Source of the DNA: a bacterium | GTDB lineage: Bacteria; JAJVIF01 | DNA: 64,000 bases | Assembly (NCBI GenBank): GCA_022072165.1 | Contig: JAJVIF010000001.1 | Coordinates: 1,489,353-1,553,352 of the forward strand | Reading direction: 5' to 3' | In this document: in pieces, positions 1-64,000 of the stretch | Layout: each line of letters opens with the position of its first letter | Position numbering within the stretch: the stretch's first letter is position 1 | Translations under genes and position numbers: made by a program | Notes under the pieces: generated by a model | What the model saw: the letters and a program-made list of their open reading frames with translations, nothing else | Told to the model about the DNA's origin: nothing | The model's database searches: none

Positions 1-2008
1 CGAAGAGTGGCGGTCGCTTCTGAAATCGCTGCCAACAATCTGGGAGGAATCGCTGGCACCGGTCATCAGCCTCGTGGCGGACCTGCTGGACGCCCGGGAC
101 CATGCCGCCACCGGCGACCCGCAGGACTTCATTGATGCGGCGGTCGGCTGGCTGCAGGGGACGCTGCTTCCGCTCTGGCGACGCGAACAAACCGAGGATG
201 CGGGAGTCGGCGGGACTGTCGCCTCGACTCTCCTGACGCTGGCGACGCTGCTGCTGGAACTCCCGGTCGATGCGGCCGCCCTGCAGGAACTGGAGATGGC
301 TCCCTGGACGCTGATCGAACAGGCACTGGCATCGACCTCCTGGGAAGTCCGGGACGCCCGTCGCGAAGTCCTGCGAGTGGTCGATGCGGAAAGCGCTCGG
401 GACATCGAGGCGGACCACATCGCCATTCTTGGGCTGACGCTGGGGAGCTGGCCGCGACGTCCGGCATCAGAGCCGTTTTTCGATGACGATTTGCGTCGGC
501 TCCTCTCCGAGACACAGCGTGGTGAAGGAGCGGAACGACATCGGCGACTCGATGCCTGGTCACGTCCGGACTGGAAAACCGAAGACACGACGCTGGCACT
601 CGAAGGCTGGCTCTTCCGGGTCGCCTGCGGACGGGCGCGATCAACACTCCTCCTAAGTGCGCCTGCCACGGAAGAAGGCCAGCCGGTGGAACCATCCCCC
701 TGGTGGCAACAGCTGGCGATCGCGACCGGAACCATCGAGGCGGACCTGCCAGGGCAACGACTCGCTCCAGTGACAGAGTGGGTCCATCCTGCGGATGCCC
801 GGTACTGGCTCGCCTGCTGGCATCGGGAAGCCAGCGTGGCGGCAGCGCAGCACGATGCCAGCGGACGTCATGCCCGGGGGCAGCTTGGCCTGCAGGACTC
901 GCATCTGGCGTCGGTGGTCGCGCCTCAGCTCGCCGCAGCGCTACAAGAAGAAGCCGTCGTTGGTCCGATTGTGCTGGAGGCAGCCGCCCAATGGCCGCAG
1001 GGGATCACCGGGCTCACGAATCCCTATCCCGAATGGGTGTTGCAACGTCCTTCAGCATCGGGACTCAATGACCTGGCGCAGTGCGCGTTCAAATTTTTCG
1101 CCGGACGTGTTTGTCATCTGACGGAACCCGATCCCCCGGTAACCGCCGGACTGGAAAGAAAGCAACGTGGCATTTTGGTACACAAGGCGCTCGAAGAATG
1201 GAGTCGCCATGATCCGAAGCATCGACTCCCCGCGCTCATGGAGGCTTTTGCGGAAGCATGGCAGTCGCAGATCAAGGACCCCGATTCACCGCTCTATCTA
1301 CCGCAGCGCCTGGAGATGGAACGTCGGCTGGCGAAGGTCGCCGATGTGGAGCAAAGCGCGATTCCCTGGGAGCGTCTGGAGACCCGGGTGGAGGTCCGTT
1401 TCGGGGCCGATGGCGAGATCGCGCTGCCGCTGCCCGGGCAGGATCCGTTCGTGTTCACGGGGTTCATTGATCGTCTCGACATCGTGGATTTTCAGGGGAC
1501 CAGGTGCGTCGCCCTGATGGACTACAAAAACAGCAAGAAGTCGCTGAAGGATAAAGAGAAGGATCTCCAGATGGCGGTGGCGAGCGACGACGCGGCAGAA
1601 GAGAGCGACTGGGGAGCCGCGCCGGTGGCCTCCGATGTCACGCTGCTGTCGAATGATGTCCAGTTGCCGCTCTATGCCTTCGCCGCCAATGTCCTCACCG
1701 GCCTGCCGGTCCTGGTGGCGTTCCATTACCCGCTAGGCGCGCCGGACAAGCGGTCCTTCGCCTTTATCCCCAGCACCGGCACCTGGCGAGTGGAAGACTG
1801 GAAGTCGGCGGAGCTGCGGGTCGCCACCGATGCGGAATGGACGCGCTGCATGGCGGCACTGAGCGGACGTATCTCGGAGTTGCTGGCGCAGATCGCTGCG
1901 GGACGCATCGAGCCGACACCACTGATTCGACGCTTCTGCGGTCCGGGCTCCTGCGCGTTTGCGCGATTGTGTCGCTATGACGATCTCCCCCAACGGAGCC
2001 GCTGGTGA
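1..2008 (+). CDS. addB: ATP-dependent helicase/nuclease subunit B-like (AddB/RexB-type), 5'-truncated by window edge
   Basis: Reading frame is open from base 2 with no in-window start. C-terminal PD-(D/E)xK motif '...VALMDYKNSKK'. Cys cluster: one upstream Cys plus 'FCGPGSCAFARLC' at the C-terminus, AddB Fe-S-like. 4-nt ATGA overlap with the downstream UvrD-like gene. Confidence 0.7.
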   Translation, partial: EEWRSLLKSLPTIWEESLAPVISLVADLLDARDHAATGDPQDFIDAAVGWLQGTLLPLWRREQTEDAGVGGTVASTLLTLATLLLELPVDAAALQELEMAPWTLIEQALASTSWEVRDARREVLRVVDAESARDIEADHIAILGLTLGSWPRRPASEPFFDDDLRRLLSETQRGEGAERHRRLDAWSRPDWKTEDTTLALEGWLFRVACGRARSTLLLSAPATEEGQPVEPSPWWQQLAIATGTIEADLPGQRLAPVTEWVHPADARYWLACWHREASVAAAQHDASGRHARGQLGLQDSHLASVVAPQLAAALQEEAVVGPIVLEAAAQWPQGITGLTNPYPEWVLQRPSASGLNDLAQCAFKFFAGRVCHLTEPDPPVTAGLERKQRGILVHKALEEWSRHDPKHRLPALMEAFAEAWQSQIKDPDSPLYLPQRLEMERRLAKVADVEQSAIPWERLETRVEVRFGADGEIALPLPGQDPFVFTGFIDRLDIVDFQGTRCVALMDYKNSKKSLKDKEKDLQMAVASDDAAEESDWGAAPVASDVTLLSNDVQLPLYAFAANVLTGLPVLVAFHYPLGAPDKRSFAFIPSTGTWRVEDWKSAELRVATDAEWTRCMAALSGRISELLAQIAAGRIEPTPLIRRFCGPGSCAFARLCRYDDLPQRSRW

Positions 2009-5000
2009 GCACTACCCTCCCCCCCGATTTACAGACCCTGCTCCTGGGAGGCATGAATCCGCCGCAGGAAGCAGCGGTCCGCGCGACAGGGCAGCATCTG
2101 GTCATCGAAGCTGGCGCGGGGTCGGGCAAAACGAGTGTCCTGACGACGCACTATGTCTGGCTCCTCCTGGAAGGTGCCACGCCGGCGACGGTGGATCAGC
2201 TGATGCTGGTGACCTTTACCCGCAAGGCGGCCGCCGAGATGCAGGGGCGGGTCCGGCAGCTGCTGCAAAAGGTGAGCCAGCGGGAGGATCAGTCAGGGAA
2301 TCGCGCACGAACCGCGCTGGAGCAACTGGACCGTGCCTGGATCGGGACCTTCGACAGCCTGACCGCACGTCTGCTCCGGGAGTACGCGCTGCTGGCGGAT
2401 CTCGATCCCGGCTTCGTGATCCTGGAGGAATACGCCGCAGCGCAACTGCAGCGGCAGTCCCTGGAACGGCAACTGCGACAGTGGCAGCAGCAGGAGGGCC
2501 TCGGGCTGGCGTTTGGGGACATCTACGCCCGGGTTGCCTGGTATCTGTCACAGGACAATGCCAGCCTCGAGGAGTTCCTGGAAAACTTCATCGGGCTGTA
2601 TGAGCGGATCCGGCTGGGAACACTGGGACATCTCACCACGGAAGCGCTGGTGAAGTCGCAGACGGTGTCAATCTGGTCGTGGCTCAACGAACTGCAATCT
2701 GCTGCTGATGACATCGAGATCCCTGCCAGCAAGTGGGACCCACTGAACGGCTCCTGCCGTCTGATCGAGCTGACACGGAAGAGCCTGCCTGGGATCATGC
2801 TTGATGCCCAGTCCGAAGACTGGGAAGCAGTCGCGCGGCAATTACATCAACTAGCCCAGGACGTCTCCTTCCCGGGGGGAGCCCTGCAGGTGGTGCGCGA
2901 ACTGCGGTCGATGCTCTCCAGGAAAGCTATCGCGGAAGAGATTTTGCCGCTCATCGTCCAGCAGCTGAGCGCGCCCTACCTCATGCAGTTGGCGGATCTC
3001 CTGCAGGCCCACGACCGGGAATACACCCGTCTCAAGCAGGAACTGGGCGTCCTCGATTTTCTCGATCTGAGTCTGCGACTCGATCAGCTCCTGGCCGACC
3101 CCGCTCATCGTTGGCTGGTACAGCGTCTGCGACAGCGGTTCCGGCATCTGCTGGTCGATGAGTTCCAGGACACCAATCGTCCACAATGCGCGTTTCTCGA
3201 AGCGCTGGGGGACCTGCCAGTCCGGGGCTCCGGGGCACCGACCGCCACCCGCATCTGTGTGGTGGGGGACCCCAAGCAGAGCATCTATGGCTTTCGCAAT
3301 GCCGACCTCGGGGAGTACCTCCATTTGCGCGATGACCTCCTGGGCGCTCGCCCGGACGTGCCCGTCGATATGCCGTCACCCCGGCTGATACGCCTCACCA
3401 CGAATTACCGCTCGCGGTCTGATGTGCTGGACCTCGGCAACTCCCTGCTGGCCTTTCTGGAAGCAGATCTCGCCAGCGAAATGCCGCCGCTCTTTACGCC
3501 GGAGTCGCAACTGACACCAGGACTGACCTTTCCAGCAGCCAGCCCGGAGCAGCTGGCACTCCTGGCGACTCCGCCGGATCCGGAGACCGGCGCGAAAAGC
3601 GATGCCCTGCGGGAAGGGCGGCTGCTGGCGCGGTATCTGAGTCAGCTGGTGGATGCCGGGACCCCGATCTACCGGCGTTCGGATCAGACCACTTCCCCCC
3701 TGACCTGGGGAGATATCGCGGTGCTGGTCCGGACGTCCGATGGCTACCGGGGACTGGAAAAGGCGTTCCGGGAGTTTGGACTCCCCTACACCGTCGTGCA
3801 GGGTCGGGGCTTCTTTGAGGCCCCCGAAGTACAGGAGGTGCTGCAGGTCCTGCGCCTGTTGCGGAATGCCGGGGATGACATCGCCTGCGCCTCGGTCCTT
3901 ACCGGCCCCCTGGGCGGGCTGTCGATGGAAGGATTGCTCACCCTGACCAACCGTCAGGGCTCCCGACGGGCTCCGGACAGAGTCCGCAAAACCCTCTGGG
4001 AAGTCGCTTCCGGGAGTCTCATATTGCTGGGACTCTCCCAAGAGGACATCGCAGCCTGCCAGCGGGTCCGGGACCTCATCACTCAGCTGCGTCAGGGGCT
4101 CCTGACGGAGTCGCTGAGCATGGTGCTGGAGCGGCTGTATGACGCGAGCGGACTGCTGACCATCGCCATGACTCAGACCGATGGGCTCCGTCGATTCGCC
4201 AATCTCCGGCAGCTACAGCAGTTCGCCAGTAACTACCCCATCGCGGGTCAGGAAGCGCTGCGTCAGTTTGTGGACGCGATGGCGGAGTTCGAGATCCGGG
4301 AGGCCCGGATCGGCGAAGCGGCCGTCGATGTCCCCGGTAATGGCGCGATCAGCCTCTTGACCATCCACGCGGCCAAAGGGCTGGAGTGGCCGATGGTCGT
4401 GATGCTGCAGATGGAGAAGACTCCGAATTCAGAGTCAACACGGTGGCACTGGTCACCCGACGAAGGGCTGGGCATCAGTCTGCCCCTGACTGGCATTGAT
4501 AGCCCTGTCCCGTCACTGACCCTGAAAGCGATTCGTCAGACGCTGAAAGCCCGACGCGATGAAGAACGTCTCCGGCTGCTCTATGTCGGCATCACCCGGG
4601 CGGAAGATCGCCTGGTGCTGTGTGGCCGCCTCAGCAGCTCACGCACGCAAGAGGGAGGGCCGCCGAAGCTCGTTGCCCGGGGCTGGCTGAAGAATCTGTA
4701 CGACTGGGGACAGGTCGAGCCGGGCAATGCAGCCCCCCTGTGTCGCGATGTCGCATCGCTGGGTGTCCTCGATACAGCGGCACTGGAGCTGCTGACCCCT
4801 GCCGGGGTGGTCGAGCCGGTCACGGATGCCAACGTGCCCCTGCCTGCGACGGTCCAGGAGGCGGTCTCGCGCCTTGCCTGGACTCCCCCACCCCCGGACC
4901 TGCGTCCTGCGGTGATCAACGTGACGGCCCTCACTGCTTTCGCCCGGTGTCCTGCGCAATACGCCTTTCGCTATGAAGCGCAGCTGCCCCCTGATCGGTC

Positions 5001-5754
5001 GTTGCGGATGCGCCCTGATATCCGGGCCGAGATTTCCGCCGCCGGACTGGGCCAGGCGCTGCATCAGATGCTGCAACTGCATGTGGAGGGGCGTCTGGGA
5101 GAAACCCAGGCGAGCCGGGATGCCATGCTCCCGCTGGTGCTCGCCGAAGCGGGCATCACGCCCAACGGTCCAGCCCTGGCCCGACTCGCCACCCTGGTCG
5201 CGGGGTACCTGGCGCATCCGCTCCTCGCCAGCGACCTCCTCACAGCCCGACGCGTTTTCGCGGAGATGTCGCTGAGCTGGTGGCTGCCGGTGCCGGGATC
5301 CACTTCAGGTGAACGCGCATATCTGCAGGGGAAGCCCGACCTGCTCCTGGAAGCCGCGGATGGAACCTGGCGGGTGGTGGACTACAAGACGTATACCCCC
5401 AAGTGGGAAGAGTCGCAGGAGGAGAGCGACCTGACGCCGCTGACGCTGCAGCTCACTGCTTATGCGCTGGGAGTCAGCCGGTGGCAGGGGATCGCGCCGG
5501 AGTCGGTCCGGCTGGAGATCCTCGCGCCTCTGTCTCCTGAAGACGACGAGTCGGATGGTGGGGTCGTACTGACCTCAGTGGCACCAGACATTGCGCTGTT
5601 TGAGTCCTCACTGATGCAGTACCTGGAGGCGCTGAAATCCTGGTCTCCGCACGCGCGCCCCTATGTTGTCGATTCCCGGTGTTTCGCCTGCGGATACCAC
5701 GAGCGGTGCCCCGGCTTTCTGGAACGTCGACCCGTCAGTGCAGCGCGACAATAA
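2005..5754 (+). CDS. addA: UvrD/PcrA-family helicase with C-terminal RecB-like nuclease (AddA/RexA-like)
   Basis: Walker A 'EAGAGSGKTS', DExx 'LLVDEFQDTN', 'VGDPKQSIYGFRNAD', 'TNYRS'. C-terminal nuclease 'VVDYKTY' flanked by Cys 'FARCPAQ' and 'CFACGYHERCPGF'. 1249 aa. Confidence 0.85.
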   Translation: MSTTLPPDLQTLLLGGMNPPQEAAVRATGQHLVIEAGAGSGKTSVLTTHYVWLLLEGATPATVDQLMLVTFTRKAAAEMQGRVRQLLQKVSQREDQSGNRARTALEQLDRAWIGTFDSLTARLLREYALLADLDPGFVILEEYAAAQLQRQSLERQLRQWQQQEGLGLAFGDIYARVAWYLSQDNASLEEFLENFIGLYERIRLGTLGHLTTEALVKSQTVSIWSWLNELQSAADDIEIPASKWDPLNGSCRLIELTRKSLPGIMLDAQSEDWEAVARQLHQLAQDVSFPGGALQVVRELRSMLSRKAIAEEILPLIVQQLSAPYLMQLADLLQAHDREYTRLKQELGVLDFLDLSLRLDQLLADPAHRWLVQRLRQRFRHLLVDEFQDTNRPQCAFLEALGDLPVRGSGAPTATRICVVGDPKQSIYGFRNADLGEYLHLRDDLLGARPDVPVDMPSPRLIRLTTNYRSRSDVLDLGNSLLAFLEADLASEMPPLFTPESQLTPGLTFPAASPEQLALLATPPDPETGAKSDALREGRLLARYLSQLVDAGTPIYRRSDQTTSPLTWGDIAVLVRTSDGYRGLEKAFREFGLPYTVVQGRGFFEAPEVQEVLQVLRLLRNAGDDIACASVLTGPLGGLSMEGLLTLTNRQGSRRAPDRVRKTLWEVASGSLILLGLSQEDIAACQRVRDLITQLRQGLLTESLSMVLERLYDASGLLTIAMTQTDGLRRFANLRQLQQFASNYPIAGQEALRQFVDAMAEFEIREARIGEAAVDVPGNGAISLLTIHAAKGLEWPMVVMLQMEKTPNSESTRWHWSPDEGLGISLPLTGIDSPVPSLTLKAIRQTLKARRDEERLRLLYVGITRAEDRLVLCGRLSSSRTQEGGPPKLVARGWLKNLYDWGQVEPGNAAPLCRDVASLGVLDTAALELLTPAGVVEPVTDANVPLPATVQEAVSRLAWTPPPPDLRPAVINVTALTAFARCPAQYAFRYEAQLPPDRSLRMRPDIRAEISAAGLGQALHQMLQLHVEGRLGETQASRDAMLPLVLAEAGITPNGPALARLATLVAGYLAHPLLASDLLTARRVFAEMSLSWWLPVPGSTSGERAYLQGKPDLLLEAADGTWRVVDYKTYTPKWEESQEESDLTPLTLQLTAYALGVSRWQGIAPESVRLEILAPLSPEDDESDGGVVLTSVAPDIALFESSLMQYLEALKSWSPHARPYVVDSRCFACGYHERCPGFLERRPVSAARQ

Positions 5755-7009
5755 TCGCGATTCCGACAGTCATGATCAGCACCGTAGAGTACCAGCCGTA
5801 GCGGAGATACTCGCCGAAGGAGAGGTCATAAGCCCGGCGCGCCCCTTCGGCGACGATGATGTTGGCAACCGAACCGAGAAGCGTGAAGTTTCCGGCGATG
5901 GTGGTGATCCAGGCCATGAGCAGCCACCCGAGTTCGGGATCTCCCAGACGGTCAAGATGGGGTCCTGTCAGCAGCACCATTGGGACATTGGAGACAAGAT
6001 TTGATCCGAGGGTCAGCATGGTCGCGAAGAGGGCCAGTCCAGGGAGTTGGTCGTAGCGCATCTGTGGTGCGAGATGTTCCCACTGTTCATGAAGGAGTCC
6101 GGTCTGCTCCAGCCCTCCGACGACGACAAAGAGGCTCGCGAAGAAGACCAGGACGGTCCAGTCGATGCGAGCGAAGAGGGGGCTGGGGTCCCGCCGTGAC
6201 AGGGTCATGGCCAGTACCCCACCACCTAAGGCGGCATAGCCCAGGTGCATCCCCGCCAGAAACGCGACAAGCACCGCCGCACTGGCGACAGCGACAATCC
6301 GAATGCGTTGCCAGTCGGGTTCCCGGACTGGCAGCGCCGTGTCCGCGACGTCGGTCACATCAGGCTCGGGATCCGTCGCCGGTGAAGCGGTATCAGAGTC
6401 GACGGGGACCAGCGACCGGCTGTAGTGGCGCTCCAGCAGCCAGGCATTGATGGCGAGTCCGGCCATCGCTGCCGGGGCGCATAGGAGGAAAAAGCGGAGA
6501 AACGCAATCTGGCTCAGATTGCCGATCAGCATGTTCTGGGGATTCCCCACGAGTGTCGCTGCGCTGCCGATGTTCGCCGAGGTGGCGAGGGCCATCAGGT
6601 AGGGTCCCAATGGGAGTCGGCGCATCCGGCAGGTCATGACGATGACGGGGGTCAGCACGAGGCAGATGGTGTCGTTCACGAAAATCGCGCTGAGGCAACC
6701 GGCCAGCCAGACTGTGAGTCGCAACAGCTGGAGGTCGGAGAGCGCTGACCCCAGGAGTCGGGCGCTGACCCAGGGGAAAAATCCTGCTTCCGCGAACTGG
6801 GCGGTCAGCAGCATCATGGCAAAGAGGAGCAGGAGGGTGTCGAGGTCCAGGGCGGCGTAACTGGCAGCCGGCGTGAGCACCCCGGTCAGTACCATCAGGA
6901 CCGCTCCCAGCAGGGCTCCGCCCGGCCGGCCCAGCGGCAACCACCGAAGGCGCCGTGCGGCGATCAGCAGGTAGGTGCCACAGAAGATGACCAGCGCGAG
7001 CGTTGTCAT
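5735..7009 (-). CDS. ArsB/NhaD-superfamily ion/anion permease (citrate-transporter-like fold)
   Basis: Polytopic membrane protein, 424 aa. Motif '[27 protein letters not shown]' is typical of the ArsB/NhaD permease family. Confidence 0.7.
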
Positions 7010-7080
7010 GCTGCAGTCGCGGGAACAAACTCCCCCGGTGCGGGGTTGAAGCGGGTAGCATACTCACGGAGGTGGATTCC

Positions 7081-8190
7081 ATGACGGACCGCACCACCTG
7101 GACCCTCCTGGTTGTCCTGGCCCTCGCCGGGGCAGGGATTGGGTCCGTGCTCACACGCTCCACTACGGCTGCCGAGGAGACTATGACACCTGAAGAACTC
7201 GCCCCGGCCTGCGAAACGGCCTGCGGCCTGCCCGACTCCGACGAGGAGTTGCGGAAGCTCCTGTCACCGGAGCAATACCGCATCATGAAGGAGAACGGCA
7301 CCGAGCGTCCGTTCGCCAACGAGTACTGGGACAACCACAAAGAAGGGCTTTATGTCGACCGGATCACCGGGACCGTCCTCTTTTCCTCGAAGGACAAGTT
7401 CGACTCCGGTACCGGCTGGCCCAGCTTCACCCGCCCTGTCCATCGGGAGTACCTGGTGGAACTCGCCGATGCGAGTCACGGGATGGTCCGGACCGAGGTC
7501 CGCTCCCTCACCAGTGATTCCCATCTGGGCCATGTCTTTCCCGATGGCCCCCCTCCGACCCGCCAGCGCTACTGCATGAACTCGGCCTCCCTCCTCTTCA
7601 TTGGGGTGGAGCATCTGGAAGAGACCGGCTACGGCAACTATCTGCCCCTCTTCGGCCAGCTCCCCACGAAGCCGGGGAACAATCCGGAAGCGATTCCGGG
7701 AGTCGTGGAACTGGCGACTTTCGGCGGGGGCTGCTTCTGGGGGGTCGAGACCTTCCTGCGGGATGTCCCCGGGGTGGTCGCGACCTCGGTCGGCTATGAG
7801 GGCGGACACACCGAACAGCCGACATACAAGCAGGTCTGCAGCAAGTCAACGGGCCATGCGGAGGTCGCACTGGTGGCCTATGCGCCATCGGTCGTGAGCT
7901 ACGAAACGCTGCTGAAGACGTTCTTCGAGTACCACGACCCGACCCAGCTGAATCGTCAGGGACCGGATGTCGGGGACCAGTACCGGTCGGTGATTTTTAC
8001 GCACAATGCGGAGCAGGATCGGCTGGCGCGGGCGTTCATCGCGGATCTCACGAGTCGGGGCATTTTCCGTCAGCCCATCGTGACCCAGGTCCTCCCCTCG
8101 CAGACCTACTGGAAGGCCGAGGAGTACCACCAGCAGTACTTTGAGAAGCAGGGGCATGTGAGCTGCCATCCGCGTCAGCGGACGCTGTAA
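7081..8190 (+). CDS. msrBA: Bifunctional methionine sulfoxide reductase MsrB-MsrA with N-terminal membrane anchor
   Basis: N-terminal TM '[15 protein letters not shown]'. MsrB motifs 'GTGWPSF', '[10 protein letters not shown]', 'RYCMNSASL'. MsrA motifs 'GGGCFWGVE', '[10 protein letters not shown]', '[21 protein letters not shown]'. The ORF-track start at 7003 is probably upstream of the true ATG at 7081. Confidence 0.9.
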
Positions 8191-8215
8191 CAGAGGCATA
8201 CCATGCAAGTGCGGA

Positions 8216-8249
8216 GGACCGGTGCTGCACAGAGCACCGGTCCTTTGCT
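8216..8249 (+). terminator. Rho-independent terminator after msrBA
   Basis: Perfect 11-bp stem GGACCGGTGCT / AGCACCGGTCC with 6-nt loop, followed by TTTGCTGT. Confidence 0.7.
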
Positions 8250-8391
8250 GTGTGGCAGAGTCAGGCGGAAGTGGGTCGCTGGCATCTGTCACCCTGACGC
8301 TCGATGTGGCCACCGGGGTGCGCAGCAAAGCAGAAGTCGCTGACTTCCTGCGACAGCACACTTCGCCGCTGTCGAGTGAAGAAACGCAGCG

Positions 8392-8853
8392 CTAGCGCTT
8401 CAGCAGATTCGCGGCGGTCTGGTAGTTCCAGGCCTCCCAGAGGGTGTAGATCCCGGCACCGATGAAGATGATGCCGACCAGACAGCCGATCGTCAGAATC
8501 CCGAGAAGAATCAGCATTCCACCGAGGAAAAATCCAATCGCCGCGGGCAACGTGTAGACCGCGTTGGTCTTGTCATTGCGCATCGCGAGGGCGACAAACG
8601 TGCCGTTCTTGATGGAACCGGCCAGGGTGACCGGGTCCCCATCCTGGATGTCCGGTACTCCCTTGAGTTTGATCTGCGCCGAAGTGTTGTCGACCCGGAA
8701 GGCCAGGACCTGGGCGGTCCCGACCGCACCCCCCTGGCGTCCCACCTGTCCGGACGTTTCCGTCGAATGGCGAATGTTGCTGATGGTTCCCGAAAGGGTG
8801 GTGAGGGCCAAGAGGGGATGTCCTTCTTCAGTAGGGTGAACAGCCTGCCTCAC
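8392..8853 (-). CDS. Hypothetical small membrane-anchored protein
   Basis: ORF with C-terminal hydrophobic helix 'GFFLGGMLILLGILTIGCLVGIIFIGAGIY'. No recognisable family. Start uncertain. Confidence 0.4.
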   Translation of the reverse strand: MRQAVHPTEEGHPLLALTTLSGTISNIRHSTETSGQVGRQGGAVGTAQVLAFRVDNTSAQIKLKGVPDIQDGDPVTLAGSIKNGTFVALAMRNDKTNAVYTLPAAIGFFLGGMLILLGILTIGCLVGIIFIGAGIYTLWEAWNYQTAANLLKR

Positions 8854-8984
8854 TATAGCGAACTCGCGCTCTACAACTTTGCTCGCCGTCCGCGAGCAGC
8901 ATCAAATGCGGATGTCTGGAGGTAGCCGCAATGGCAATCGCCAGGCGACGATGTCAGCGCGTTTGCGATTGCAATCTGGACATT

Positions 8985-9349
8985 TGGTGGAGACGGCGGG
9001 AGTCGAACCCGCGTCCGAATCAGGGTCCACCACGTCTCTTCTTACGGGCGTAGTTCCAGATTAGTTCTTACATCCCCGGATGCTCTGGTCCCCTGGCCCC
9101 GGCGACGCCAGTCCGACTGGGGTTTCGGCACTGCCCTGCTCGGACAGACTCATCAGTGCCTACTCTCCAGTAAGGGTTGCACCTCACCCGACCCCTGGAG
9201 TACCAGGTCGGGATCAGCGTCGCGGTTTCTAGGCCGCGAGAGCGTAAGAAGCGTTGCCGTTTATAGGCGGTCCAGCGTTTTACGAGATGGCTGGGTTCTC
9301 GGCCCGAAGACGTAGCCAACCTGCTGACCGTCGAAACCGGTACGTCCCC
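8985..9349 (-). ncRNA. ssrA: tmRNA (SsrA)
   Basis: 5' end GGGGACGUACCGGUUUCGACGG. tRNA-like 3' end GGUUCGACUCCCGCCGUCUCCACCA. Internal tag ORF ...AAC GCU UCU UAC GCU CUC GCG GCC UAG encodes ...NASYALAA then stop. The overlapping 481-aa antisense ORF is spurious. Confidence 0.9.
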
Positions 9350-9598
9350 ACGGTGGTCGGCCTCCAGGGGGGTCGGACACGCTCCTGTCGCGACTTGCCC
9401 CTGTGCTGAACAGGAGTATACCAGCCACAGGCCGTAGCAATGGGGCATCGGTTTCCGGCAGGTCACAATCGCAGGCACCTGGAAGAAACCAACGACCCGC
9501 CCGTACGACCAAGTGGCTACCCTGCCAGAGGACAGCGACCGTTGCTCGCCACATCGATAACTCCAGCCAGAGTACACAGAAAGTGAGACCCCACCCCC

Positions 9599-10498
9599 AT
9601 GCGTATCGCCATCACCGGCGCGACCGGCAACATCGGCAACGCCCTCGCCCGTCAGCTCCTGCAGACCAACGCCCACGAGATTCAGCTCCTGGTGCGCGAT
9701 GCCAGCAAAGTCGCAGACCTGCTCGCCGCAGGCGCGACTGCCACGGTCGGTGACCTGGCGGACCCGTCGTTCCTGACCAGCGCCACCGCAGGTGCGGATG
9801 CCCTCTTCCTGATGATTCCCCCGAACATGCAGGTCCCGGACTTTCCGGCGTATCAGCAGAGGCTGGTGAGCCACGCCGTCGCGGCAGTTCAGACCAACCA
9901 TCTGCCGCATGTGGTCCTCCTCTCTTCGGTGGGCGGACAGCAGCCGAGCGGGACCGGCCCGATCCTCGGACTCCACAAAGCAGAAAACGCGCTGCGCGAA
10001 GTAACCAGCGGTCTGACGATCCTGCGACCGGCGTACTTCATGGAGAACTTCCTCTGGAGCGCAGGGAGCATCGCGGCACAGGGTGCGCTCTACAACCCGG
10101 TCCCTGGCGAGATCAAAATCCCGATGATCGCCACCCGCGATATCGCCGCTGCTGCCGCTACGGCGATCGCCGGACCTGCGCCAGCCACGCCCCAGATTGT
10201 GGAGCTCGCCGGGCCGGTGGACCTCAGCTACCAGGAGGTCGCTGCTGACCTGAGCACCCTGCTGGGCAAGCCCGTAGCCCATGTCCAGGTGCCGGGCGCG
10301 GCTGTCCTTGAAGCTCTTCTGGGGATGGGAGTCAGCGCCAGCATGGCGGAACTCTATGTCGAACTGTACGAGGGGCTCGCGGCCGGGAAGATCGCGTATG
10401 AGCAGCCGGCGACCGTGGTCCGGACCAGCACCCCCTTCGGCCAGTTTGCTCAGGAAGTCCTCCTGCCAGCAATCACCGCCGCAGCGCCGGTCGGCTAG
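9599..10498 (+). CDS. NmrA-like / atypical SDR NAD(P)-binding protein
   Basis: N-terminal Rossmann motif 'MRIAITGATGNIGNALARQL'. 299 aa, NmrA-like fold. Confidence 0.75.
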   Translation: MRIAITGATGNIGNALARQLLQTNAHEIQLLVRDASKVADLLAAGATATVGDLADPSFLTSATAGADALFLMIPPNMQVPDFPAYQQRLVSHAVAAVQTNHLPHVVLLSSVGGQQPSGTGPILGLHKAENALREVTSGLTILRPAYFMENFLWSAGSIAAQGALYNPVPGEIKIPMIATRDIAAAAATAIAGPAPATPQIVELAGPVDLSYQEVAADLSTLLGKPVAHVQVPGAAVLEALLGMGVSASMAELYVELYEGLAAGKIAYEQPATVVRTSTPFGQFAQEVLLPAITAAAPVG

Positions 10499-10597
10499 CG
10501 GTATCAAAGCCACAGCGCGAGAGTTGACCGCAGGGCATGATCCACTGGATCATGCCCTTGCTTTTTGCAGCTCACGTCTCAGTCCCGAGGACCACTC

Positions 10598-11086
10598 ATG
10601 ACTTCCAACACCGCCACCACCCATGGCTATCACTCCGTGACACCCCATCTCACCATCGCAGGGGCCACCGACGCGCTCAAGTTTTACGAAGCAGCGTTTG
10701 GGGCACAGATCCTGATGCAGATGCCGGCTCCCGATGGGCGTCTGATGCACGCCTCGATACAGATCGGCGACTCGAAGCTGATGATCGCCGACGATTTCCC
10801 GGAGTACAACGGCGGCAAGTCGGGCGACCCGCGTCAGCTGGGCAACACGACCGTCTCGCTGCATCTGTATGTTGAGGATCCCGATGCCTCGATGGAGCGG
10901 GCGGTGGCCGCCGGGGCGACCGTCATCATGCCCGTCCAGGACATGTTCTGGGGCGACCGCTATGGCATGTGCCAGGACCCCTTCGGCCATCGCTGGTCGA
11001 TCGCCAAGCCCATCCGGAGCCTGACGGGCGACGAGATGATGGCGGCCATGCAGGATGCCTTTTCACGGGCACCTGAAGCGGGATAA
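10598..11086 (+). CDS. VOC-family (glyoxalase/PhnB-like) protein
   Basis: 'VTPHLTIAGATDALKFYEAAFGA...' and 'MFWGDRYGMCQDPFGHRWSI' are typical of PhnB-like VOC proteins. Likely start is the ATG at 10598 inside the track ORF. Confidence 0.7.
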   Translation: MTSNTATTHGYHSVTPHLTIAGATDALKFYEAAFGAQILMQMPAPDGRLMHASIQIGDSKLMIADDFPEYNGGKSGDPRQLGNTTVSLHLYVEDPDASMERAVAAGATVIMPVQDMFWGDRYGMCQDPFGHRWSIAKPIRSLTGDEMMAAMQDAFSRAPEAG

Positions 11087-11097
11087 TCCGGGTCACC

Positions 11098-11406
11098 ATG
11101 AGCGACATCGACACCCTGGCGCTACTGGAACAGCATCCGTCGCTGGAGAAGCGGACCTCCCGCTATGGCCAGTGCGCGGCCTGGTTTCTGGGGGCGCAGG
11201 AAATCGCGCATACCCATAAAAACGGCCGGCTTGATGTCCGGCTGGGGAAGTCGCGGATCCGGGAGCAACTCAACTGGCTGGAGGCGCAGGAGTCCGTGAC
11301 CCTGCGCCCCCGGTCGGAGTGGCTGGAGCTGGATCCAGCGCATCCCCAGGCGCGGAAAGTGTTGCGTCGGCTGCTCTCCTGGATGCTGGACCTGGAGTCG
11401 GATTGA
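11098..11406 (+). CDS. Hypothetical protein
   Basis: 102-aa ORF tightly packed between neighbouring genes. No family recognised. Confidence 0.35.
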   Translation: MSDIDTLALLEQHPSLEKRTSRYGQCAAWFLGAQEIAHTHKNGRLDVRLGKSRIREQLNWLEAQESVTLRPRSEWLELDPAHPQARKVLRRLLSWMLDLESD

Positions 11407-11410
11407 CCCC

Positions 11411-12076
11411 GTGCGCCGGGTCCGGCACACTGCTCCCATGCCGAAGCCCGCCGCTCATAGTTCTGCGACCTCCCGCTGGGGGATTCATCCCCTCGTGGAC
11501 TATTCCCAGTCGCTGCTTGCCAACATGCAGCAGCGGACCGGGCGCACCTTCGAGGAGTGGGTCGCCCTCACGAAGAAGCAAAAGCTCGGGACCGTCAAGG
11601 AGCGCAAAGACTGGCTCAAAGCGACTCATGGCATCGGCTCCAGCACCGGTCAGATGATCGCCGACATGGTGGATGGCAACGGCTGGGACTGGGTGAATCC
11701 TGAGGCGTATCTGCAGACCGCCGATCGCTTCTACGCCGCCATGTTCGCGGGCAAAAAGGCGCATCTGCAGCCCATCGCTGAAGCCCTGATCGAGGCAGTG
11801 CAGCAGCTGGGCAGCGATGTCAAAGTCTGCCCCTGTCAGACCATCATCCCGGTCTATCGGACCCATGTCTTTGCCGAGATCAAGCCCGCCACCCTGAAAC
11901 GGATCGACCTCGGCTTCGCGTTCGGCAATACGCCCCCGTCGCCGAAGCTCATCAACACCGGCGGCTTCGCCAAAAAGAACCGCATCACCTTTCGCTATCC
12001 TCTGGAGTCGGTCGACGACCTCACCAGGGAAGTCCGCGGCTGGCTCAAAGAGGCGTACAGCCGGGATGCGAAGTAG
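11411..12076 (+). CDS. DUF4287/DUF5655-type protein
   Basis: N-terminal region 'RTGRTFEEWVALTKKQKLGTVKERKDWLKATHGIGSSTGQMIA' matches the DUF4287 signature. Confidence 0.55.
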   Translation: MRRVRHTAPMPKPAAHSSATSRWGIHPLVDYSQSLLANMQQRTGRTFEEWVALTKKQKLGTVKERKDWLKATHGIGSSTGQMIADMVDGNGWDWVNPEAYLQTADRFYAAMFAGKKAHLQPIAEALIEAVQQLGSDVKVCPCQTIIPVYRTHVFAEIKPATLKRIDLGFAFGNTPPSPKLINTGGFAKKNRITFRYPLESVDDLTREVRGWLKEAYSRDAK

Positions 12077-12176
12077 CACCACGGACAGCGACGTCGACTG
12101 CCCGGGAACTCCCGGGCGCTGGCAGACGTCATATCTGTACACCGCAGCAGATCAGCGCAGCGTGCCGGAGACCCAC

Positions 12177-13934
12177 ATGGCTGTCAGCCGACGTCAATTG
12201 CTGACTCTTGGAGCGGGGGCGACCGCCCTGGCGACAGCGGGAGCGCTGTCGCACAAGACACCGTCGCTCACCTTCGTCGCCCATGCCGATCCGGCGCTCG
12301 ATGCGCCTCCGCCTGCGATGGACGTCCTGGCCCTGCAGCGGCTCGCGAACGGACCATCTGTGGCGGATCTCGCCTCGGTGCGGCAACTGGGGCTGAAGGG
12401 CTACATCGCGGAGCAGCTGGAGCCCCCGGCGGATGACGGCCCCATCGTGGCAGCAAAGCTGCAAGAGCTGACATATCCCCTCTCGGTGCCAGTGACGACG
12501 AAAGCCGCGAATCCGCCGGAGCGCACCGGACGTCGGCAGCCCCTGGGGAGAAGTGGGAATCAGCGTCAGGGACGTCCTGAGTATGAAACCGTGGCTGATC
12601 CCCTCGAGTGGTGGAACGCCCCCCTGAGCGAGCGCTGGCGACTCCACACGGAGGGAGGGCAGTACGACCGCGCTCTGCAGCGACGGCCGGGGCAGGAAAT
12701 GCGGGTGGTGTCGGTGGTCCGGGGGCTCTACTCTCCCTGGCAACTGCGGGAAGTCCTGGTGGAGTTCTGGCATAACCACTTCAATATCGATCTGGAAGCA
12801 GACCGCCGGATTCCCCTGGTCTTTCCCGACTTCGATGCCACGCTCCGGCAACACGCACTGGGCAATTTCCGGGAGCTGCTGGAAGCGACTGCGGCGTCGC
12901 CGGCGATGCTTTACTACCTGAACAATGCGGCGAGCAAAGCCTCACCGGCCAATGAGAACTACGCCCGGGAGCTTTTTGAACTGCACACCCTGGGGGAAGC
13001 GCATTACCTCAACCGGCAGTATCGACGCTGGGACGAGGTGCCAGGGGCACTCGCAGGGAAGCCCGTGGGGTATGTCGATGAGGATGTGTACGAGGCGGCC
13101 CGGGCCTTCACCGGCTGGACCGTCGCCGATGGCGGCGGCCTGAATCGTCAGGCACGGCAGGGAGCCGAGATGCCGAACACCGGCCGCTTTTACTATCACG
13201 CCGCCTGGCATGACCCGTATCAGAAGCGAGTGCTCGGGGTCGCGCTGGACCCCAATCAGCCGCCCCTGGCGGATGGACGGCAGGTCCTGGACCTCCTGGC
13301 GGTGCATCCCGCGACCGCGCGCTTCGTGTGTACGAAGCTGGTCCGACGGCTGGTGGCGGATGATCCACCCGGCGAGGTTGTGGAAGCCGCGGTCAGCACC
13401 TGGGAGAGCGCGCTCCGGTCGCCGCATCAGTTGCGGGACGTGGTACGGACCATCGTGTCCCATCCGCGCTTTCTGCAGGGCTGGGGGGCAAAGGTCAAAA
13501 CTCCCCGGGAATTCACGCTGGCGTATCTGCGGGGGATTGGGGCCGAGTTCGCTCCCAGTCCGGGGCTCTTCCGACAATGGGAGCAGCTGGGCTATCGGCA
13601 ATTCAGTTTCCCGGCACCGACCGGCCATCCGGATGTCGCGGGGTACTGGCTCAGCACCAACGGGATGCTGGGCCGGTGGAATCTCCTGCTCGCGACCCTG
13701 CAGCCACGATTCGGGATTGCCGCCGATGCCATCGCAGCGCTGACTCCTGCTGACGCACGGACCCCACAGGCGCAGGTTCGCTTCTGGAGCCGCCAGCTGC
13801 TGGGGACCGAGCTGTCTCCCCCAGGTCAGCAGGTCCTGTTACAGGCGTTGTCTCAGGGAGCGCGGGGCAACACCGATCCGCAGCGGCTGCTGACACTCCT
13901 CATTGCCATGACTCCGGCTTTCCAGCGCCGCTAG
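12177..13934 (+). CDS. DUF1800-family protein with Tat signal
   Basis: Tat motif 'SRRQLLTLGAGATALATAGA' at the chosen ATG. Long conserved DUF1800-like body. Immediately followed by its usual DUF1501 partner. Confidence 0.65.
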   Translation: MAVSRRQLLTLGAGATALATAGALSHKTPSLTFVAHADPALDAPPPAMDVLALQRLANGPSVADLASVRQLGLKGYIAEQLEPPADDGPIVAAKLQELTYPLSVPVTTKAANPPERTGRRQPLGRSGNQRQGRPEYETVADPLEWWNAPLSERWRLHTEGGQYDRALQRRPGQEMRVVSVVRGLYSPWQLREVLVEFWHNHFNIDLEADRRIPLVFPDFDATLRQHALGNFRELLEATAASPAMLYYLNNAASKASPANENYARELFELHTLGEAHYLNRQYRRWDEVPGALAGKPVGYVDEDVYEAARAFTGWTVADGGGLNRQARQGAEMPNTGRFYYHAAWHDPYQKRVLGVALDPNQPPLADGRQVLDLLAVHPATARFVCTKLVRRLVADDPPGEVVEAAVSTWESALRSPHQLRDVVRTIVSHPRFLQGWGAKVKTPREFTLAYLRGIGAEFAPSPGLFRQWEQLGYRQFSFPAPTGHPDVAGYWLSTNGMLGRWNLLLATLQPRFGIAADAIAALTPADARTPQAQVRFWSRQLLGTELSPPGQQVLLQALSQGARGNTDPQRLLTLLIAMTPAFQRR

Positions 13935-13951
13935 TAAAGGAACCAGCAACG

Positions 13952-15184
13952 ATGACACTCCCCCTGAATCGTCGACAGTTCCTGAGCGGCACCGCAGGGC
14001 TGGCAGCAGGCCTGCTGACACAACAGGCAAGCACACCAGCCTGGAGCGCGCCAGCCACTGACTCCTGTCTGGTGCTCTGTTTCCTGCGGGGTGGCATGGA
14101 TGGGCTGCATTTGCTGGCACCGGCAGATGATGCGGATTACATCGCGGCTCGTCCGGCCACGCTCCGGGTCACTGCGCGTGGCGAGGAGGCGGGGGTGTCG
14201 CTGGCCCACGGACTGACCTCACAGGACTGGCGGCTGCATCCGGCAGCGGCTCCACTGAAAGAACTCTATGACAGCGGAGACCTGGCGTTTGTCCACGCGA
14301 GCGGACTGCGCAACGGCTCCCGCAGTCACTTTGAAGCCCAGGACCTCATGGAGCAGGGAGCGGCGGAGGGTCGGGACGGCAAGCAAAAGGTCGGCTGGCT
14401 GACGCGGTATGTCCAGCAGGCGGAGTTGACTACGGAATTGCCGGTGGTCTGTCTGGGGAGTGCGCCGCCGAAGTCGCTCCTTGGCTATGCCGATGCAGTT
14501 GCCATGCAATCGGTCGAGACATTTGGGCTGACGGGAAATCGCCAATTGCTCAACCGGATGCCCGATCTGCTCGCCGATCTCTACGCCGGCTCGGACCCGG
14601 TCGCGCGCGCCGGGGCGCAGACACTCACGTCCGTGGCGTCGGTGCAGTCCCGGATTTCACCTGCCCCAACGCCGGGGAATCAGAACCGCGGCCAGCTGAC
14701 TCTGGGCGATCGGCTCGCTTCGGTGCAGCGTCTGCGGGACGAAGGCTTCGGGGTCCGGGTAGCCACTGTCGATGTCGGGGGGTGGGACACTCATTTCAAT
14801 CAGGCGACGCGCTTGTCCGGGCTCTTCGAGGGGATGAGTCAGGCGTTGCACAGCTGGTGGACCGGTCTCAGTGCCGCAACGAGGCAGGCCACAACTCTTG
14901 TGGTGCTCAGTGAGTTTGGCCGACGAGTGAAGGCGAACCAGTCGGCGGGGACCGATCATGGTCATGCCAATGTGATGCTGGTGCTCGGTGGCGGGATCCG
15001 GGGTGGACGGATGTTCGGGAGTTGGCCCGGGCTGGCGGTGGAGCAGCTGGATAACCAGGTCGACCTCGCCATCACCACGGATTACCGGGAAGTGTTGGGC
15101 GAAGTCCTGACTGGGCGTCTGGGATGTCGGGACCTGCCGCAGGTGTTCCCGGGCGTCGGAGGGGAGCGTCTCGGGCTGATTTAG
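13952..15184 (+). CDS. DUF1501-family (sulfatase-like fold) protein with Tat signal
   Basis: 'NRRQFLSGTAGLAAGLL' Tat signal. 'VVLSEFGRRVKANQSAGTDHGHANVMLVLGGGIRGG' is typical of DUF1501. Confidence 0.7.
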   Translation: MTLPLNRRQFLSGTAGLAAGLLTQQASTPAWSAPATDSCLVLCFLRGGMDGLHLLAPADDADYIAARPATLRVTARGEEAGVSLAHGLTSQDWRLHPAAAPLKELYDSGDLAFVHASGLRNGSRSHFEAQDLMEQGAAEGRDGKQKVGWLTRYVQQAELTTELPVVCLGSAPPKSLLGYADAVAMQSVETFGLTGNRQLLNRMPDLLADLYAGSDPVARAGAQTLTSVASVQSRISPAPTPGNQNRGQLTLGDRLASVQRLRDEGFGVRVATVDVGGWDTHFNQATRLSGLFEGMSQALHSWWTGLSAATRQATTLVVLSEFGRRVKANQSAGTDHGHANVMLVLGGGIRGGRMFGSWPGLAVEQLDNQVDLAITTDYREVLGEVLTGRLGCRDLPQVFPGVGGERLGLI

Positions 15185-15301
15185 CTCTGGGAGCGGGTCG
15201 CTTGCTCCTGTGATTGCAACCCTCCATACTCCTGCCACGTCATAGACACGCGGGTCCTTTATGGGCCCCAGATCCGACGTCGGAAAGGGCACAGTCACGC
15301 C

Positions 15302-16411
15302 ATGTCCATCTTTGCCAAGCTGCGCGGCGAGCTCATCGACATCATCGAGTGGCTCGACTCCTCCAACGACACCCTGGTCTGGCGCTTTGAGCGCTACAAC
15401 AATGAGATCAAGCATGGCGCGAAGCTGGTGGTCCGGGAGGGCCAGGCGGCGGTCTTTATCGAGCAGGGACAACTGGCGGATGTCTTCCCGCCCGGGACCT
15501 ACACCCTGAAAACAGAGAACCTCCCGGTGCTCTCGACCCTCCAGGGCTGGGCGCACGGCTTCAACAGCCCGTTTAAAGCCGAGGTCTACTTTGTCTCGAC
15601 CAGGGTCTTCACCGACCTGAAGTGGGGTACGAAGAATCCCATCATGCTTCGGGACCCGGAGTTTGGGCCGATTCGTCTGCGGGCCTTCGGCTCCTTCACC
15701 ATGCGGGTCAGCGACCCGGCCACTTTTATCCGCAATGTCTCGGGGACCGATGAGCACTTCACGGTGGATGAGCTCTCTGTCCAGCTGCGGAATTACATCG
15801 TCAGCCGCTTCGCCGATGTGCTGGGCGAGAGCCGCATCCCGGCGCTCGACCTGGCGGCGAATTACGAGGAAACCGCGAAGTTCATCACCGAGCGGATCGC
15901 CCCTTCCTTTGAGCAGTACGGGGTCGAGATGAAGACCCTGCTGATCGAGAACATCTCCCTGCCGCCGGAAGTGGAAGCAGTCCTCGACAAACGGAGCAGC
16001 ATGGGGATACTCGGCAATCTGCAGCAGTACACCCAGTTCCAGGTGGCGGAATCCATTCCCCATGCGGCCCAGAATCCTGGCGGACTGGCCGGGGCGGGGG
16101 TCGGTATGGGAGCCGGCATGATGATGGGCCAACAGATGGCGGGAGCCATGAGCGCCCCGGCTCCGGCCGCGCCACCACCACTCCCTGGCGCAGAGCCGGC
16201 ACTCGCGGTCTGGCATCTGTCCATCGGAGGGGCACAGCAGGCCGGTCCGTTCCCCCTGGCGCTGGTGGAAAGCAAGATTCGTGCTGGGGAAGTCACTCGA
16301 GACACCCTGGTCTGGAAGGCCGGACTGGCTGGCTGGCTGCCGGCCGGGGAGGTCCCGGACCTGGCTCCGGCCTTCGGCGCGATCCCGCCCCCCCTCCCGC
16401 CGCAGAGCTAG
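15302..16411 (+). CDS. SPFH/band-7 domain protein (YdjI-like) with C-terminal GYF-like DUF4339 region
   Basis: N-terminal SPFH-like region 'GAKLVVREGQAAVFIEQGQLADVFPPGTYTLKTENLP...'. Gly/Met-rich linker. C-terminal 'WHLSIGGAQQAGPFPLALVESKIRAGEVTRDTLVWKAGLAGWLPAGEV'. Confidence 0.6.
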   Translation: MSIFAKLRGELIDIIEWLDSSNDTLVWRFERYNNEIKHGAKLVVREGQAAVFIEQGQLADVFPPGTYTLKTENLPVLSTLQGWAHGFNSPFKAEVYFVSTRVFTDLKWGTKNPIMLRDPEFGPIRLRAFGSFTMRVSDPATFIRNVSGTDEHFTVDELSVQLRNYIVSRFADVLGESRIPALDLAANYEETAKFITERIAPSFEQYGVEMKTLLIENISLPPEVEAVLDKRSSMGILGNLQQYTQFQVAESIPHAAQNPGGLAGAGVGMGAGMMMGQQMAGAMSAPAPAAPPPLPGAEPALAVWHLSIGGAQQAGPFPLALVESKIRAGEVTRDTLVWKAGLAGWLPAGEVPDLAPAFGAIPPPLPPQS

Positions 16412-16423
16412 CTCCATCCTGCT

Positions 16424-17566
16424 GTGACACAAACCGAGTTTCCCTGTGAGAACTGCGGCGCACTGGTCGCCTGGGACCCCACGGCCCAGGCGATTACCTG
16501 CGGCTATTGCGGGACAGCCAATGCGGTCCCGCAGGCAGAAGGCGACATCCGGGAACTTGATTTTCACGAGTGGTTACAGGCCCATCAGGCTGAAGTCGCG
16601 ACGGTCGAGGAGACCGTCTACAAATGCTCCAGCTGCGGTGCAGAATCGGCGGTCAGCGCCCATACAACAGCCGCGCTCTGTGCCTTTTGCGGGACGCCCA
16701 TCGTCACGCAGGGACATTCACAACGGCACATCCGGCCTTCATCGCTGCTGCCGTTCGCCATCACCCGGGAGCAAGCGCTGGAGCGGTTCCGGCACTGGAT
16801 CGGACGACAATGGTTTGCCCCGAACGATCTGAAGACGTACGCCCGTCCTGAAAAGAATCGACTCCAGGGGGTCTATCTTCCTCACTGGACCTTCGACTGC
16901 CGGACCACCACCTGGTACACCGGCCAGCGGGGCGAGGCGTACTACGTCACCGTCACCTCCCGGAACTCCGATGGCTCCACCAGCAGCCGGCAGGAGCGCC
17001 GGATCCGGTGGTATCCCGCCAGCGGCATCGTCTGGAATCTCTTCGACGATGTCATGGTGCCAGCGAGCCGGTCGCTCCCGGGTCCAATGGTGGAGCGGCT
17101 GGAGCCCTGGGACCTGGAAGCCCTCACGCCGTATCAGGATGGCTATCTTGCGGGGTTTGTCGCGGAGAGCTATCAGGTGGGACTGGAGGAAGGCTTTGGG
17201 CGCGCGAAGGAGCGGATGGAGCCGCAGATCGATGCCACGATCCGGGCGGACATCGGCGGCGATGAGCAGCGGATTCATACAAAGCGGATTCAGTACGACG
17301 GCATCACCTTCAAGCACATCCTCCTCCCCCTCTGGATCTGCTCCTACCGGTATCGCGACCGCATTTTTCGTTTCGTGGTGAATGCCCGGACCGGCGAGGT
17401 CTTCGGTGAGCGGCCGTATAGCTGGATCAAAATCACCCTCGCGGTACTGGCCGTGCTGATTCTGCTCTACGTCTGGATCGTCTACGGCGAAGGGGACCAG
17501 GTGCTGGCGGAAGTCGGGGGCACACTCCTGTTCGACTTCCTCCTCTCAGGTGGAAGCATCGAGTAG
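16424..17566 (+). CDS. Zinc-ribbon membrane protein (YdjG-like), partner of the SPFH protein
   Basis: Two CxxC…CxxC ribbons: 'CENCG…CGYCG' and 'CSSCG…CAFCG'. C-terminal TM 'ITLAVLAVLILLYVWIVY'. Intergenic gap to the SPFH gene is 12 nt. Confidence 0.55.
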   Translation: MTQTEFPCENCGALVAWDPTAQAITCGYCGTANAVPQAEGDIRELDFHEWLQAHQAEVATVEETVYKCSSCGAESAVSAHTTAALCAFCGTPIVTQGHSQRHIRPSSLLPFAITREQALERFRHWIGRQWFAPNDLKTYARPEKNRLQGVYLPHWTFDCRTTTWYTGQRGEAYYVTVTSRNSDGSTSSRQERRIRWYPASGIVWNLFDDVMVPASRSLPGPMVERLEPWDLEALTPYQDGYLAGFVAESYQVGLEEGFGRAKERMEPQIDATIRADIGGDEQRIHTKRIQYDGITFKHILLPLWICSYRYRDRIFRFVVNARTGEVFGERPYSWIKITLAVLAVLILLYVWIVYGEGDQVLAEVGGTLLFDFLLSGGSIE

Positions 17567-17628
17567 CGGTCGGCTGTGTCACAATCCGGCCTCGACTCCC
17601 CAGTCCGTCGCGTCCCGAGGTTGCTCCT

Positions 17629-20508
17629 ATGCGTCCCCTGCTCCCAGTCGCGCTCAGCCTGTCTCTGCTCTCACCCGGCCTGACCGCCGAACACCCGGCC
17701 TCGCTGCTCTGGTCGCAGCTGTCACTGAATGCTTGTCAGGTCGACACCTTTGCTCAGGCGCATCCGACCTGGGATGGTAGGGGGGTGGTCATCGCCGTGC
17801 TGGATACCGGGGTCGAAGTGGAAGCCCCCGGGCTGCAGCGACTCCCCGATGGCTCCCGCAAAGTCCTCGATGTCCGGGATTTCACCGGCGATGGGGACCT
17901 CTACTACAGCCGGGTCGAGCCGGGGCCTGATGCGGGCACCGTGATTTTTCGCGACACGGAGCAGCGTCCTGTTGTCTGTCGACTGCCCAAGGATCGCCAG
18001 CCGGTGAACGGCGAGTGGTATGGCCTCTGGCTCGATGAATCCCATTTCAGGGAGATGGGGGTCGAGGATGTCAATGACAACGGTCGCACCGATGACCGGG
18101 TCCCGGTTTTGCTCGCCCCATTCCAGGAGCCCGGCAGTGGTGCGCCGGTCTGGCGGGTTGCGTTCGATCAGAACGACGACCGCGACTTTGGCAACGAGCG
18201 CTGGATGACTGATTTCTGGCGCGCTGGCGATCTTGTGCAACTGACACGGAAAGCGCCTGAAGCACAGCTCCCGATGCTCAGTCTGGCACTCAATGTCTAT
18301 CCTGCGGAGCATCGGCTATCGCTGCACTATGACAACGGCGGTCACGGGACCCATGTCGCCGGGATAGCCGCCGGTCACAAGCTGTTGGACCAACCGGACT
18401 TCGATGGGGTCGCGCCTGGGGCCTGGGTGATCAGCCTCAAGATTGGCAGCAACAGCAAAGCCGGGGGCTCCACGACGCCAGGGAGCAAAATCGAAGCGTT
18501 CCGGTATGCGGCGCGCTATGCCCGGGAGCATGGGGTCCCGGTGGTCTGCAATCTGAGCTACGGCATCAGCTCGCTGGTGTCGGGGCAGTCCGACATCGAC
18601 CACGCGCTGCAGCAGGTGCTCGTCGAGAATCCGGACCTCATCGTGGTGAGCAGTGCGGGGAACTCCGGTCCGACCCTCAACACCGTCGGCACGCCCGCCG
18701 CTGCACCGGATGCCATCGCTGCCGCGGCGCTCCTGCCGGCGGAAACGGCGAGGGATACCCGGGGGATGCCGTTGCCGGGCCATGCGGTCGCGCTCTTCTC
18801 CAGCCGGGGTGCAGAATTGCTGAAGCCCGATGTCATTACTCCCGGCTACGCCACCTCGTCGGTCACCCTCTTTAATCGTGGCGGCGATGTCTATCAGGGG
18901 ACCAGCATGGCCAGTCCCTACGCCGCCGGACTCTGTGCACGCCTCCTCAGCGGAGCCGTCCAGCAGTTTCCCGGACGTCCGGTCTATCGGATGTCTTTGC
19001 GTCGCGCTCTGGCGGACAGCGGCGCTGCCGTACCCGGGACAACCGTCCTCGACATCGGCGCGGGACTGCCGCAACTCCCCCGCGCCTGGGAAGCGCTGAC
19101 ACAGGCGATCCCGCAGCAGCGTGCGGAAGACCCGGTGACGTTCAACATCACGACCCCCTCGCCGATGGGTCGCGGCGCCATGCCCGTAGCGCTCTTCCGG
19201 GGGCTGGAAGTCCCCCGGGATCCGCAGGTCTGGACCGTACAGGCGGTCTTCCCGCCCCTGACCGACATGGCACTCATCGACCAGTTCCAGCAGCGTTTTG
19301 TTGTCAGCACCGATGTGCCCTGGCTCGACCCAGTGGAGGAGACGGTGTATTTGCGCGGGACGCAATCAGCGCAGGTGACGGTCCGCTACGACGCCACCCA
19401 GCTGCGGTCCACAGGACTGCACATCGGCCATGTCCTGCTGAAGGCGGCAGATCGACCGGGGTCGGCGCTGCATCAACTGGAATTGCGCAGCGTCGTGATC
19501 GTGCCGGAGCGCTTCGATGCCAGCCGGGGGCAGACCTGGACCGCCGGCGGCACGACCCCACTCGCCTGGGGAATGGATCGTCGGTTTCTCTATGTGCCGC
19601 CTTACGCGAGCGCGGTCCGGTTCCGCCTGGAGCGGAATCCCGCACTCCGAAAGGGTGTCCGGGTCAGGGCGCTGGGGCCGGTGCTCGGCGATGGCCGGTG
19701 GACTGGGCTGGATCTGGCGAAGGACGACCCCCGGGATCGGGTGGAATGGACCTGGTCCGATGTCGTGGGTGGCGTGGTGGAAGTGCCGGTCTACTGCCCG
19801 GAGGGTGATGCCCAGGTCCCCTGGTCATTGCAGGCGGAGCTCATCGCTATCGCGTCGGTTCCCGCCGAACTCTCGCGCAGTGGTGGTGACTCGCCCCGCC
19901 TGGAGTTTGCGCTGATCAATCAGCTGGAGCAGTCGCTGCAGGTGCAGGGGAGCGGCATCATCGATGCCTCCCGTACGACCACCCAAACGACGCTGGGGAA
20001 AGACCCACGCTCGCAGGGCTACACCCGACGCATCACCATTCCGGCAGGATCGCCAGGGCTGCGAGTGGGGGTCACCATGCCGATCGATGGCTACCTGGCT
20101 TTCACCGACTTCGCCATCGGGCTGTACGACACCCGGGGCAAGGCGCTCTACAAAGGCGGCCTCGATGGGCCGACCAGCAGCTTCACCTGGACGCGCAGCA
20201 GCACCAGCAGTGAGCAGACCGTAGAGCTCCGCCTGGAGCCCGCCTTTACGGAGTACTGGGTGCCCCGTGAAGTGCCGGTCTCCCTGGACTTCGACACGCT
20301 GCTCGCGGAGCCGGTCTCCGCCCGGGTAGAAGTGCGGGGGGATGGCCGGGGCACGATTCCCCTCCCCGCCGGTCTGCCGGTGGATGTGGTGGCATCGTTT
20401 GGCCGTCTTCCAGGAGGTAAGACCAGGTATGTGGGGCGGATTACGCTCACGGATGCCCGTCGGAGTGATGTCCTGCGGACCATTCCGGTCACCATCGGCG
20501 GGGAGTAA
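17629..20508 (+). CDS. Secreted subtilisin-like serine protease (peptidase S8) with large C-terminal extension
   Basis: Signal peptide. Catalytic triad contexts 'VIAVLDTGV' (Asp), 'HGTHVAGIAAG' (His), 'GTSMASPYAAG' (Ser). 959 aa. Confidence 0.85.
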   Translation: MRPLLPVALSLSLLSPGLTAEHPASLLWSQLSLNACQVDTFAQAHPTWDGRGVVIAVLDTGVEVEAPGLQRLPDGSRKVLDVRDFTGDGDLYYSRVEPGPDAGTVIFRDTEQRPVVCRLPKDRQPVNGEWYGLWLDESHFREMGVEDVNDNGRTDDRVPVLLAPFQEPGSGAPVWRVAFDQNDDRDFGNERWMTDFWRAGDLVQLTRKAPEAQLPMLSLALNVYPAEHRLSLHYDNGGHGTHVAGIAAGHKLLDQPDFDGVAPGAWVISLKIGSNSKAGGSTTPGSKIEAFRYAARYAREHGVPVVCNLSYGISSLVSGQSDIDHALQQVLVENPDLIVVSSAGNSGPTLNTVGTPAAAPDAIAAAALLPAETARDTRGMPLPGHAVALFSSRGAELLKPDVITPGYATSSVTLFNRGGDVYQGTSMASPYAAGLCARLLSGAVQQFPGRPVYRMSLRRALADSGAAVPGTTVLDIGAGLPQLPRAWEALTQAIPQQRAEDPVTFNITTPSPMGRGAMPVALFRGLEVPRDPQVWTVQAVFPPLTDMALIDQFQQRFVVSTDVPWLDPVEETVYLRGTQSAQVTVRYDATQLRSTGLHIGHVLLKAADRPGSALHQLELRSVVIVPERFDASRGQTWTAGGTTPLAWGMDRRFLYVPPYASAVRFRLERNPALRKGVRVRALGPVLGDGRWTGLDLAKDDPRDRVEWTWSDVVGGVVEVPVYCPEGDAQVPWSLQAELIAIASVPAELSRSGGDSPRLEFALINQLEQSLQVQGSGIIDASRTTTQTTLGKDPRSQGYTRRITIPAGSPGLRVGVTMPIDGYLAFTDFAIGLYDTRGKALYKGGLDGPTSSFTWTRSSTSSEQTVELRLEPAFTEYWVPREVPVSLDFDTLLAEPVSARVEVRGDGRGTIPLPAGLPVDVVASFGRLPGGKTRYVGRITLTDARRSDVLRTIPVTIGGE

Positions 20509-20541
20509 CCCGCATTAAGCAGTTGTGCCACAATCCCCGCC

Positions 20542-21618
20542 GTGGCCAACCCCAGTAAGGCGATTGCGGCAAGCCTGCCGGTCCTCCTGCGCTGTCGGAC
20601 AGGTCGGGAGCAGGCTGCAGTCAGCGCCTGGTCCCGGCTGCTCCTGGTCGGAGTGCTGCTCTTCACGACGACCTGTGTTGGGACGCTGGGCCATATGCTG
20701 CTGGGTGGTCACTCGGCCTTCGATTCGTTTTACTTCACGCTGATTACCCTCGCGGCAATCGGGTATGGCGAGCCGGAGAATGTCACCACCGCCGAGCGCA
20801 TTTTCAACACGGGCCTCATCGTCGTGGGCATTAGCCTCGTGGCGATGGCGACCGCGACGATTGTCCAGCTGATGCTCGAACTGGACCTCGATCCCCGGAG
20901 GCGCACCATGGAACGTGCGATCGCTGCCCTGGATGGGCACTACATTGTTTGCGGTGCCGGGAGGGTCGGACGGCACATCGTGCACGCACTGCAGCAGCGG
21001 AACACCAGCTATGTCGTGGTCGAAGCGGATCCGGACCTGTATCAGCAACTGCTCGAGCAGGAGGTGCTGGTGATTCGGGGGGATGCGACGCAGGACGCGG
21101 TCCTCATCCAGGCCGGGGTCTCCAAAGCCCGGGGACTGCTGGCGGCGGTCGGCGACCACGCCGTTAATGCGTTCATTGTCCTGACCGGCAAAGCGCTGAA
21201 CCCGGGATTGCATATTGTGGCCCGTGCCGACGATGAGGGGGATGAGCTGAAGATGCGGAAGGTGGGCGCGGACAAGGTCATCTTCCCCACGCGACTCGGT
21301 TCCCTCGCGATGGCGAATGCCCTCACGCGACCGGCGGTCGCCAGCTATCTGGAATGGGCCATTGCGCTGGATGGGGTCGACCTGGAAATGGACGAAATCA
21401 CCATTGCCGGGGAAAGCCAGATGGTGGGGCAGACCCTGGCCGACGCGAACCTGCGGGCCGCCTTCCAGGTGACCGTGATCGCGGTGCGACGGGCTGATGG
21501 CACGGTGGTCTACAACCCCGGCGCAGACACCCGTATTGCCGGCGATGATGTCTGGATTGTGGTGGGGAAACCGCAAGAGCTGCTGCAGCTGCGGTCCCAG
21601 GCGGCGCTGGTCCGCTAG
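20542..21618 (+). CDS. K+ channel with RCK (TrkA-N/TrkA-C) gating domains
   Basis: Selectivity filter 'TLAAIGYGE'. Rossmann 'IVCGAGRVGRHIV'. C-terminal TrkA-C-like region. Confidence 0.8.
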   Translation: MANPSKAIAASLPVLLRCRTGREQAAVSAWSRLLLVGVLLFTTTCVGTLGHMLLGGHSAFDSFYFTLITLAAIGYGEPENVTTAERIFNTGLIVVGISLVAMATATIVQLMLELDLDPRRRTMERAIAALDGHYIVCGAGRVGRHIVHALQQRNTSYVVVEADPDLYQQLLEQEVLVIRGDATQDAVLIQAGVSKARGLLAAVGDHAVNAFIVLTGKALNPGLHIVARADDEGDELKMRKVGADKVIFPTRLGSLAMANALTRPAVASYLEWAIALDGVDLEMDEITIAGESQMVGQTLADANLRAAFQVTVIAVRRADGTVVYNPGADTRIAGDDVWIVVGKPQELLQLRSQAALVR

Positions 21619-21654
21619 CACCTCCAGCTCACAAACCCAGTGCCAGGTGACAAC

Positions 21655-21683
21655 AAAAACTCCCGCCGGCGCCCGGCGGGAGT
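21655..21683 (-). terminator. Rho-independent terminator downstream of the Lys/Ala-repeat gene
   Basis: Perfect 10-bp stem CTCCCGCCGG/CCGGCGGGAG with loop CGC, followed on the minus strand by TTTTT. Confidence 0.7.
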
Positions 21684-21724
21684 GGGGAGTGTGTCCTGCC
21701 CATCGGGCAGGGCAGCCTCCGTGA

Positions 21725-22207
21725 CTACTTCTTGGCCGCAGACTTCTTGGCGGCGGCGGGCTTGGCAGCCGGCTTCTTGGCGGCGGCGGGCTTCGCAGCG
21801 GTCGCCTTCTTGACGGCCGGCTTCGCAGCCGTGGTCTTCTTGGCGGCGGGCTTGGCAGCCGTGGTCTTCTTGGCGGCGGCGGGCTTCGCAGCAGTCGCCT
21901 TCTTGACGGCCGGCTTCGCAGCCGTGGTCTTCTTGGCGGCGGCGGGCTTCGCAGCGGTCGCCTTCTTGACGGCGGGCTTCGCAGCCGCAGCCTTCTTGGG
22001 GGCGGCCGGCTTGGCAGCCGTGGTCTTCTTGGCGGCGGCCGGCTTCGCAGCGGCAGCCTTCTTGGGAGCGGCCGGCTTTGCAGCGGTCGCCTTCTTGGCG
22101 GCGGCGGGCTTGGCGGCGGTCGCCTTCTTGGCGGCCGGCTTCGCAGCCGTCGTCTTCTTGGCAGCAGCCGCGGGCTTCTTGGCCGCAGCCGGCTTAGGAG
22201 TAGCCAT
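21725..22207 (-). CDS. Histone H1-like Lys/Ala/Pro-repeat DNA-binding protein (AlgP/BpH1-like)
   Basis: 160 aa made almost entirely of ~21-aa repeats 'AAKPAAKKATAAKPAAAKKTT'. GGAGG RBS 8 nt upstream of ATG. Terminator just downstream. The overlapping R/P-rich 633-aa same-strand ORF and the plus-strand A/G/F ORF are frame artefacts of the same repeats. Confidence 0.65.
   Translation of the reverse strand: MATPKPAAAKKPAAAAKKTTAAKPAAKKATAAKPAAAKKATAAKPAAPKKAAAAKPAAAKKTTAAKPAAPKKAAAAKPAVKKATAAKPAAAKKTTAAKPAVKKATAAKPAAAKKTTAAKPAAKKTTAAKPAVKKATAAKPAAAKKPAAKPAAAKKSAAKK
21725..22207. repeat. ~63-bp imperfect tandem repeat array (about 7 units) encoding the KAAP repeats
   Basis: Recurring units …ggcttcgcagcggtcgccttcttgacggccggcttcgcagccgtggtcttcttggcggcggcg… are visible directly in the sequence. 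Confidence 0.8.
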
Positions 22208-22558
22208 GATTGAGTCCTCCGTGGTGGTCCCGCCAGGGGATCACCGGGTGTCATAAAAGGTGCTCGAACTGGTCGTCCCTTATCAGGACTCCCGGGAGCA
22301 GGGATCTGGCCTGCTCCCGCGAACCCTGACTTTGTCCCCGCTGCGTTCCATAATCTCCGCGAGCCAATAGTTGTGGTGCGGAATTCTGTGCAGCTTTGGA
22401 GCGTCTGGTGATACACCGGTGGGGAGAACGGTGGATGGTTCTCCCCCGATAGTCACCATAACGCGTAAATCTTACCGGCAGTTGATACACCACTGCAAGA
22501 ATGGCGCACCAACTTTCTGGACATCCCCCCACCCCCGTACGACTCCGCTGAGCGGGGG

Positions 22559-23053
22559 TCAGTCCTCCTGGTGCTGACTCTTGCGGACCCGATCCATCTC
22601 GCGCGCGGCATCCCGGGAGGCGATGACATCGCGACGCTCATACTGCCGTCGCCCCTTGCAGAGACCGATCTCGAGCTTCACCCGCCCCTCCTTGAAGTAC
22701 ATCCGCAGCGGGATCAGGGTCAGGCCCTTCTCGAGGGTCTTCTGCCGGAGCTTCAGGATTTCCCGCTTATGGACCAGCAGCTTGCGCGGACGTCGGGGGG
22801 CTTCCGCTGCCCGATCCGTGTTGAAGGCGTAAGCCGAGATCTTCATCCCATGGACCCAGAGCTCGCCCCGCTCCACTTTGGCGTAGGCATCCTGCAGATC
22901 CCCGCCCCCGGACCGCAACGACTTCACTTCTGCACCGGTTAGGACGATGCCCGCCTCCAGCGTTTCGAGGATGTCGAAGTTGTGGTACGCCTTTTTGTTC
23001 CGATAGTCCTGGGTCCCCTGGTCGCCGGGGCCTTTGCCTGCAGGTTTTGCCAT
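22559..23053 (-). CDS. smpB: SsrA-binding protein SmpB
   Basis: 'KKAYHNFDILETLEAGIVLTGAEVKSLRSG…AYAKVERGELWVHGMKISAY…LLVHKREILKL…LIPLRMYFKEGRVKLEIGLCKGRRQYERRDV' is the canonical SmpB sequence. Confidence 0.9.
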   Translation of the reverse strand: MAKPAGKGPGDQGTQDYRNKKAYHNFDILETLEAGIVLTGAEVKSLRSGGGDLQDAYAKVERGELWVHGMKISAYAFNTDRAAEAPRRPRKLLVHKREILKLRQKTLEKGLTLIPLRMYFKEGRVKLEIGLCKGRRQYERRDVIASRDAAREMDRVRKSQHQED

Positions 23054-23071
23054 CGCCGGTCACCGGAGGGG

Positions 23072-23437
23072 CTACCCCTCGCTCCCTCCACGGGACTGCC
23101 GGGGCGGGGCGGGGCAACAGAGCCAGACCACGCTGGCACAGACAATCCAGTAGATGGTCACCAGGAGCCAGTCGGTCTGTCCGGTGCTGCCATCGCGAAA
23201 GTCCCAGTACCCGTAGCCCGCCAGGTAGTACCCCACCGCCACCACGAGGGTCCAGAGGCCAAAGAGGGGCCAGGATTTCACCTCGCGATCCAGAGTCGTG
23301 AAGCGTCGCAGGACATCGAGCTGCCCGCTGCCCCGTGCGGTGTCATAGGCGGCCTGACGCTCCGCGGCCCATTGATCCGCGTGCGGAGTATCAGCATCCC
23401 GACGATCTGCGCTGATGGATGTGCCGGACTCGTGCAT
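23072..23437 (-). CDS. Hypothetical small membrane protein
   Basis: Two predicted TM helices 'LFGLWTLVVAVGYYLAGYGYW' and 'LLVTIYWIVCASVVWLCC'. No family recognised. Confidence 0.4.
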   Translation of the reverse strand: MHESGTSISADRRDADTPHADQWAAERQAAYDTARGSGQLDVLRRFTTLDREVKSWPLFGLWTLVVAVGYYLAGYGYWDFRDGSTGQTDWLLVTIYWIVCASVVWLCCPAPPRQSRGGSEG

Positions 23438-23497
23438 ACCGACATTAGTATAGCCGGGTCACACTGCAATCGTGTGCCGCTCAGCCGTGTTCGTCAC

Positions 23498-24664
23498 TCA
23501 CACGCTGGCCGATGATTCCGCATCGTGCAGATAGTGACGCGCGATGCGCGGACCGAGCAGACTCAGGGGCTCGTACGCCACCATGCCGGCCCAGTCCGCG
23601 AGTTCCTGCAGCTGAATCTGCTCCTGCCCCTGGGTCCCCAGCAGCACGACTTCATCTCCCACACTCACCGGCACGCCGGGCGGCACCCGAATCGCCGTGA
23701 AGTCCATGCTGACCTGGCCGGTCACGCGCGCCCGATGTCCCCGCACCACCACCCGGGCGCGATCCGAGAACGCGGTCACATAGCCATCGGCATACCCAAT
23801 CGGCAGCAGCGCGATGGTCTCGGCTTCCGCCGCGACAAACCGATGTCCATAGCCAACCCCGGTCCCGGCGGGGATCTGTTTCACATCCACGACCCGGGAC
23901 TTCAGCGTCAGCACCGGTCGCAGGTCAAGCGTCCGGGGTACTGATGGCGCCGGGAGACCGCCATACAGCGCGATGCCGACCCGGACCATGTCAGCGTGTG
24001 TCTGCGGGTAGTTGATGACCGCCGCGGTGTTCGCCGCATGAAGGGTCACCTGCGCCATGACCTTCCGCATCGGCTGCAGGAGTCGCTCGAACTCGTGCCA
24101 TTGGGCGATGGTGGCGAGCTGCGCCGGCAGGTCGGCGGAATGGAAGTGGGTGTAGATCCCGCGACAGGTCACTTCCGGATGCGCCATCGCCTCGTAGAGG
24201 ACTTCCTGGGCCGCGGTGAGGGGCGCCCCGAGCCGGGTCATTCCCGTGTCGACCTTCACGTGGACCCGGGCCGGGAGTCCGACCTGTCGCGCCGCTTCCC
24301 TGAGGGCACGAATCTGGTCTGTGCGTCCCACGGTCTGGAGGATGCCGTGGGCGATGAGGTCCGCGCTGACCGCCGGGTCGCTATACCCCAGGACCAGGAT
24401 GTCGCCGGTGATGCCGGCGGCCCGGAGGCGGAGGGCTTCTTCCAGGCTCGCAACCCCGAAGCGGGTCACACCTTCCCGGAACAGGGCCCGGGCGATCTGC
24501 TCCATGCCATGCCCATAAGCGTTGGCTTTGACCACCGCCATCAGCGCGGTGCCGGGACGGAGGATCGACTGCACCTGCCCGGCGTTGTGACGCAGGGCGG
24601 CGAGGTCGATTTCCGCCCAGACCGGCCGGGCCGCATGTGCGGGGAGAGTCATGCCGGGACTCAT
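23498..24664 (-). CDS. alr: Alanine racemase
   Basis: PLP-lysine motif 'LMAVVKANAYGHGMEQIARAL'. C-terminal 'RVSMDFTAIRVP'. Start chosen at internal ATG 24664 ('MSPGMTLPAH…'). The track ORF runs further upstream with no support. Confidence 0.85.
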   Translation of the reverse strand: MSPGMTLPAHAARPVWAEIDLAALRHNAGQVQSILRPGTALMAVVKANAYGHGMEQIARALFREGVTRFGVASLEEALRLRAAGITGDILVLGYSDPAVSADLIAHGILQTVGRTDQIRALREAARQVGLPARVHVKVDTGMTRLGAPLTAAQEVLYEAMAHPEVTCRGIYTHFHSADLPAQLATIAQWHEFERLLQPMRKVMAQVTLHAANTAAVINYPQTHADMVRVGIALYGGLPAPSVPRTLDLRPVLTLKSRVVDVKQIPAGTGVGYGHRFVAAEAETIALLPIGYADGYVTAFSDRARVVVRGHRARVTGQVSMDFTAIRVPPGVPVSVGDEVVLLGTQGQEQIQLQELADWAGMVAYEPLSLLGPRIARHYLHDAESSASV

Positions 24665-24928
24665 CGTACCCTCCCCTATGCCAAACCGGCTCCGGGGCGA
24701 TACCCGAAGCCGGTGAACCTGGGCCCAGTGACGAGCGCGTGGAGCGTAGCGGACCGGATGGGCCGTCTGCGCCTGCTTGCGGTGGCTGCACCCACCGGCA
24801 GTGTGTCTCTTTAGATGCCAGCCTCCGGCTTTTCGTACGGAATCGTGGCAGGTCCTGGAGATACAGGACATCCCCCGTCGCCGGGGGATGCGCTCTCGCA
24901 ATCGGGATAAAAGTCTGGCTGCGGGGAG

Positions 24929-25204
24929 TTATCCCAGTGTGCCATTTCGTGGCAGGGGATCATCCTCATCGCGGTCCTGCGCGGGGAGTCGACGCTCCAG
25001 AGCGCGGAGGGTGGCGACCGACGCCTGGGATGCATCCTGATTGGCACGCTGGACCTGTTCCAGCAACTCGTGCCGCAGGATGCTGACCTCGCGGGGCGCG
25101 TTGATGCCGACTTTGACGACATCCCCCCGGACATCGACGATGGTGATCTCGATATCCTTGCCGATGAGGATCTTTTCGTTGGTTTTGCGGGAGAGGACGA
25201 GCAT
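24929..25204 (-). CDS. csrA: Carbon storage regulator CsrA (flagellar FliW-partnered type)
   Basis: '[47 protein letters not shown]' is canonical CsrA. Located directly after fliW. Confidence 0.9.
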
Positions 25205-25225
25205 GACGGGCCTTTCCTTAGGCGC

Positions 25226-25738
25226 TCACTGGTCGCTGGCTGCCGCAGCCCGCCAGGCCTCGAGGGCTGGCAGGAGGGGCACCGCAATCCGGTGGTCGCT
25301 CCGTTCACAGATGAGCTGCCACGCCTCTCTGGCAACGGGGTCCAGGACGAGGGGGGCGAGCAGATTCACCGTGATGTGCTCTGGCTGCTGGGGGGGGACT
25401 GTCACTACACAGAGTGCGTGCAGTTCCGTGCGTCCCCCCAGCTGCAGCCGCAGCACATCCGACTCGTCCACTTCGATGCCAAAGTCCGGAAAAATCGTAG
25501 CCGGTTGCAGCAACGGAAAGGCAAGTTCCGGTTCCTGGGCGCTTTGCCACCAGTAAAAGAGACTCCCCGGCTCCGGGGCGATCAGGACAAACCGCGCCAG
25601 ATCCGGAAAGCCGTGCATCCCCTCGGGCATGGCGTAGATCTCCTCATGGGGGACCGTCAGCACCCCGAAGCGGGTGGTGGGAATGGTCGCCGCCGGGGGT
25701 GGGGTCACCACCGGAACGGTTACACGAACGACGGACAT
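25226..25738 (-). CDS. fliW: Flagellar assembly factor FliW
   Basis: 'FGVLTVPHEEIYAMPEGMHGFPDLARFVLI…FYWWQS' is a DUF180/FliW signature. Sits between flgL and csrA as in Bacillus. Confidence 0.85.
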   Translation of the reverse strand: MSVVRVTVPVVTPPPAATIPTTRFGVLTVPHEEIYAMPEGMHGFPDLARFVLIAPEPGSLFYWWQSAQEPELAFPLLQPATIFPDFGIEVDESDVLRLQLGGRTELHALCVVTVPPQQPEHITVNLLAPLVLDPVAREAWQLICERSDHRIAVPLLPALEAWRAAAASDQ

Positions 25739-25755
25739 AGCGCCTCCCTGTGTCG

Positions 25756-28479
25756 CTAACGCAGGAAACTGATGAGACTGGGTTGCAGGACTCTGGCACC
25801 GACCTGGAGGGCGGCCTCCAGCGTCGCCTGATCGGCAGAGAGCTTCGTGATGACCTCGGCGATGTTGACCGCCTCCAGGCTGGCCCGCAGGCCCTGCAGA
25901 TTCGCCGTGCTGTCGATGAGGACGGAAGTCGTAAGTTGCAGACGATTGCTGCGGGCACCCACCAGCGACTCAATGGCCAGGACGTTTTCCAGATCGAGAT
26001 CGAGCTTCGCCAGCTCACTGGTATTGGCACGCTCGGCCCGACGGGGGTCGAGCATCGCTCCGCTGCGCAACTCGGTCCTGATCGGCAGGGTGCCTGGCAG
26101 CTCGCCAAAAATCTGGTTGAAGACGGTCCGTGGCTGCCCCTGAGGGGCGGCTGCTGTGATCGCAAAGTTGGTGATCGCGCCCAGCCCCGTGTTCTGAATG
26201 CTCAGTCGTCCATCGCGACCCAGGCTGACGATAGCCTGACTCCCCAGGATGCGTCCGATTTCATCGGCCACACTTCCCAGAGTCTCGCCCGCCCGATGCT
26301 GGAACGAGTAAGTCTGACCATTCGCCGTCACGGTGATGAGATCGTTGTCAAAGAGCCCCAGGGGCTCGCCGGACACGGTCGTGAGTTCCTTGGCGATAGC
26401 CGACCGGTCGGCGATGTCGAGGAGGGAATCACGGAGCCCCATCAAGTCGCGGAACAGATTGCGGGGAGCCTGCTCGGTCCCCTCCCCCGGCGCGACTCCA
26501 GCCCCTTCAAGCGCACTGAAAGTGCCGAAGCCGAGGTCCGCCAGCAGATCGCCCCCCAGGATCAGATCACCAGCGTGATACTGGCTTCCCTCGCCCACAG
26601 TCCGCAGCACGATGGGGCTGTTCGGTGCCAGGGTCTGGGTTTCAAAGATCACTTGGCCTGCCGCTTCCGGCTGCTGGATCAGGGCATTGTTAAGCGCGGC
26701 GGCGACTGCCTGACTGTTTGGATAACTCCCGAGGGCCATCACGAAACTTAAGGGTCCGGTCTGGATGCCGCTCTTCGACACCGATGGCCCCAGGTCGAGG
26801 GTGAAGCCCCGGAACGTGGGAGTCGTGGTCAGGGGCAGGGTCGGCGCAGCCCCACCAGTGAGGCTGGCAGCGCGGTCGGTGAAGCCGCCGAACGACGCCA
26901 GGACACCGGGGATGAGATCGACCAGGGCCAGTTGCGACGTGTCGATCTGCCCCCCACGGGTGGTGGTCTCGAACTCCAGTCGCCCATCGACCAGCCGGAC
27001 TTCTACCGCGCCCCGGAGTCGGACATCGGCCCGAATCTGGGCATTGATTTCGTTCACCAGGTCCGAGAGGCTGCCGGTATTCGCGGCCCGCAGGTCGATT
27101 TCGATGGGACCCTGTTCCAGCCCTGAGGGTGTGACCAGCGGTCCCAGGTCAATGGCGAAACGATCGGTCCCATCGGTCCCGACAATCGAGGCGTTGGTGA
27201 GGGCGGCTGGTCCAGGACCCGCCACCAGATTAAGTGTCGCGCTGTCCGCCGCCGTATCGACCTGCCCATCGATGGTCCCGCCGACCTGGAGGTCCGCCAG
27301 GCCGATGCTGGCACCATTGCGCCAGGTCCGGAGCTCCAGTGTGCCGCCAAGGTCATTGACGATGATCTTGCGCGGTCCGAAAGTCAGATCGATCTGCTCC
27401 TGGATAGCAGTCGCCAGGTCTGCCGTGGAGGCATAGATGCCGTGGGGGATCCGGATGGTCCGGGAAAGCGCGGTCCCCTCATTGGCGTTCGGTCCAAGAT
27501 GGAGATTCAGAATGTCGTTGTCGCCGGTGATCTCCAGATTTACTACCGGACCCGCCGCATTGAAGATGGCCGGCGTGCTGTCGATCAGCGGCAGGGTGCC
27601 ACCAGCCACCGGGTCCTGTGCGTGGGTGTAAGCCCCCCGGAGGCTCAGTCCCAATGCCTGCAGGAGGCGTCCACCCTGGTTGTCGGCGAAGGTGACGCCC
27701 TTCACGGCGTAGTCCGACACGACTTCCAGCGTGCCGCTACGAATGCGGGCTGATGCGCCCAACCCCGTAGTGAGATTGATCCGGCGCTCGAAGTCCCGTA
27801 GGGTGTCGCGGGGACCGACCGGAATGTCGGTGTCGTTCAGACGGAGGGTGCCGCTGAAGCCCAGGGGCGTACTGACCGGCAACGGCTTCCCGGTCCGTCC
27901 GGCGGTCTGCTCCAGGAAAATCTCATCGCCGGTGAAGTTGATGCCGAAGCGGGAATTCGCTCCGACTCGTCGCGCCAGCGACTGCTGATTCCCGCTGTAA
28001 AGGATGTCTTCGACCTGGCCATCGGAGAGCGCATCGAACAGATCAAACGGCCGGGTAAGGGTCTCGGTTCCGGCGAAGAGATAGCGTCCGCTGAGCTGAG
28101 AGTTCCCGGTGAGGACGAGGTCCCGCAGATACTGATCGAGCTGGCCGCCAATGGAAGCGCGGTCGGCCCGGTTGAGAGAGCCATTGGCTCCCTGGAGCGC
28201 CAAGGTCCGGCTTTCCCGGACGGTAGTCACAACACTCTGCAGTCGCTGGTCGAGAAAATCGATCTGAGTCAGCCCATCGGTGATGCTCGCCTGGTACTGG
28301 GTGATCGCCGTGAGCTGGGTCCGATAGCCCAGGATCCGATTGATGTCGAGGGGACTGTCCGAGGGACGCTGAAAGTTCAGACCGGTGGTGAGCCGGATCT
28401 GATTCTGCTCCAGTCGTCGGGCGACGATGTTCAGATTCCGGAGAAAAGTGCTGTTCAGGCTGAGTTGCGTGACCCGCAT
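25756..28479 (-). CDS. flgL: Flagellar hook-associated protein 3 FlgL (unusually long, 907 aa)
   Basis: Flagellin-like N-terminus 'MRVTQLSLNSTFLRNLNIVARRLEQNQIRLTTGLNFQRPSDSP'. C-terminus 'RSNRLQLTTSVLIDSTANLQGLRASLEAVNIAEVITKLSADQATLEAAL'. Large central insert. Confidence 0.85.
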   Translation of the reverse strand: MRVTQLSLNSTFLRNLNIVARRLEQNQIRLTTGLNFQRPSDSPLDINRILGYRTQLTAITQYQASITDGLTQIDFLDQRLQSVVTTVRESRTLALQGANGSLNRADRASIGGQLDQYLRDLVLTGNSQLSGRYLFAGTETLTRPFDLFDALSDGQVEDILYSGNQQSLARRVGANSRFGINFTGDEIFLEQTAGRTGKPLPVSTPLGFSGTLRLNDTDIPVGPRDTLRDFERRINLTTGLGASARIRSGTLEVVSDYAVKGVTFADNQGGRLLQALGLSLRGAYTHAQDPVAGGTLPLIDSTPAIFNAAGPVVNLEITGDNDILNLHLGPNANEGTALSRTIRIPHGIYASTADLATAIQEQIDLTFGPRKIIVNDLGGTLELRTWRNGASIGLADLQVGGTIDGQVDTAADSATLNLVAGPGPAALTNASIVGTDGTDRFAIDLGPLVTPSGLEQGPIEIDLRAANTGSLSDLVNEINAQIRADVRLRGAVEVRLVDGRLEFETTTRGGQIDTSQLALVDLIPGVLASFGGFTDRAASLTGGAAPTLPLTTTPTFRGFTLDLGPSVSKSGIQTGPLSFVMALGSYPNSQAVAAALNNALIQQPEAAGQVIFETQTLAPNSPIVLRTVGEGSQYHAGDLILGGDLLADLGFGTFSALEGAGVAPGEGTEQAPRNLFRDLMGLRDSLLDIADRSAIAKELTTVSGEPLGLFDNDLITVTANGQTYSFQHRAGETLGSVADEIGRILGSQAIVSLGRDGRLSIQNTGLGAITNFAITAAAPQGQPRTVFNQIFGELPGTLPIRTELRSGAMLDPRRAERANTSELAKLDLDLENVLAIESLVGARSNRLQLTTSVLIDSTANLQGLRASLEAVNIAEVITKLSADQATLEAALQVGARVLQPSLISFLR

Positions 28480-28490
28480 CTGATGACTCC

Positions 28491-30299
28491 TTAGCGGATC
28501 AGTCCGAGGATCGTGTCGTAGATCCCCTGGAGTGTGGTGACGATGCGTGCGCTGGCCTCGTAAGCCTTCTGGAACTTGATCAGTTCGACCGCTTCCTCAT
28601 CGAGATTGACCGCCGACACACTCTGGCGCAGGGCGTTCGCCTGATCGGTCAGGGCAGTCTGATTCTGGACCGCCCGCTGATTCGCCTGGGAGAGGGTGCC
28701 GAGGAGGCTGACGGTTGTGTTAAAGAAGCCGGCGAAGCTGCCGCCATCGCTGAAGAGATCCAGCCGGTCATCCAGGTCGGAGATGGCCAGCGCGCCCTGG
28801 TTGTCCCCGACTCCGGCAAACTCGCCGGGAATCAGCTCGCCGGCCGCAGCGATGAGTCCGGTGTCCTCCAGCAGGGGGCCATAGAGCGTCGTTTCGATCA
28901 TCGCGCCCCGATAGGTCGCCCGGGCGAGGGTGTCAACATTCGCGACTCCCGGTGTCGACATACCGAGGACTGTCAGGGCGTTGCTGGTGCCATTGCGGAC
29001 CGAAATTTCAGTCTCTTTGCCGGGTGGGTTGTAGAGATCGAAGCGGACAAACTGACCGGCAAAGTCATCGCTGATGACCGCCCGGACCTGCGACTGCCCC
29101 TGGTTAATCCGCTCCAGCAACTGCCCCAGCGTGATGCCCTCGTTGGGGTCAACATCGGCATCATTGAGCTGGAAGCTCCGGCCCTGCACTTCGAACGTCC
29201 CCGCCGTAATCCCGAGCGTGCCGATACGGGTCTCCGGTCCGACGCCCAGTGTGGGAAAGGCAGCAGCGAGGTCGACACTGCTCGTGCGGCGCTGCGTGAC
29301 GATCTCCTGGAAGAAGGGTCGACCGTTCACCCCATCGAGACCGTAGTGCTTGCGATGGGTGTAGTTGACGCGATTCACCAGCGCACTGGCGAGTTCGTTG
29401 AGTCGTCCTGCGATCCGCGGCAGCACCTCATCGCGCAATGTCAGAAAGCCCTTGAGCTGGCCTTCGGGGAGGGGCACTGTCGACCGGGTTTCCCGAATCC
29501 GCAGGGTGGGTCCCAGACTCGGGTCATTGGGATTCGGCAGGGTTTCCAGATGCAGCCCGCGGGTCTTGCTCACGATCTTGATGCCGGTGAGCTGGACATC
29601 GACCTGGCCGTTCCCCGACGGAACCGCCTGGACCGGCAGGATCTTTGCCAGGTCATCGATCAGGAGGTCGCGACGATCTGCGAGGTCGTTCGCCTGCTGG
29701 CCTGAAGCTTCGACTGCCGCGATCTGCCGGTTGAGGTCGGCGATCTGATCGATCAGCCCATTGGCTTCCCGGACCCGCCCTTCGATGAGGACATCCTGAT
29801 CCCGACGGAGGCGATCGATCTGCGCTGCAACATCCCGGAAGGTCCGGAGCAACGACTCGGTGTTCGTAATCAGCTGTGTACGGGCTGGTCGGGACTCCGG
29901 CGTGTTGGCAACATTGTTCCAGCCGGAGAAAAACTCTCCCATCAGCGTGCCGATGCCGGTGTCAGTCGGTTCGTTCAGCAGGGTTTCCAGCTGCGAGAAG
30001 ACCAGAGTCTGGCTCGTCACGGTCTCCAGGGCGCTTGACTGCCGACGGTAGATGCTGTCCAGAAACTCATCCCGCAGTCGGGAGATGCTGGTGACGATGG
30101 GTCCCTGACCGATCTGGCCAGGAATGGCGTTGAAGCCAGGATACGCCAGGGCGGGAGCGGGAATGACATTGGCCCGCTGCCGGGTGAAGCCGGGCGTGCC
30201 GGCGTTGGTGATGTTGTGCCCCGTGACATCCAGGCCCCGCTGAGCAGCCTGGAGCCCACGCACCGCTGTGTTGAGACCCATCCAGGTGGAGTAGACCAT
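28491..30299 (-). CDS. flgK: Flagellar hook-associated protein 1 FlgK
   Basis: 'MGLNTAVRGLQAAQRGLDVTGHNITNAGTPGFTRQ'. C-terminus 'VNLDEEAVELIKFQKAYEASARIVTTLQGIYDTILGL'. Confidence 0.9.
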   Translation of the reverse strand: MVYSTWMGLNTAVRGLQAAQRGLDVTGHNITNAGTPGFTRQRANVIPAPALAYPGFNAIPGQIGQGPIVTSISRLRDEFLDSIYRRQSSALETVTSQTLVFSQLETLLNEPTDTGIGTLMGEFFSGWNNVANTPESRPARTQLITNTESLLRTFRDVAAQIDRLRRDQDVLIEGRVREANGLIDQIADLNRQIAAVEASGQQANDLADRRDLLIDDLAKILPVQAVPSGNGQVDVQLTGIKIVSKTRGLHLETLPNPNDPSLGPTLRIRETRSTVPLPEGQLKGFLTLRDEVLPRIAGRLNELASALVNRVNYTHRKHYGLDGVNGRPFFQEIVTQRRTSSVDLAAAFPTLGVGPETRIGTLGITAGTFEVQGRSFQLNDADVDPNEGITLGQLLERINQGQSQVRAVISDDFAGQFVRFDLYNPPGKETEISVRNGTSNALTVLGMSTPGVANVDTLARATYRGAMIETTLYGPLLEDTGLIAAAGELIPGEFAGVGDNQGALAISDLDDRLDLFSDGGSFAGFFNTTVSLLGTLSQANQRAVQNQTALTDQANALRQSVSAVNLDEEAVELIKFQKAYEASARIVTTLQGIYDTILGLIR

Positions 30300-30304
30300 G
30301 TGCG

Positions 30305-30856
30305 TCAGCCCCTGGCATCGAGGAGCGCCGCCCCGGTGGAGGGAGTCGTGGGCTGCCCGAGATCGTCGTAGCCCCCCTCGCCAGGTTGCGTCCCCTGCAG
30401 GGCATGGGCAAAGAGGAGCCAGGTCTGCTGCAGCACCTCGGCGTGCTGGGTAATCAGCAACTGATTCAGTTCATGTTGACGTTCCAGGCTGCTCATCAGC
30501 TCGCGCAATGCGCCCGCAGTCTCCGACAAGCGCCACTCCCAGTCGGACCCCGGCAACAGCGCCTGGAGTCGCTGCAGCACGCCGGACACCGTGAGGGTGG
30601 CCTCGCCGGTGCCCTCCTGATACTCCGCTTCGAGCGCAGCGTATCTCTCCTGCTGGGGGCGATGCTCCTGTTCCCAAAGCAGAATCGCTTCCTGGGCAGT
30701 GGCGATCCCAGCAGGATTGCAGGCGATGAGCTGGGTTCCCATCTCCCGGGTCCAGCGCAGTGCGCTCTCCTGGGAGGCGACTTCAGTGAGGAGCCAGCGA
30801 TGCAGGGACTGGCAGAATGCGCTGAGGTCCAGGGTCGGGGGAGCCAGAGTCGCCAT
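30305..30856 (-). CDS. flgN: FlgN-like flagellar export chaperone (YvyG position)
   Basis: 183-aa helical acidic protein immediately upstream of flgK, in the yvyF–flgM–flgN–flgK order. Weak FlgN-like composition only. Confidence 0.5.
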   Translation of the reverse strand: MATLAPPTLDLSAFCQSLHRWLLTEVASQESALRWTREMGTQLIACNPAGIATAQEAILLWEQEHRPQQERYAALEAEYQEGTGEATLTVSGVLQRLQALLPGSDWEWRLSETAGALRELMSSLERQHELNQLLITQHAEVLQQTWLLFAHALQGTQPGEGGYDDLGQPTTPSTGAALLDARG

Positions 30857-30894
30857 CTCTCACCTGCCGGACTACAAGTCGGGTGCTCAGGGTG

Positions 30895-30922
30895 ATATCG
30901 GCTCCCGCCACCCGTTTCTTGA
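30895..30922 (-). promoter_or_regulatory. Sigma-28 (FliA)-like promoter upstream of flgN–flgK–flgL
   Basis: On the minus strand: TCAA-N16-GCCGATAT. Compare class III consensus TAAA-N15-GCCGATAA. Confidence 0.4.
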
Positions 30923-30954
30923 ATCAAACCAGCATCGAATCAGTGCGACGCGAT

Positions 30955-30986
30955 CAAAACAAAGCCCCTCCGCTTGGGGAGGGGCT
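30955..30986 (-). terminator. Rho-independent terminator after flgM
   Basis: Stem AGCCCCTCC/GGAGGGGCT with loop CCAAGC, followed on the minus strand by TTGTTTTG. Confidence 0.6.
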
Positions 30987-31014
30987 GGGCTGGCTTTCAT
31001 CGATCCAGGGAGGA

Positions 31015-31290
31015 CTAGTAGGCGGGTTCTAGACCGAAGAGAATCCGGGCGAGCTCCCCGGGGTCGGGCTCGTAGGTGCCGTTGGCGACCTGCTGCTGTA
31101 ACTCCGCCACCCGCGGATTGGGGACCGCTGGCTCCGTGAGCTTCGAGCGGAGACGGCTCACCAGGAGGGCGTCCGCCCCGACCTCGACGGTATCCCGTGG
31201 GGCAGCTGATGGCATCGCCTCTGCGGGCCGGGCCTTGGCCGGCTTCTTGAGCTGGGGAATCTCCCCGGGGCCGATTTCTGGGATCTTCAT
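31015..31290 (-). CDS. flgM: Anti-sigma-28 factor FlgM
   Basis: 91 aa. C-terminus 'RVAELQQQVANGTYEPDPGELARILFG' is a FlgM signature. Confidence 0.8.
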   Translation of the reverse strand: MKIPEIGPGEIPQLKKPAKARPAEAMPSAAPRDTVEVGADALLVSRLRSKLTEPAVPNPRVAELQQQVANGTYEPDPGELARILFGLEPAY

Positions 31291-31407
31291 CGCGTTGCTC
31301 CTGGCGTCCTACGGAGCGCCACCTGTTATGTCGGCAGGTTTGCCCCGGGCTTTAGCCGAAAATCGCGGCGATGGCACCAGTGTAACACGCAGAAACGCTA
31401 TGGCGTA

Positions 31408-31836
31408 CTAGCGATACCGCTGCCGAAACTGGGTTGCAAAGGCTCCGGAAGGCTTCGCCGGCTCGTTGCTGGGTCTCCCCGACGGGATTTCCCGCGACTT
31501 TTCAAGGCTGTCAGCCACCTGACGACCCAGCGAGGCGAGGCAGCTATTGCAGTATTCCCCTCGGGTGATCTGGGTCCCGCATTTGTGACAGGGATAGCCT
31601 GCCCCGGTCATTCCCTCTGGCTCCAGGAGCCCGGCGGTGATGAACTCCCGGATCCGCTGGGCCGGGACCTCTGTCGCTTCCACCACCCGGTCCATGTGGA
31701 TGCCGGGATTGCCCTTCACGAAGTCGCGGACCAGTTTCCAGTCCCGTTCCTGGGCATCCAGGCATCCCTGGCAGCGTCGCGCCCCCCCCCGGGAGTCAAA
31801 CATCCGGTTGCATTCGAAGCAGTTCGCCAAAACCAT
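31408..31836 (-). CDS. Flagellar operon zinc-ribbon protein (YvyF/TIGR03826-like)
   Basis: 'CFECNRMF…CQGCL' and 'CHKCGTQITRGEYCNSC' ribbons. GGAGG RBS before ATG 31836. Upstream of flgM as in B. subtilis yvyF. Confidence 0.65.
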   Translation of the reverse strand: MVLANCFECNRMFDSRGGARRCQGCLDAQERDWKLVRDFVKGNPGIHMDRVVEATEVPAQRIREFITAGLLEPEGMTGAGYPCHKCGTQITRGEYCNSCLASLGRQVADSLEKSREIPSGRPSNEPAKPSGAFATQFRQRYR

Positions 31837-31925
31837 GTTGAGGTTGCCTCCGGCACACGCAGTCCCCTGCTGCCGACAGGGCAACAGGATGCTGCATTAG
31901 AGTCGGCAGTTCGGGAGCGCGGGAC

Positions 31926-32351
31926 TTAAAGAAGCGTAATGGAAGCCGACGCCTTTGCGGCTTCATCCCGAATCAGGACTTCATAGATCATCCGTCCCAG
32001 CCCCAGGCCCTGGTCCTTACCGCCCGCCATCGCATTGCCGAGTTCATCGAAGGCAAAGCCCTTCAGAAACTGGCTCTGGGCCGACTCACCAAACGCCCCT
32101 TTGCCCAGGGAGCCCTGAATGCGACGCATGATCATCCTGAGAAAGACCCCTTCCAGCGCTTCCGCCTGGGTGTCGATGTGCCGACGCTCCTGCTCGGACA
32201 GCAACGCTTCCGCATCAGCCAGCGTCCGGGGGCGAGCACGCCGTTCCTCACCGGCGTCAGGCAGCCGAAAGGCTGAAGTGGCTGAAGGCTGCGTCGTCCT
32301 GTCTGCGGGATGCGGGGCCGGAAGTGCCGGGGTGAGCGCGCTGATCTGCAT
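31926..32351 (-). CDS. flgJ: Rod-binding protein (FlgJ N-terminal domain only; no glucosaminidase domain)
   Basis: 141 aa. 'FLRMIMRRIQGSLGKGAFGESAQSQFLKGFAFDELGNAMAGGKDQGLGLGRMIYEVL' matches the Rod_binding family. Located after flgI. Confidence 0.65.
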   Translation of the reverse strand: MQISALTPALPAPHPADRTTQPSATSAFRLPDAGEERRARPRTLADAEALLSEQERRHIDTQAEALEGVFLRMIMRRIQGSLGKGAFGESAQSQFLKGFAFDELGNAMAGGKDQGLGLGRMIYEVLIRDEAAKASASITLL

Positions 32352-32356
32352 GGCGA

Positions 32357-33631
32357 CTAGATCACCACCAGTTCGGCATCAATGGCACCAGCCGTTTTTA
32401 AGGACTGCAGAATTGCCACCGCATCCCGGATGCTGCCACCGACACTGGTGACTGCATCCAGCAAATCTTCAATGGTGCTGATGAGTTTGCGTGTCGCAGG
32501 GGACTCTGTCAGCTCCACCGAGGCTCCCGGCGTGACCGCAGTCGAGCCACCCCCCAGAGGAGTCGTTGGCTGACTGACCGCGAAGCCCTCGGTGACCGTG
32601 ATCGTGACATTTCCATGCGCGACATTCACCGGCTTGATCCGGACTTGGTGCCCCGCCACGATGGTGCCGTTGCGCTCATTGATCACGATCCGGGCAGGGA
32701 TATCAGTCGCGACCTGGACCTGCTCCACGGTCGCCAGGAAATCGACAAAGCTCCCCCGGAACGACGCCGGCATCTGCAGGGCGATCCGCTGGGCATCTTC
32801 GGCGACTGCCAGACTCCCCGGAACTGACAGATTCAACGCGGCGGCGGCCCGCTGGGCGGTGGTGAAGTCGGGCTCCTTGAGGGTCCAGTAAAGCCGTCCC
32901 CCACGCGGCAGGTCGCTGGCGACCGGGCGTTCGATGAGGGCACCGTTCATGACCCGTCCGACTGTCAGAAAGTTCTTCTGCGCTGAGGATTTCGCGCCGC
33001 CGCTCCCGCCGCTCGCCCCAACCGCACCCAGCGTAATGGGACCCTGGGCCAGCGCGATCAACTCGCCGTTCGGCGCCTTCAGCGGACTGAGCAACAGGAT
33101 GCCGCCCTCCAGCGACTTGGTGCTGCCCATCGCCGAGACCGTCAGGTCGAGGGTGTCGCCGACCTGCACGAAAGGGGGCACTTCTGCAGTCAGGGTCACG
33201 GCGGTGGCGTTTTTGCCTTTGAGCAGCGCGGTCTCCAGCGGGAGGTCCTGACGCTTCAGGAAGTTGCTGATGATTTGGGAAGTCATGCGGGAGTCATCGC
33301 CGGTCCCGGCGAGTCCGACCACCACACCGACCCCATAGAGCTGATTGGTCCGCAGTCCACCGACCTTTCCAATGTCCTTGAGGCGGGGTCCCATACGGGG
33401 GTCGGTGAGACCCGTGAGATCCAGCGTGGCTTCCCCAGTCCCGCTGCCGGATCCGACCGGGAGTCCGAGGAGTCCGCCGCCCGTGCTCTCACTTCCAGCG
33501 GAGGCGATGTCGGCGAAAACTTCCGGGTCGTCCCGAACGACGCCATCCGCGCCATCGGCCCAGACCGAACCGGCAGAGAGCATCAGCAGAGAGCCGGCGA
33601 TGAGGGCGATGAACCGTGTGCTGCGCTGCAT
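32357..33631 (-). CDS. flgI: Flagellar P-ring protein FlgI
   Basis: Signal peptide. 'GGLRTNQLYGVGVVVGLAGTGDD', '…GGILLLSPLKAPNGELIALAQGPITLG…' is canonical FlgI. Confidence 0.9.
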   Translation of the reverse strand: MQRSTRFIALIAGSLLMLSAGSVWADGADGVVRDDPEVFADIASAGSESTGGGLLGLPVGSGSGTGEATLDLTGLTDPRMGPRLKDIGKVGGLRTNQLYGVGVVVGLAGTGDDSRMTSQIISNFLKRQDLPLETALLKGKNATAVTLTAEVPPFVQVGDTLDLTVSAMGSTKSLEGGILLLSPLKAPNGELIALAQGPITLGAVGASGGSGGAKSSAQKNFLTVGRVMNGALIERPVASDLPRGGRLYWTLKEPDFTTAQRAAAALNLSVPGSLAVAEDAQRIALQMPASFRGSFVDFLATVEQVQVATDIPARIVINERNGTIVAGHQVRIKPVNVAHGNVTITVTEGFAVSQPTTPLGGGSTAVTPGASVELTESPATRKLISTIEDLLDAVTSVGGSIRDAVAILQSLKTAGAIDAELVVI

Positions 33632-33665
33632 GAGAAACGCTCCCTGGGGGACGCTTGGAAAGAGG

Positions 33666-34289
33666 CTAGAAGAGCAGGTTGTAGAGCTTGCCGAGGATGC
33701 CGACCTTTTGTGAGCGACTCACGACACCCTTACCGGTGTAGTGGATCTCGACATCTGCCAGCTGGGTCGACAGCACGGTGTTTTCCGGCGCGATATCGAG
33801 AGTCCGCACCACGCCAGAAAGGGTCAGCGTCTCGGTTTCCTTGTTGATCTGGATCGCGCGGACTCCCTCCACCTGGAGATGACCGTTGGGCAGGACTTCC
33901 CGCACGATGACAGTCAAGCGCCCGCTGAACTTCTGCCCGGCAGTGGTGGATGCTTTGGACTCGAACTCTTCCTTTGGCGAGATGTCCAGCGACTTCAACG
34001 GCTCGATCAGTCCATCCAGGCCTGTCAGGATGTCGAAGAACCCCTCGACCCTGGCTTTCCCCGAATACTTCGGAGCCTTTTCAATGTCCGTGCCGACATT
34101 GCGGGAGGCGGTGGTGTTCTCGGCAATCAGGACCGTGAGGATGTCGCCGACCTGTCGCGCTGTCGTGTGCGTGAAAAGGTCGCCACCGGCAGGCGCAAAG
34201 AGGCTTTCGCTCTGGGCAGGGATGCCGCCAGCACCAACCAACGCCAGCGTGAGTCCAACAGTCAGCATGTGGGCATGCCAGGATCGCAT
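33666..34289 (-). CDS. flgH: Flagellar L-ring protein FlgH
   Basis: 'SLFAPAGGDLFTHTTARQVGDILTVLIAENTTAS' and 'LSGVVRTLDIAPENTVLSTQLADVEIHYTGKG' are FlgH signatures. Confidence 0.85.
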   Translation of the reverse strand: MRSWHAHMLTVGLTLALVGAGGIPAQSESLFAPAGGDLFTHTTARQVGDILTVLIAENTTASRNVGTDIEKAPKYSGKARVEGFFDILTGLDGLIEPLKSLDISPKEEFESKASTTAGQKFSGRLTVIVREVLPNGHLQVEGVRAIQINKETETLTLSGVVRTLDIAPENTVLSTQLADVEIHYTGKGVVSRSQKVGILGKLYNLLF

Positions 34290-34291
34290 GG

Positions 34292-35122
34292 TCAGTCCAC
34301 CTCGGCCTGATTGAGTCCGGTCACCCGCGCGATCAGGCTCGCGCCGGTGTCGGGATTCTTGAACTTGATAAACGCTCCCCGGGATCCCGACTGGAGCGCA
34401 ATGGCCTGGGTCTCAAGCGTCAGTCCACCCCGTAGCACCAGGACCCGGACAGTCGCGCCCCGGCTGATGAGAATCGGCTCTTCGAGTTGCCGGGGTTCCA
34501 GCACCTGTCCGACCGCGCAGGCCCGGACCGGGATGCGTCCGAGGAGGGCATCCGGCGCTGTCACCGCCGCCTGCCCGGCACGTCCGCGCAGCGACACCCA
34601 TGCCAGTGCCAGGTCGTCAGCGGTGAGCGGACGCCCCTTGGGGACTTCCCGGCTCGTCACGACCCGCAGCCCCTCAAGCTCGAACGCGAGACTGGCCGGC
34701 ACGGTTGCCACCAGTCCCTGGCTGTCCCACGCCTGCACGCGAAGCCCCGTGAAGTCCGTGAGCGGAGTCGCGGGTGTCGCCTCGAAAGTCAGCAAGAGGG
34801 AGTCGCCATCGCGACTCACGACCGCCGGGAGTGCACGTCCCGTGGAGGCCAGCCGCACGCTCGGTGCGAAGTGATCGGGAAACTCGGTGAGGAGAGCTTC
34901 GAGGGCGAGCTGCAGGTCGCCTGCCTGCAACGGGCTGGGGAGGGTCACCCGGGCGCGCAGGACTTCGGCGGGACGGCCGGCAGCGAAAGCCTGCTCCAGG
35001 CAGAGGCTGAAGACGATGAGGACTATGCCCATCACCGCCACCAGCAGTGTGAGTGTTTGTCGAATCATCAGGGCAGGGCTCCTCCCTTGGCAGATGCGCT
35101 CCGGCTCCTCCCTTATCGGCAC
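34292..35122 (-). CDS. flgA: Flagellar P-ring assembly chaperone FlgA
   Basis: C-terminal SAF-like 'GQVLEPRQLEEPILISRGATVRVLVLRGGLTLETQAIALQSGSRGAFIKFKNPDTGASLIARV'. Confidence 0.8.
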   Translation of the reverse strand: MPIREEPERICQGRSPALMIRQTLTLLVAVMGIVLIVFSLCLEQAFAAGRPAEVLRARVTLPSPLQAGDLQLALEALLTEFPDHFAPSVRLASTGRALPAVVSRDGDSLLLTFEATPATPLTDFTGLRVQAWDSQGLVATVPASLAFELEGLRVVTSREVPKGRPLTADDLALAWVSLRGRAGQAAVTAPDALLGRIPVRACAVGQVLEPRQLEEPILISRGATVRVLVLRGGLTLETQAIALQSGSRGAFIKFKNPDTGASLIARVTGLNQAEVD

Positions 35123-35223
35123 CTAGCAGAGGTTCTGCAACGGACGCAAACGACCGGCCGTAGGGGCCGGTCGTAAGCACAGTCATCGCGTCGGTGGAGT
35201 GGTCCGGACCTGGTCCGTCGGGG

Positions 35224-36012
35224 TTAACGTCGCAGGTTGTTGGTGATGCTGAGGAGCTCGTCAGCGACCTGCACCGCTTTTGAGTTCGTCTCGAATGCCC
35301 GCTGGGCGATGATCAGATTCACGAGCTCATCGACAATGCTCACGTTGCTCTGCTCAATGAATCCCTGACGGAGCTGCCCGAAACCCTGATCAGCAGGGGT
35401 CCCCTCCTGCGGGGCACCGGAGGCATCGGTGACACCAAAGAGATTCCCGCCGAGACTCCGGAGCCCCGCCGGATTCTGGAAACGTGTCAAAGTGATCTGT
35501 CCCACGTTCACCAGCGACGCATCGCCGGGCTGAATCACGCTCACCTGACCATCGACACTGATGTCAATCGCCAGGGCATCGGGGGGAATGACAATCGGTG
35601 GGTCGAGCAGGAGTCCATCGCTGGTGACCACCTGTCCGGCGGCATCGAGCTGGAAGCTGCCATCCCGGGAATAGGCTTCGGTGCCATCGGGCTGCAGCAC
35701 CCGGAAGAATCCATCGCCGGCGATGGCGATGTCCAGCGGGTTTTCGGTCTGTTGTAACGAGCCGGGGGAGAAGAGTTTCTGGGAGGCGGCGGTCTGGACC
35801 CCGAGGCCCACCCGCAGTCCGCTCGCGACCTGGCCGCCGGTGAGGGTCGTGGCGCCCGCTTCCCGCATCGTCTGATAGAAGAGGTCGTGGAATTCCGCGC
35901 GATCCTTCTTGAACCCGGCGGTGTTGGCATTCGCGACGTTATGCGCGATGGTGTCCGTCAGGAACTGGTTGGCTTCCATGCCACTGGCGGCGGTGTAGAG
36001 AGCGCGGATCAC
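35224..36012 (-). CDS. flgG: Flagellar distal rod protein FlgG
   Basis: 'MIRALYTAASGMEANQFLTDTIAHNVANANTAGFKK'. C-terminus 'VSIVDELVNLIIAQRAFETNSKAVQVADELL'. Confidence 0.9.
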   Translation of the reverse strand: MIRALYTAASGMEANQFLTDTIAHNVANANTAGFKKDRAEFHDLFYQTMREAGATTLTGGQVASGLRVGLGVQTAASQKLFSPGSLQQTENPLDIAIAGDGFFRVLQPDGTEAYSRDGSFQLDAAGQVVTSDGLLLDPPIVIPPDALAIDISVDGQVSVIQPGDASLVNVGQITLTRFQNPAGLRSLGGNLFGVTDASGAPQEGTPADQGFGQLRQGFIEQSNVSIVDELVNLIIAQRAFETNSKAVQVADELLSITNNLRR

Positions 36013-36129
36013 TTCGGAGCCTCCTGCTGCATTCGCGACAGAACCTGCTATCGGCGGACTGCATCAGAACTAAAGGGACTTTATCCACGACCACGACGAG
36101 CACGATCAGGCCGACTCATCGTGGCCCGA

Positions 36130-36894
36130 CTACCCGCCGACCCGTCCGAGATCAGCCGCCGCCTGGCGCAGGGTCTCATCGAGCATCGTCACGACTTTCT
36201 GACTCGCCTCGAAGCTGCGCAGAATCGTGGTGAGCTCGGCAATGGCACCGAGGGCGGAAACGTTACTCCGCTCGAGGAATCCCTGCTCCACAGAGGTATT
36301 ACCGGCGGTCGGGACCGGACCAGCGGTGCCGGTGTCGCGAAAGAGGCTCTGTCCCAGCTTTTCCAGCTCCTGGAGGTCGGTGAAATTGACCCGCTGGAGA
36401 GTCGCCACTGGCAGGTTATCGACCGTCAGTTGCCCGGCGGAATCAATCCCGATCGCACTGCCCTGCGGCACCACAATGGGCTGGTTATTCGTATCCAGCA
36501 CCCGACGTCCCTCAGCGGTCACCAGTTCCCGACTGGCATTGACCGTGAAGGATCCATCCCGGGTATAGGCCACCGCGTCTTCTGTGTGCTCCACGACGAA
36601 GAACCCTGGCCCCCGCAGGGCGAGGTCCAGCGGATTGCCGGTGGCTTCCAGGGTTCCCTGCTGCCAGTTGATGTATTCGGTGTCGGTGATGGCGCTGGTC
36701 CGGTGGTACCGCCCGATGATCCCCTCCCGGGATTCATTGACCCGTCCCAGCAGCACATCGCTAAAAGGGGCCGAACGTGCACGGTCTGCTTTGAAACCGT
36801 TGGTGTTGAGATTCGCGAGATTCGCGCTCACGACATCCAGCGCTTGCGACTGCTGCGCCAGCGCTCCTCCACTCAGATAGAGCCCCCGAAGCAT
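36130..36894 (-). CDS. flgF: Flagellar proximal rod protein FlgF
   Basis: 'MLRGLYLSGGALAQQSQALDVVSANLANLNTNGFKADR'. C-terminus 'NVSALGAIAELTTILRSFEASQKVV'. Confidence 0.85.
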   Translation of the reverse strand: MLRGLYLSGGALAQQSQALDVVSANLANLNTNGFKADRARSAPFSDVLLGRVNESREGIIGRYHRTSAITDTEYINWQQGTLEATGNPLDLALRGPGFFVVEHTEDAVAYTRDGSFTVNASRELVTAEGRRVLDTNNQPIVVPQGSAIGIDSAGQLTVDNLPVATLQRVNFTDLQELEKLGQSLFRDTGTAGPVPTAGNTSVEQGFLERSNVSALGAIAELTTILRSFEASQKVVTMLDETLRQAAADLGRVGG

Positions 36895-37026
36895 GGCGGC
36901 CTCCTGCCAGACTCACGCTGTCGGTCGCACCAGCAGGTGGCCGACAGGCAGTACTGCCGCCATCTATCGGCAACTGTTAGCGCGACTACAGGAAACGTGG
37001 CGGGAGGCGATTGCTGAGGAGTGGGG

Positions 37027-37377
37027 CTATGGCCGGGGGAACGAGGCGACCCCTTCGGCCGCGTTGGGGTACATCTCGAAAAGACCAGTCAGGTGGGTGA
37101 CGCCGAGGAGCTTGGCAACCTTTTCATTGACGCCGGCGATTTTCATCGCGCCGCCCCGTTCCTGCACCGACTTAAACGTCTTGACCAGGACCCCGAGTCC
37201 GGCGGAGTCGATCATGGGGCTGGCGGTGAGGTCGATGACCAGATTGGGGGGCTGATACGCGGTCAGGACCTGCGACACTGACTCTTCCATCCGGGCGACC
37301 GATGCAAAATCCAGCATCCCATGGACCCGGATCACGGGGATCCCCGCATCCACTGTCGTCTCGAGCCTGAAGTTCAC
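37027..37377 (-). CDS. STAS-domain anti-sigma-factor antagonist
   Basis: 'VIRVHGMLDFASVARMEESVSQVLTAYQPPNLVIDLTASPMIDSAGLGVLVKTFKSVQERGGAMKIAGVNEKVAKLL' is SpoIIAA-like. Start uncertain; GTG at 37377 is proposed. Confidence 0.6.
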   Translation of the reverse strand: MNFRLETTVDAGIPVIRVHGMLDFASVARMEESVSQVLTAYQPPNLVIDLTASPMIDSAGLGVLVKTFKSVQERGGAMKIAGVNEKVAKLLGVTHLTGLFEMYPNAAEGVASFPRP

Positions 37378-37515
37378 GTCCCGATGCCGTCCGTCCCCGT
37401 AAAGTCTGCCCGCTGCACTCAACCTGCCGCGAGCCTGGCACTCTCCGGCCCGCACCCCTGCGGTCGATTGTAGCGACTGCGTGGCAGTTTTCCTGCCGAA
37501 AATCAGACAGTCCGG

Positions 37516-39300
37516 CTAGTTCAGGACCGTCTCTTCCAGCTGACGGGCGATGGCGGCGAATTCGCCGCCCTTGAGGGCATCGTAGGCCCGCTGCTGTGCA
37601 CTGGCGACCGAATCCCGGGTCCGGCGCTCCGTGACCCCTTCCGCCAGCTGCGCCAGCGCATTGTCGATGTCCACCATCAGTCGGACGACGGTCTCGTCTC
37701 CTTCATCTTTCCGCAAGTTGTAATCAGCGTGTAACGCTTCCAGGAGGCTGGCATCCAGGGCCCCTTCGGTCATCCCCAGCCGGGCATGGACACCGTAAAT
37801 GTCGAGGAGATAGAGCGATGCCAGGAGGCGGTCCTTCTCCGCGACAAACTGGGCGGTGAGTCGTTCGTTCTGCTTCTTGCCTTCCGCCGATTCGAAGTCG
37901 GGACTCTTCCAGAGAAGGACCAGTTCCATGGCATAGCCCCCGACGGTCTGGGCATGTCGCAGCGCCTTTTCGCGCATCACCATGCCAGCTTCCCGATTGG
38001 CTGCCAGGAGCGCGGGATCTGGACCATCAGCCACCGTCACCGCTTCCTCAACTGGCGCATCACTGAAGACTTCAGGATCGCCTCCGGGGAGCGCGAAGAG
38101 ATCAATCTCACCGTCGGCAGACTCACTCTCTGATGGCTCAGCCGGCAGTTCATCAATGATCACAAATGCGCTGTCAGCCTCGGGAGTCTCCATCGCAGCG
38201 GTTTCACCGCCACCGGGGGTCTCGAATGTGATCTCCGGATCCGTGGAAGTATCGACTGGTGAGGTCGGCGTTCCGCTGACCGGCGATGCCGCCGGTCGGG
38301 GCTGCTGATCCGAGGGCAACCGAAAGATGTCGACCCCTGCCAGCGGATCGGGCTTCGGGGCCGGTGCAATCTCCGTGACACGATCGGCCGGCTGGGACTC
38401 GGTCGGATTCCCGGGTGTAAAGAACGGCGGCGGTGTGGTGGCATCCGAGGGGACCTGCAGAATCGCTTCCGTGCCCGCCGGGGGTTCCCACAGATCCGTC
38501 TCCAGGTCCGGGGGCGGGTCCAGCGGAGTCACATCGATGGGCTTGATGGCTTCGCTGAAAACATCGCTCCAGGACTCGATGGGGGCCAGGCGGTTATCAG
38601 CGAAGCGTCGCGCCTGCTCGATCTGCGTCACGAGGCGTCCGATGACCGCGTTGCGATACAGGGAGAGGTCGAGGGCGAACTGGTCCTGGGGGAGCCCCAG
38701 ACGTGCGGCATCGGCCATCGCCCGGTCATAGCGATCGAAGAGATCGAAGAAGTAATTCGCTGGGGTCAGCCCGTTACTGGCGGAGTAGCCGTAGTGCGCC
38801 AGATGCGTATAGAGATAGCGACCGGGGTCCTTGGGATCGGTGATCGAAGCCCCCTGGAGGAAGCGTGTCGCGAAGGCTTCCTGCGACTCCGCCTGCTTCG
38901 GGTCCGGCAGGTAGACCTCGTTGTAGTACCGGCCGAACATGACCCGGGCTTCCTGGTTATCCCACCAGAGGGCCATGGTCCGGGCGGCCTGGAGCGCCTG
39001 CCGCGCTTCAGCGAGGGGGGCGAGGTCGACCGGCGAGGTGGGAGCGAGAATCAGATCGGCGGCCCCGAGGCGGTCGCCCCGCTCCCAGGCTCGCTGAATT
39101 GTCACCAGGCGCTGGACCGCGAGGGCGTAATCCCCAAGTTCAGCATCCGGGGTGAGGTCCGGGACAAAGACTTCGAGAAAGCGCTCGACCCGTTGTGGCG
39201 TGGGCGACTGCCAGGCATCGCCCTCCTGTGCCCGGACACCTGGACTGAGCACCAGCCAGGCGGCCAGCGCTCCCATCACGATCGCCGATGTCCGTTGCAT
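37516..39300 (-). CDS. Secreted hypothetical protein with Pro/Asp/Glu-rich central linker
   Basis: Signal peptide 'MQRTSAIVMGALAAWLVLSPGVRAQ'. ~280-aa N-domain, low-complexity P/E/D/T-rich middle, ~150-aa C-domain. Lies inside the flagellar locus. Confidence 0.6.
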   Translation of the reverse strand: MQRTSAIVMGALAAWLVLSPGVRAQEGDAWQSPTPQRVERFLEVFVPDLTPDAELGDYALAVQRLVTIQRAWERGDRLGAADLILAPTSPVDLAPLAEARQALQAARTMALWWDNQEARVMFGRYYNEVYLPDPKQAESQEAFATRFLQGASITDPKDPGRYLYTHLAHYGYSASNGLTPANYFFDLFDRYDRAMADAARLGLPQDQFALDLSLYRNAVIGRLVTQIEQARRFADNRLAPIESWSDVFSEAIKPIDVTPLDPPPDLETDLWEPPAGTEAILQVPSDATTPPPFFTPGNPTESQPADRVTEIAPAPKPDPLAGVDIFRLPSDQQPRPAASPVSGTPTSPVDTSTDPEITFETPGGGETAAMETPEADSAFVIIDELPAEPSESESADGEIDLFALPGGDPEVFSDAPVEEAVTVADGPDPALLAANREAGMVMREKALRHAQTVGGYAMELVLLWKSPDFESAEGKKQNERLTAQFVAEKDRLLASLYLLDIYGVHARLGMTEGALDASLLEALHADYNLRKDEGDETVVRLMVDIDNALAQLAEGVTERRTRDSVASAQQRAYDALKGGEFAAIARQLEETVLN

Positions 39301-39404
39301 GTCGCGCCTCCCCTGGTATACCCATCGCGGCCCGGGTCATCCAGGCGCGGTCTTTCTGGTCCAACCTGAGATTGTAACGGGGTGCAGCAGGTTCGACAGT
39401 GCCC

Positions 39405-40427
39405 TTATGCCACTCGGACAGTCCGGACAGGCTCGATGAGGCGGTGCCGGACCAGATATTCCCGGATTTCAGGGATGGTCATGGGAGGGAGTTGCTGGGT
39501 CGAGAGGGGCACCGGAGTCCCTGTAGCCCCCGGAACGCCCCAGGGACGCACGATGTACATCTGGTCGGCTTCCTCGGCCACCAGGGCTTCTTCCGGGGTC
39601 ATCAGCTCTTCGTGGAGCTTTTCGCCGGGACGGATCCCGGTGGTGACGATGGGAATGTCCATGCCTGGCGCGAGGAGGTCGAGGACCGCCCGGGCCAGGT
39701 CCATCACCCGCATGACCGGCATCTTGAGGATAAAGGTCTCCCCCCCCTGCGCCTGGACGGCGGCATCCAGCACCAGACTCACGGCCTGGGGAATCGTCAT
39801 GAAAAATCGGACCATCCCGGCATCGGTCACTGTCAGGGGGCCGCCGCGACGTGTCTGCTCAACAAACAGAGGGAGAACACTGCCGTTGGAGCCAATGACA
39901 TTGCCGAAACGGACATTGGCGCAGATAGTGGGATGGGGGCCCTTGTAGAGAGTCGCAGCAGCCACCAGCTTTTCCGCCAGGAGCTTGGTCGCTCCCATCG
40001 TATTGATGGGCGACACCGACTTGTCGGTATTGATCGCGATCAGCCGCTCCACGTCATGGTCCAGGGCCGCCTCGATCAGGTGCTGGGTCCCCAGGACATT
40101 GGTCTTGACCGCCTCGAAGGGGTTGTACTCGCACAGCGGTACATGCTTCAGAGCGGCGGCATGGAACACCACCTGGACTCCCTCCACTGCCCGCACCAGT
40201 CGATCCTTGTCCCGGATGTCGCCCAACAGGAACCGGACATTGGGATGGTGCTGCAGCTGCTGCCACATCGCGAACTGGTTGTTTTCGTTGCGCGACAGAA
40301 TCCGGACCGCCGCTGGCTCGCAGGCCAGGACCTGCTGCACGATCTCCCGTCCGATGGACCCGGTGCCCCCGGTGACGAGGATAGTTTTGCCGCGAAAGGT
40401 GTCGCAGTACGACTGTGCGTGGGGCAT
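39405..40427 (-). CDS. pseB: UDP-GlcNAc 4,6-dehydratase (PseB/FlaA1/CapD type)
   Basis: 'KTILVTGGTGSIGREIVQQVL', 'VFHAAALKHVPLCEYNP…TNVLGT'. Start set at ATG 40427 ('MPHAQ…'). Confidence 0.8.
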   Translation of the reverse strand: MPHAQSYCDTFRGKTILVTGGTGSIGREIVQQVLACEPAAVRILSRNENNQFAMWQQLQHHPNVRFLLGDIRDKDRLVRAVEGVQVVFHAAALKHVPLCEYNPFEAVKTNVLGTQHLIEAALDHDVERLIAINTDKSVSPINTMGATKLLAEKLVAAATLYKGPHPTICANVRFGNVIGSNGSVLPLFVEQTRRGGPLTVTDAGMVRFFMTIPQAVSLVLDAAVQAQGGETFILKMPVMRVMDLARAVLDLLAPGMDIPIVTTGIRPGEKLHEELMTPEEALVAEEADQMYIVRPWGVPGATGTPVPLSTQQLPPMTIPEIREYLVRHRLIEPVRTVRVA

Positions 40428-40527
40428 AGTGGCCCGGTTATCGGCAGCGTGGTAGCGTTTTGTAGCCCCTAGCCTGAGTCTCCAGATCGCCGCAGTCTTC
40501 AGTCTCCCCACAGGGAAGGTGGAATCA

Positions 40528-41271
40528 ATGTCTCTCAAAGCCCTGTCAACCGCGAAAATCGAAGCAACTTTCGGCAAGTTCACCTACTCCCCCGCTCCTA
40601 CAGCGGGACACATCGTGATTGATCCTGTGTGGGTCAAAGAGCAGATTGTCAGCCCGGTCCCAGCCCTGAAGCACTTCACCGGGGAACGACGCTGTCATCG
40701 ACGCATCGCGCCCTTCCTGCAGGCGGCGTTTGAGGAAATCGCCCGTCAGGGACTCACCGGACGAGTCCTCACCTGGGGCGGCTCCTTCGTCCCCCGTCAT
40801 AAGAACCACGATCCCAAACGGAGCCTGTCGTCCCACAGCTGGGGAATCGCCTGCGACATCAACGCCCAGTGGAATGGCTACGGCGTCACGCCCCCGCCCA
40901 TCGGCGCGCATGGATCGGTCCGGGAACTGGTACCGATTCTCGAACGATACGGCTTTGCCTGGGGCGGATACTGGGATACCGCCGATGGGATGCACTTCGA
41001 GTTCGCCGACCTCACCCTGCTGGAAGCGGCTCCCCCTGCCCCCGTGCTGCTCCTCATCGATGGCACGCCCCATCCTGAGGTCCCGCTGGTCCGGGATGAG
41101 CAGCGTTTCTTCACGATCGCCGGACCGCTGGGAGCCGCACTGGGACGTCCGATGCCAGCCACCGAAGCCGGGCTGCGGGTCCCCCTCAGGGTGATCGCCG
41201 AGCTCGCGGGGTTCCGCGTGAAGTACCACCGCGACGAGGATCAGGAGCGGATCGAACTGCTGTCGGTCTGA
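40528..41271 (+). CDS. Peptidase M15 (D-Ala-D-Ala carboxypeptidase/VanY-like) with C-terminal Cu-amine-oxidase-N1-like β-domain
   Basis: 'SSHSWGIACDINAQWNGYG…YGFAWGGYWDTADGMHFEF' are M15 zinc-site motifs. C-terminus '…VPLRVIAELAGFRVKYHRDEDQERIEL'. RBS AGGGAAGG 8 nt before the ATG. Confidence 0.65.
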   Translation: MSLKALSTAKIEATFGKFTYSPAPTAGHIVIDPVWVKEQIVSPVPALKHFTGERRCHRRIAPFLQAAFEEIARQGLTGRVLTWGGSFVPRHKNHDPKRSLSSHSWGIACDINAQWNGYGVTPPPIGAHGSVRELVPILERYGFAWGGYWDTADGMHFEFADLTLLEAAPPAPVLLLIDGTPHPEVPLVRDEQRFFTIAGPLGAALGRPMPATEAGLRVPLRVIAELAGFRVKYHRDEDQERIELLSV

Positions 41272-41279
41272 TGTCAGGA

Positions 41280-42329
41280 CTACAGGGCCGGGACCGCAAG
41301 TGACACCAGCAAGGATGCCGGGACCGCCGCATCCGCCGGCAGGTCCGCAGGAAGCGGCTGGCCAAGCACCGCATCGAGGGCATCCGCGGGGACCTCGCCC
41401 TGGGGACGCGCAGCGTAGAGGTCTTCACGCCGTAAACGATGCCCTGCGGGCAGCGACCGTGTCAGGTATAGCCCCGGACGTCCTGCGGTGCGCAGCCCGG
41501 TCTCCCGGCCCTTCGCCTCCTTGACGCCATCCCCCCGCATCTGCCAGAGGAGGGGTGTGGCCTCGACCAGCTCCTGCAGCATGGCGGGGTCGGCGGACCC
41601 GGCCTGGTCCGGCCCCGGGAGTTCGCGATCGAGGGTGAAATGCTTTTCGATGAGGCAGGCACCCATCGCGATCGCCGCGAACGCGGCGAGGTTGCCGGTC
41701 CAGTGGTCGCTGAATCCTATGGGCCAGGAGAACTCCGCGGCGAGCGTCCGCAGCGCCAGCAAATTGACCTCTTCCGCTTCGGGCGGGTACTGCGTGATGC
41801 AATGCAGCAACACGATGCCCGGACAGCCCCCGGCTTCCAGCCGTCCGACCCCATACGCCACTTCGTCCAGCGTCGTCATGCCCGTGGAGAGAATCACCGG
41901 CTTGCCGGTCGCCGCCACTGCATCCAGCAGGAGCGGATTGGTGCAGTCGCTCGAAGCGATCTTGAATGCCGGCACCTGCAGGACATCGTTGAGAAATGCC
42001 ACCCAGTCGACACCGAAGGGTGTACAGAGAAAGGGGATCCCCTCAGCGATCGCCACCTGATGCAACGCCTGGAAGTCAGACTCGGTGAGGGCCCATTCCT
42101 GGAACATCTCGACTGCGACCGGATTCGCCACAGGATTGAAGAGCCGTGAGGGGGTAAACGCCTGGAACTTCACGGCATCCGCGCCTGCTTTCCGGCCAGC
42201 CCGGATCATGGCCCCTCCCAGATGGGGGTCGCCGTTATGGTTGATGCCGATTTCTGCCAGGATCAGGGGGCGATGGCCGGGGCCTACGGGCTGACCGGCG
42301 ATGGTGACAGATCGGGGAGTGCGGTCCAT
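41280..42329 (-). CDS. pseI: Pseudaminic/N-acetylneuraminic acid synthase family (PseI/NeuB) with C-terminal SAF domain
   Basis: 'PLILAEIGINHNGD', 'VKFQAF'. TIM-barrel NeuB-like body plus SAF-like C-terminus. Confidence 0.8.
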   Translation of the reverse strand: MDRTPRSVTIAGQPVGPGHRPLILAEIGINHNGDPHLGGAMIRAGRKAGADAVKFQAFTPSRLFNPVANPVAVEMFQEWALTESDFQALHQVAIAEGIPFLCTPFGVDWVAFLNDVLQVPAFKIASSDCTNPLLLDAVAATGKPVILSTGMTTLDEVAYGVGRLEAGGCPGIVLLHCITQYPPEAEEVNLLALRTLAAEFSWPIGFSDHWTGNLAAFAAIAMGACLIEKHFTLDRELPGPDQAGSADPAMLQELVEATPLLWQMRGDGVKEAKGRETGLRTAGRPGLYLTRSLPAGHRLRREDLYAARPQGEVPADALDAVLGQPLPADLPADAAVPASLLVSLAVPAL

Positions 42330-43051
42330 GCGGACTCCTTGAGGGACTGAATGGTGGAGGCGAGATGCTGTTCCGGGGGCTGGTTCCGGGTATGTCGGCT
42401 GGCTAATTCGCGAAGGGCGGTCCAGGCAAAGGCTGCCGGTGCGATCGGTTCCTCGGGGAGGAGGTTGGCGATCCAGCGGTAGTCGTCGGGGGTGTCTACG
42501 GTGAGGCGGAGGTCCGGGAGTCGGTACTCCACCGGGACCTGCCAGCGAGTGATCCGGAACTGCGCCGGACGCCGCAGGAGTCCCAGCGTGGCGTGTTCCC
42601 GTTCATCTGCTGCTTCCACCAGTTGATCCAGCCGCAACAGCGCTTCCCGCCGCACGATTTCTACGGTGGTCCCCAGGGGCGCTCCTTCGATGGAGCAGTA
42701 GTCGGCATCGGCAGCGACAGCCGCTGCGAGCGCTGATTGGATGAACTCCGGTAGCACGAAGGGGTTATCGGCGGTGGCTCGCAGGACCCACTCGACCCCC
42801 TTGCAGGACTCCGCCGCCAGCACCAGCCGTCGCAGCACATCCGCTTCCGGTCCCCTGACACAGTCCCCCGCGAGGTACTCCGACAGGGGATCGTCTGTCG
42901 CACTGTCAGGGATACAGGGGATGACCGAGACGACGGTCGCGAGTCGCTGGATCGACCAGTCGATGAGTCGCCAGGCACCGAGGGGCAGCAGCACTTTGCC
43001 CGGGAGGCGGGAGGCATTCAGGCGCGCCTGCAGGAGGGCCACAGCGGACAC
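42284..43051 (-). CDS. Acylneuraminate/pseudaminate cytidylyltransferase family (PseF/SpsF-like)
   Basis: 'LLQARLNASRLPGKVLLPLG…' is a CTP_transf_3 N-terminal motif. Overlaps pseI by 46 nt. Confidence 0.6.
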   Translation of the reverse strand: MSAVALLQARLNASRLPGKVLLPLGAWRLIDWSIQRLATVVSVIPCIPDSATDDPLSEYLAGDCVRGPEADVLRRLVLAAESCKGVEWVLRATADNPFVLPEFIQSALAAAVAADADYCSIEGAPLGTTVEIVRREALLRLDQLVEAADEREHATLGLLRRPAQFRITRWQVPVEYRLPDLRLTVDTPDDYRWIANLLPEEPIAPAAFAWTALRELASRHTRNQPPEQHLASTIQSLKESAWTALPDLSPSPVSP

Positions 43052-43089
43052 GAGGAGTGTTATCGACTCATAAACGCAAAAATCGAGAC

Positions 43090-43449
43090 CTAGCCCGCCT
43101 GATCCAGAAATCGGGCTTCCGGACTGGCCTCCGGCGCATGGTAGCCCCGACTCACCCGCAGTTGATGAATGTTCCGCAATTCGGCAGCGAGCTGCTCCTG
43201 GCGTCCGGCGAGAGCCAGGGCGATGGCCTCGTCCTGCCCCAGGATGGTCTCCATGAGGGGCAGAAGCTGCTCGCGTACGGGAGCTTCAGCCGCAGCAGCC
43301 GGGCGATTCTCGTCCCGCATCCAGAGGTGCCGCTCCTGGAGCAATGTGAGGGCGGCTTCGAGCGACTCCGGGTCCGCCGCCATCGCGGCGAGGATCTGCT
43401 CATTCAGGGTCAGGATTTGCCGGTAAAAAAGGAGCGGCTCGGCGGCCAT
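43090..43449 (-). CDS. Hypothetical helical protein (possible FliT/FlgN-like chaperone)
   Basis: 119-aa all-helical acidic ORF directly downstream of fliS, the position FliT occupies in Bacillus. No sequence signature. Confidence 0.35.
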   Translation of the reverse strand: MAAEPLLFYRQILTLNEQILAAMAADPESLEAALTLLQERHLWMRDENRPAAAAEAPVREQLLPLMETILGQDEAIALALAGRQEQLAAELRNIHQLRVSRGYHAPEASPEARFLDQAG

Positions 43450-43467
43450 GGGGGAGGTCCTCGGCGG

Positions 43468-43938
43468 TCAGCCAGCGATGTTGATGTGTCGACGCGGCTC
43501 GGCTGCTGCGGGCTCGCTGTCAGCAACAGGAAGGACCGGGGGTTCCGTACGGGATTTGCCGATCACTTCTTCCCAGAGGTCCCGGACCTGTTCGGCGATC
43601 CGCTGCGCTTCCTCAAAGCGGGCGTCATCCTTGCGGATGTTGGCATCCAGCAGGATGTCGTAGACCAGATAGTAGATCCCCTGCAGATGCGGCACATAGT
43701 CCCCCGCTTCGGGATCGAGGGCGATGAGGAGCTCCAGATAGATGTTTTGCGCCTTGATGGTGGCGTTGTGGCAGGTATCGAGCGCGCCTTCCGCCAGAGC
43801 TTTGCGGGCCTGGTGAATGAATCCGACCGCGCCATGCAGCAGCGCCTGAAGCTTGCGCTCCGGAGTCGCGGCGTTGATGGACTGCTCCATGTAGGTTTGC
43901 TTGACGTCCATAAGCGCGCTGTTACGCCTCCTTCGCAC
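43468..43938 (-). CDS. fliS: Flagellin-specific chaperone FliS
   Basis: 'YMEQSINAATPERKLQALLHGAVGFIHQARKALAEGALDTCHNATIKAQNIYLELLIALDPEAGDYVPHLQGIYYLVYDILLDANIRKD' fits the FliS family pattern. True start is probably a few codons downstream. Confidence 0.8.
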   Translation of the reverse strand: MRRRRNSALMDVKQTYMEQSINAATPERKLQALLHGAVGFIHQARKALAEGALDTCHNATIKAQNIYLELLIALDPEAGDYVPHLQGIYYLVYDILLDANIRKDDARFEEAQRIAEQVRDLWEEVIGKSRTEPPVLPVADSEPAAAEPRRHINIAG

Positions 43939-45967
43939 TGACCACCGAGGATTCGACCAGGACCTGCCGGGCCTGACGGACTGCCGACTGCAGGGCCGGA
44001 CGGAGCCGCATCATCGCCTGTACCACACTGGCGTAGAGCTTCAGGTACGCCTCCAGCGCTTCCATGTAGACGTTGAAATTTGCCTGCTTGCCGCCGAGCG
44101 CCGCCTGCGCGTTGAGGAAGCTCTTGATGCCGGTCTGATTCGCCATCTCCAGCAACGTGGTCGCAAACCCATGCTTAAAAAGGCGCTTGCGCATGGCATC
44201 GGCGGCATGGAGTCGCTCAGCAGCGAGCCCCTCGGGCAGTCGCCCCAGGGTATGCATCGTGCGATACCACTCCGTGAGGTCGTTGAACGCCTGCCGGGCT
44301 TCGCGATCCAGGGACTCGAAGTCCGCCTGCAACTGATCTAACGACGCCATAAAACGTGGGAGGTCCCGCGTCTGCGGCTCACGACGGGCGGCGGCCAGGC
44401 GCTCCCAGACATCCAGCGGCTGCGTGCAGTATTCGCCTGCGACATCGCTGAAGTCGCGGACCTGGACCCCTTCTTTCAGGATGCCGCCGCCGGTGGCGTT
44501 GATGACTGTGATGTCGGGTGACGTATGGGCGATTTCCCGGACAAACCAGCGGTGGTAGGCGAACATCTGCCGGTTGGTCTGCACCGGCTGACCATAAATG
44601 TCGGTCAGGGTCATCAGCCGGCTGTCGTTAAGTCGCGCGGCCTGGGCTTCAGCGGTCATTTCATGGCCCAGTTCCGTCTCAAAGTAGGTCCCGGGGACGT
44701 AGGTACGCCCACCCGGGAACGAGAGGTCCTGCCCGAGGAAGATGATGGGATTCCCCCCGACTCGCCGGGCCAGGTCAAAGACCATCGTAGCCACTGAGCC
44801 CCAGCACAGGACCTGCCCCATTTCCCCGAGTTCCTGCTCGATCCAGTTCATCAGGCGGTCGCGGAACGAGGCAATAAAGAGCCGGTCGCCATACTCCGCC
44901 AGCGAGGCGGGATAGGTCATCGGTTCGGCGCAGAGGTAGGAAGGCACCTGGCTGGCGAGTCCGGCGATGTGCCGGTGGTTCGCTTCCTGGGGGTCGCCAG
45001 CGCAGATCAGATGCGGGGTGATGCCCGCATTGAGCAGCGGCCTCAGAGCGGTGTCGCAGGCGATGATCAGACAGCGGTCCTGCACCTGACGCAGGGTCGG
45101 TAGGGTCTGCTCCAGGCTCGGACCAGCCGCAACACAGACTACCGGCACGTTCCCAAAGCGATCAAAGAGCGTATTGACTCCTGGACTTCGGACCAGATGC
45201 GGCACGCTCTGTAACGTGTTGCTCAGGTACACATGCGCCATCACCATCAGGGTCTGCAGGTTCCCCGCGACCGTGTGCATGTAGCCCCGGATCTGATCCA
45301 TGAGCTGTGCGGCGAAACCTTCTGGAAGACGACGATCAACATTGGGCGATGACACAAAGGCGATGCCGCTGGCATGGACCATCGAAAAGCGGGTCGCCCA
45401 GGTGGAGAAAGCCTGCTCCTGGGTCGGACGAACCAGCAGCGTGACCCGGGGATCCCCCAGCAATGCTGCGAGAGGGCGATCCATCAGTGCCAGGCGGGCG
45501 CAGAGGAAGTCCGGCTCGATGATGAGGAGTTGTCCATCCGAAGGAAGCGCGGCCAGCGCCGCTTCCGCGACATACCCCAGGCCGAGACCGAACACGACCG
45601 CGTTGCCCCGGCGTGCGACTTCCGCCGCCTCGACGAGGTCACGAGCTTCAGCACCAGGGTCGTACTTCGAGTGGAGCCAGAGCTGGGCAGCGTCTGAACG
45701 GGCCTGGAGGGTGAGGTCGCCGGACCGGGCCGGCTCGATGAAGTATTGCCAGCCCCGGAGCCCCGCCGGTTGTTGCTGGAGTCCCAGTTGCTCCGCGAGG
45801 GCGAAGTCGTGGGCTGCGAGCGCTCGCAGATTCGCGGTGAGCAGGTCGGTGGGCTGCTCCACCATCAGCTGCGCGTTCATAGCCCCTCCCTGGGCGACCG
45901 GGGGACCGATCAGTTGACCGGCGGATCCCCCGATGACTTTTTGCTTCCCGGACGCGGGACCTGCCAC
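43922..45967 (-). CDS. maf: Motility-accessory-factor (Maf, DUF115/MptE-like) flagellin glycosyltransferase family protein
   Basis: ~650-aa protein with Maf-typical length and position next to pse genes and fliS/fliD. Central 6-hydroxymethylpterin-diphosphokinase-like DUF115 region. Start may be the internal ATG near 45880. Confidence 0.6.
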   Translation of the reverse strand: MAGPASGKQKVIGGSAGQLIGPPVAQGGAMNAQLMVEQPTDLLTANLRALAAHDFALAEQLGLQQQPAGLRGWQYFIEPARSGDLTLQARSDAAQLWLHSKYDPGAEARDLVEAAEVARRGNAVVFGLGLGYVAEAALAALPSDGQLLIIEPDFLCARLALMDRPLAALLGDPRVTLLVRPTQEQAFSTWATRFSMVHASGIAFVSSPNVDRRLPEGFAAQLMDQIRGYMHTVAGNLQTLMVMAHVYLSNTLQSVPHLVRSPGVNTLFDRFGNVPVVCVAAGPSLEQTLPTLRQVQDRCLIIACDTALRPLLNAGITPHLICAGDPQEANHRHIAGLASQVPSYLCAEPMTYPASLAEYGDRLFIASFRDRLMNWIEQELGEMGQVLCWGSVATMVFDLARRVGGNPIIFLGQDLSFPGGRTYVPGTYFETELGHEMTAEAQAARLNDSRLMTLTDIYGQPVQTNRQMFAYHRWFVREIAHTSPDITVINATGGGILKEGVQVRDFSDVAGEYCTQPLDVWERLAAARREPQTRDLPRFMASLDQLQADFESLDREARQAFNDLTEWYRTMHTLGRLPEGLAAERLHAADAMRKRLFKHGFATTLLEMANQTGIKSFLNAQAALGGKQANFNVYMEALEAYLKLYASVVQAMMRLRPALQSAVRQARQVLVESSVVSAKEA

Positions 45968-46833
45968 GCGTCATCCAGGTCATCGATGCTGACTTCTGTG
46001 ATGCCATCGGTGTCGGCATGGGTCTGTCCGGTGTGGGTCCGGAAGGTCCGGGGGGCCACCTCGGCATCCGACAGCTGCTGGTCCGGGGACTCATCGAACT
46101 CGTCCCCGTCCTCATCGCTCTCCAGCAGGGCCTCGGACCAGGCTCCCTGTGCCGCCCCTTCCTGTCGCTCCCGGGCACGGCGTGCGATCTCTTCCCGGTA
46201 CTCCGGTACCGCCTTCATGGCCGAGTCCAGCAGCAAAGGCATCACGGCGATGAACTGATAGACCAGTGGCGAGAGGTCGTAGGCCGCCACTTCGCCGGCA
46301 GCGGACCAGTCTTCATTTTCGGCAGCCGTCAGGAGTGCTTCGGCCTGCTCCTGCAACCGTTGCTGCAATCTGGCGACACTTCCCCCTTCATCGGACTCCA
46401 GCAGGACCCGGGCGAAGTCCAGTTGCAGGACCGTCCGGACCCCCTCGAGCATGGCCAGGAAGTGCTGCAGCAGTTCCATGCAGGCATCGAGCCCTTCCAG
46501 GCCCTCGTCGAGTTCCCCCTTACGGATCTGCGCTGCGCTGAACTCCAGTGCCCGGGAGAGCTCCGGCAGGTAGTCGGTGGAATGGAGCAGGCTGTCGATG
46601 GCGAGTGCCCGGGGCTCCGCAGTCTGGAGTTCCAGACGTCCAACATTCTCCAGGGCGAAGCCGTAGAGCAGTTCTTCCTGCTCCATCGACAGGGGCTCCT
46701 CATTGAGCTGCAGGCTGGTGACCACGCGCCCACCCGGCACGAGTTCCCGCTCAATGCGCTCCATGAGTTCGCCGAAGCTGGTAAGTCCCTCCAGCAGGAC
46801 CTCCCGCACCTGGCCATCGATGGTGACCTGCAT
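45910..46833 (-). CDS. Hypothetical acidic protein in flagellar filament operon
   Basis: ~308 aa from ATG 46833 ('MQVTIDGQVREV…'). Highly acidic C-terminus '…ESDEDGDEFDESPDQQLSDAEV'. No family recognised. Confidence 0.45.
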   Translation of the reverse strand: MQVTIDGQVREVLLEGLTSFGELMERIERELVPGGRVVTSLQLNEEPLSMEQEELLYGFALENVGRLELQTAEPRALAIDSLLHSTDYLPELSRALEFSAAQIRKGELDEGLEGLDACMELLQHFLAMLEGVRTVLQLDFARVLLESDEGGSVARLQQRLQEQAEALLTAAENEDWSAAGEVAAYDLSPLVYQFIAVMPLLLDSAMKAVPEYREEIARRARERQEGAAQGAWSEALLESDEDGDEFDESPDQQLSDAEVAPRTFRTHTGQTHADTDGITEVSIDDLDDAWQVPRPGSKKSSGDPPVN

Positions 46834-46963
46834 GGTCGTCCGTTCGGTCCTTTGCTCGTCAGGCGCAGCAGCGCCCTGATCCGTGGCCATGAGCGGCCAC
46901 CTCCCGGGAGTTGTCGGCAGCACGGCTGCCGTCTTGAGCGACAGCCCATTATGACGCCGCTCG

Positions 46964-49900
46964 CTAGCGGGCTACGCTGATCCCTGACCCGGTCCCCTGC
47001 TGTTGCGCGCCGAGTCTGGCGGTCAGGAACTGACTGTCCCGCTGGAGCCGCGACAGCGCTCGCTCCACCTCCACGAACTGCTGCCGGATGCGGGCTTCGT
47101 AATCGGCCAGCCGCTCCTCAGCCCGACTCAACTCGGACCCCAATTCGGCGAGGCGCTGGTCCAGCACGCCGCCGGTGGTGATCTGCCGGTTAATGAGCCC
47201 GTTCAGACCGGTGAACTCTTTGAGGCTGTTCTCCAGACGACGTGCAATCCCTGCGGCAGCCTGGGCATCAGCCCCGAAAGTCGAGCCGCTGCTCAGGCCG
47301 ATGGTGTCCTGCAAACTGGCGCCGGCGTTGAGGTCCTGAATGGTGATGAGGGCTTTGCCGACCGTCTCGGTCCGGCTGAACTCCAGCCGCCCGGCGCTGT
47401 TGAGTCGAACGCCAATTTTGTCCGTGAGCCCCGCCTGTCCCAGGGCCGTGGTGATGCGATTGACCAGTTCGGCGCTGGTGTAGTACCCGGCATCAAGGGT
47501 GATGGTGGCGACATTGAGGGCATCGCCCACCGAGAACGAGAGGCGGCTGCCGAGGGTCAGTCCGAAATTCAGGTTGTTCTGGCTGGCGATGACGACTTTG
47601 GATTCCTGCGGATTGCCGAACAGCTGCTGCACGTCATTGGCACGATCTGTCAGCGACTCCCGCAGGGTCGCGTTGCTCTGCAGAGCCGTGAGAATCTCGT
47701 CGGGGTCCGTGGTGTCGGCCACCAGCCAGCCCTTTTGCAACTGGTCGTTCAGCACGCTGGTCCCGACACTTCCGGTATTCAGTCCCAGAGCACCCAGTCG
47801 ATTCAGTGCGGAAGTCACCGACACCACCGGCTCCAGGATCGCCCGGCGACTCTGGGTGACCGCCCGACGAATCGTCTGATCCCGATAAATGAGATCCCGC
47901 GTCAGCAGGGCTTCCCGTCGTGATTCGTATTCATCGATTTCCGCGAAGGTCAGGCTCTGCCGCTGGCGCTCCGTCAGTTCCCGGGTCTGTTCCACCTCAT
48001 CATCGTTCAGCGGCCGGGGATTCAGCAGCAGCAGGGTCTCGTTGTAGCTCACCACGAAATCCCGAATTGCGAGCAGCGACTTCTCGGTATCAACCGTGAT
48101 GTCGATGGCGACCGGGTCGGCACTGACACCAGTCAGATCCAGGGTGACATCGGGGAGAACATCCTTGATGGTGTTGGTGTTCCGGGTGTAGCTGACCCCA
48201 TCCAGGGTGAACTCGGCACTCCGACGCGGCGTACCGATGGTCGTGGTTACGGTCGGCGTGTTGGTCAGTCGCAGCGCAGCGAGGATGTTGGACGAGTCGG
48301 TCACGGCTCCGACCGTGATGCCGGTGGCGGTCGTGGACTCATCCAGCTTCTGCACCAGGCTGAGACGGTCCGTGACCGGGTCATAAGCGGCGGTGACTCC
48401 TGCCGGACTGTTGTTGATTTTCGTGATCAGCGACTGCAGCGTATCGACCCCAGAATCTACGGTCAGCGTGACACCGTTGATCGTGAATGTGCCGCTGGTG
48501 GGGGTGATGCTGAGATTTGATCCCGAAAGCGGGCTGGTGAGCGAAACAGTCCCGGCATCCGCGCCGGGAATCGAAGTGCCGCCGGCAGCTTCCAGCAGTC
48601 CGGCGATCCGCAGGAAATTCGACGTGTCGCCAGGCCCACCGAGGCGGATGCTCCCCTGCCCCGGCGTCGCGTTTTCCAGCGTGATGCGATCCAGCGCTTC
48701 GTCGTAGCGCGCGATGACTCCAGCCCCAGAGCTGTTGATCAGTCCCAGAACGCTGATCACGGTCTGGGTCGCGCTGGTGATGGCGATCACTTTTCCATTG
48801 ATGGTGAACGTGCCGTCAATGTGGTCAATGGCGTTGGTCGATGAGGACTCGACGGTTTGTGCGAACCCGGCATTGATGAGCCCTCGACCGATATCCAGGG
48901 GGGGCGTAGTGGTATTCGTCGACGCGCTGATCCCCGCCTGCCCCAGAATCGCGGCTTTCGTGGCGGGGGCCTGATTCAGTTCGCTGCTCTCGACGGTCCG
49001 GATCTGGGCGACCCCGGCGCTAAACGTGTTCCCCCCCACGCCATTGATCGTGATGCCAGGGATCAGTGTCGTGATGGCGGTCCCTTCCGCCTGACTGATG
49101 ACCGTGCGCTGTTCGGGGCCGCCATTCTCAGGAGTAAAGACCGACACTGCCGTGACATCAGCCGCCAGGGTCGTGGCGTTAGTGGTGGTGACATCGGTGT
49201 CGATGCCAGCGGTGGGATCAAGCAGCGTCTCAAGGATGCCCCCAGCCACATCGGTGAAGCGGAGATTTTCTCCCCCCCGGTTACTGCTGATTCTCAGAAA
49301 GACGCCACCGCCACCATCGTCCACGAGGGTCGCGGTCACCGAAGGGACCTGCCCATTGATCGCCGCGACCAGGTCCTGGACGCTGCTTTGCTCGGTGAGT
49401 CCGAGGATCACGACAGGCGAGGCTCCGCCGGTCCCGGCATCGCGGTCGATGGTGAATCGATTCCAGGTCGTGAGGCCGGGAATGGACCCCAGACGATCCT
49501 GTGGCTGGAGGGAGACGGTCCCGGTGACGGAACCTGCGAGGCCTTCGGAGAAGGTCAGCCGATGGCTCCCCCGGGCAGGGACCGAGAAGGCGGTACTGGT
49601 CGCAAGCTGGCGGGTTTCGGCAGCACCGGTCACCGAGCGGAACATCACCGGCAAAGTCAGGGTGTTCCCGGTCGGGCCACCGTTGTTGAAGGTCAACCCG
49701 AGGCGGGTCTGGCTGGGACCAGCGACCGCATCTGTGACCACGAGCTTGCCGTTTTCGATGGTGGCGAGGGCAGTCCCGGCGTACGCCGTGTTAATCGCTG
49801 CCACCAGATCGTTCAGCGTATGCCCGGCCCCATAGGTGTAGTTCGTGGTGACCAGCGTGCCATCGGGCTGGGTGACATTGAGCGTAATGGAATCCAGGCC

Positions 49901-50827
49901 ATCATCCAGCGACGCGCCGGTGAGCTGATCGAGATTGTTCAGAGGTGTGGTGCCATCGGCGACGACGGCGCTGTTGCCCGTCGTGAAGGTCACGGTCCCG
50001 GTCAGTTCCTGCGCGACTGCTGCGCCGCTTGCCTGGGTGGTCCCGAGGCCAATCGTGAAAGTCGAGCCTGAGAAGTCCGCGTCATTGAAGGTGAGTCCGC
50101 TCAAGGCGAAGTTCCCTGGCTGCGTGATGTCAGTTTCGGTCAGGACCAGTTCGCCCCGGGAGCCGAGCGTCACCTGCACTTCACCACCAAAGGCCGACTG
50201 GATCGTCTGCGTCAGTCGCTGGAGGGTATCGGTGCCGTTTCCCGCGAAAGTGAATGTGGCATTCACCGGTGTGCCATCTTTGCGGGAGCCAGCGATCGTG
50301 ATGGTGTCACCGGCGGTGACCTGTGCAGCGCCGCGCCCTGCCTGCAGGGTCTGGGTGAGCAGGTCGGTGGCTACCGCCCGGGTCCCGCTGAGCTGCTCGC
50401 TGCTGACCTGGATGTTGGAAATCCCGGCAGTGTTCCCCTGGGCGAGGAGCGCCGCCGCCCGGTCGAAGCTCCTGTCTGCAAGTCCGCTGACCGCCCGGGC
50501 ACCCTGTGCCAGTTGTGACACGGTCAGAATCGACTTCCCCGCCGTGGCGTTCAGCCCGGCGGTGATCCGCGCAATCGCTGGATTCGAAACCGCTGCTTTT
50601 TTGCTGAGGTAGGTCGACTCAAGGCGGAGGGCCAGACTGGTCCGTTGCAGCGACAGGAGCTGTGTATTCGCCAGCTGCAGCGTGGACTTCTGTTGCCTTG
50701 CCTGCGTGATCCGGGTCCCCAGAGCCGTGACCGGGAAGCGTCGGGCATCCACGATGGCGCTGACGATGGAGTTGGTGTCGATGCCGGAGGCGAGTCCGCC
50801 GAAGGTGACCGGCCCAAAGTTGACCAT
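46964..50827 (-). CDS. fliD: Flagellar filament cap protein FliD (giant, 1287 aa)
   Basis: N-terminus 'FGGLASGIDTNSIVSAIVDARRFPVTALGTRITQARQQKSTLQLANTQLLSLQ'. C-terminus 'GVLDQRLAELGSELSRAEERLADYEARIRQQFVEVERALSRLQRDSQFL'. Huge Thr/Gly-rich central region. Confidence 0.85.
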   Translation of the reverse strand: MVNFGPVTFGGLASGIDTNSIVSAIVDARRFPVTALGTRITQARQQKSTLQLANTQLLSLQRTSLALRLESTYLSKKAAVSNPAIARITAGLNATAGKSILTVSQLAQGARAVSGLADRSFDRAAALLAQGNTAGISNIQVSSEQLSGTRAVATDLLTQTLQAGRGAAQVTAGDTITIAGSRKDGTPVNATFTFAGNGTDTLQRLTQTIQSAFGGEVQVTLGSRGELVLTETDITQPGNFALSGLTFNDADFSGSTFTIGLGTTQASGAAVAQELTGTVTFTTGNSAVVADGTTPLNNLDQLTGASLDDGLDSITLNVTQPDGTLVTTNYTYGAGHTLNDLVAAINTAYAGTALATIENGKLVVTDAVAGPSQTRLGLTFNNGGPTGNTLTLPVMFRSVTGAAETRQLATSTAFSVPARGSHRLTFSEGLAGSVTGTVSLQPQDRLGSIPGLTTWNRFTIDRDAGTGGASPVVILGLTEQSSVQDLVAAINGQVPSVTATLVDDGGGGVFLRISSNRGGENLRFTDVAGGILETLLDPTAGIDTDVTTTNATTLAADVTAVSVFTPENGGPEQRTVISQAEGTAITTLIPGITINGVGGNTFSAGVAQIRTVESSELNQAPATKAAILGQAGISASTNTTTPPLDIGRGLINAGFAQTVESSSTNAIDHIDGTFTINGKVIAITSATQTVISVLGLINSSGAGVIARYDEALDRITLENATPGQGSIRLGGPGDTSNFLRIAGLLEAAGGTSIPGADAGTVSLTSPLSGSNLSITPTSGTFTINGVTLTVDSGVDTLQSLITKINNSPAGVTAAYDPVTDRLSLVQKLDESTTATGITVGAVTDSSNILAALRLTNTPTVTTTIGTPRRSAEFTLDGVSYTRNTNTIKDVLPDVTLDLTGVSADPVAIDITVDTEKSLLAIRDFVVSYNETLLLLNPRPLNDDEVEQTRELTERQRQSLTFAEIDEYESRREALLTRDLIYRDQTIRRAVTQSRRAILEPVVSVTSALNRLGALGLNTGSVGTSVLNDQLQKGWLVADTTDPDEILTALQSNATLRESLTDRANDVQQLFGNPQESKVVIASQNNLNFGLTLGSRLSFSVGDALNVATITLDAGYYTSAELVNRITTALGQAGLTDKIGVRLNSAGRLEFSRTETVGKALITIQDLNAGASLQDTIGLSSGSTFGADAQAAAGIARRLENSLKEFTGLNGLINRQITTGGVLDQRLAELGSELSRAEERLADYEARIRQQFVEVERALSRLQRDSQFLTARLGAQQQGTGSGISVAR

Positions 50828-50929
50828 GGGCGATGCGCTCCTGTGATGGGCTAACGGTCTCTATCGGCAGTGGCTGCAAAAGCTGGAGCACCGGGAGTGC
50901 CGTGCTTTGGGTATAAGTCAAAAGCCGGC

Positions 50930-50960
50930 CCGGAGCGCGTCCGGACCGGCCAGCACAGAG
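50930..50960 (-). terminator. Rho-independent terminator after flagellin 1
   Basis: Minus strand: GCCGGTCCGG-ACGCGCT-CCGGGCCGGC followed by TTTTGACTT. Confidence 0.7.
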
Positions 50961-50985
50961 ACAGGTCTAGGGGACTGCCGCGAGA

Positions 50986-53580
50986 CTAGCCCCGAAATAA
51001 CTGGAGGACGTTCTGCGGGAGCTGGTTGGCCTGCGCCAGGATGGCGGTGCCCGCCTGCAGGAGGATCTGCGACCGCGTGAACGCGATGGTCTCCTCCGCG
51101 ATGTTGAGATCCCGAATCCCCGACTCCGAAGAGGCGAGATTCTGCCGGGTGATGTCGAGGTTCCGGATGGTGCTCTCCAGGCGGTTTTGCACCGACCCCA
51201 GGTTGGACCGGAGGCTGGAGACCTTGTCGATGGCGACATCTACCGACGTGATCGCGGCCTGGGCGCTGGCGGAGTTCGCCAGGATCAGGCCCCGAATCCC
51301 CAGGCTGTCCGAGGAGACCCCGGATATCGCCAGCGTAAGATCCTGCCCCTGATTCGCGCCAATCTGGAAGTTGATGGCGTTGGGCACCAGGTGGAGGAAA
51401 GTGGTCCCGATGAAGTCGGAAGTCACCGAGATCGTGGGCTTGGCCAGGGGGTCGAGGTTAATCGGCCCGCGGGTGTCATTCGCCCCCGGTCCGGGGACCG
51501 GGTCGAGCTTGAAGCCCTGATTGGTGTTGAACTTCAGTTCCACGCCCCGAATGACGCCGCGAACAGTGCCATCCTGGGTGATGGTCTCGTCGATCAGCGC
51601 CCCGGTCTCGATATTCACGACACTGACTTTGAAGGTCGCCAGCTTGCTGTTCTGGATGGTGAAGAGCGACAGCGCGTTGATGGTCTTCTCATCGCCGATG
51701 AAGGCGAGTTCCGCGCCGGGCACCGGACTGGTGATGGAGATGGTTCCCTTCGCCGGACCGATGAGGTTGAAGTTCACCAGGTTCGGGAAGTTGCCACCCG
51801 CCAGCGTGTCCTCGAGGTTGAGGTCCGAGGTCCGGTTGGGATCGGCGATGGCGAGCGACAGCTTGCCGACCAGGTCCTGCACGGTGTCCGTGGCGTTGAG
51901 GAAGATCGTGGTGCGCCGTCCGGACCCCGGCACGGCCAGTCCGATTTCCACGGTGTCGCGTCCCAGGAAGACATTCTCTGCCTGGAAGCGGCTGATGGAC
52001 CGGAGCTGCGTGTCGAGCTGGGCCACCAGCACGTTGTTGGTCGACGTGTGGAAGATCGCGGTCTCGCCCGCTTCCAGGATGGCATCGAAGCTGATGCGCA
52101 GCCCCTGGAGGGTATCGAGATTCAGTGCGGCGGCCGTACCGGCGCGTCCGATAGAGCCGGTGCCGGACACCGAGCCCGTATCGAGGTTTGTCACCCGGTA
52201 GGTGCGATTGGACAGCGCAGACACCCGGAAGGTGTAGCTGCCGGACACCGCCGACACCTGCACGATCCGGCCATACTGCGCGAACTCGTTCTGCCCCGCC
52301 TTGTTGAAAACGATCTCATCGGTGCCGGTGGAAACACTGGCATCGAAGCGGACATCGATTTCACCCGTGGTGCTGTCGCCGAGCGTGAAGATGCCGCCCG
52401 CGACGTTCTCAATGATCCGGTTGCCGTTGGCGGTGATCGCCACCGACGCGGCATCGATGAAGGCTCGGGTGATGTCTGCCGCGCCCGCTGCGACCGAGAA
52501 AGCGGAGAAGCCGAGGTCGAGCTGGGAGCCGGAAGTATCGACATCTTCCAGGCCGAAGAACGAGAGCGCGATGCTCTGTCCCGCCGCGATCGAAACGGCC
52601 AGTTGCCCGGTGCCGGTCACACTGAACGCGCCGTTGGCACCAATGGAGAAGGCGATGCTCAGGAAGGCGGCCACACTGGAAAGCGTCGTACCCGCGGTGA
52701 TCAACAGCGCGGCATCGACAGTCGAGCCGTTCACACGCTCGCCGCGGACCCGCAGACGGTCTACACCGAGGGTCAGCTCCTTGGCGTTGAAAGTCCCCGC
52801 CAGGTCGTCCGCAGCAACAGCCACAGAGGTCCCCAGCACCGAGATAGTCGCGCTGCCATAGGAGACCAGGAGGCGGCCATTGGTGGTAGTGCTCTGGATT
52901 TCCAGCTCATCAATGCCGATCTGGGAGCCGGTGGCGTTCCGGAAGGAGGCATTGTTGAGGTAGGTGGTCAGCCCGTTGAACGACCCGACCCGATCCTCAG
53001 TGGCGATGGTGTTGAACTGGTCGGTCTTGTAGGTCGCCAGTTCCGGCGGCGCCAGCAGGGTAGTCCGGATCTGGAAGTTGCCACCTTTGCCAACATTCCC
53101 CAGGATGTTGACCTGGACAGTCGAGGGGTCATCCAGGGAGTAGAGGGCCGCAGCGGACCCATCGAGGAGCCGCTTGGTGTTGAACTCCGTGGTCCGGGCG
53201 ATCCGGTCGACCTCGTCGATCAGCTGGTCCACTTCCTTCTGGATTTCGAGGCGGTCGCTGGAGGTGAGGACTCCGTTCGCCGCCTGGATCGCCAGTTCGC
53301 GGATCCGTTGCAGGATCGTGTTGGTCTCGGCCAGCGCCCCTTCCGCCGTCTGGAGGAGGCTGATCCCCTCCGAGGCATTCTGGGACGCCCGGGCGAGTCC
53401 CCGGACCTGCGCCCGCAGGCGCTCCGAAATCGTGAGACCGGCGGCGTCATCCGCCGCCCGGTTGATTCGCAAGCCGGTGGAGAGTCGTTCGACGGATCGC
53501 TCCAGGTGCCGGCTGGTCTGCGCCAGACTGCGGGTCGCATTCAGCGCAATGATGTTCTGATTGATCTGCAGGACACCCAC
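50986..53580 (-). CDS. fliC: Flagellin (giant, ~865 aa), paralog 1
   Basis: GTG start at 53580 with GGAGG 10 nt upstream. N-terminus 'GVLQINQNIIALNATRSLAQTSRHLERSVERLSTGLRINRAADDAAGLTISERLRAQVRGL'. C-terminus 'RSNLGSVQNRLESTIRNLDITRQNLASSESGIRDLNIAEETIAFTRSQILLQAGTAILAQANQLPQNVLQLF'. The track ORF extends upstream without support. Confidence 0.9.
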   Translation of the reverse strand: MGVLQINQNIIALNATRSLAQTSRHLERSVERLSTGLRINRAADDAAGLTISERLRAQVRGLARASQNASEGISLLQTAEGALAETNTILQRIRELAIQAANGVLTSSDRLEIQKEVDQLIDEVDRIARTTEFNTKRLLDGSAAALYSLDDPSTVQVNILGNVGKGGNFQIRTTLLAPPELATYKTDQFNTIATEDRVGSFNGLTTYLNNASFRNATGSQIGIDELEIQSTTTNGRLLVSYGSATISVLGTSVAVAADDLAGTFNAKELTLGVDRLRVRGERVNGSTVDAALLITAGTTLSSVAAFLSIAFSIGANGAFSVTGTGQLAVSIAAGQSIALSFFGLEDVDTSGSQLDLGFSAFSVAAGAADITRAFIDAASVAITANGNRIIENVAGGIFTLGDSTTGEIDVRFDASVSTGTDEIVFNKAGQNEFAQYGRIVQVSAVSGSYTFRVSALSNRTYRVTNLDTGSVSGTGSIGRAGTAAALNLDTLQGLRISFDAILEAGETAIFHTSTNNVLVAQLDTQLRSISRFQAENVFLGRDTVEIGLAVPGSGRRTTIFLNATDTVQDLVGKLSLAIADPNRTSDLNLEDTLAGGNFPNLVNFNLIGPAKGTISITSPVPGAELAFIGDEKTINALSLFTIQNSKLATFKVSVVNIETGALIDETITQDGTVRGVIRGVELKFNTNQGFKLDPVPGPGANDTRGPINLDPLAKPTISVTSDFIGTTFLHLVPNAINFQIGANQGQDLTLAISGVSSDSLGIRGLILANSASAQAAITSVDVAIDKVSSLRSNLGSVQNRLESTIRNLDITRQNLASSESGIRDLNIAEETIAFTRSQILLQAGTAILAQANQLPQNVLQLFRG

Positions 53581-53837
53581 GTCGGTGATTCCTCCATGAA
53601 TACCGTGTTGGTGATGGGCCCCGGGGAAAATGCAACGACGGCGAGCGGCTGACCTGGGCTTCAGTCCGACTCCGTCGGCGCAGGAAGCCTGGCAGCGCTC
53701 ACCGGCGACTGCGCGGGGCGCGGTACTGGCCCTCGCGTTGCCATCCCTGACAACGCGACGGATGTCCCGCAAGGTGGGGTGCCCTCCTGGCAGCCGCATC
53801 CTAGCAGGGGACCGGGAACTGCTCCGGTCCGTTCCCC

Positions 53838-53864
53838 GGTATCGGCAGCCAGCCGAGGGCCTTG
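53838..53864 (-). promoter_or_regulatory. Sigma-28-like promoter of flagellin 1
   Basis: Minus strand: TCAA-N15-GCCGATAC. Identical architecture upstream of flagellin 2. Confidence 0.55.
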
Positions 53865-53989
53865 AGCCAGGAAATGAAGAAAGGTGGGGCTGGCACTCGA
53901 ACAGCCACTGGCGGTCACACTGCGTCTTCAGGGCGTTCAAACTGAAACTGCGATGTAAGAAAATTTACTGAATCTCATGCCGAAACCCC

Positions 53990-54018
53990 TTGACGCGGCC
54001 TTAACGAGACGGCATATT
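53990..54018 (+). promoter_or_regulatory. Sigma-70-like promoter for Cys-rich cassette 1
   Basis: TTGACG-17 nt-CATATT about 40 nt upstream of ATG 54059. AT-richer context than the surrounding sequence. Confidence 0.4.
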
Positions 54019-54058
54019 GACGCCAGTTGTTATTTCCAGTGCATCTAGGAGGCCTGCC

Positions 54059-54511
54059 ATGTTGTTCAGAGTGTTCCTCGTGATCCTCTGTACGCTGGGT
54101 TTCTCAGGATCGACTCTCGCGCCCGCCCAGGCGGCGGACTGCTGTTGTTACCGGACCAGTGTCGTGCTGTGGGAGGACTGGTGGTATTGCCAGGTGGACT
54201 GCACACAGCAGGACCCCGCAGAGCTGTGCAAAATCAGGAAGCGCTGCCAGGGCTATACCGTCTCAGGAAAGTGCAAAACGAGCTGGTTCAGTTGCCTGGG
54301 GCACACGATGCTCTCGTGCGGATCAGCACCGGTCACCGGACAAGTCACCTGTGAGTATGAACTGGTGAATCCGGAAGATCCCAACTGTGTTGCAGACCCG
54401 GAGCAGATCGCGCTCTGCATCAACATCGACTGCCCAACTGCACCGCCGCCAGGCGAGTACCACTGCAATCTGGGCGGACCCTGCTGTGACACAAGTGGTA
54501 ACTGCTCATGA
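54059..54511 (+). CDS. Secreted small cysteine-rich protein (CCCYR family), copy 1
   Basis: GGAGG RBS. Signal peptide 'MLFRVFLVILCTLGFSGSTLAPAQA'. Mature ~125 aa with ~18 Cys: 'DCCCYR…YCQVDCTQQDPAELCKIRKRCQGYTVSGKCK…CCDTSGNCS'. Paralog of 55785..56240. Confidence 0.75.
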   Translation: MLFRVFLVILCTLGFSGSTLAPAQAADCCCYRTSVVLWEDWWYCQVDCTQQDPAELCKIRKRCQGYTVSGKCKTSWFSCLGHTMLSCGSAPVTGQVTCEYELVNPEDPNCVADPEQIALCINIDCPTAPPPGEYHCNLGGPCCDTSGNCS

Positions 54512-55569
54512 AGCCCGAGCGTACCGTTGTCGCACATCTGTTCAATCGGAAGGAGAGTCCTGAATTGCGTACCCTGATCCTGTTCGTTTTGTGTCTGGTG
54601 TTCGCGGGGTGCTCGGCGAAGCGCACCAACAACACCACGACATCGCAGGATGTTATCGCTGCACCAAACCATGCCCTGACTCTGGTGCAGCAGTTCACGC
54701 CGGCTGATGAAGAGGCTCAGTGGTACCTCGCGGGGGACCCCCGGGCCATCGCGTTTGTACAGAGCAGCCGGATGAGCAGTGCTTTCGAATGGGCCATCAC
54801 TGGCTACCTGCGGGCGTATGGGCATCTGCCAGCCACTGTGGATGATCTGCTGGAGAGTGGCCTGGTGCTCTTCACACCGACTCGCCCGGATGGCACCCCG
54901 TATCCGTTCCAGGTGGTCCAGACGCTGCCCGAAGAGCCATCGACCGAAGCAGTACTGCTTGCCAAGGAAGGGGCGATCCTGCGGGGATGGTTACCTCCCG
55001 TCGATGCCAGCGTGAAGGCACGCCGCATCTATGTCAATCTGGATAAGCGCTACCAGATGTACAACTCGCGGCAGACGGTCATGCCGACCGTACCGCAGGC
55101 TGTCCTCGCGAATCGGGTCGCGCAGCAGGCATCCATCGGGGGCCTCTCACCAGGTGCCTTCGCCAACCAGTTCCTGCATCAGTCGGATGGACTGGAGGAG
55201 CAACGGGCGGTCGCGCTGCTGGCTGCGAGCATCGGACTGATGAGCATGGATGCGCAGGCCCGGGGTCGGGTGGCGACCTCGCTGGAAGCCGTCCTGCAGG
55301 CGCATCGTCTCGCGTTTCGCGATGTCGCGACCGTCACCGGAAATGTCGATCTGCTGGACTATCCTCTGGGAGTGCAATTGCGGACCTCGACAGACCGGAA
55401 TCTGCTCCAGATCGCCATCAAGCCGAGTATCGAGGGACTGGATTACCAGTTGCTGAAGTTCATGCCGGATTACTCACTTGGGCGCGTCACGAAGCTGGAT
55501 TTGTCAGGCGATGTCGCACCGCAGGAGGCCGGGTGTCACGACCTGGTCGCGACCCTCGTGCTGCAGTAG
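54508..55569 (+). CDS. Putative lipoprotein partner of Cys-rich protein, copy 1
   Basis: ATGA overlap with the upstream gene. Lipobox 'LVFAGC'. Paralog of 56275..57273: shared '…G(Y)YR..G.LP….LLE.GL…' region and C-terminal 'GC.(E/D)(V/L)(L/V).TL(L/V)L'. Confidence 0.65.
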   Translation: MKPERTVVAHLFNRKESPELRTLILFVLCLVFAGCSAKRTNNTTTSQDVIAAPNHALTLVQQFTPADEEAQWYLAGDPRAIAFVQSSRMSSAFEWAITGYLRAYGHLPATVDDLLESGLVLFTPTRPDGTPYPFQVVQTLPEEPSTEAVLLAKEGAILRGWLPPVDASVKARRIYVNLDKRYQMYNSRQTVMPTVPQAVLANRVAQQASIGGLSPGAFANQFLHQSDGLEEQRAVALLAASIGLMSMDAQARGRVATSLEAVLQAHRLAFRDVATVTGNVDLLDYPLGVQLRTSTDRNLLQIAIKPSIEGLDYQLLKFMPDYSLGRVTKLDLSGDVAPQEAGCHDLVATLVLQ

Positions 55570-55607
55570 TTTCCCCCAGAGCGAGAGGTGTGACGGGGAA
55601 GTGGCCG

Positions 55608-55645
55608 AGCCCGGGAGTCCGCTCCCGGGCTCGCGTGTTGCTGGA
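55608..55645 (+). terminator. Possible terminator after cassette 1
   Basis: Stem GAGCCCGGGAG/CTCCCGGGCTC with loop TCCG, followed by GCGTGTTGCTGG, which is only weakly U-rich. Confidence 0.4.
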
Positions 55646-55712
55646 GGGGGAATGAGCCAGCTTCCTGTGCAGTCACAGGCTGCAAATTACCCAGGAAAGC
55701 CGACTTACTTAG

Positions 55713-55747
55713 TTGACAAGAGAGAGAGAGAGAGAGAGAGAATATCT
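55713..55747 (+). promoter_or_regulatory. Putative promoter of Cys-rich cassette 2 with (AG)11 tract in the spacer
   Basis: Consensus TTGACA at 55713-55718, then (AG)11, then AATATCT. The spacer between -35 and the candidate -10 'ATATCT' is about 23 nt, against an optimal 17. Confidence 0.45.
55719..55740. repeat. (AG)11 dinucleotide microsatellite
   Basis: Perfect 22-nt AG tract read directly from the sequence. No other dinucleotide tract of this length occurs in the window. Confidence 0.95.
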
Positions 55748-55784
55748 CCACTCATAGAACGTCGAGCGTAGGAGGTCTTACAGG

Positions 55785-56240
55785 ATGCGCGCGTACTTCG
55801 CTTTGCTGAGCACGCTGATGGTTCTCTTCCTTTTCGCCATTCCTTCTGAAGCTTCGCAGCAGTGTTGCTGCTACAGAATTGTGAGCTTTAGCTGGATTGG
55901 CCTAAACGTATGCGACGTTGACTGTACTGAAGCTGACCCCCCAGAGCTTTGTGAAGTGGAAAAGTACTGTTGGGGGACCAACGTCAACGGCAAGTGCAAG
56001 AGCCACTCTGGGTCTTGCGGAATTGGGAACTGGACGCCTACGAACTGTGGTTCGACAGGGCAGTATGGTTCCTATACGTGCACACTCACACCAACTAATC
56101 CCAACGACCCGGCCTGCTTCGATACGGAAGAGGAACTACGCCTCTGTATTGAAGTAAACTGCTTACCGGACCCCAATCCCACCTCATACACCTGCCCGCT
56201 GGGTGGCACCTGCTGTCACGCAAACGGGAACTGCAAATAG
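55785..56240 (+). CDS. Secreted small cysteine-rich protein (CCCYR family), copy 2
   Basis: GGAGG RBS. Signal peptide 'MRAYFALLSTLMVLFLFAIPSEA'. 'QQCCCYR…VCDVDCTEADPPELCEVEKYCWGTNVNGKCK…CCHANGNCK'. Cys positions align with copy 1. GC visibly lower (~50%) than the window. Confidence 0.75.
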   Translation: MRAYFALLSTLMVLFLFAIPSEASQQCCCYRIVSFSWIGLNVCDVDCTEADPPELCEVEKYCWGTNVNGKCKSHSGSCGIGNWTPTNCGSTGQYGSYTCTLTPTNPNDPACFDTEEELRLCIEVNCLPDPNPTSYTCPLGGTCCHANGNCK

Positions 56241-56274
56241 CCCACTCTTTTACTCAAGACTGGAGGTCTTCGCC

Positions 56275-57273
56275 ATGAAGTTCACCCCGATTCTCCTGAT
56301 CTGCGGCGTCGTGTTGATGGGCTGTCAGCAGGCCCGCGAGCAAGCTGCACCCGCGGCACCAAAGGAACCCACCGCCGCACCCGTTGCACAGGGTTTTGAG
56401 CCTTCCAATGCCATCTCTCGAGGATTGCTGGCAGGCGATATGGCCAGCCGGCAGACGGTTCGCACGAGTCTTCTCAAGGGCGAGTTGATGCACGCCGCGC
56501 TGGGGTACTACCGAATGATGGGCGAGTTGCCATCGCACGCAGCGCCACTGCTGGAGCAGGGTCTGCTGATGCACACCACCACGGACAGCAGCGGTCAGGC
56601 GATGCCCTGCCAGGCGGTCGACTCGCTGCCAACGGAGGCGGCCGCAGACCGGATGCTCCTTGCGATCGAAGGCGACCGGCTGCGGGCCTGGATCCCAGCT
56701 CTGGGAGAGGGAGCCCCTGCCCGCATTGCGGAGATTGCGATGTCCGGTCAAGTGCAGACACGGGCAGTCAGGGAGATCGGGCAACTGCCACTGCAGGATG
56801 CCGTTCTGCTAAAAGAGGAGTTGCGGCAGGCCGCCGCCGAGTCAGGCGGGCCTGCCAACGCCGGAGTGAATCAGTACATTCATCGTTCCCGGGGTGCTGC
56901 AGAGCAGCGACTGAGAGCGCTGAACTGGGCGAGCCTCGGCGTGTTGAATCGCGGCGCCGCGATCCTCGGACGCGCCCCGGAATCGTATGGGGAGGTGCTC
57001 CCCATGCTGGGACTGGCACCGTTGGGGTATCGCCTGGAAGATGGTCCAGTGAAGCTGCTGGAACAGCCGCTGGGTGTCCAGTACATCGCGACCCTGGATC
57101 GTCAGCGGGTGCTGATGTATCAGAAGCCCTCCATGCCTGCGCTGGACTACCAGATGCTGCAGTACGTCCCTGATGCGCGGACTGGGGAAGTCGCCATGTC
57201 CGAAGTGGGCGACACCATTGTTCCGGAGAGTTCAGGCTGTACCGAGGTACTGGGGACGCTGCTGTTGCCATAA
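56275..57273 (+). CDS. Putative lipoprotein partner of Cys-rich protein, copy 2
   Basis: GGAGG RBS before ATG 56275. Lipobox 'VLMGC'. Paralog of 54508..55569. Confidence 0.65.
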   Translation: MKFTPILLICGVVLMGCQQAREQAAPAAPKEPTAAPVAQGFEPSNAISRGLLAGDMASRQTVRTSLLKGELMHAALGYYRMMGELPSHAAPLLEQGLLMHTTTDSSGQAMPCQAVDSLPTEAAADRMLLAIEGDRLRAWIPALGEGAPARIAEIAMSGQVQTRAVREIGQLPLQDAVLLKEELRQAAAESGGPANAGVNQYIHRSRGAAEQRLRALNWASLGVLNRGAAILGRAPESYGEVLPMLGLAPLGYRLEDGPVKLLEQPLGVQYIATLDRQRVLMYQKPSMPALDYQMLQYVPDARTGEVAMSEVGDTIVPESSGCTEVLGTLLLP

Positions 57274-57308
57274 GCCTGGTCCGCCATTGCTCTTCCAACG
57301 ACCCTCGA

Positions 57309-57341
57309 TGCCCGGGAGGAACCTCCCGGGCATTTCGTTTT
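57309..57341 (+). terminator. Rho-independent terminator after cassette 2
   Basis: GCCCGGGAGG-AA-CCTCCCGGGC followed by ATTTCGTTTT. Confidence 0.75.
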
Positions 57342-57352
57342 CCCCACACACA

Positions 57353-57393
57353 CAAAAGAGCCCCGGGACGGGAGTGACCTCCCGGACCGGGGC
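57353..57393 (-). terminator. Terminator for flaG (convergent)
   Basis: Minus strand: CCCCGGTCCGGGAGG-TCAC-TCCCGTCCCGGGGCTC followed by TTTTGTGTGTG. Confidence 0.5.
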
Positions 57394-57415
57394 CTTGCGA
57401 TGACTGTGCGTACCT

Positions 57416-57820
57416 TTACGCACTCAGGTCGGTGAGGACTCCCCGTCCCTCCGCCAGAGCGGCAGCGAGCCGCTGCGCTTCTTCGGACGGAATCTGGCGG
57501 AGCACTTCACCGGTGCGGTCGTTGATGATCCGTACTACTACCTGGCCGCTGTCCTGCACGTCGATCTGCGCTTTGATCTCGAAGAGGTCAAAGGTGAGAT
57601 TGACCTTGCGGAGCGCTTCTGCCAGTTCCTGCAGCGAACGGGGCTGCGGCAGGGGTGGAGCAGAAACGGACGGCAAGACAGCCGGCGCTGGCGCGCTGGC
57701 CGCATCTGGCGGCGCAGCAGGCACAGCTGAAACGTCGGCGGACGCGATCACAGGGCGGGCCTGCTTCGCTGCCGGCGCCGGAGCCGGGCGACCCGGACCA
57801 GTGAGGGGGTCAAGAGACAT
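57416..57820 (-). CDS. flaG: Flagellar protein FlaG
   Basis: C-terminus 'NLTFDLFEIKAQIDVQDSGQVVVRIINDRTGEVLRQIPSEEAQRLAAALAEG' is a FlaG family signature. GGGAGG RBS. 50 nt downstream of flagellin 2. Confidence 0.75.
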   Translation of the reverse strand: MSLDPLTGPGRPAPAPAAKQARPVIASADVSAVPAAPPDAASAPAPAVLPSVSAPPLPQPRSLQELAEALRKVNLTFDLFEIKAQIDVQDSGQVVVRIINDRTGEVLRQIPSEEAQRLAAALAEGRGVLTDLSA

Positions 57821-57870
57821 CTCGCCACCTCCCTATCCCGTGTGCCGTCGCTCTTGCCATAGCCGTACGG

Positions 57871-60462
57871 CTACCGGAAGAGCTGCAGCGCGTTCTGCGG
57901 CAGCTGATTGGCCTGCGCCAGGACCGCCGTCCCAGCCTGCAACAGGATCTGGTTGCGGGTGAAGGCGAGGGTCTCCTCCGCGATGTTGAGGTCGCGGATG
58001 CCGGATTCCGACGCCGCCAGATTCTGTCGGGTGATCTCCAGGTTCCGGATCGTGCTCTCCAGGCGGTTCTGCACGGACCCAAGATTTGACCGGAGGCTGG
58101 AAACCTTGTCGATAGCGACATCGACCTTGGTGATCGCCGCCTGCGCGCTGTCGGTGTTCGCCAGAATCAGGCCTTTGAGGCCCAGGCTCTGGCTGGAGAC
58201 GCCCGCGATGGCGAGGGTCAGATCCTGTCCCTGATTCGCGCCAATCTGGAAGTTGATGGCGTTGGGCACCAGGTGCAGGAAGTTGGTGCCGACAAAGTTC
58301 GACGAAATCGAGATCGTCGGCTTGTCGAGCGGGTCGAGGTTGATGGGGTTGCGGGTGTCGTTCTGGCCGGTACCGTTCACCGGATCGAGCTTGTACCCCT
58401 GGGTGGTGTCGAAGTTGATCTCCACGCCCCGGATGACACCCCGGACGAAGCCGTCGGTGGTCTTCAGGGACTGCACCAGGGCTCCCGACTCCACATCCAC
58501 AATGCTCACCTGGTACGACGGGAGCTTGCTGTTCTGGATGGTAAAGAGGGAGAGGGCGTTGAGGGTCTTCTCATCGCCGATGAAGGCGAGTTCGGCCCCC
58601 GGCACCGGGCTGGTGATGGAGATGGTCCCCTTTGCCGGACCGGTGAGGTTGAAGTTCACCAGGTTCGGGAAGTTCCCCCCTGCGAGGGTGGCTTCGAGGT
58701 TGAGGTCGTTGGTCCGGTTCGGGTCGGCGATGGCCAGCGAAATCTTGCCGACCAGGTCCGCCACCGTATCGGTCGCGTTGAGATAGATGGTGGTGCGGCG
58801 TCCCTGACCGGGGACCGCGAGTCCGATTTCCACGGTATCGCGCCCGGTGAAGACCCCTTCCGCCTGGAAGCGGCTGATGGACTTCAGCTGGGTGTCGAGC
58901 TGGGCGACCAGCACGTTGTTGGTGGAGGTGTGGAAGATCGCGGACTCGCCCGCCTCCAGGATGGCATCGAAGCTGAGGCGCAGGCCCTGCAGCGTGTCGA
59001 GACCCAGCGATGCGGCAGTCCCGGCCCGTCCGATGGACCCGGTCCCGGAGACCGAGCCGGTGTCGAGGTTCGTCACGCGGTAGGTCCGGTTCGAGAGCGC
59101 CGAAATCCGGAAGGTGTAGCTCCCGGAGACCGCCGACACCTGGACCAGCGTGCCGTATTGCGCAAACTCGTTCTGTCCCAGCGTGTTGAAGACCAGTTCG
59201 TCGGTGCCGGTGGTGACATCGGCGCTGAAGCGGATGTCGATCTCGCCCGTCGAGCTGTTGCCCAGGGTGAAGATGCCGCCGGTGACGTTCTCAATGACCC
59301 GGTTGCCGTTGGCGGTGATCGCCACCGACGCCGCATCGATGAAGACCCGGGAGATATCGGAGCCGCCGGCCGCCACGGACAACGGGGTAAACCCGAGGTC
59401 GAGCGTCGATCCCGAGTTGTCGAGATCATCCAGCCGGAACGAGCTGATGGCGATGCTCTGGCCCGCCCCAATCGAGACCGCGAGGGTTCCGGTGCCGGTG
59501 ACGCTGAACGCGCCGTTGGCACCCACGGAGAACGCGAGGCTCATGAAGGCGGCGACACTTCCCAGCGTGGTCCCAGCGGTGATCAGGAGGGAGGCATCGA
59601 CTGCCGCCCCACCGGTGTTGGTCCCGGTCACGCGCAGGCGGTCGACCCCGAGGGTGATCTCCTTCGCATTGAAAGTCCCGGCCAGGTCATCGGCAGCAAC
59701 CGCCACCGAGGTCCCGAGCACGGAGACGGTCGCGCTCCCGAAGGAAACCAGGAGCCGGCCATTGGTGGTGGTGCTCTGGATTTCCAGTTCGTCGATGCCG
59801 ATCGCCGTCCCCGTCCCGCTGCGGAACGTGGCGTTGTTGAGGTAGGTGGTCAGGCCGTTAAACGAGCCCACCCGGTCCTCGGTGGCGATGGTGTTGAACT
59901 GGTCGGTCTTGTAGGTCGCCAGCTGCGGGGCGTCCAGCAGGGTGGTCCGGATCTGGAAGTTCCCCCCCTTGCCGACATCGCCCAGGATATTGACGCTGAC
60001 GGTCGTGGGGTCGTCCAGGGAGTAGAGGGCGGCCGCCGAGCCATCCAGGAGTCGCTTGGTGTTGAACTCCGTGGTGCGGGCAATGCGATCGACCTCGTCG
60101 ATCAGCTGATCGACTTCCTTCTGGATTTCGAGCCGGTCGTTGGAAGTGAGGACACCGTTCGCGGCCTGGATCGCCAGCTCGCGAATCCGCTGGAGGATGG
60201 TGTTGGTCTCCCCCAGCGCGCCTTCCGCCGTCTGGAGGAGACTGATCCCCTCCGAGGCATTCTGCGACGCCCGGGCCAGGCCCCGGACCTGCGACCGGAG
60301 TCGCTCGGAAATCGTGAGACCGGCGGCGTCATCCGCAGCGCGGTTGATGCGCAGGCCAGTGGAAAGCCGCTCGACAGAACGTTCCAGCGCTTTGCTGGTC
60401 TGGGAGAGGCTGCGGGTCGCGTTGAGTGCGATGATGTTCTGATTGATCTGCAGAACACCCAT
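57871..60462 (-). CDS. fliC: Flagellin (giant, 863 aa), paralog 2
   Basis: ATG 60462 with GGAGG RBS. About 85% amino-acid identity to paralog 1 over the full length, including the central domain. Confidence 0.9.
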   Translation of the reverse strand: MGVLQINQNIIALNATRSLSQTSKALERSVERLSTGLRINRAADDAAGLTISERLRSQVRGLARASQNASEGISLLQTAEGALGETNTILQRIRELAIQAANGVLTSNDRLEIQKEVDQLIDEVDRIARTTEFNTKRLLDGSAAALYSLDDPTTVSVNILGDVGKGGNFQIRTTLLDAPQLATYKTDQFNTIATEDRVGSFNGLTTYLNNATFRSGTGTAIGIDELEIQSTTTNGRLLVSFGSATVSVLGTSVAVAADDLAGTFNAKEITLGVDRLRVTGTNTGGAAVDASLLITAGTTLGSVAAFMSLAFSVGANGAFSVTGTGTLAVSIGAGQSIAISSFRLDDLDNSGSTLDLGFTPLSVAAGGSDISRVFIDAASVAITANGNRVIENVTGGIFTLGNSSTGEIDIRFSADVTTGTDELVFNTLGQNEFAQYGTLVQVSAVSGSYTFRISALSNRTYRVTNLDTGSVSGTGSIGRAGTAASLGLDTLQGLRLSFDAILEAGESAIFHTSTNNVLVAQLDTQLKSISRFQAEGVFTGRDTVEIGLAVPGQGRRTTIYLNATDTVADLVGKISLAIADPNRTNDLNLEATLAGGNFPNLVNFNLTGPAKGTISITSPVPGAELAFIGDEKTLNALSLFTIQNSKLPSYQVSIVDVESGALVQSLKTTDGFVRGVIRGVEINFDTTQGYKLDPVNGTGQNDTRNPINLDPLDKPTISISSNFVGTNFLHLVPNAINFQIGANQGQDLTLAIAGVSSQSLGLKGLILANTDSAQAAITKVDVAIDKVSSLRSNLGSVQNRLESTIRNLEITRQNLAASESGIRDLNIAEETLAFTRNQILLQAGTAVLAQANQLPQNALQLFR

Positions 60463-60795
60463 AGTGGTTTCCTCCGTGAAACCCTAAACGTGGGTGAGCA
60501 GCTGCCGAAAAAGAAAATGCGCGTCCGCAGCCCCCGGCGTACGGCTCCGACGCTCCGCGTCTGAAACCTCCGGGGTCTGTGGCACCCGCATCTACGGCAG
60601 CCGTTTGTCGCGATGTCTGTGGAGGCCACCCCCCACGGGATGGCGACGGACGCGCCTCACCCTCCTGGTGCCAGCGTGACCGGCGGGGGCAGACGGCTGT
60701 GAACTCGTCTGCAGCAGATCCTCCGATGACTGTCACCCAGAGCCCCATACCCCGACCGGGCGCCGGTCGCGGCTGAAAATCCGGGTTATCGCTGG

Positions 60796-60822
60796 GTATC
60801 GGCAGCCCGGCTTGAGGCTTGA
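60796..60822 (-). promoter_or_regulatory. Sigma-28-like promoter of flagellin 2
   Basis: Minus strand: TCAA-N15-GCCGATAC, the same element as upstream of flagellin 1. Confidence 0.55.
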
Positions 60823-60897
60823 GGGTCTCGGGGAAATTTTTCCGGAAAATTTTGCCAGTCCTGCCTGACCCGGTGGCACCCCTGATAATCACCCCTA

Positions 60898-62001
60898 ATG
60901 TCCGCCCCCACCCTGGCTTTGGTGACTGACGCTGGCGCGCTCCACGCTCAGCGCTGGGCGATGGCCTTCCGCGACCGGGGCTGGCAAGTCCGCCTTCTCA
61001 CCTGGGGGAGCCTGGCGGACCTGCCGGGCATCGAGACCATCCCCGTACTCGACGCACGTCCAGGCGCGGGTCGGGGCCCCCTGAGTGCGCTCACCGGGTA
61101 CCGCCAGCTCCGGCAGCGCTTGGAGGAGGCGGACCTCGTCCATGTCCATTCCCTGCCGGCGGGTCGCTGGGTGACCTGCCTCACCGGACTCCCGCGACTG
61201 ATGATCACGTCCTGGGGGACCGATGCCATGCCGCGTCAGGGGGCGCTTTCGGCGGCGCAGAAGCGCTGGGTGACCTACGGGCTGCGACAGGCGCAGGCGA
61301 TCGGAGCCTACTCCCAGTTCGCCCGCACCGCCCTGATCCGCCACTACCGCCTGCCAGACGCGCGGGTGCACTGGACGCCTTTGGGTGTCGACCTGACCTG
61401 CTTCGATGCCTCCCGCTTCCCCACTCCGCCAGCGGAACCGCTGGTCATCGGGTTCTTTAAGCACCTGCGCCCCATCTATGGCCCACAGGTGCTCCTGGAG
61501 GCGCTGTCGCTTTTTCGGCATCAGTGGACCGGTCCCTGGGAAGCACGACTCTATGGCGATGGCCCGCTGCAACAGGATCTCGCACGCCGTATCGATGAGC
61601 TGCAGCTTCAGGAGCACGTACGACTCGCCGGACGAGTGCGCCATGAGGACCTGCCAGCGGCAATGGCCGCTTGTCATCTGGTCGTGAGTCCGAGTTTGGT
61701 GGAGGAGTCGCTGGGATTGGCGAGTCTGGAGGCACAGGCGCTGGGACTGCCGGTCATTAACAGCGGTCTGGGAGGGATGCCGGAGACCTGCGTGCCCGGG
61801 GAGTCGGGATTCTTGGCACCGCCCGGCGAACCTGCCGCGTTGGCGTCGCTGCTGTTACGCCTGGCCCGAGACCCGGCATTGCGAGCACAGATGGGGCAGC
61901 GTGGACGTCAGTTTGTGCATGAAGCGGGCTACGTCTGGGCAAAGTGTGTGGATCGGGCAGATGCGATCCAACGATCGCTACTGGTGCCCCGAGAAAAATG
62001 A
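60898..62001 (+). CDS. Glycosyltransferase family 1 (GT4-like)
   Basis: C-terminal 'VVSPSLVEESLGLASLEAQALGLPVINSGLGGMPETCVPGESGFL' is a GT1 motif. Divergently placed next to flagellin 2. Confidence 0.75.
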   Translation: MSAPTLALVTDAGALHAQRWAMAFRDRGWQVRLLTWGSLADLPGIETIPVLDARPGAGRGPLSALTGYRQLRQRLEEADLVHVHSLPAGRWVTCLTGLPRLMITSWGTDAMPRQGALSAAQKRWVTYGLRQAQAIGAYSQFARTALIRHYRLPDARVHWTPLGVDLTCFDASRFPTPPAEPLVIGFFKHLRPIYGPQVLLEALSLFRHQWTGPWEARLYGDGPLQQDLARRIDELQLQEHVRLAGRVRHEDLPAAMAACHLVVSPSLVEESLGLASLEAQALGLPVINSGLGGMPETCVPGESGFLAPPGEPAALASLLLRLARDPALRAQMGQRGRQFVHEAGYVWAKCVDRADAIQRSLLVPREK

Positions 62002-62055
62002 CACCAGCCGCGACATGTCGCGGCTGGGGAGTCACGGCGGTTGTCAGCGTTGCGA

Positions 62056-63333
62056 CTACTGGGCGTCGTCAGAAGCGACGGTTCCCGATTCGATGGAGAT
62101 CGCCTGGTCGGTGGGTGAGCCGGAATGCGGCACGGTCTCAATTCTGACAGGCTCGCCCACATCGGCCTTCGGTGGCGCACTGGTGGGATTCAGGACCACC
62201 ACGACCCCGGTGGGGGTCTTGCCGGTCTTGAGGGTCTTCTCGGGTGTGAAGTCTCCGAGACTCACGACCGTCAAAGTGTCATCCCCCCTGTTGGTCACCC
62301 ACAGGCGACCGGCATGTGTGTCCAGGGCCAGCATGTATGGTTCAGCGCCGGTTTTGGCGCGATTCGAGACCTGACCTGTGGTGGCATCGATGCGGAGGGC
62401 CTCGCCTTTGTCCTGCAGGGTGGCGTAGTAGAACGCTCCGGTCCCATCGGCGATGATCCCCTGGGGCTGTCCATCCAGCGCCCATTCCCCGATGATCCCT
62501 TTGGTCTTGGCGCTGACGCCGACAATTTTGTTGCTGCCACTCACGGTGACATAGAAGGAGGCGTTATCCGGGGCAGCGGCAATCTGACTGGGGCGATCGC
62601 CCACCGGGATCCGGGCGACTTCCACAGGCCCCTGGTCATTGCCGAGGAAATCGAGCAGGTACACATGGTCCGGGTCGGTGGTGCCGTTGGGGTCATTGGC
62701 CGCGATGGCGATGTAGCGTCCATCGGGGGAAAAGGCGATGCCGAAGGGTCCGGGCCCCGCGGTGATCTCGGCGTTGCGCTTTCGTTCTTCGTCGCTCTGA
62801 TCCCGGACATACACCTTGTTGTTCTGCCAGTCGGAAACCGCAGCCCACATACCATCCTGACTGATGGTGACAAAGACGGCATCGGGGTTGTCATCGGGAT
62901 TGCCGACGACACCCTTCTGCCGGATGCTGTTACCGGAGTTCGGGTCGATCGCCCAGAGGGACCCACTGCGGAAGATGTCCTGAATGCCCCCTTCCGGTGT
63001 GGTCTTGGCGATGTCATCCAGACTCATGAACCGGGCAGGGAAGAAGATCGTGTTCTGCTGCGGATGGCGGACCAGGTTGCCGGGCTGATGTCCAGTCCGG
63101 ACAGTCCCCGGCACAGCGGTCAGCGTTTCCAGATCGAAGACACTCAGGGTGTCCTCGCCACTGTTCGCCACATAGGCGACGCCCTTCGAGTGCGCTTCGA
63201 ACACCGGACGGGGCGGTCCGGCGGGCTTTGCCGGCTCCTCGGCCTTTTTCTTGGTGGTACTGGTGTTCTGCCCTGCGGGCGTACAGCCCAGCAAACAGGC
63301 GAGACCGAGGGTCGCGAATAGCAGCGAGCGCAT
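62056..63333 (-). CDS. YVTN-type beta-propeller repeat lipoprotein
   Basis: Signal/lipobox 'MRSLLFATLGLACLLGC'. Repeated '…YVANSGEDTLSVFD…', '…LWVTNRGDDTLTVV…' propeller blades. Start set at ATG 63333. Confidence 0.65.
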   Translation of the reverse strand: MRSLLFATLGLACLLGCTPAGQNTSTTKKKAEEPAKPAGPPRPVFEAHSKGVAYVANSGEDTLSVFDLETLTAVPGTVRTGHQPGNLVRHPQQNTIFFPARFMSLDDIAKTTPEGGIQDIFRSGSLWAIDPNSGNSIRQKGVVGNPDDNPDAVFVTISQDGMWAAVSDWQNNKVYVRDQSDEERKRNAEITAGPGPFGIAFSPDGRYIAIAANDPNGTTDPDHVYLLDFLGNDQGPVEVARIPVGDRPSQIAAAPDNASFYVTVSGSNKIVGVSAKTKGIIGEWALDGQPQGIIADGTGAFYYATLQDKGEALRIDATTGQVSNRAKTGAEPYMLALDTHAGRLWVTNRGDDTLTVVSLGDFTPEKTLKTGKTPTGVVVVLNPTSAPPKADVGEPVRIETVPHSGSPTDQAISIESGTVASDDAQ

Positions 63334-63553
63334 GCGCCCCAACCTCCGAGCATCCCGGCATTCCGGGCAGTTGTTGATATGGCCGTCGTACCGCAGTCGG
63401 CGCCTGCTGTCTGCCCGACTGCACCCGGGGAGTGTAAACCCTACCGGGCTGGACTTAAGGATGCAAGCGGCGATTACGCAGCACCCCTGGTCCACTCAGC
63501 CAAGCGCCCCGGCGTGGACACCGGGGCGCCTGGAAAAGAGTTGTTGCGACCCC

Positions 63554-63898
63554 TTACCGCAGTGGCTGATGCCGACTGGGGGGAGGAGCCGTGCGCTGGT
63601 CGATGCCGACCCAGCGGACCCGGACGAAGGTCCCCTGGAACGGCCGGACCCAGAAGTCGTCCACCCGGTCAGGCTGCACCCAACCCTGGGCATCGGCGAG
63701 CTGCTGACTCGCTGGCCGGGTCGGATTCGCCTCAACATCCATGTGAACCGGCGGAAGCGTCCCGAGGGCCAACAGCGCGAAGAGCACGAGGCTCAGCACC
63801 GACCGCCCATACTCCCCGGCTCGCAAATGCCAGGGACGGGTGCCCCGCAGATCGAGGAGCAACTCGATCCGTTCCCGGACATTCCCCATCCCGTGCAA
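63554..63898 (-). CDS. Hypothetical membrane protein (possibly N-terminally incomplete in window)
   Basis: ORF with one TM helix 'VLSLVLFALLALGTL'. No family recognised. Competing overlapping ORFs are R/P-rich artefacts. Confidence 0.25.
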   Translation of the reverse strand: MHGMGNVRERIELLLDLRGTRPWHLRAGEYGRSVLSLVLFALLALGTLPPVHMDVEANPTRPASQQLADAQGWVQPDRVDDFWVRPFQGTFVRVRWVGIDQRTAPPPSRHQPLR

Positions 63899-64000
63899 AG
63901 CGGGCGATGCAGCGGCGGTCTGCTGGTTGGAGATCGCGAATCCACCAGCGCCACTGACGAACGGGCTGATGGAAAGGAGCTTGCAGAGTGCCTGGGCGAG

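Follow-up and report, generated by a model that had tools for sequence, protein, structure and literature searches.

Two very large flagellin genes lie in direct orientation on either side of flaG and two small gene cassettes in a 64,000-nucleotide stretch of bacterial DNA (hereafter, the window). The locus raises the question of whether such repeats form a device for varying the flagellar filament or are two structural genes that have both been kept. We consider it likely that they are an old, selectively kept duplicate pair, both structural genes of one flagellar system, and that gene conversion between them is a by-product and not programmed.

Organisation of the flagellin locus

The features of the locus are listed in Table 1. 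As originally predicted, the coordinates, the alignment and the layout in a related strain all describe two full-length flagellin paralogs arranged as direct repeats around flaG and the cassettes. The two start codons are 6882 nt apart, and the other genes between the copies span 4.3 kb; flaG and two plus-strand cassettes, each encoding a Cys-rich protein and a lipoprotein, sit in this interval. For fliC-A the mechanical open reading frame reaches position 53940, while the true start codon is a GTG further in, at 53580; GGAGGA stands just before it, and the orthologues confirm it (GTG in L070, ATG in L074). The related strain L070, which differs from the window by 4–7% at the DNA level, shows the identical layout on an independent metagenome contig; thus the layout is not an assembly artefact.

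Table 1. Features of the flagellin locus and of its surroundings in the window
Feature	Position	Strand	Description	Basis
csrA	24929-25204	minus		Pfam CsrA, E=1.5e-23
fliW	25226-25738	minus		Pfam FliW, E=8.5e-31
Third sigma-28-like motif	30896-30922	minus	Upstream of flgN-like gene and flgK-flgL-fliW-csrA	
Nonulosonic-acid genes	39405-43051		Just beyond the glycosyltransferase	Pfam NeuB, CTP_transf_3, Polysacc_synt_2
Maf/PseD-like flagellin glycosyltransferase	43922-45967	minus		Pfam MptE-like; NCBIfam FlagModPseD at domain level, below curated cutoff
fliD	46964-50827	minus	Filament cap, enlarged, 1287 aa	Pfam FliD_N, FliD_C
Terminator-like hairpin	50923-50951	minus	12 pairs (9 G-C), 3' of fliC-A	Terminator scan
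fliC-A	50986-53580	minus	864-aa flagellin, GTG start; MCG3152038.1, GEEBNDBF_01326	Pfam, orthologue starts
SD hairpin of fliC-A	53584-53604	minus	GGA loop	Fold and covariation
Upstream hairpin, fliC-A leader	53780-53792	minus	UGCC-AGGAG-GGCA	RNA fold; kept in A-type orthologues
Sigma-28-like promoter of fliC-A	53840-53865	minus	TCAAG-N14-GCCGATA	Motif scan; kept in L070, L074
Cassette 1, Cys-rich	54017-54511	plus	Cys-rich secreted protein	
Cassette 1, lipoprotein	54508-55569	plus	Lipoprotein-like	
Cassette 2, Cys-rich	55785-56240	plus	Cys-rich	
Cassette 2, lipoprotein	~56275-57273	plus	Lipoprotein (lipobox LMGC)	
flaG	57416-57820	minus		Pfam FlaG, E=1.7e-13
fliC-B	57871-60462	minus	863-aa flagellin, ATG start; MCG3152044.1, GEEBNDBF_01332	Pfam, phmmer, AF2/Foldseek
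SD hairpin of fliC-B	60466-60483	minus	Shine-Dalgarno hairpin, GGA loop; candidate CsrA site 2	Fold and covariation
Upstream hairpin, fliC-B leader	60658-60670	minus	CACC-AGGAG-GGUG, GGA loop; candidate CsrA site 1	RNA fold
Sigma-28 (FliA)-like promoter of fliC-B	60797-60822	minus	TCAAG-N14-GCCGATA	Motif scan; kept in L070

The two proteins are 86% identical with a single terminal gap, and identity ranges from 60% to 98% per 50-aa block along the whole length, so that the expected value of about 85%, extending beyond D0/D1, was borne out. D0/D1 are 92–98% identical. DNA identity is 80.8% when the codons are compared in register without gaps and 81.0% when the genes are aligned globally with gaps; five stretches of 30 nt or more are identical, the longest of them 47 nt. 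Most of the 120 amino-acid differences fall in the outer domains; 25 of the substitutions change the charge, and 38 add or remove a Ser/Thr. The overall charge and pI of the two flagellins are near-equal (pI 4.87 vs 4.78).

The filament-gene context of both flagellins consists of flaG, fliD, flgK/flgL and fliW. The flaG gene lies 50 nt downstream of fliC-B with no predicted terminator between them and is 98.5% identical in L070, and the fliC-flaG-fliD arrangement is kept in relatives. The csrA and fliW genes are located in the flagellar cluster, downstream of flgK and flgL (907 aa). No known RNA families or tandem repeats were found in positions 50000–62000.

The cassettes encode orphan proteins. 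Those of cassette 1 gave no Pfam or NCBIfam match, a word-index search with the cassette 2 lipoprotein returned only 2 homologues, and the AF2 model of the cassette lipoprotein was unusable (pLDDT 37). Among 1.84 billion proteins, the profile of the Cys-rich family of cassette 2 picked up no more than 4 representatives, one of which, a cadherin-repeat protein matching in a short motif only, was treated as spurious. In L070 the lipoprotein gene of cassette 1 is replaced by an allele just 48% identical, with flanking flagellins that are 98–99% identical between the strains. This observation speaks for a reading of the flagellin pair and the intervening DNA as a recombination-bounded variable island, in which the repeats would act as homology arms, the cassettes would be swapped or fast-diverging and would target either the flagellum or whatever attacks it, and the paralogs would trade short tracts. 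We give this reading only a slim chance; if true, the cassettes would be, for example, filament-associated proteins or a defence against flagellotropic phages.

Flagellin class and structural relatives

Both proteins matched Pfam Flagellin_N (PF00669) over the full profile length (E=1.6e-43 for fliC-A and 7.3e-44 for fliC-B) and Flagellin_C (PF00700; E=6.9e-24 and 1.3e-24). The AF2 model of the fliC-B flagellin (pLDDT 79) has long terminal helices at residues 10–130 and 770–862. When compared using phmmer with PDB 9AU6, the flagellin of Geovibrio thiophilus, a single alignment joined residues 4–861 to 3–791 (E=1.7e-91), and with the family profile residues 5–422 aligned to 4–433 inside a match of E=3e-148. 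The best Foldseek match was 9au6_A (E=1.7e-49; runner-up 4e-16). Superposition of the whole chain on 9au6_A gave a global TM of 0.50/0.54 and an rmsd of 15.8 Å; a low global TM is expected where domain orientations differ. By this homology both genes are Geovibrio-type flagellins, related to that protein through the outer domains as well.

The original prediction had called these flagellins giant. They are very large; however, the published class of 'giant flagellins' (Thomson et al. 2018) is defined as longer than 1000 aa (PMC6248924), so at 863–864 aa the window proteins are large and not giant. The predicted thick filament gains plausibility from the closest solved relative, the 793-aa G. 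thiophilus flagellin with outer-domain cluster #41, which makes a 240 Å filament (Nat Commun 2024, PMC11532411), and the window flagellins may build a similarly thick one. Outer domains common to flagellin and the enlarged FliD and FlgL were searched for by BLASTP, with nothing significant past the D0/D1 helices; such sharing had been suggested for Geovibrio.

Age, selection and relatives of the two copies

Overall dS between the two copies is 0.74, no 72-codon block has a value below 0.5, and dN/dS is 0.13. Because of this paralog dS of 0.74, the duplicate is not recent. Against the L070 orthologues, dN/dS is 0.039 for fliC-A and 0.043 for fliC-B. Both copies are intact and under strong purifying selection.

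A sister species has A-type (A2) and B-type (B2) orthologues with matching UTRs, A2 adjoining fliD and B2 adjoining flaG; they lie on two different short contigs from a single metagenome and may be from different genomes. In another subclade the paralogs form two orthologue groups with bootstrap values of 92.5% and 100%, and within-genome pairs received 0%. At the protein level the B-type orthology has a weak bootstrap of 46%. At the fliC-flaG-fliD locus, relatives at 57–59% identity (L002 and L091) carry just one fliC. Flagellins of similar length (about 864 aa) occur in metagenomes by the dozen, at about 60% identity, and genomes with at least two large flagellins seem to be common.

Probable past gene conversion between the copies

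In the comparison of paralogs and orthologues, 109 informative sites were concerted, 84 orthologous and 32 cross, and this mosaic was clustered along the gene (73 runs vs 96 expected; runs test, P=0.0002). The synonymous distance was lower between paralogs (dS 0.74 and 0.80) than between orthologues (0.88 and 0.94), unlike the amino-acid sequences, the leaders and the synteny, which follow orthology. Codon-composition bias was considered as the source of the concerted sites and rejected: all four genes have a GC3 of 0.85–0.88, and GC-neutral sites still show the excess (56 vs 21). The mosaic points to old short-tract gene conversion.

Recent conversion was rejected. As dS is not below 0.5 in any 72-codon block, no recent tract is present, and in the comparison of the window with L070 the sites variable in both paralogs, counted by eye, were 7 concerted vs 5 cross, with no excess. 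The conversion that had been proposed between the repeats therefore holds for the past and not for recent time.

The proposed loss of flaG and the cassettes by recombination between the repeats found no counterpart. No deletion variant of the locus was found among the close relatives, including those of a metagenome scan, which yielded no close relatives beyond the known ones except a 1-kb fragment (L092), and no chimeric protein more than 90% identical to both copies was found in a search of 5.8 billion proteins. Between copies that are 81% identical in DNA and share no unbroken stretch longer than 47 nt, deletion by homologous recombination is possible and should be rare. Likewise, no inverted repeats or invertible switch were detected in positions 47000–64000, and no recombinase or invertase domain among the proteins scanned from the region. 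Since both copies are intact ORFs under purifying selection with a promoter motif and a Shine-Dalgarno (SD) sequence, neither is a silent donor cassette.

Promoters, leaders and candidate CsrA sites

The motif TCAAG-N14-GCCGATA has 3 matches in the window vs 0 expected by chance, and its assignment to sigma-28 is by resemblance to the textbook TAAA-N15-GCCGATAA consensus. The fliA gene was not identified within the window. A sigma-54 promoter was considered for the TGGCAC in the fliC-B leader and rejected on a mismatched -12 element (checked by eye). Each paralog has a leader of its own, about 260 nt long for fliC-A and about 335 nt for fliC-B, which is conserved in the orthologues.

Each leader holds two predicted hairpins with GGA in the loop, which are candidate CsrA sites about 190–200 nt apart. 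The upstream motif of fliC-B is kept in the B-type genes of L070 and of the sister species (B2, L075). For the SD hairpin, 13 distinct leaders of the family were analyzed for covariation; 4 of the 6 pairs showed compensatory changes, and none of 500 shuffles reached the observed score. The promoter motif and the two GGA hairpin types are shared by both flagellins, which suggests co-regulation.

Discussion

The locus would be explained if a large, multi-domain flagellin of the Geovibrio type (D0 to about D5) had undergone a tandem-type duplication long ago, with both copies retained. Both genes would be transcribed by FliA late in flagellar assembly, and their translation may be gated by a CsrA-FliW partner switch, with CsrA bound to the leader GGA hairpin and to the GGA hairpin that holds the SD. 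The neighbouring Maf enzyme would O-glycosylate both proteins with nonulosonic acid. After export they would polymerise into a thick filament, with the enlarged FlgL (907 aa) as its junction and the enlarged FliD (1287 aa) as its cap. Co-assembly, spatial arrangement and filament thickness are predictions; in line with other bacteria that have several flagellins, the two proteins are most likely placed in different parts of the filament or mixed at ratios that depend on conditions. Since the copies are arranged as direct repeats and are 81% identical in DNA, occasional conversion of short tracts has probably, in the course of evolution, homogenised part of their coding sequence.

An alternative is that the two flagellins replace one another, each serving its own conditions (surface chemistry, viscosity or phage pressure) and giving chemically distinct filaments. 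The paralog-specific leaders of unlike length would suit it, as would the 120 differences in mostly outer domains with their charge and Ser/Thr changes, and condition-specific use of the G. thiophilus paralogs has been proposed by the authors of that study (PMC11532411). We regard this alternative as unlikely: the promoter motif and the two GGA hairpin types do not differ between the genes, their charge and pI are near-equal, and D0/D1 at 92–98% identity are compatible with co-polymerisation. The view of one copy as redundant and being lost, a neutral recent duplicate, draws on the single fliC of the relatives at 57–59% identity and is very improbable, with a dN/dS near 0.04 in both comparisons of a copy with its orthologue, an inter-copy dS of 0.74, and frames, promoters and SD hairpins that are intact and conserved in both genes.

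The original prediction also raised the possibility that the direct repeats are a built-in mechanism of antigenic or structural variation, through deletion or gene conversion. On this reading, deletions would leave chimeric flagellins, or frequent conversion would shuffle surface epitopes. Direct repeats of 2.6 kb with five identical stretches of 30 nt or more, the clustered mosaic and a paralog dS below the orthologue dS speak for such a device, and in Campylobacter the tandem flaA and flaB recombine. Against this, the A/B pair, its 5' UTRs and the synteny are conserved both in L070, at 4–7% DNA difference, and in the sister species; no tract has a low dS, and the 7 concerted vs 5 cross sites show no excess. 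The searches for chimeras among 5.8 billion proteins and for variants in the metagenome scan were negative, inverted repeats are absent from the region searched, and both copies have promoter and SD, leaving no silent donor. Moreover, conversion between two expressed copies homogenises and does not diversify. The variation-mechanism reading of the repeats is thus weakly supported and, in our judgement, quite unlikely to be right.

The locus shows that very large, multi-domain flagellins of the Geovibrio type also occur in a widespread uncultured lineage, in which the junction protein and the cap are enlarged too. It also offers a comparative case of how duplicated filament proteins are kept distinct, with orthology in leaders, synteny and amino acids and a leakage of conversion at synonymous sites. 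The current understanding of flagella is unchanged. In practice, provided that the organism or its genes can be expressed, the locus would be useful for cryo-EM and for studying how CsrA acts on the leaders.

Among known systems, Bacillus subtilis hag is similar in having csrA and fliW downstream of flgK/flgL, and a leader GGA hairpin with an SD-overlapping GGA site, the latter two predicted here. It differs in that the present locus has two predicted flagellin targets and much longer leaders; the two CsrA sites of the hag leader are nearer each other than the candidate sites here, at about 190–200 nt. The flaA-flaB genes of Campylobacter and Helicobacter likewise are two full-length genes in direct orientation, adjoin Maf-type nonulosonic-acid glycosylation genes, occur together with a CsrA-FliW system and show evidence of exchange between the paralogs. 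In Campylobacter the copies are about 95% alike and use different sigma factors, sigma-28 and sigma-54, whereas here DNA identity is 81%, the same sigma-28-like motif precedes both genes, and 4.3 kb of other genes lie between them.

In Bermanella marisrubri and Oleibacter marinus, the giant flagellins likewise have greatly expanded surface domains, which give thick filaments in those species (PMC6248924); they exceed 1000 aa vs 863–864 aa here, where the best structural relative is Geovibrio. Compared with G. thiophilus, whose genome has three flagellin paralogs of 793–801 aa (PMC11532411), the organism studied here is unrelated and uncultured, the identity is just 29% (793 aa vs 864 aa), and the copies flank flaG and two orphan cassettes. 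The two systems are alike in homology over the full length, in very large outer domains, in the acidity of the proteins and in several paralogs of similar size close together in the genome.

The flagellin pair and its age

The two minus-strand paralogs fliC-A (MCG3152038.1) and fliC-B (MCG3152044.1) are both encoded on one 1.88-Mb contig of an NCBI metagenome-assembled genome and form direct repeats with a start-to-start distance of 6882 nt (see table). The fliC-A ORF, mechanically listed as 50986-53940, has its real start at a GTG nine bases after GGAGGA; the orthologue on L070, an independent metagenome contig of a related strain, likewise starts with GTG, and that of the sister species (L074) has ATG at the identical position. 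The proteins are 86% identical with a single terminal gap, and the genes 80.8% identical in ungapped codon register (88% at first, 93% at second and 61% at third codon positions). The similarity spans the full length, with 92-98% identity in D0/D1 and 76-92% in the outer region, the lowest block being residues 651-700 (60%). Pfam Flagellin_N and Flagellin_C were found in both, and their bulk properties are nearly equal (~90 kDa, pI 4.8-4.9, no Cys, no Trp, Ser plus Thr 18-19%). The ORF, identity, Pfam and layout data thus confirmed the observation in the original prediction that two flagellins alike beyond the D0/D1 termini flank flaG and two cassettes as direct repeats.

Coordinates of the features discussed (positions in the window)
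Feature	Position	Strand	Remarks
Enlarged flgL	25756-28479	minus	907 aa
Sigma-28-like motif	30896-30922	minus	upstream of flgN-like gene, then flgK, flgL, fliW, csrA
Glycosylation island	39405-45967	minus	PseB-like dehydratase, NeuB, CMP-sugar transferase, 681-aa Maf/PseD-like protein
Enlarged fliD	46964-50827	minus	1287 aa; directly downstream of fliC-A
fliC-A	50986-53580	minus	GTG start at 53580; 864 aa; MCG3152038.1
SD hairpin, fliC-A	53584-53604	minus	loop A-N-GGAG
Sigma-28-like motif	53840-53865	minus	~260 nt upstream of fliC-A
Two cassettes	54017-57273	plus	each Cys-rich protein + lipoprotein-like protein
First cassette lipoprotein gene	54508-55569	plus	
flaG	57416-57820	minus	between fliC-A and fliC-B
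fliC-B	57871-60462	minus	ATG start; 863 aa; MCG3152044.1
SD hairpin, fliC-B	60466-60483	minus	loop A-N-GGAG
Sigma-28-like motif	60797-60822	minus	~335 nt upstream of fliC-B

Between the paralogs dS was 0.74 and dN/dS 0.13, with dS of at least 0.5 in every 72-codon block. On L070 the genes are arranged alike (fliC-B, flaG, two cassettes, fliC-A), and its flagellin genes are 93.0% (A) and 95.6% (B) identical to those of the window in DNA and 98-99% in protein, with dN/dS of ~0.04 for each copy. In the sister species (JGI sample 3300020195) fliD comes after an A-type gene and flaG after a B-type gene, and the leader types match. More distant relatives (79-80% identity) have the same gene order upstream of fliC-B and branch below the A/B split; another subclade has the layout fliC1, fliC2, flaG, fliD with two paralog orthologue groups (bootstrap 92.5% and 100%), and in other relatives there is either one fliC at the flaG-fliD locus or a lone flagellin gene at another genomic site. 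From these layouts, synteny and orthologue groups, duplicated large flagellins are recurrent and long-lived in this lineage.

Gene conversion and the question of a variation mechanism

Informative sites were compared among the two window genes and the sister-species genes A2 and B2, which come from two short contigs of a single metagenome and may not share one genome; 109 sites were concerted (A with B, A2 with B2), 84 followed orthology and 32 the third, cross topology. The concerted excess remained at GC-neutral sites (56/35/21, same order), and GC3 was equal in all four genes. Concerted and orthologous sites were clustered along the gene (73 runs vs 96 expected, P=0.0002), and dS was lower between paralogs (0.74 and 0.80) than between orthologues (0.88 and 0.94). 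Together, the concerted-site excess, the clustering and the low paralog dS bear the signature of short-tract conversion, which would have acted on the coding region only and after the split of the two species. A and B share no identical run longer than 47 nt; permutations gave a mean of 30 nt (P=0.013). No sign of recent conversion was seen at sites varying in both paralogs between the window and L070 (7 concerted, 5 cross, counted by eye). Of the proposed gene conversion between the repeats, past short tracts are therefore supported by sites, clustering and dS, and recent events were not seen.

Deletion of the intervening genes by recombination between the repeats, also proposed originally, is physically possible, but no chimeric A/B protein was present among matches from 5.8 billion proteins, and genome and metagenome scans found no variant contig of the flagellin locus. 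Recombination between repeats at 19% divergence is expected to be rare. The suggestion of a built-in variation mechanism is unlikely to hold: no inverted repeats were found in 47000-64000, the scanned proteins of the region include no recombinase, and neither flagellin gene is a silent cassette, so the hallmarks of a programmed switch are absent. The locus is best explained as a stable system of two co-regulated flagellins that undergo slow, incidental concerted evolution; the two proteins may co-assemble, build different filament segments or serve under different conditions.

Promoters and leaders

The motif TCAAG-N14-GCCGATA, which resembles the textbook FliA (sigma-28) consensus, has exactly three copies in the 64-kb window against 0 expected by chance. 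All three sit upstream of late flagellar genes, and the motif is kept in orthologous contigs. No fliA gene was identified within the window. A strong terminator-like hairpin lies 3' of fliC-A, and no terminator was predicted between fliC-B and flaG.

The leaders (5' UTRs) of fliC-A and fliC-B are mutually unalignable except for the promoter, the CCAGGAGGG element and the Shine-Dalgarno (SD) region, and each type is well conserved among its orthologues (A in the window, L070 and L074; B in the window, L070 and L075). Both fold significantly more stably than their shuffled counterparts (z = -3.6 and -4.3), and in both predicted folds AGGAG lies in a 4-bp hairpin loop and the SD in the loop of a second hairpin. 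The SD hairpin was found in 13 distinct leaders of this flagellin family, and its A-N-GGAG loop is kept in leaders family-wide (L001-L003, L071-L077, L080-L091), with a stem that covaries between AUUC/GAAU, UUUC/GAAA and UCUC/GAGA. In the 13 leaders the stem has compensatory changes at 4 of 6 pairs; its covariation score was 0.49 vs 0.18 in shuffles, none of 500 shuffles reached it, and slid controls scored lower. The SD hairpin is a candidate CsrA operator.

The cassettes between the flagellins

Each cassette has two genes, one for a Cys-rich protein (~150 aa) that carries a signal peptide, ~20 conserved Cys and a CCCYR motif, the other for a lipoprotein-like protein (~330-350 aa). The cassettes are paralogous pairs (Cys-rich proteins 43% and lipoproteins 33% identical) with a GC of 0.56-0.60, below the surrounding genes. 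No Pfam or NCBIfam match was found for their proteins, and the family is almost an orphan: the Cys-rich profile drew 4 representatives out of 1.84 billion proteins, and the lipoprotein, whose structure prediction (pLDDT 37) was unusable, had 2 matches. The cassette region is collinear with L070 at 90-93% DNA identity except for ~1 kb at the first lipoprotein gene (window 54487-55509, L070 5367-6386), where there is no DNA-level alignment and the proteins are 48% identical. The adjoining Cys-rich protein is 75% identical, against 89-93% for the second cassette and 98-99% for the flagellins. By this sequence comparison, the first lipoprotein gene is locally hypervariable, the most unusual feature of the region.

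A sigma-70-like match (TTGACG-17-CATATT, 53990-54018, plus strand) lies ~130 nt from the fliC-A promoter, faces the opposite direction and ends at 54017, the first base of the mechanically listed TTG start of the first Cys-rich gene. It is a consensus match only, and such matches are no commoner in the scanned region than in shuffles. If it were a real promoter, transcription would begin at or inside the first Cys-rich ORF, placing the true start codon further downstream, and fliC-A and the cassettes would be read in opposite directions from a shared intergenic region.

The surrounding flagellar cluster

The window carries a large flagellar cluster, in which flgA, flgH, flgI, flgJ-like, flgN-like, flgK, flgL, fliW and csrA form one block in this order. 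Since flagellin, FliD (~1290 aa in relatives too) and FlgL are all oversized, the whole filament-associated set is enlarged; no outer domains common to flagellin and FliD or FlgL were found by BLASTP. A nonulosonic-acid pathway and a Maf/PseD-like flagellin glycosyltransferase lie nearer the flagellins than the flgA-csrA block, and from this neighbourhood both flagellins are likely glycosylated. Several ORFs of the island match no known family (37516-39300, 40546-41229, 43057-43941, 45910-46923); the one at 45910-46923 is syntenic with a DUF8042 gene of relatives. Between the flagellar basal-body genes and the glycosylation genes, the minus strand (37027-37455) encodes a protein with a STAS domain, of the anti-sigma-factor antagonist type.

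Comparison with known systems

By sequence and by fold, the closest solved structure is PDB 9AU6, a Geovibrio thiophilus flagellin of 793 aa. A single phmmer alignment joined residues 4-861 to 3-791 (E=1.7e-91), and with an AlphaFold2 model from a 68-sequence alignment (mean pLDDT 79) the top Foldseek match was 9au6_A (E=1.7e-49, TM 0.50/0.54), followed by ordinary flagellins at 1e-16 over the core only. 9AU6 has domains D0-D5, with outer domains called the largest solved so far among flagellins, in a filament of 240 A, and its genome carries three close-lying paralogs of 793-801 aa (PMC11532411). The term 'giant' used in the original prediction is, strictly speaking, inapplicable at 863-864 aa, since published giant flagellins exceed 1000 aa (PMC6248924).

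With csrA and fliW in the window alongside the predicted GGA and SD leader hairpins, the arrangement would fit the CsrA-FliW flagellin checkpoint of Bacillus subtilis. The value of the locus lies mainly in the breadth of this uncultured family, in a clean case of concerted evolution that is partial, and in the odd cassettes between the flagellins. In conclusion, the two flagellins fall into known classes, namely large Geovibrio-type flagellins, multi-flagellin loci and CsrA-FliW control.

Follow-up and report, generated by a model that had tools for sequence, protein, structure and literature searches.

What are two tandem copies of a two-gene module, each encoding a cysteine-rich secreted protein and a lipoprotein, doing on the plus strand between flagellin genes that are read from the minus strand? 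We analyzed this cassette (positions 54059-57273) within a 64,000-nucleotide stretch of bacterial DNA, referred to here as the window, together with homologous loci on other contigs (designated by L numbers). We tentatively propose, at a probability of roughly 40%, that it encodes an accessory polymorphic envelope pair composed of a disulfide-knotted secreted ligand or effector and a cognate lipoprotein acting as immunity protein, receptor or anchor, and that it is not a flagellar component.

Organization of the cys-lip modules and their products

The cassette consists of four plus-strand ORFs, cysA (54059-54511), lipA (54565-55569), cysB (55785-56240), and lipB (56275-57273), which confirms the tandem duplication of a two-gene module. 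The original prediction placed the two copies at about 45% identity. Their paralogy is far beyond chance, but the actual values are somewhat lower, being 41% for CysA and CysB (E 7e-35) and 33% for LipA and LipB (E 1e-50). On one side lies fliC1 (50986-53580, minus strand), which has a GTG start and encodes a large flagellin of 864 aa, and on the other side lie flaG (57416-57820, minus strand; Pfam FlaG) and fliC2 (57871-60462, minus strand; 863 aa, Pfam Flagellin_N/C). The two flagellin genes are in direct orientation, with 86% amino acid and 82% nucleotide identity. Besides these large flagellins (~860 aa), the same locus encodes a 1287-aa FliD and flagellin-glycosylation genes.

Shine-Dalgarno sites precede all four cassette genes, including AGGAGG placed 6 nt 5' of the cysA ATG and GGAGG 8 nt 5' of the lipB ATG. 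The longest lipA ORF begins at 54508, and the ATGA overlap with translational coupling that had been read in the first copy is probably an artefact of this upstream in-frame ATG. The L001 and L004 alleles do not share the resulting N-terminal extension. At 54565, AGGAG precedes a codon that reads TTG in the window, with ATG at this place in L003 and L014, and that gives LipA a normal 16-residue lipoprotein signal, and the lipA start is likely to be this TTG and not 54508. From the corrected starts, the cys and lip genes are separated by 53 nt in module A and 34 nt in module B.

As predicted for a signal-peptide protein of about 150 aa, CysA (150 aa) and CysB (151 aa; identical to NCBI MCG3152041.1) carry Sec-type signals, recognized by inspection as n-h-c signals with an AxA-type signal peptidase I site. 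Cleavage (marked by a slash) would fall after MLFRVFLVILCTLGFSGSTLAPAQA and before AD in CysA (..APAQA/AD), after MRAYFALLSTLMVLFLFAIPSEA and before SQ in CysB (..IPSEA/SQ), and at ..PRSPALA/VD in the distant homologue P0007. Mature CysA has ~125 aa and a pI of 4.4. The 18 positionally conserved cysteines beginning at CCCYR were borne out, since each mature protein contains 18 at matching positions, with a conserved spacing of CCC-x13-C-x3-C-x8-C-x5-C-x8-C-x6-C-x7-C-x10-C-x11-C-x9-C-x4-C-x10-C-x5-CC-x5-C. Among the four most divergent sequences 17 of the 18 Cys columns are invariant, compared with 15% of the non-Cys columns, and the scaffold is kept down to 35% identity while the loops vary. 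The Cys count is even throughout (18, or 20 in P0007). Conserved CxC or CxxC motifs are absent from this spacing, and no family member has the CXXCH or CxxCxxC motifs of c-type cytochromes and Fe-S proteins. Trp, Tyr, Pro and Gly are abundant in the protein, for which a beta/coil structure is predicted.

LipA (334 aa, Ser at +2) and LipB (332 aa, Gln at +2) have, by inspection, lipoboxes of the [LVIF]-x-[GAS]-C type: VFAG/C in LipA, VLMG/C in LipB and in L003, LLTS/C in L001, and MLPA/C in L005. The lipobox Cys is invariant in the alignment, and a single further Cys is conserved near the C-terminus of LipA and LipB (..GC(H/T)(D/E)..) but is missing in the L005 homologue. The structure models are of low confidence (pLDDT 52 for Lip, and 41.5), and at pLDDT 52 the Lip model gives a weak pilin-like fold signal. 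Type IV pilins and T2SS pseudopilins (PilA4 6xxd, EpsG 4lw9, GspK 3ci0) offer a fold-level hint for Lip and not a family membership. Unlike them, Lip has a lipobox, and its N-terminus is a lipoprotein signal lacking the prepilin leader G-F-T-L-x-E. Moreover, Foldseek with the Lip model gave no match, Pfam T2SSG did not match the Lip proteins, a comparison of the Lip alignment with an EpsG/PulG/XcpT (GspG) alignment by hhalign returned a probability of 0.1%, and the signal for internal repeats in Lip was not significant.

Module A is preceded by a sigma-70-like promoter (53990..54018, plus strand; TTGACG-17 nt-CATATT), the sole promoter-like match in 53400-57900. Its -35 hexamer, TTGACGCGG, is invariant in five loci in which the surrounding DNA is just 69-89% identical, while the -10 hexamer varies. 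A GC-rich hairpin 3' of lipA (55604..55634, plus strand) has a stem of 11-13 pairs and a U-tail that is degenerate in the window; the relatives have a proper TTTTGTTT tail. The putative promoter 5' of cysB (55713..55745, plus strand) reads TTGACA, A(GA)10, GAATAT, so that a dinucleotide repeat fills its spacer. The window has a spacer of 21 nt, L013 one of 19 nt, and L001 and L014 both have 17 nt; the tract did not vary in length when 8 assemblies of the window strain were compared. Module B ends in an intrinsic terminator (57307..57334, plus strand) with a 12-bp stem and a UUUCGUUUU tail (fold -26.9 kcal/mol, z = -6.5). An invariant TTGAC(G/A) -35 box stands ahead of each cys gene, and related CCCGGGAG...CTCCCGGG hairpins lie 3' of each lip gene.

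A rare family with strain-variable alleles

Both protein families were suspected to be undescribed, and this held in searches of Pfam, NCBIfam, PADLOC, PHROGs, and PDB sequences, which also returned no toxin or immunity domain for the cassette proteins. Pfam and NCBIfam gave nothing at E<=1 for the cassette proteins, and no Pfam family matched any of nine family members at E<=10. The single PADLOC match, of LipB to MzaB (E 0.0036, 13.8 bits), was non-significant, and assignment to a known anti-phage defence system was rejected. When 1.84 billion representative proteins were searched with a profile, the Cys-rich protein accounted for no more than three true clusters. By its sequence, the cassette is a new and very rare protein family pair. 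The only distant Cys homologue is P0007 at locus L005 (E 1.6e-11, 35-41% identity), and 40 nt downstream of it P0020 is a lipoprotein remotely homologous to LipA and LipB (hhalign probability 92.5%, E 5e-7). This single distant locus is only 5.7 kb long, and its module has as neighbours a CofH/MqnC-type radical-SAM gene, a CPBP protease fragment, and dinB. The Cys-lip pairing thus holds outside a flagellar context, in the one distant homologue, and the most economical reading is still that of a secreted factor and its cognate lipoprotein.

Compared with their orthologues all four genes have dN/dS values of 0.15-0.30 (0.15-0.23 for cysA, 0.22 for cysB, and 0.18 for lipB), and this purifying selection indicates that they are real coding genes. 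The extreme rarity of the family, and the loss or decay of module B in some strains, might have suggested spurious ORFs or functionless decaying pseudogenes. This reading can practically be dismissed: it is contradicted by the selection analysis, alleles with dS as high as 1.7 still have intact frames, and the Shine-Dalgarno sites and export signals are conserved, as is the Cys scaffold.

Module A exists as two deeply divergent alleles. Between the window and L001, cysA has a dS of 0.72 (75% amino acid identity) and lipA a dS of 1.70 (48%), whereas the flanking flaG and fliC2 have a dS of 0.10-0.17 and 95-100% nucleotide identity. The identity trough, at ~53800-55500, spans the whole of module A and its promoter, which are, as this alignment indicates, a swapped, deeply divergent allele in a conserved backbone. 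The Cys gene and its adjoining partner diverge together as swapped alleles, a feature of effector-immunity pairs. Module B is absent in L003, in which homology stops just past the lipA hairpin and 230 unrelated bp stand in place of 55633-57357, and it has decayed in L014 through deletions in both genes. The cassette is a strain-variable insert between two flagellin genes, best read as accessory. The base composition is also distinct, with a GC3 of 0.63-0.74 in the cassette versus ~0.76 in typical genes of the window and 0.85-0.88 in the flagellins; at L005 the module has 0.59-0.66 and its flanks 0.78-0.80. A GC3 below that of the neighbours fits an accessory, modestly expressed and possibly transferred unit, and not an abundant structural protein.

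The flagellum and other rival readings

The leading idea of the original prediction was a flagellum-associated factor, in which the knot protein would coat, cross-link or regulate a filament of large glycosylated flagellins, with the lipoprotein as chaperone or anchor. The cassette does lie between fliC1 and flaG-fliC2 in every clade contig that reaches the flanks (L001-L003, L006-L010, L013, L014), in the company of the large flagellins, FliD, and glycosylation genes. However, all of these contigs are from close relatives with 95-100% identical flanks, so the synteny is trivial and carries no information, and we rejected the flagellin linkage as functional evidence; in the distant homologue the linkage is not conserved, as the L005 module sits between the radical-SAM gene and dinB, away from flagellar genes, which for this homologue is an outcome that the original prediction itself had named as refuting. 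The promoters point the same way. The motif TCAA-N14-16-GCCGATA has 3 matches in the 64-kb window, where 0.07 were expected; all three lie on the minus strand, ahead of the flgK operon, fliC1 (53840..53865, minus strand; TCAAG-N15-GCCGATA, divergent from cysA), and fliC2, but GCCGATA occurs nowhere in 54059-57273 and no sigma-28-type motif serves the cassette. Moreover, the cassette is read from the opposite strand, has its own promoter and terminators, and shows much weaker codon bias than the flagellins; its copy number varies, with module B being dispensable, and Pfam and NCBIfam revealed no similarity to a known flagellar protein family. A functional tie to the flagellum is therefore not supported, and we consider it improbable; the evidence favours a self-contained envelope module.

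If the module belongs to the envelope, its role might be structural, the disulfide-rich protein forming a cross-linked periplasmic or surface layer that the lipoprotein tethers to the membrane. In the chlamydial OmcA/OmcB operon the lipoprotein is itself a small Cys-rich protein. In planctomycete wall preparations, cysteine-rich YTV proteins co-fractionate with a lineage-restricted lipoprotein (PMC8567305). Like both, the cassette ties a signal-peptide Cys-rich envelope protein (Sec-exported, 14% Cys) to the product of an adjoining lipoprotein gene in a narrow lineage, and the C-terminal Cys of LipA and LipB could form an intermolecular disulfide. Membership of the planctomycetal YTV wall proteins was rejected, since nine family members gave no Pfam YTV match and neither CysB nor P0007 conserves the GYTVSG string of CysA. 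Unlike OmcA/OmcB, the cassette lipoprotein has one conserved Cys, and unlike these PVC-group proteins the pair is accessory and polymorphic, not core. The even Cys count leaves no obvious free thiol, the Lip C-terminal Cys is missing at L005, no other family was matched, and a core wall component would not typically show low GC3 and codon bias, vary in copy number, or swap alleles. We regard a structural role as rather unlikely. A surface adhesin or ligand, in which the lipoprotein, with pilin-like alpha/beta domains, would help to export the knot or act as the stalk displaying it, and phages, predators or hosts would exert diversifying pressure on it, seems slightly less so, but it is still doubtful in view of the low-confidence Lip model, the negative Foldseek and GspG comparisons, and the non-significant repeat signal. 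Nor was a surface-lipoprotein export factor seen, and lipA diverges more than cysA, which leaves the exposed partner ambiguous. The high Cys content with CCC and CC clusters could also recall a metallothionein- or Csp-like protein that stores or detoxifies metals as thiolates in the periplasm, with the lipoprotein in an accessory role. This is very improbable given the lack of conserved CxC, CxxC or CXXCH motifs, the composition and predicted beta/coil structure, just 2 non-conserved His and 0-1 Met, the absence of metal-resistance genes nearby in the window and at L005, and unfolded Sec export into an oxidising compartment, which favours disulfides.

A candidate polymorphic envelope pair

For the accessory envelope pair that we prefer, each module would be its own transcription unit, with a TTGAC -35 box, two genes, and a hairpin terminator. 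The Cys protein would be exported by Sec and cleaved by signal peptidase I, and in the periplasm its 18 invariant cysteines would most likely form nine disulfides, yielding a rigid acidic knot of ~13.7 kDa with inter-cysteine loops free to vary. The Lip protein is predicted to combine a low-complexity tether of ~30-40 residues with two alpha/beta domains, and since residue +2 is not Asp, its anchor is probably in the outer membrane. We assume that it binds the knot protein, and so neutralises it (immunity) or holds and presents it (receptor or anchor). The pair would form a "contingency" island that varies between strains and sits between two flagellin genes arranged as direct repeats. The leading specific mechanism may be cell-cell antagonism or recognition through a secreted effector or bacteriocin-like ligand and its cognate lipoprotein.

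Effector- or bacteriocin-immunity pairs with periplasmic lipoprotein or membrane-anchored immunity include colicin M-Cmi and the T6SS peptidoglycan-amidase effectors with Tsi/Tai. Like these, the cassette has the gene order of a secreted protein followed by an envelope-anchored partner, cognate pairs that diverge together, tandem paralogous copies, deeply divergent alleles in a conserved backbone, and presence or absence between strains. Unlike them, the cassette resembles no toxin or immunity family in sequence or fold, and homology to adhesin or receptor families is also lacking. The lipoprotein that would confer immunity is 2.5 times larger than its putative effector, an unusual ratio for pairs of this kind. 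A plain Sec signal alone carries a protein no further than the periplasm, and no export or delivery system or lysis gene adjoins the cassette, the neighbours in the window and at L005 being flagellar or housekeeping genes. Also counting against our preferred reading are the dN/dS below 1 throughout and L014, in which module B is broken in both genes and no orphan immunity gene is retained.

In Myxococcus, TraA/TraB includes a polymorphic kin-recognition receptor with cysteine-rich repeats, whose allele identity sets compatibility. The cassette shares with it a polymorphic Cys-rich envelope protein co-transcribed with a partner envelope protein. TraA, unlike the cassette proteins, is large and multidomain with PA14-like and MYXO-CTERM parts, and there is no homology. 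It is conceivable, if rather speculative, that the nine-disulfide knots and dedicated two-domain lipoproteins of this uncultured lineage, which is without GTDB species representatives, may constitute an allele-specific kin-discrimination, antagonism or phage-decoy system with polymorphic alleles and variable copy number. Such a system would possibly be phase-variable through the (GA)n spacer, and the direct-repeat flagellin genes might then serve as a recombination landing pad for allele exchange.

Two paralogous gene pairs between the flagellin genes

The original prediction placed a duplicated module of a cysteine-rich secreted protein and a lipoprotein among minus-strand flagellin genes, and this analysis confirms four plus-strand genes at 54059-57273 that form two paralogous modules, CysA and CysB being 41% identical (E = 7e-35) and LipA and LipB 33% identical (E = 1e-50). 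Module A consists of cysA (54059-54511; 150 aa), with AGGAGG 6 nt ahead of its ATG, and lipA (54565-55569; 334 aa); module B consists of cysB (55785-56240; 151 aa) and lipB (56275-57273; 332 aa). The NCBI protein records for the MAG of the window are MCG3152039-41, and the flanking minus-strand genes are fliC1 (50986-53580), flaG (57416-57820), and fliC2 (57871-60462). The ATGA overlap proposed to couple cysA to lipA exists only if translation begins at an in-frame ATG further upstream, and the resulting 19-codon extension is not kept in the alleles of L001 and L004, two of the cassette-bearing contigs from the window strain and its close relatives. Since the extension is unconserved and the codon at position 54565 (TTG in the window, ATG in contigs L003 and L014) has its own AGGAG, lipA most likely starts 53 nt past the end of cysA.

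CysA and CysB carry Sec-type signal peptides with AxA-like cleavage sites, and their mature chains of 125 and 128 residues are acidic (pI 4.4). Each mature chain contains, as predicted, 18 cysteines at matching positions, the first of them in the motif CCCYR. By inspection, heme (CXXCH) and Fe-S motifs are absent and no metallothionein-type CxC/CxxC motif is conserved. After the lipoboxes of LipA and LipB (VFAG|C and VLMG|C) comes a low-complexity tether of 30-40 residues. Measured against orthologues in metagenomic contigs, dN/dS is 0.15-0.30 for all four genes; among the four Cys sequences that differ most, 17 of the 18 Cys columns are invariant versus 15% of the other columns. The four are thus real genes, and in the Cys protein a fixed set of cysteines frames loops that vary. 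Minus-strand ORFs across the cassette were dismissed because they overlap frames under purifying selection.

Database searches and structure predictions

The proteins had been described as belonging to no recognized family, and this view stands: Pfam, NCBIfam, PADLOC, and PHROGs gave no significant match for the four cassette proteins or for the pair at the distant locus L005, and profile searches of PDB sequences with the Cys and Lip alignments found none either. Weak PHROGs spanin matches were confined to the lipoprotein signal peptides. A Cys profile (HMM) search of 1.84 billion representative proteins recovered three genuine clusters, counted at 50% identity, namely the CysA type, the CysB type, and P0007, the distant homologue on L005 (E = 1.6e-11). 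Four further matches (P0008-P0011) were judged spurious, being repetitive and matched in multiple stretches. Relatives of the lipoprotein in word-indexed searches of 5.8 billion proteins came from the window clade only, apart from P0020, the lipoprotein on L005. No relative of the Lip alignment or of the flagellin central domain was found among 185,579 GTDB species representatives, and nothing was found in viral contigs (scanned with the Cys alignment), in plasmids (tblastn) or, of relevance, in the literature on the sample accessions or on a flagellar operon pairing a Cys-rich protein with a lipoprotein. On these searches both protein families are new.

The AlphaFold2 model of mature CysA (pLDDT 41.5) was judged unusable. 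In that of LipA (pLDDT 52), a long helix leads into a sheet in the N-terminal half, and the C-terminal half opens with a helical segment before turning beta-rich; a pilin-like fold may be hinted at by this model, no more. Foldseek found no match to the Lip model in the PDB. Membership of Lip in GspG was rejected (hhalign probability 0.1%), and the similarity between the two halves of Lip, which would mark an internal duplication, is not significant.

Transcription, allele replacement and the flagellar setting

The window has exactly three copies of the sigma-28-type motif TCAA-N15-GCCGATA, versus 0.07 expected. All three (TCAAG-N15-GCCGATA) are on the minus strand, preceding fliC1 (53840-53865), fliC2 (60797-60822), and the flgK operon (30896-30922), and additional GCCGATA boxes stand ahead of flgA, flgG, flgF, and fliD. 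Across the 64 kb no such box lies within or ahead of the cassette. Upstream of cysA is TTGACG-17-CATATT, the -35 box of which is invariant in five loci despite diverged surrounding DNA, and upstream of cysB a conserved TTGAC leads into a (GA)n tract. Downstream of each lip gene lies a related CCCGGGAG/CTCCCGGG hairpin; after lipB it carries a U-tail (z = -6.5), whereas after lipA its tail is TTTTGTTT in the relatives and degenerate in the window. With its own -35 box and hairpin and no GCCGATA motif, each module is a promoter-to-terminator unit of its own, running divergently from fliC1 and convergently with flaG.

At 55713-55745, the (GA)n repeat separates the conserved TTGAC(A/G) from a GAATA(T/C) box. 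The implied cysB spacer measures 21 nt (window), 19 nt (contig L013) or 17 nt (L001, at 3622-3650, and L014), and in L001 and L014 the repeat is broken by single substitutions. This layout resembles that of phase-variable promoters. No change in length was seen within the window strain, all eight of its assemblies having (GA)11; the length differences seen are between strains.

Module A and its promoter come in two deeply divergent alleles, although the backbone around them is nearly identical. When the window is compared with L001, dS is 0.10-0.17 for flaG and fliC2, 0.13 for cysB, and 0.31 for lipB, and it rises to 0.72 for cysA and 1.70 for lipA (75% and 48% amino-acid identity, respectively); in a sliding comparison, nucleotide identity falls from 99-100% to 44-69% over about 53800-55500 and then recovers. 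Both genes of module B are whole in the window strain (10 contigs covered, 7 distinct places shown), L013, L001, and L002. It is absent from L003, where 230 unrelated bp (L003 2622-2852) replace 55633-57357, and has decayed in L014 (2760-3200), where an internal deletion fuses the start of cysB to its last 21 codons and only residues 218-331 of lipB remain. GC3 is 0.63-0.74 in the cassette genes, about 0.76 as the local norm and 0.85-0.88 in the flagellins, and the module on L005 departs from its own flanks even more than the cassette does.

On L005, P0007 is followed 40 nt downstream by P0020, a 324-aa lipoprotein with lipobox MLPA|C, which is a remote homologue of LipA and LipB (hhalign probability 92.5%, E = 5e-7). 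The neighbors of this pair are a CPBP-protease fragment, a CofH/MqnC-type radical-SAM gene, and dinB; adjacency to flagellin is therefore not always kept. Linkage to flagellin was seen only in close relatives, which share 95-100% of their flanking nucleotides with the window, and there it reflects inherited synteny. L005 keeps the pair without flagellar neighbors, which makes the two-gene module the conserved unit.

The fliC1 and fliC2 products are 86% identical and the genes form direct repeats. Further upstream lie flgFGAHI/flgKL, a 1287-aa FliD (46964-50827), and genes for glycosylation proteins that are Maf/MptE-like (43922-45967), NeuB (41280-42329), and PseB-like (39405-40583). The extracellular flagellar parts are unusually large, with FlgL of 907 aa (25756-28479) and flagellins of 863-864 aa beside this FliD. 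Two sizeable minus-strand ORFs of the flagellar/glycosylation cluster match no Pfam family: an acidic 337-aa protein (45910-46923) is encoded in the interval from the Maf-like gene to fliD, and a 594-aa protein with a signal peptide at 37516-39300. The 5' leaders of fliC1 (about 250 nt; 53581-53830, minus strand) and fliC2 (about 330 nt; 60463-60790) both end in CA(U/C)GGAGGAA around the Shine-Dalgarno site, and that of fliC1 is 99-100% identical between strains, above the conservation of coding regions; this suggests post-transcriptional control, for example of the CsrA/FliW type. The plus-strand ORF at 53630-53971 (109-113 aa), upstream of cysA, was dismissed as spurious, its conservation being that of the 100%-conserved fliC1 leader in which it sits.

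Elsewhere in the window, a tmRNA gene (8985-9349, minus strand; tag peptide GNASYALAA) overlaps a long spurious ORF (9068-10513). The longest ORF at 20515-22416 (minus strand) encodes a Pro/Arg/Ser-rich repeat, PPRRRPxxRSRP, and may be a wrong-frame artefact of high GC. Adjacent secreted proteins of 622 and 410 aa (12066-15184, plus strand) resemble the DUF1800/DUF1501 pair, which many members of the PVC group and of some other phyla have; it is no firm taxonomic clue, since the assignment was made by eye from translations and not by Pfam.

Possible roles of the cassette

We tentatively favor, at a probability of roughly 40%, an accessory, polymorphic cognate envelope pair, in which an effector or ligand is matched by a cognate lipoprotein; its specific toxin-immunity version accounts for about half of that. 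The Cys protein would be exported by Sec and then stabilized by nine disulfides, and its dedicated lipoprotein partner would probably be placed in the outer membrane, as its +2 residue is not Asp, the whole forming an island set between the two flagellin genes, themselves direct repeats. Such accessory polymorphic loci typically show co-divergence in swapped alleles, tandem paralogues, loss or decay, and atypical codon usage. The cassette shows all four, both genes co-diverging, as would suit loci of the effector-immunity, ligand-receptor or surface-contingency type. Against this model, the protein cast as immunity partner is unusually large, dN/dS stays below 1, the cassette has no delivery system, and homology to known toxin or immunity families was not found.

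Surface display with a pilin-like lipoprotein is a weaker possibility, which the Foldseek search did not bear out. It is doubtful that the Cys protein is a cross-linked wall protein of the YTV (PMC8567305) or OmcA/B kind, an explanation that could accommodate its many cysteines and to which the family searches lent nothing. The suggested tie to the flagellum draws on the position of the cassette in the window; given the context of L005 and the cassette's own regulatory signals a flagellar role is unsupported, and an accessory factor of the filament is unlikely. Metal storage, which so cysteine-rich a protein might bring to mind, is very improbable; by inspection the Cys proteins have no conserved His, besides the missing metallothionein-type motifs.

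Were the cassette no more than a lineage-specific envelope protein pair, its interest would be local. For a bacterial secreted protein to fit nine potential disulfides into about 125 residues is very unusual, and each of the three Cys clusters among 1.84 billion representatives comes with a lipoprotein partner. If the cognate pair is truly of the effector/immunity or ligand/receptor type, it would be a new scaffold among bacterial antagonism or recognition molecules, and one that, with its fixed cysteine frame and variable loops, could be engineered. The locus also offers a clean natural case in which, amid highly conserved flagellin genes, one allele has replaced another and a module has been gained, lost, or left to decay. 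It shows that unrelated accessory cargo can sit between duplicated flagellin genes, which calls for caution in reading function from position in a flagellar locus.

Follow-up and report, generated by a model that had tools for sequence, protein, structure and literature searches.

Does a run of AG dinucleotides between the two elements of a bacterial promoter switch the genes behind it on and off? The question is raised by a locus in which a perfect match to the -35 consensus is followed directly by eleven AG units and then by a candidate -10 element, upstream of the second of two paralogous gene cassettes (cys1-lip1 and cys2-lip2). An earlier interpretation made from the letters alone (here, the sequence-only reading) had taken the tract for a slippage-driven ON/OFF switch. 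We analyzed the whole stretch of DNA that contains it (the window; 64,000 nucleotides, 64% G+C) together with related contigs of the same lineage and of other lineages. The host is a MAG (protein MCG3152041.1) in which a DUF1501 gene is present, and none of its housekeeping proteins has a named relative closer than about 45% identity (alanine racemase). To our knowledge, host-adapted pathogens account for nearly all known cases of promoter switching driven by repeats. The explanation that we favor, with moderate confidence, is that the tract is a slippage-prone spacer microsatellite that would act as a graded tuning knob for the cys2-lip2 promoter.

The repeat tract and the cassettes on either side

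The sequence at 55713-55747 reads TTGACA AGAGAGAGAGAGAGAGAGAGAG AATATCT. Tandem Repeats Finder placed the repeat at 55719-55741 (period 2, 11.5 copies, 100% match), and the same tract was present in contigs of nine separate sequencing runs, all of them metagenome assemblies. Both results confirm the original description of (AG)11 directly after TTGACA and beside a candidate -10. The rarity claimed for long dinucleotide tracts was borne out as well. The runner-up dinucleotide repeat in the window has 5 units, which leaves (AG)11 as its sole long microsatellite; 100 dinucleotide-preserving shuffles of the window contained no tract-like match, even with 3 mismatches allowed; and no dinucleotide repeat of at least 6 units was found in 1.12 Mb from 69 unrelated flagellin loci. 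The tract is non-random and real, and it is not an assembly artifact, because it is identical in nine independent runs. Repeats of at least about 8 dinucleotide units are regarded as long and pure enough for instability, and (AG)11, at 100% purity, is among them.

The tract sits in the 215-nt gap that separates the two cassettes, 3' of the lip1 terminator hairpin and 44 nt 5' of the cys2 ATG (Table 1). Both cassettes consist of one gene for a secreted Cys-rich protein (~150 aa) and one for a lipoprotein (~340 aa); between copy 1 and copy 2, the Cys-rich proteins are 41% identical and the lipoproteins 33%. Pfam gave no match for either protein. Among 5.8 billion protein clusters, only those of the two paralogs belong to the Cys-rich family, and a search of 1.84 billion representative proteins gave the lipoprotein only about 23 relatives, all of them distant and unannotated. 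A lipoprotein profile scan of GTDB representative genomes found no relatives, and the cassette was absent from all 69 loci of the flagellin scan (GTDB). Because both scans were without the cassette, there is no orthologous promoter to compare outside the species complex. JGI metagenome contigs were also searched twice with patterns for the flanks of the tract, allowing any tract length. There was no match in either search, although one of the contigs compared here, L077, is itself a JGI contig, so that the collection scanned evidently does not hold these samples. AlphaFold models were too poor for fold searches (pLDDT of 43 for cys2 and 39 for lip2). When the window was compared with other lineages, dN/dS was 0.22-0.24 for cys2 and 0.17-0.18 for lip2, similar to the values for copy 1. 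These ratios indicate purifying selection on cys2 and lip2 in the window, L077, and L079 lineages, which argues that both genes are probably expressed and functional.

The cassette locus (54059-57273) is hypervariable between strains (L077, L079, L080, and L081) whose FlaG is 98-100% identical. At the lip1 position, L077 has a third type of lipoprotein, with 48% amino acid identity to the window lip1 and 34% to lip2. There is only one cassette in L080, and copy 2 of L081 consists of remnants, namely, a cys2 with an internal deletion and the stretch of lip2 that encodes its C-terminal 89 aa. The synonymous divergence of the lipoprotein genes is about 0.27-0.31, which is 3-4 times that of flaG. 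One contig of the window lineage, L001 (SRR14117728), has 19 differences from the window in 60 bp at 53869-53927 (about 860-920 in L001); elsewhere, its identity to the window is about 99.9%. The variant patch lies between the sigma-28 promoter of flagellin 1 and the promoter of cys1, closely resembles the L080 lineage, and looks like a short recombination import.

The cassettes lie within a large flagellar locus, flanked by two 863-aa flagellin genes and flaG. The same sigma-28-type motif, CTCAAG-N14-GCCGATAC (60823-60796 and 53866-53840, minus strand), precedes each of the giant flagellin genes, about 325 nt and about 250 nt 5' of their start codons, which implies unusually long leaders. The start of flagellin 1 is most likely the GTG at 53580 and not the mechanical ORF start at 53940. 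Elsewhere in the window, a 33-nt tandem repeat (21743-22162; about 13 copies, 80% identity) lies within an ORF at 20515-22416 on the minus strand and encodes an Ala/Lys-rich repeat.

Table 1. Positions of the features discussed, numbered from the first nucleotide of the window
Feature	Position	Strand	Remarks
tmRNA gene	8985-9349	-	Rfam RF00023, 143 bits; sole Rfam match in the window
FlgL-like gene	25756-28479	-	907 aa; unusually large
PseD-like flagellin-modification gene	43922-45967		near the filament genes
FliD-like gene	46964-50827	-	1287 aa; unusually large
Two flagellin genes	50986-53580, 57871-60462	-	about 863 aa; unusually large
Copy-1 promoter TTGACG-17-CATATT	53990-54018	+	reference architecture
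Cassette copy 1	54059-55569	+	cys1 54059-54511, lip1 54508-55569; stop and start codons overlap
lip1 terminator hairpin	55606-55633	+	perfect inverted repeat 55606-55617/55622-55633; 12-bp G+C-rich stem, 4-nt loop
Conserved upstream block GCAGTCACAGGCTGCAAA	55669-55686	+	one position changed across lineages; surrounding intergenic DNA ~21% different
Predicted -35 hexamer TTGACA	55713-55718	+	6/6 match to consensus; TTGACG in other lineages and in copy 1
(AG)11 microsatellite plus A	55719-55740, extra A at 55741	+	pure homopurine dinucleotide repeat, 22 bases of AG
Best -10 candidate GAGAAT	55738-55743	+	A2 and T6 present; overlaps the 3' end of the tract
AATATC	55741-55746	+	counterpart of AATACT, the best -10 in L077/L081 (18-nt spacer); T6 lost
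Conserved leader block CACTCATAGAACGTCGAGC	55749-55767	+	19/19 identical in window, L077, and L079; flanks ~21% divergent
Shine-Dalgarno AGGAGG	55770-55775	+	9 nt 5' of the ATG
cys2	55785-56240	+	151-aa secreted Cys-rich orphan protein; cassette copy 2
lip2	56275-57273	+	332-aa predicted lipoprotein, lipobox LMGC; cassette copy 2

Predicted promoter elements around the tract

A promoter for copy 2 is expected within 55640-55784, because the terminator hairpin closes lip1. Candidate sites were ranked by a rough position-weight score built on sigma-70 consensus frequencies, and this score puts TTGACA-19-GAGAAT first in the window. The sequence-only reading had instead paired TTGACA with ATATCT (55742-55747), which matches TATAAT at one of six positions, and its 23-nt spacing rests on that choice. 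GAGAAT matches at four of six positions, is invariant across all four lineages with copy 2, and gives a spacing of 19 nt; it is also the top-scoring -10 in L079, where the spacer is 17 nt. Two further boxes overlap this region, the alternative -10 GAATAT (55740-55745) at 21 nt and AATATC at 22 nt from TTGACA. The view that the tract occupies the spacer of the most plausible copy-2 promoter, and that this spacer exceeds the 17-nt optimum, is supported, but not with ATATCT as the -10. The loss of three repeat units once thought to bring the spacer to 17 nt must be revised in the same way: counted from GAGAAT, one unit is enough, and the result is the spacing of the L079 allele.

The copy-1 promoter had been described as having a fixed 17-nt spacer, and this description held in all five lineages compared. 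In TTGACG-17-CATAYT, the -35, the spacing, and A2 and T6 of the -10 are kept, and the other -10 positions vary. The copy-1 -10 is followed by six variable bases and then by a conserved leader. When GAGAAT is taken as the -10, copy 2 has the matching layout of -35, -10, six variable nucleotides, and conserved leader, and its transcription is predicted to start near A55750. The conserved block GCAGTCACAGGCTGCAAA, about 27 nt 5' of the -35 hexamer, is a possible regulator site or UP-like element. A palindrome that overlaps this block, CCTGTGCAGTCACAGG (55664-55679), was rejected as an operator because it is specific to the window lineage and not conserved.

GTTGAC is kept in all four lineages that bear copy 2; by itself, the conservation of TTGAC does not reach statistical significance. 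This genome shows no enrichment of sigma-70 consensus matches (6 in 60 kb versus about 7.5 expected from shuffles), and the host belongs to an uncharacterized deep lineage; for these reasons, the assignment of the hexamers rests on conservation and on the analogy with copy 1. With that support, we infer the two hexamers and the start site. The tract lies between predicted -35 and -10 elements that are conserved between lineages, and it is most likely the spacer of the cys2-lip2 promoter.

Several other kinds of control element were considered and rejected. A sigma-28 (FliA) promoter for copy 2 was judged against the reference motif TAAA/TCAA-N15-GCCGATAA-like, of which the CTCAAG motifs of the locus's own two flagellin genes are examples. 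The upstream sequence GCCGACTT is a poor match (5/8), lacks a -35 partner at N14-15, and is unconserved, its counterparts in other lineages being AACCGAAT or ACCCGAAT. For copy 1, the sigma-28 motif GCCGAAAC was likewise unconserved. A MerR-type promoter, with its long spacer of 19-20 bp, was rejected because the spacer here is a mirror repeat without a dyad operator; the sole inverted repeat within 55570-55790 is the terminator. A switch of the coding-frameshift type was rejected because the ORFs over the tract (55478-55771, plus strand; 55536-55751, minus strand) are not conserved in frame. These ORFs also span the terminator and the end of lip1, and their frames differ between lineages.

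The tract could in principle act through something other than its length, as a transcribed leader element, as an H-DNA triplex under supercoiling, or as the site of an unknown GA-specific protein. A perfect 23-nt homopurine mirror repeat, conserved in sequence beyond mere length and with a conserved block upstream of it at 55669-55686, is what such a role might look like. If the tract were transcribed, however, it would be unpaired, and RNA folding of the region was no better than that of shuffled sequence (z = 0.54). In addition, Rfam gave no family match to the tract region at gathering or permissive thresholds except for a chance hit on the terminator, no better promoter candidate was found upstream of the tract in any lineage scored, and the spacer has no inverted repeat of the MerR-operator type. 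Length steps of whole units and alternative -10 boxes one unit apart fit an effect on spacing more simply, and we consider a role independent of length very unlikely.

Repeat number across lineages and populations

Assemblies of the window lineage were retrieved by exact-protein look-ups from nine runs that represent about seven accession series (SRR14117728, SRR23375770, SRR23375771, SRR23908894, SRR28263012, SRR35657375, SRR10609164, SRR10609168, and SRR27760789). They show 0 to 27 differences from the window over about 5 kb and comprise at least 5 SNP haplotypes, and TTGACA-(AG)11-AATATC is identical in all nine. The repeat number that is constant within this lineage differs between lineages. 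When the window allele is written as TTGAC-AA(GA)11-ATA, the L079 allele is TTGAC-(GA)11-ATACTTG and is 2 nt shorter. L077 and L078 have TTGAC-(GA)4GT(GA)5-ATACTTG, which is interrupted and 4 nt shorter than the window, and L081 has TTGAC-(GA)5GC(GA)4-ATACTTG, which is also 4 nt shorter but has a different interruption; L080 is without copy 2. The distance from TTGAC to ATA is 24, 22, 20, and 20 nt in the four lineages, and all of the differences are multiples of 2. Across the ~130 other aligned intergenic bases there is just one indel, of 1 nt, and length changes are otherwise confined to the tract. Substitutions are few there as well, with at most 1 in 20-22 nt versus 21.5% of flank sites different (P about 0.03-0.05). 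Because the lengths differ between lineages by whole repeat units, slippage has clearly changed the length of the predicted spacer in evolution; the alleles indicate that the spacing was reset by slipped-strand mispairing between lineages at least twice.

Promoter scores were compared across these alleles. The best scores were comparable, at 13.3 for the window (TTGACA-19-GAGAAT), 13.9 for L079 (TTGACG-17-GAGAAT), 13.3 for L077 and L081 (TTGACG-18-AATACT), and 14.6 for copy 1; an automatic promoter scan likewise picks the sites of L077 and L079. In the window lineage, the -35 matches the consensus in full (TTGACA versus TTGACG elsewhere), and AATACT is changed to AATATC. When the number of AG units was varied in the window background, the best score was 11.8 with 8 units, 15.0 with 9, 16.2 with 10, 13.3 with 11, and 11.3 with 12. 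The predicted response to unit number is thus graded, not binary, and its optimum would lie at one or two units fewer than the tract now has.

The model that we favor is built on a sigma-70-type cys2-lip2 promoter in which TTGACA, 19 nt, GAGAAT, and 6 nt would be followed by a start near 55750, and in which (AG)11 would form almost the whole of the operon's promoter spacer. Gain or loss of an AG unit would shift the -35 relative to two overlapping -10 boxes (GAGAAT; GAATAT or AATAYY) and so would alter promoter strength stepwise, with the strongest promoter at 9-10 units, a weaker one at 11, and a very weak one at 12 or more. The tract would then be an evolutionary tuning knob that is reset between lineages and held at 11 units in all sampled populations of the window lineage. 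Here we infer both the effect of spacer length on transcription and an appreciable rate of slippage at present. Against this model, the tract may be quite stable and the 19-nt spacing simply tolerated, because all nine assemblies, with their 5 or more haplotypes, have 11 units.

The slippage switch first proposed goes further than a tuning knob. In a true contingency locus, slippage would be reversible at about 1e-5 to 1e-3 per division, so that cys2-lip2 would be ON in subpopulations with 9-10 units, low in those with 11, and OFF from 12 units upward, and its expression would be stochastic. The part of this proposal that survives is slippage itself, in the form of whole-unit changes between lineages; the graded score and the 11 units found in 9/9 assemblies speak against a switch. 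Pure dinucleotide tracts of 11 units are inherently unstable through slipped-strand mispairing, and this tract is pure despite 21% divergence of its flanks, as if mutability had been selected. Further, the exchange, loss, and decay of cassettes and the recombination imports at this locus are typical of surface-exposed contingency genes. On the other hand, tract length at classical phase-variable loci usually varies from strain to strain, and two lineages here have tracts that are interrupted and thus stabilized. One length in nine runs, about seven accession series, and at least 5 haplotypes is atypical of such loci, and could be explained if one length is favored in bulk.

The sole hint of heterogeneity within a population comes from consensus contigs of run SRR35657375. 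There, contig L083 ends at 55748 and contig L006 starts at 55719, so that the two overlap by exactly 30 nt, which we take to be k-1 for Logan's k=31 assembly. The break is a graph branch at the node (AG)11AATATCTC, as a coexisting minor allele of at least 12 units would give, but stutter during PCR or sequencing, or a SNP at position 55749, could explain this lone break equally well. Taken together with the graded response, these observations lead us to regard a true contingency locus as unlikely, and to prefer the slowly reset tuning knob.

A second objection to the tuning knob concerns the terminator upstream. The T-tail of the lip1 terminator (55634-55645) is degraded in the window lineage, where it reads GCGTGTTGCT and fails the T-run criterion of the terminator scan. 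In L077 (3542-3551) and L079 (2644-2653), the tail after this hairpin is CGTTTTGTTT, and the scan accepts the site as a terminator; the tails read TGTTGCT in the window versus TTTTGTTT in these two lineages. With the degraded tail, transcription may run on more often out of cassette 1 and into cassette 2, and the lineage concerned is the very one whose promoter spacer is longest; the weakened tail would allow expression without the copy-2 promoter. Carried to its end, this argument makes the tract a bystander in a decaying promoter, a neutral expansion in a dispensable paralog whose transcripts come mostly from the copy-1 promoter by read-through, with tract length of little effect. That copy 2 is dispensable is suggested by its absence from L080 and its remnants in L081; moreover, AATACT has lost its T6 in the window, the spacer is 2 nt above the optimum, and consensus promoter matches are poorly informative in this genome. 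Such neglect fits poorly, however, with dN/dS values of 0.17-0.24 for cys2 and lip2 in the window, L077, and L079, and with a tract, TTGAC, GAGAAT, and leader that are conserved above the level of the flanks. In addition, the -35 became a perfect TTGACA in the longest-spacer lineage alone, which looks compensatory, and the 12-bp G+C-rich hairpin is still present. We therefore hold the bystander explanation to be improbable and retain the spacer model.

Known repeat-controlled genes and significance

Slipped-strand mispairing and unstable repeat tracts have been reviewed (PMC3899988, PMC11868660), and among the known systems this locus is closest to the (TA)n of hifA/hifB and the poly-G of porA; the repeat unit and the organism are new. 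In the fimbrial promoter of Haemophilus influenzae hifA/hifB, (TA)n lies between the -35 and -10 (PMC3899988). There, as predicted here, the spacer is a dinucleotide repeat that changes in 2-nt steps, and the outcome is graded or OFF expression of a surface structure. However, the unit is TA there and AG here, the promoter described here is unidirectional, and hif switching has been shown experimentally, whereas the present locus is a candidate in an uncultured, G+C-rich environmental bacterium. Homopolymer tracts occupy promoter spacers at porA and opc of Neisseria meningitidis, fim of Bordetella pertussis, and vlp of Mycoplasma hyorhinis (PMC3899988). In these cases, as proposed here, a repeat in the promoter core sets the spacing and thereby the transcript level, and the output of porA is graded. 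They differ in that the repeats are mononucleotides that change in 1-nt steps, in host-adapted pathogens with many such loci; here there is one known tract, and the genes are orphans. The repeat unit itself has precedents in coding regions, as 12 AG repeats in the Type III mod gene of Mycoplasma mycoides (PMC3498834) and as CT repeats in oipA of Helicobacter pylori (PMC10564699). These AG/CT tracts of about 11-12 units show that such repeats slip at useful rates in bacteria. They lie in reading frames, though, and act by frameshift as translational ON/OFF switches, in contrast with the present tract, which is outside any conserved frame and would act on transcription.

Comparative evidence of the kind available here, with a conserved near-pure tract, differences of exact units, and a usable -10 for each length, is rare for predictions of this type. 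It is doubtful, though conceivable, that the locus is a genuine contingency locus in a deep-branching environmental bacterium, in which selection keeps a pure (GA)n that stochastically grades how strongly one of the two orphan cassettes between the giant flagellin genes is expressed, both cassettes being fast-evolving and exchangeable. If so, a plausible purpose would be bet-hedging, by surface change, against phage or predators, and repeat-driven phase variation would extend well beyond host-adapted pathogens. Confirmation of length heterogeneity at the read level would mean that contingency loci operate also in free-living, G+C-rich bacteria, and would suggest that this orphan Cys-rich/lipoprotein pair of a flagellar locus has a function under fluctuating selection. 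Without such confirmation, the locus would still be a clean natural case in which the length of a microsatellite serves as a slow tuning knob of promoter spacing.
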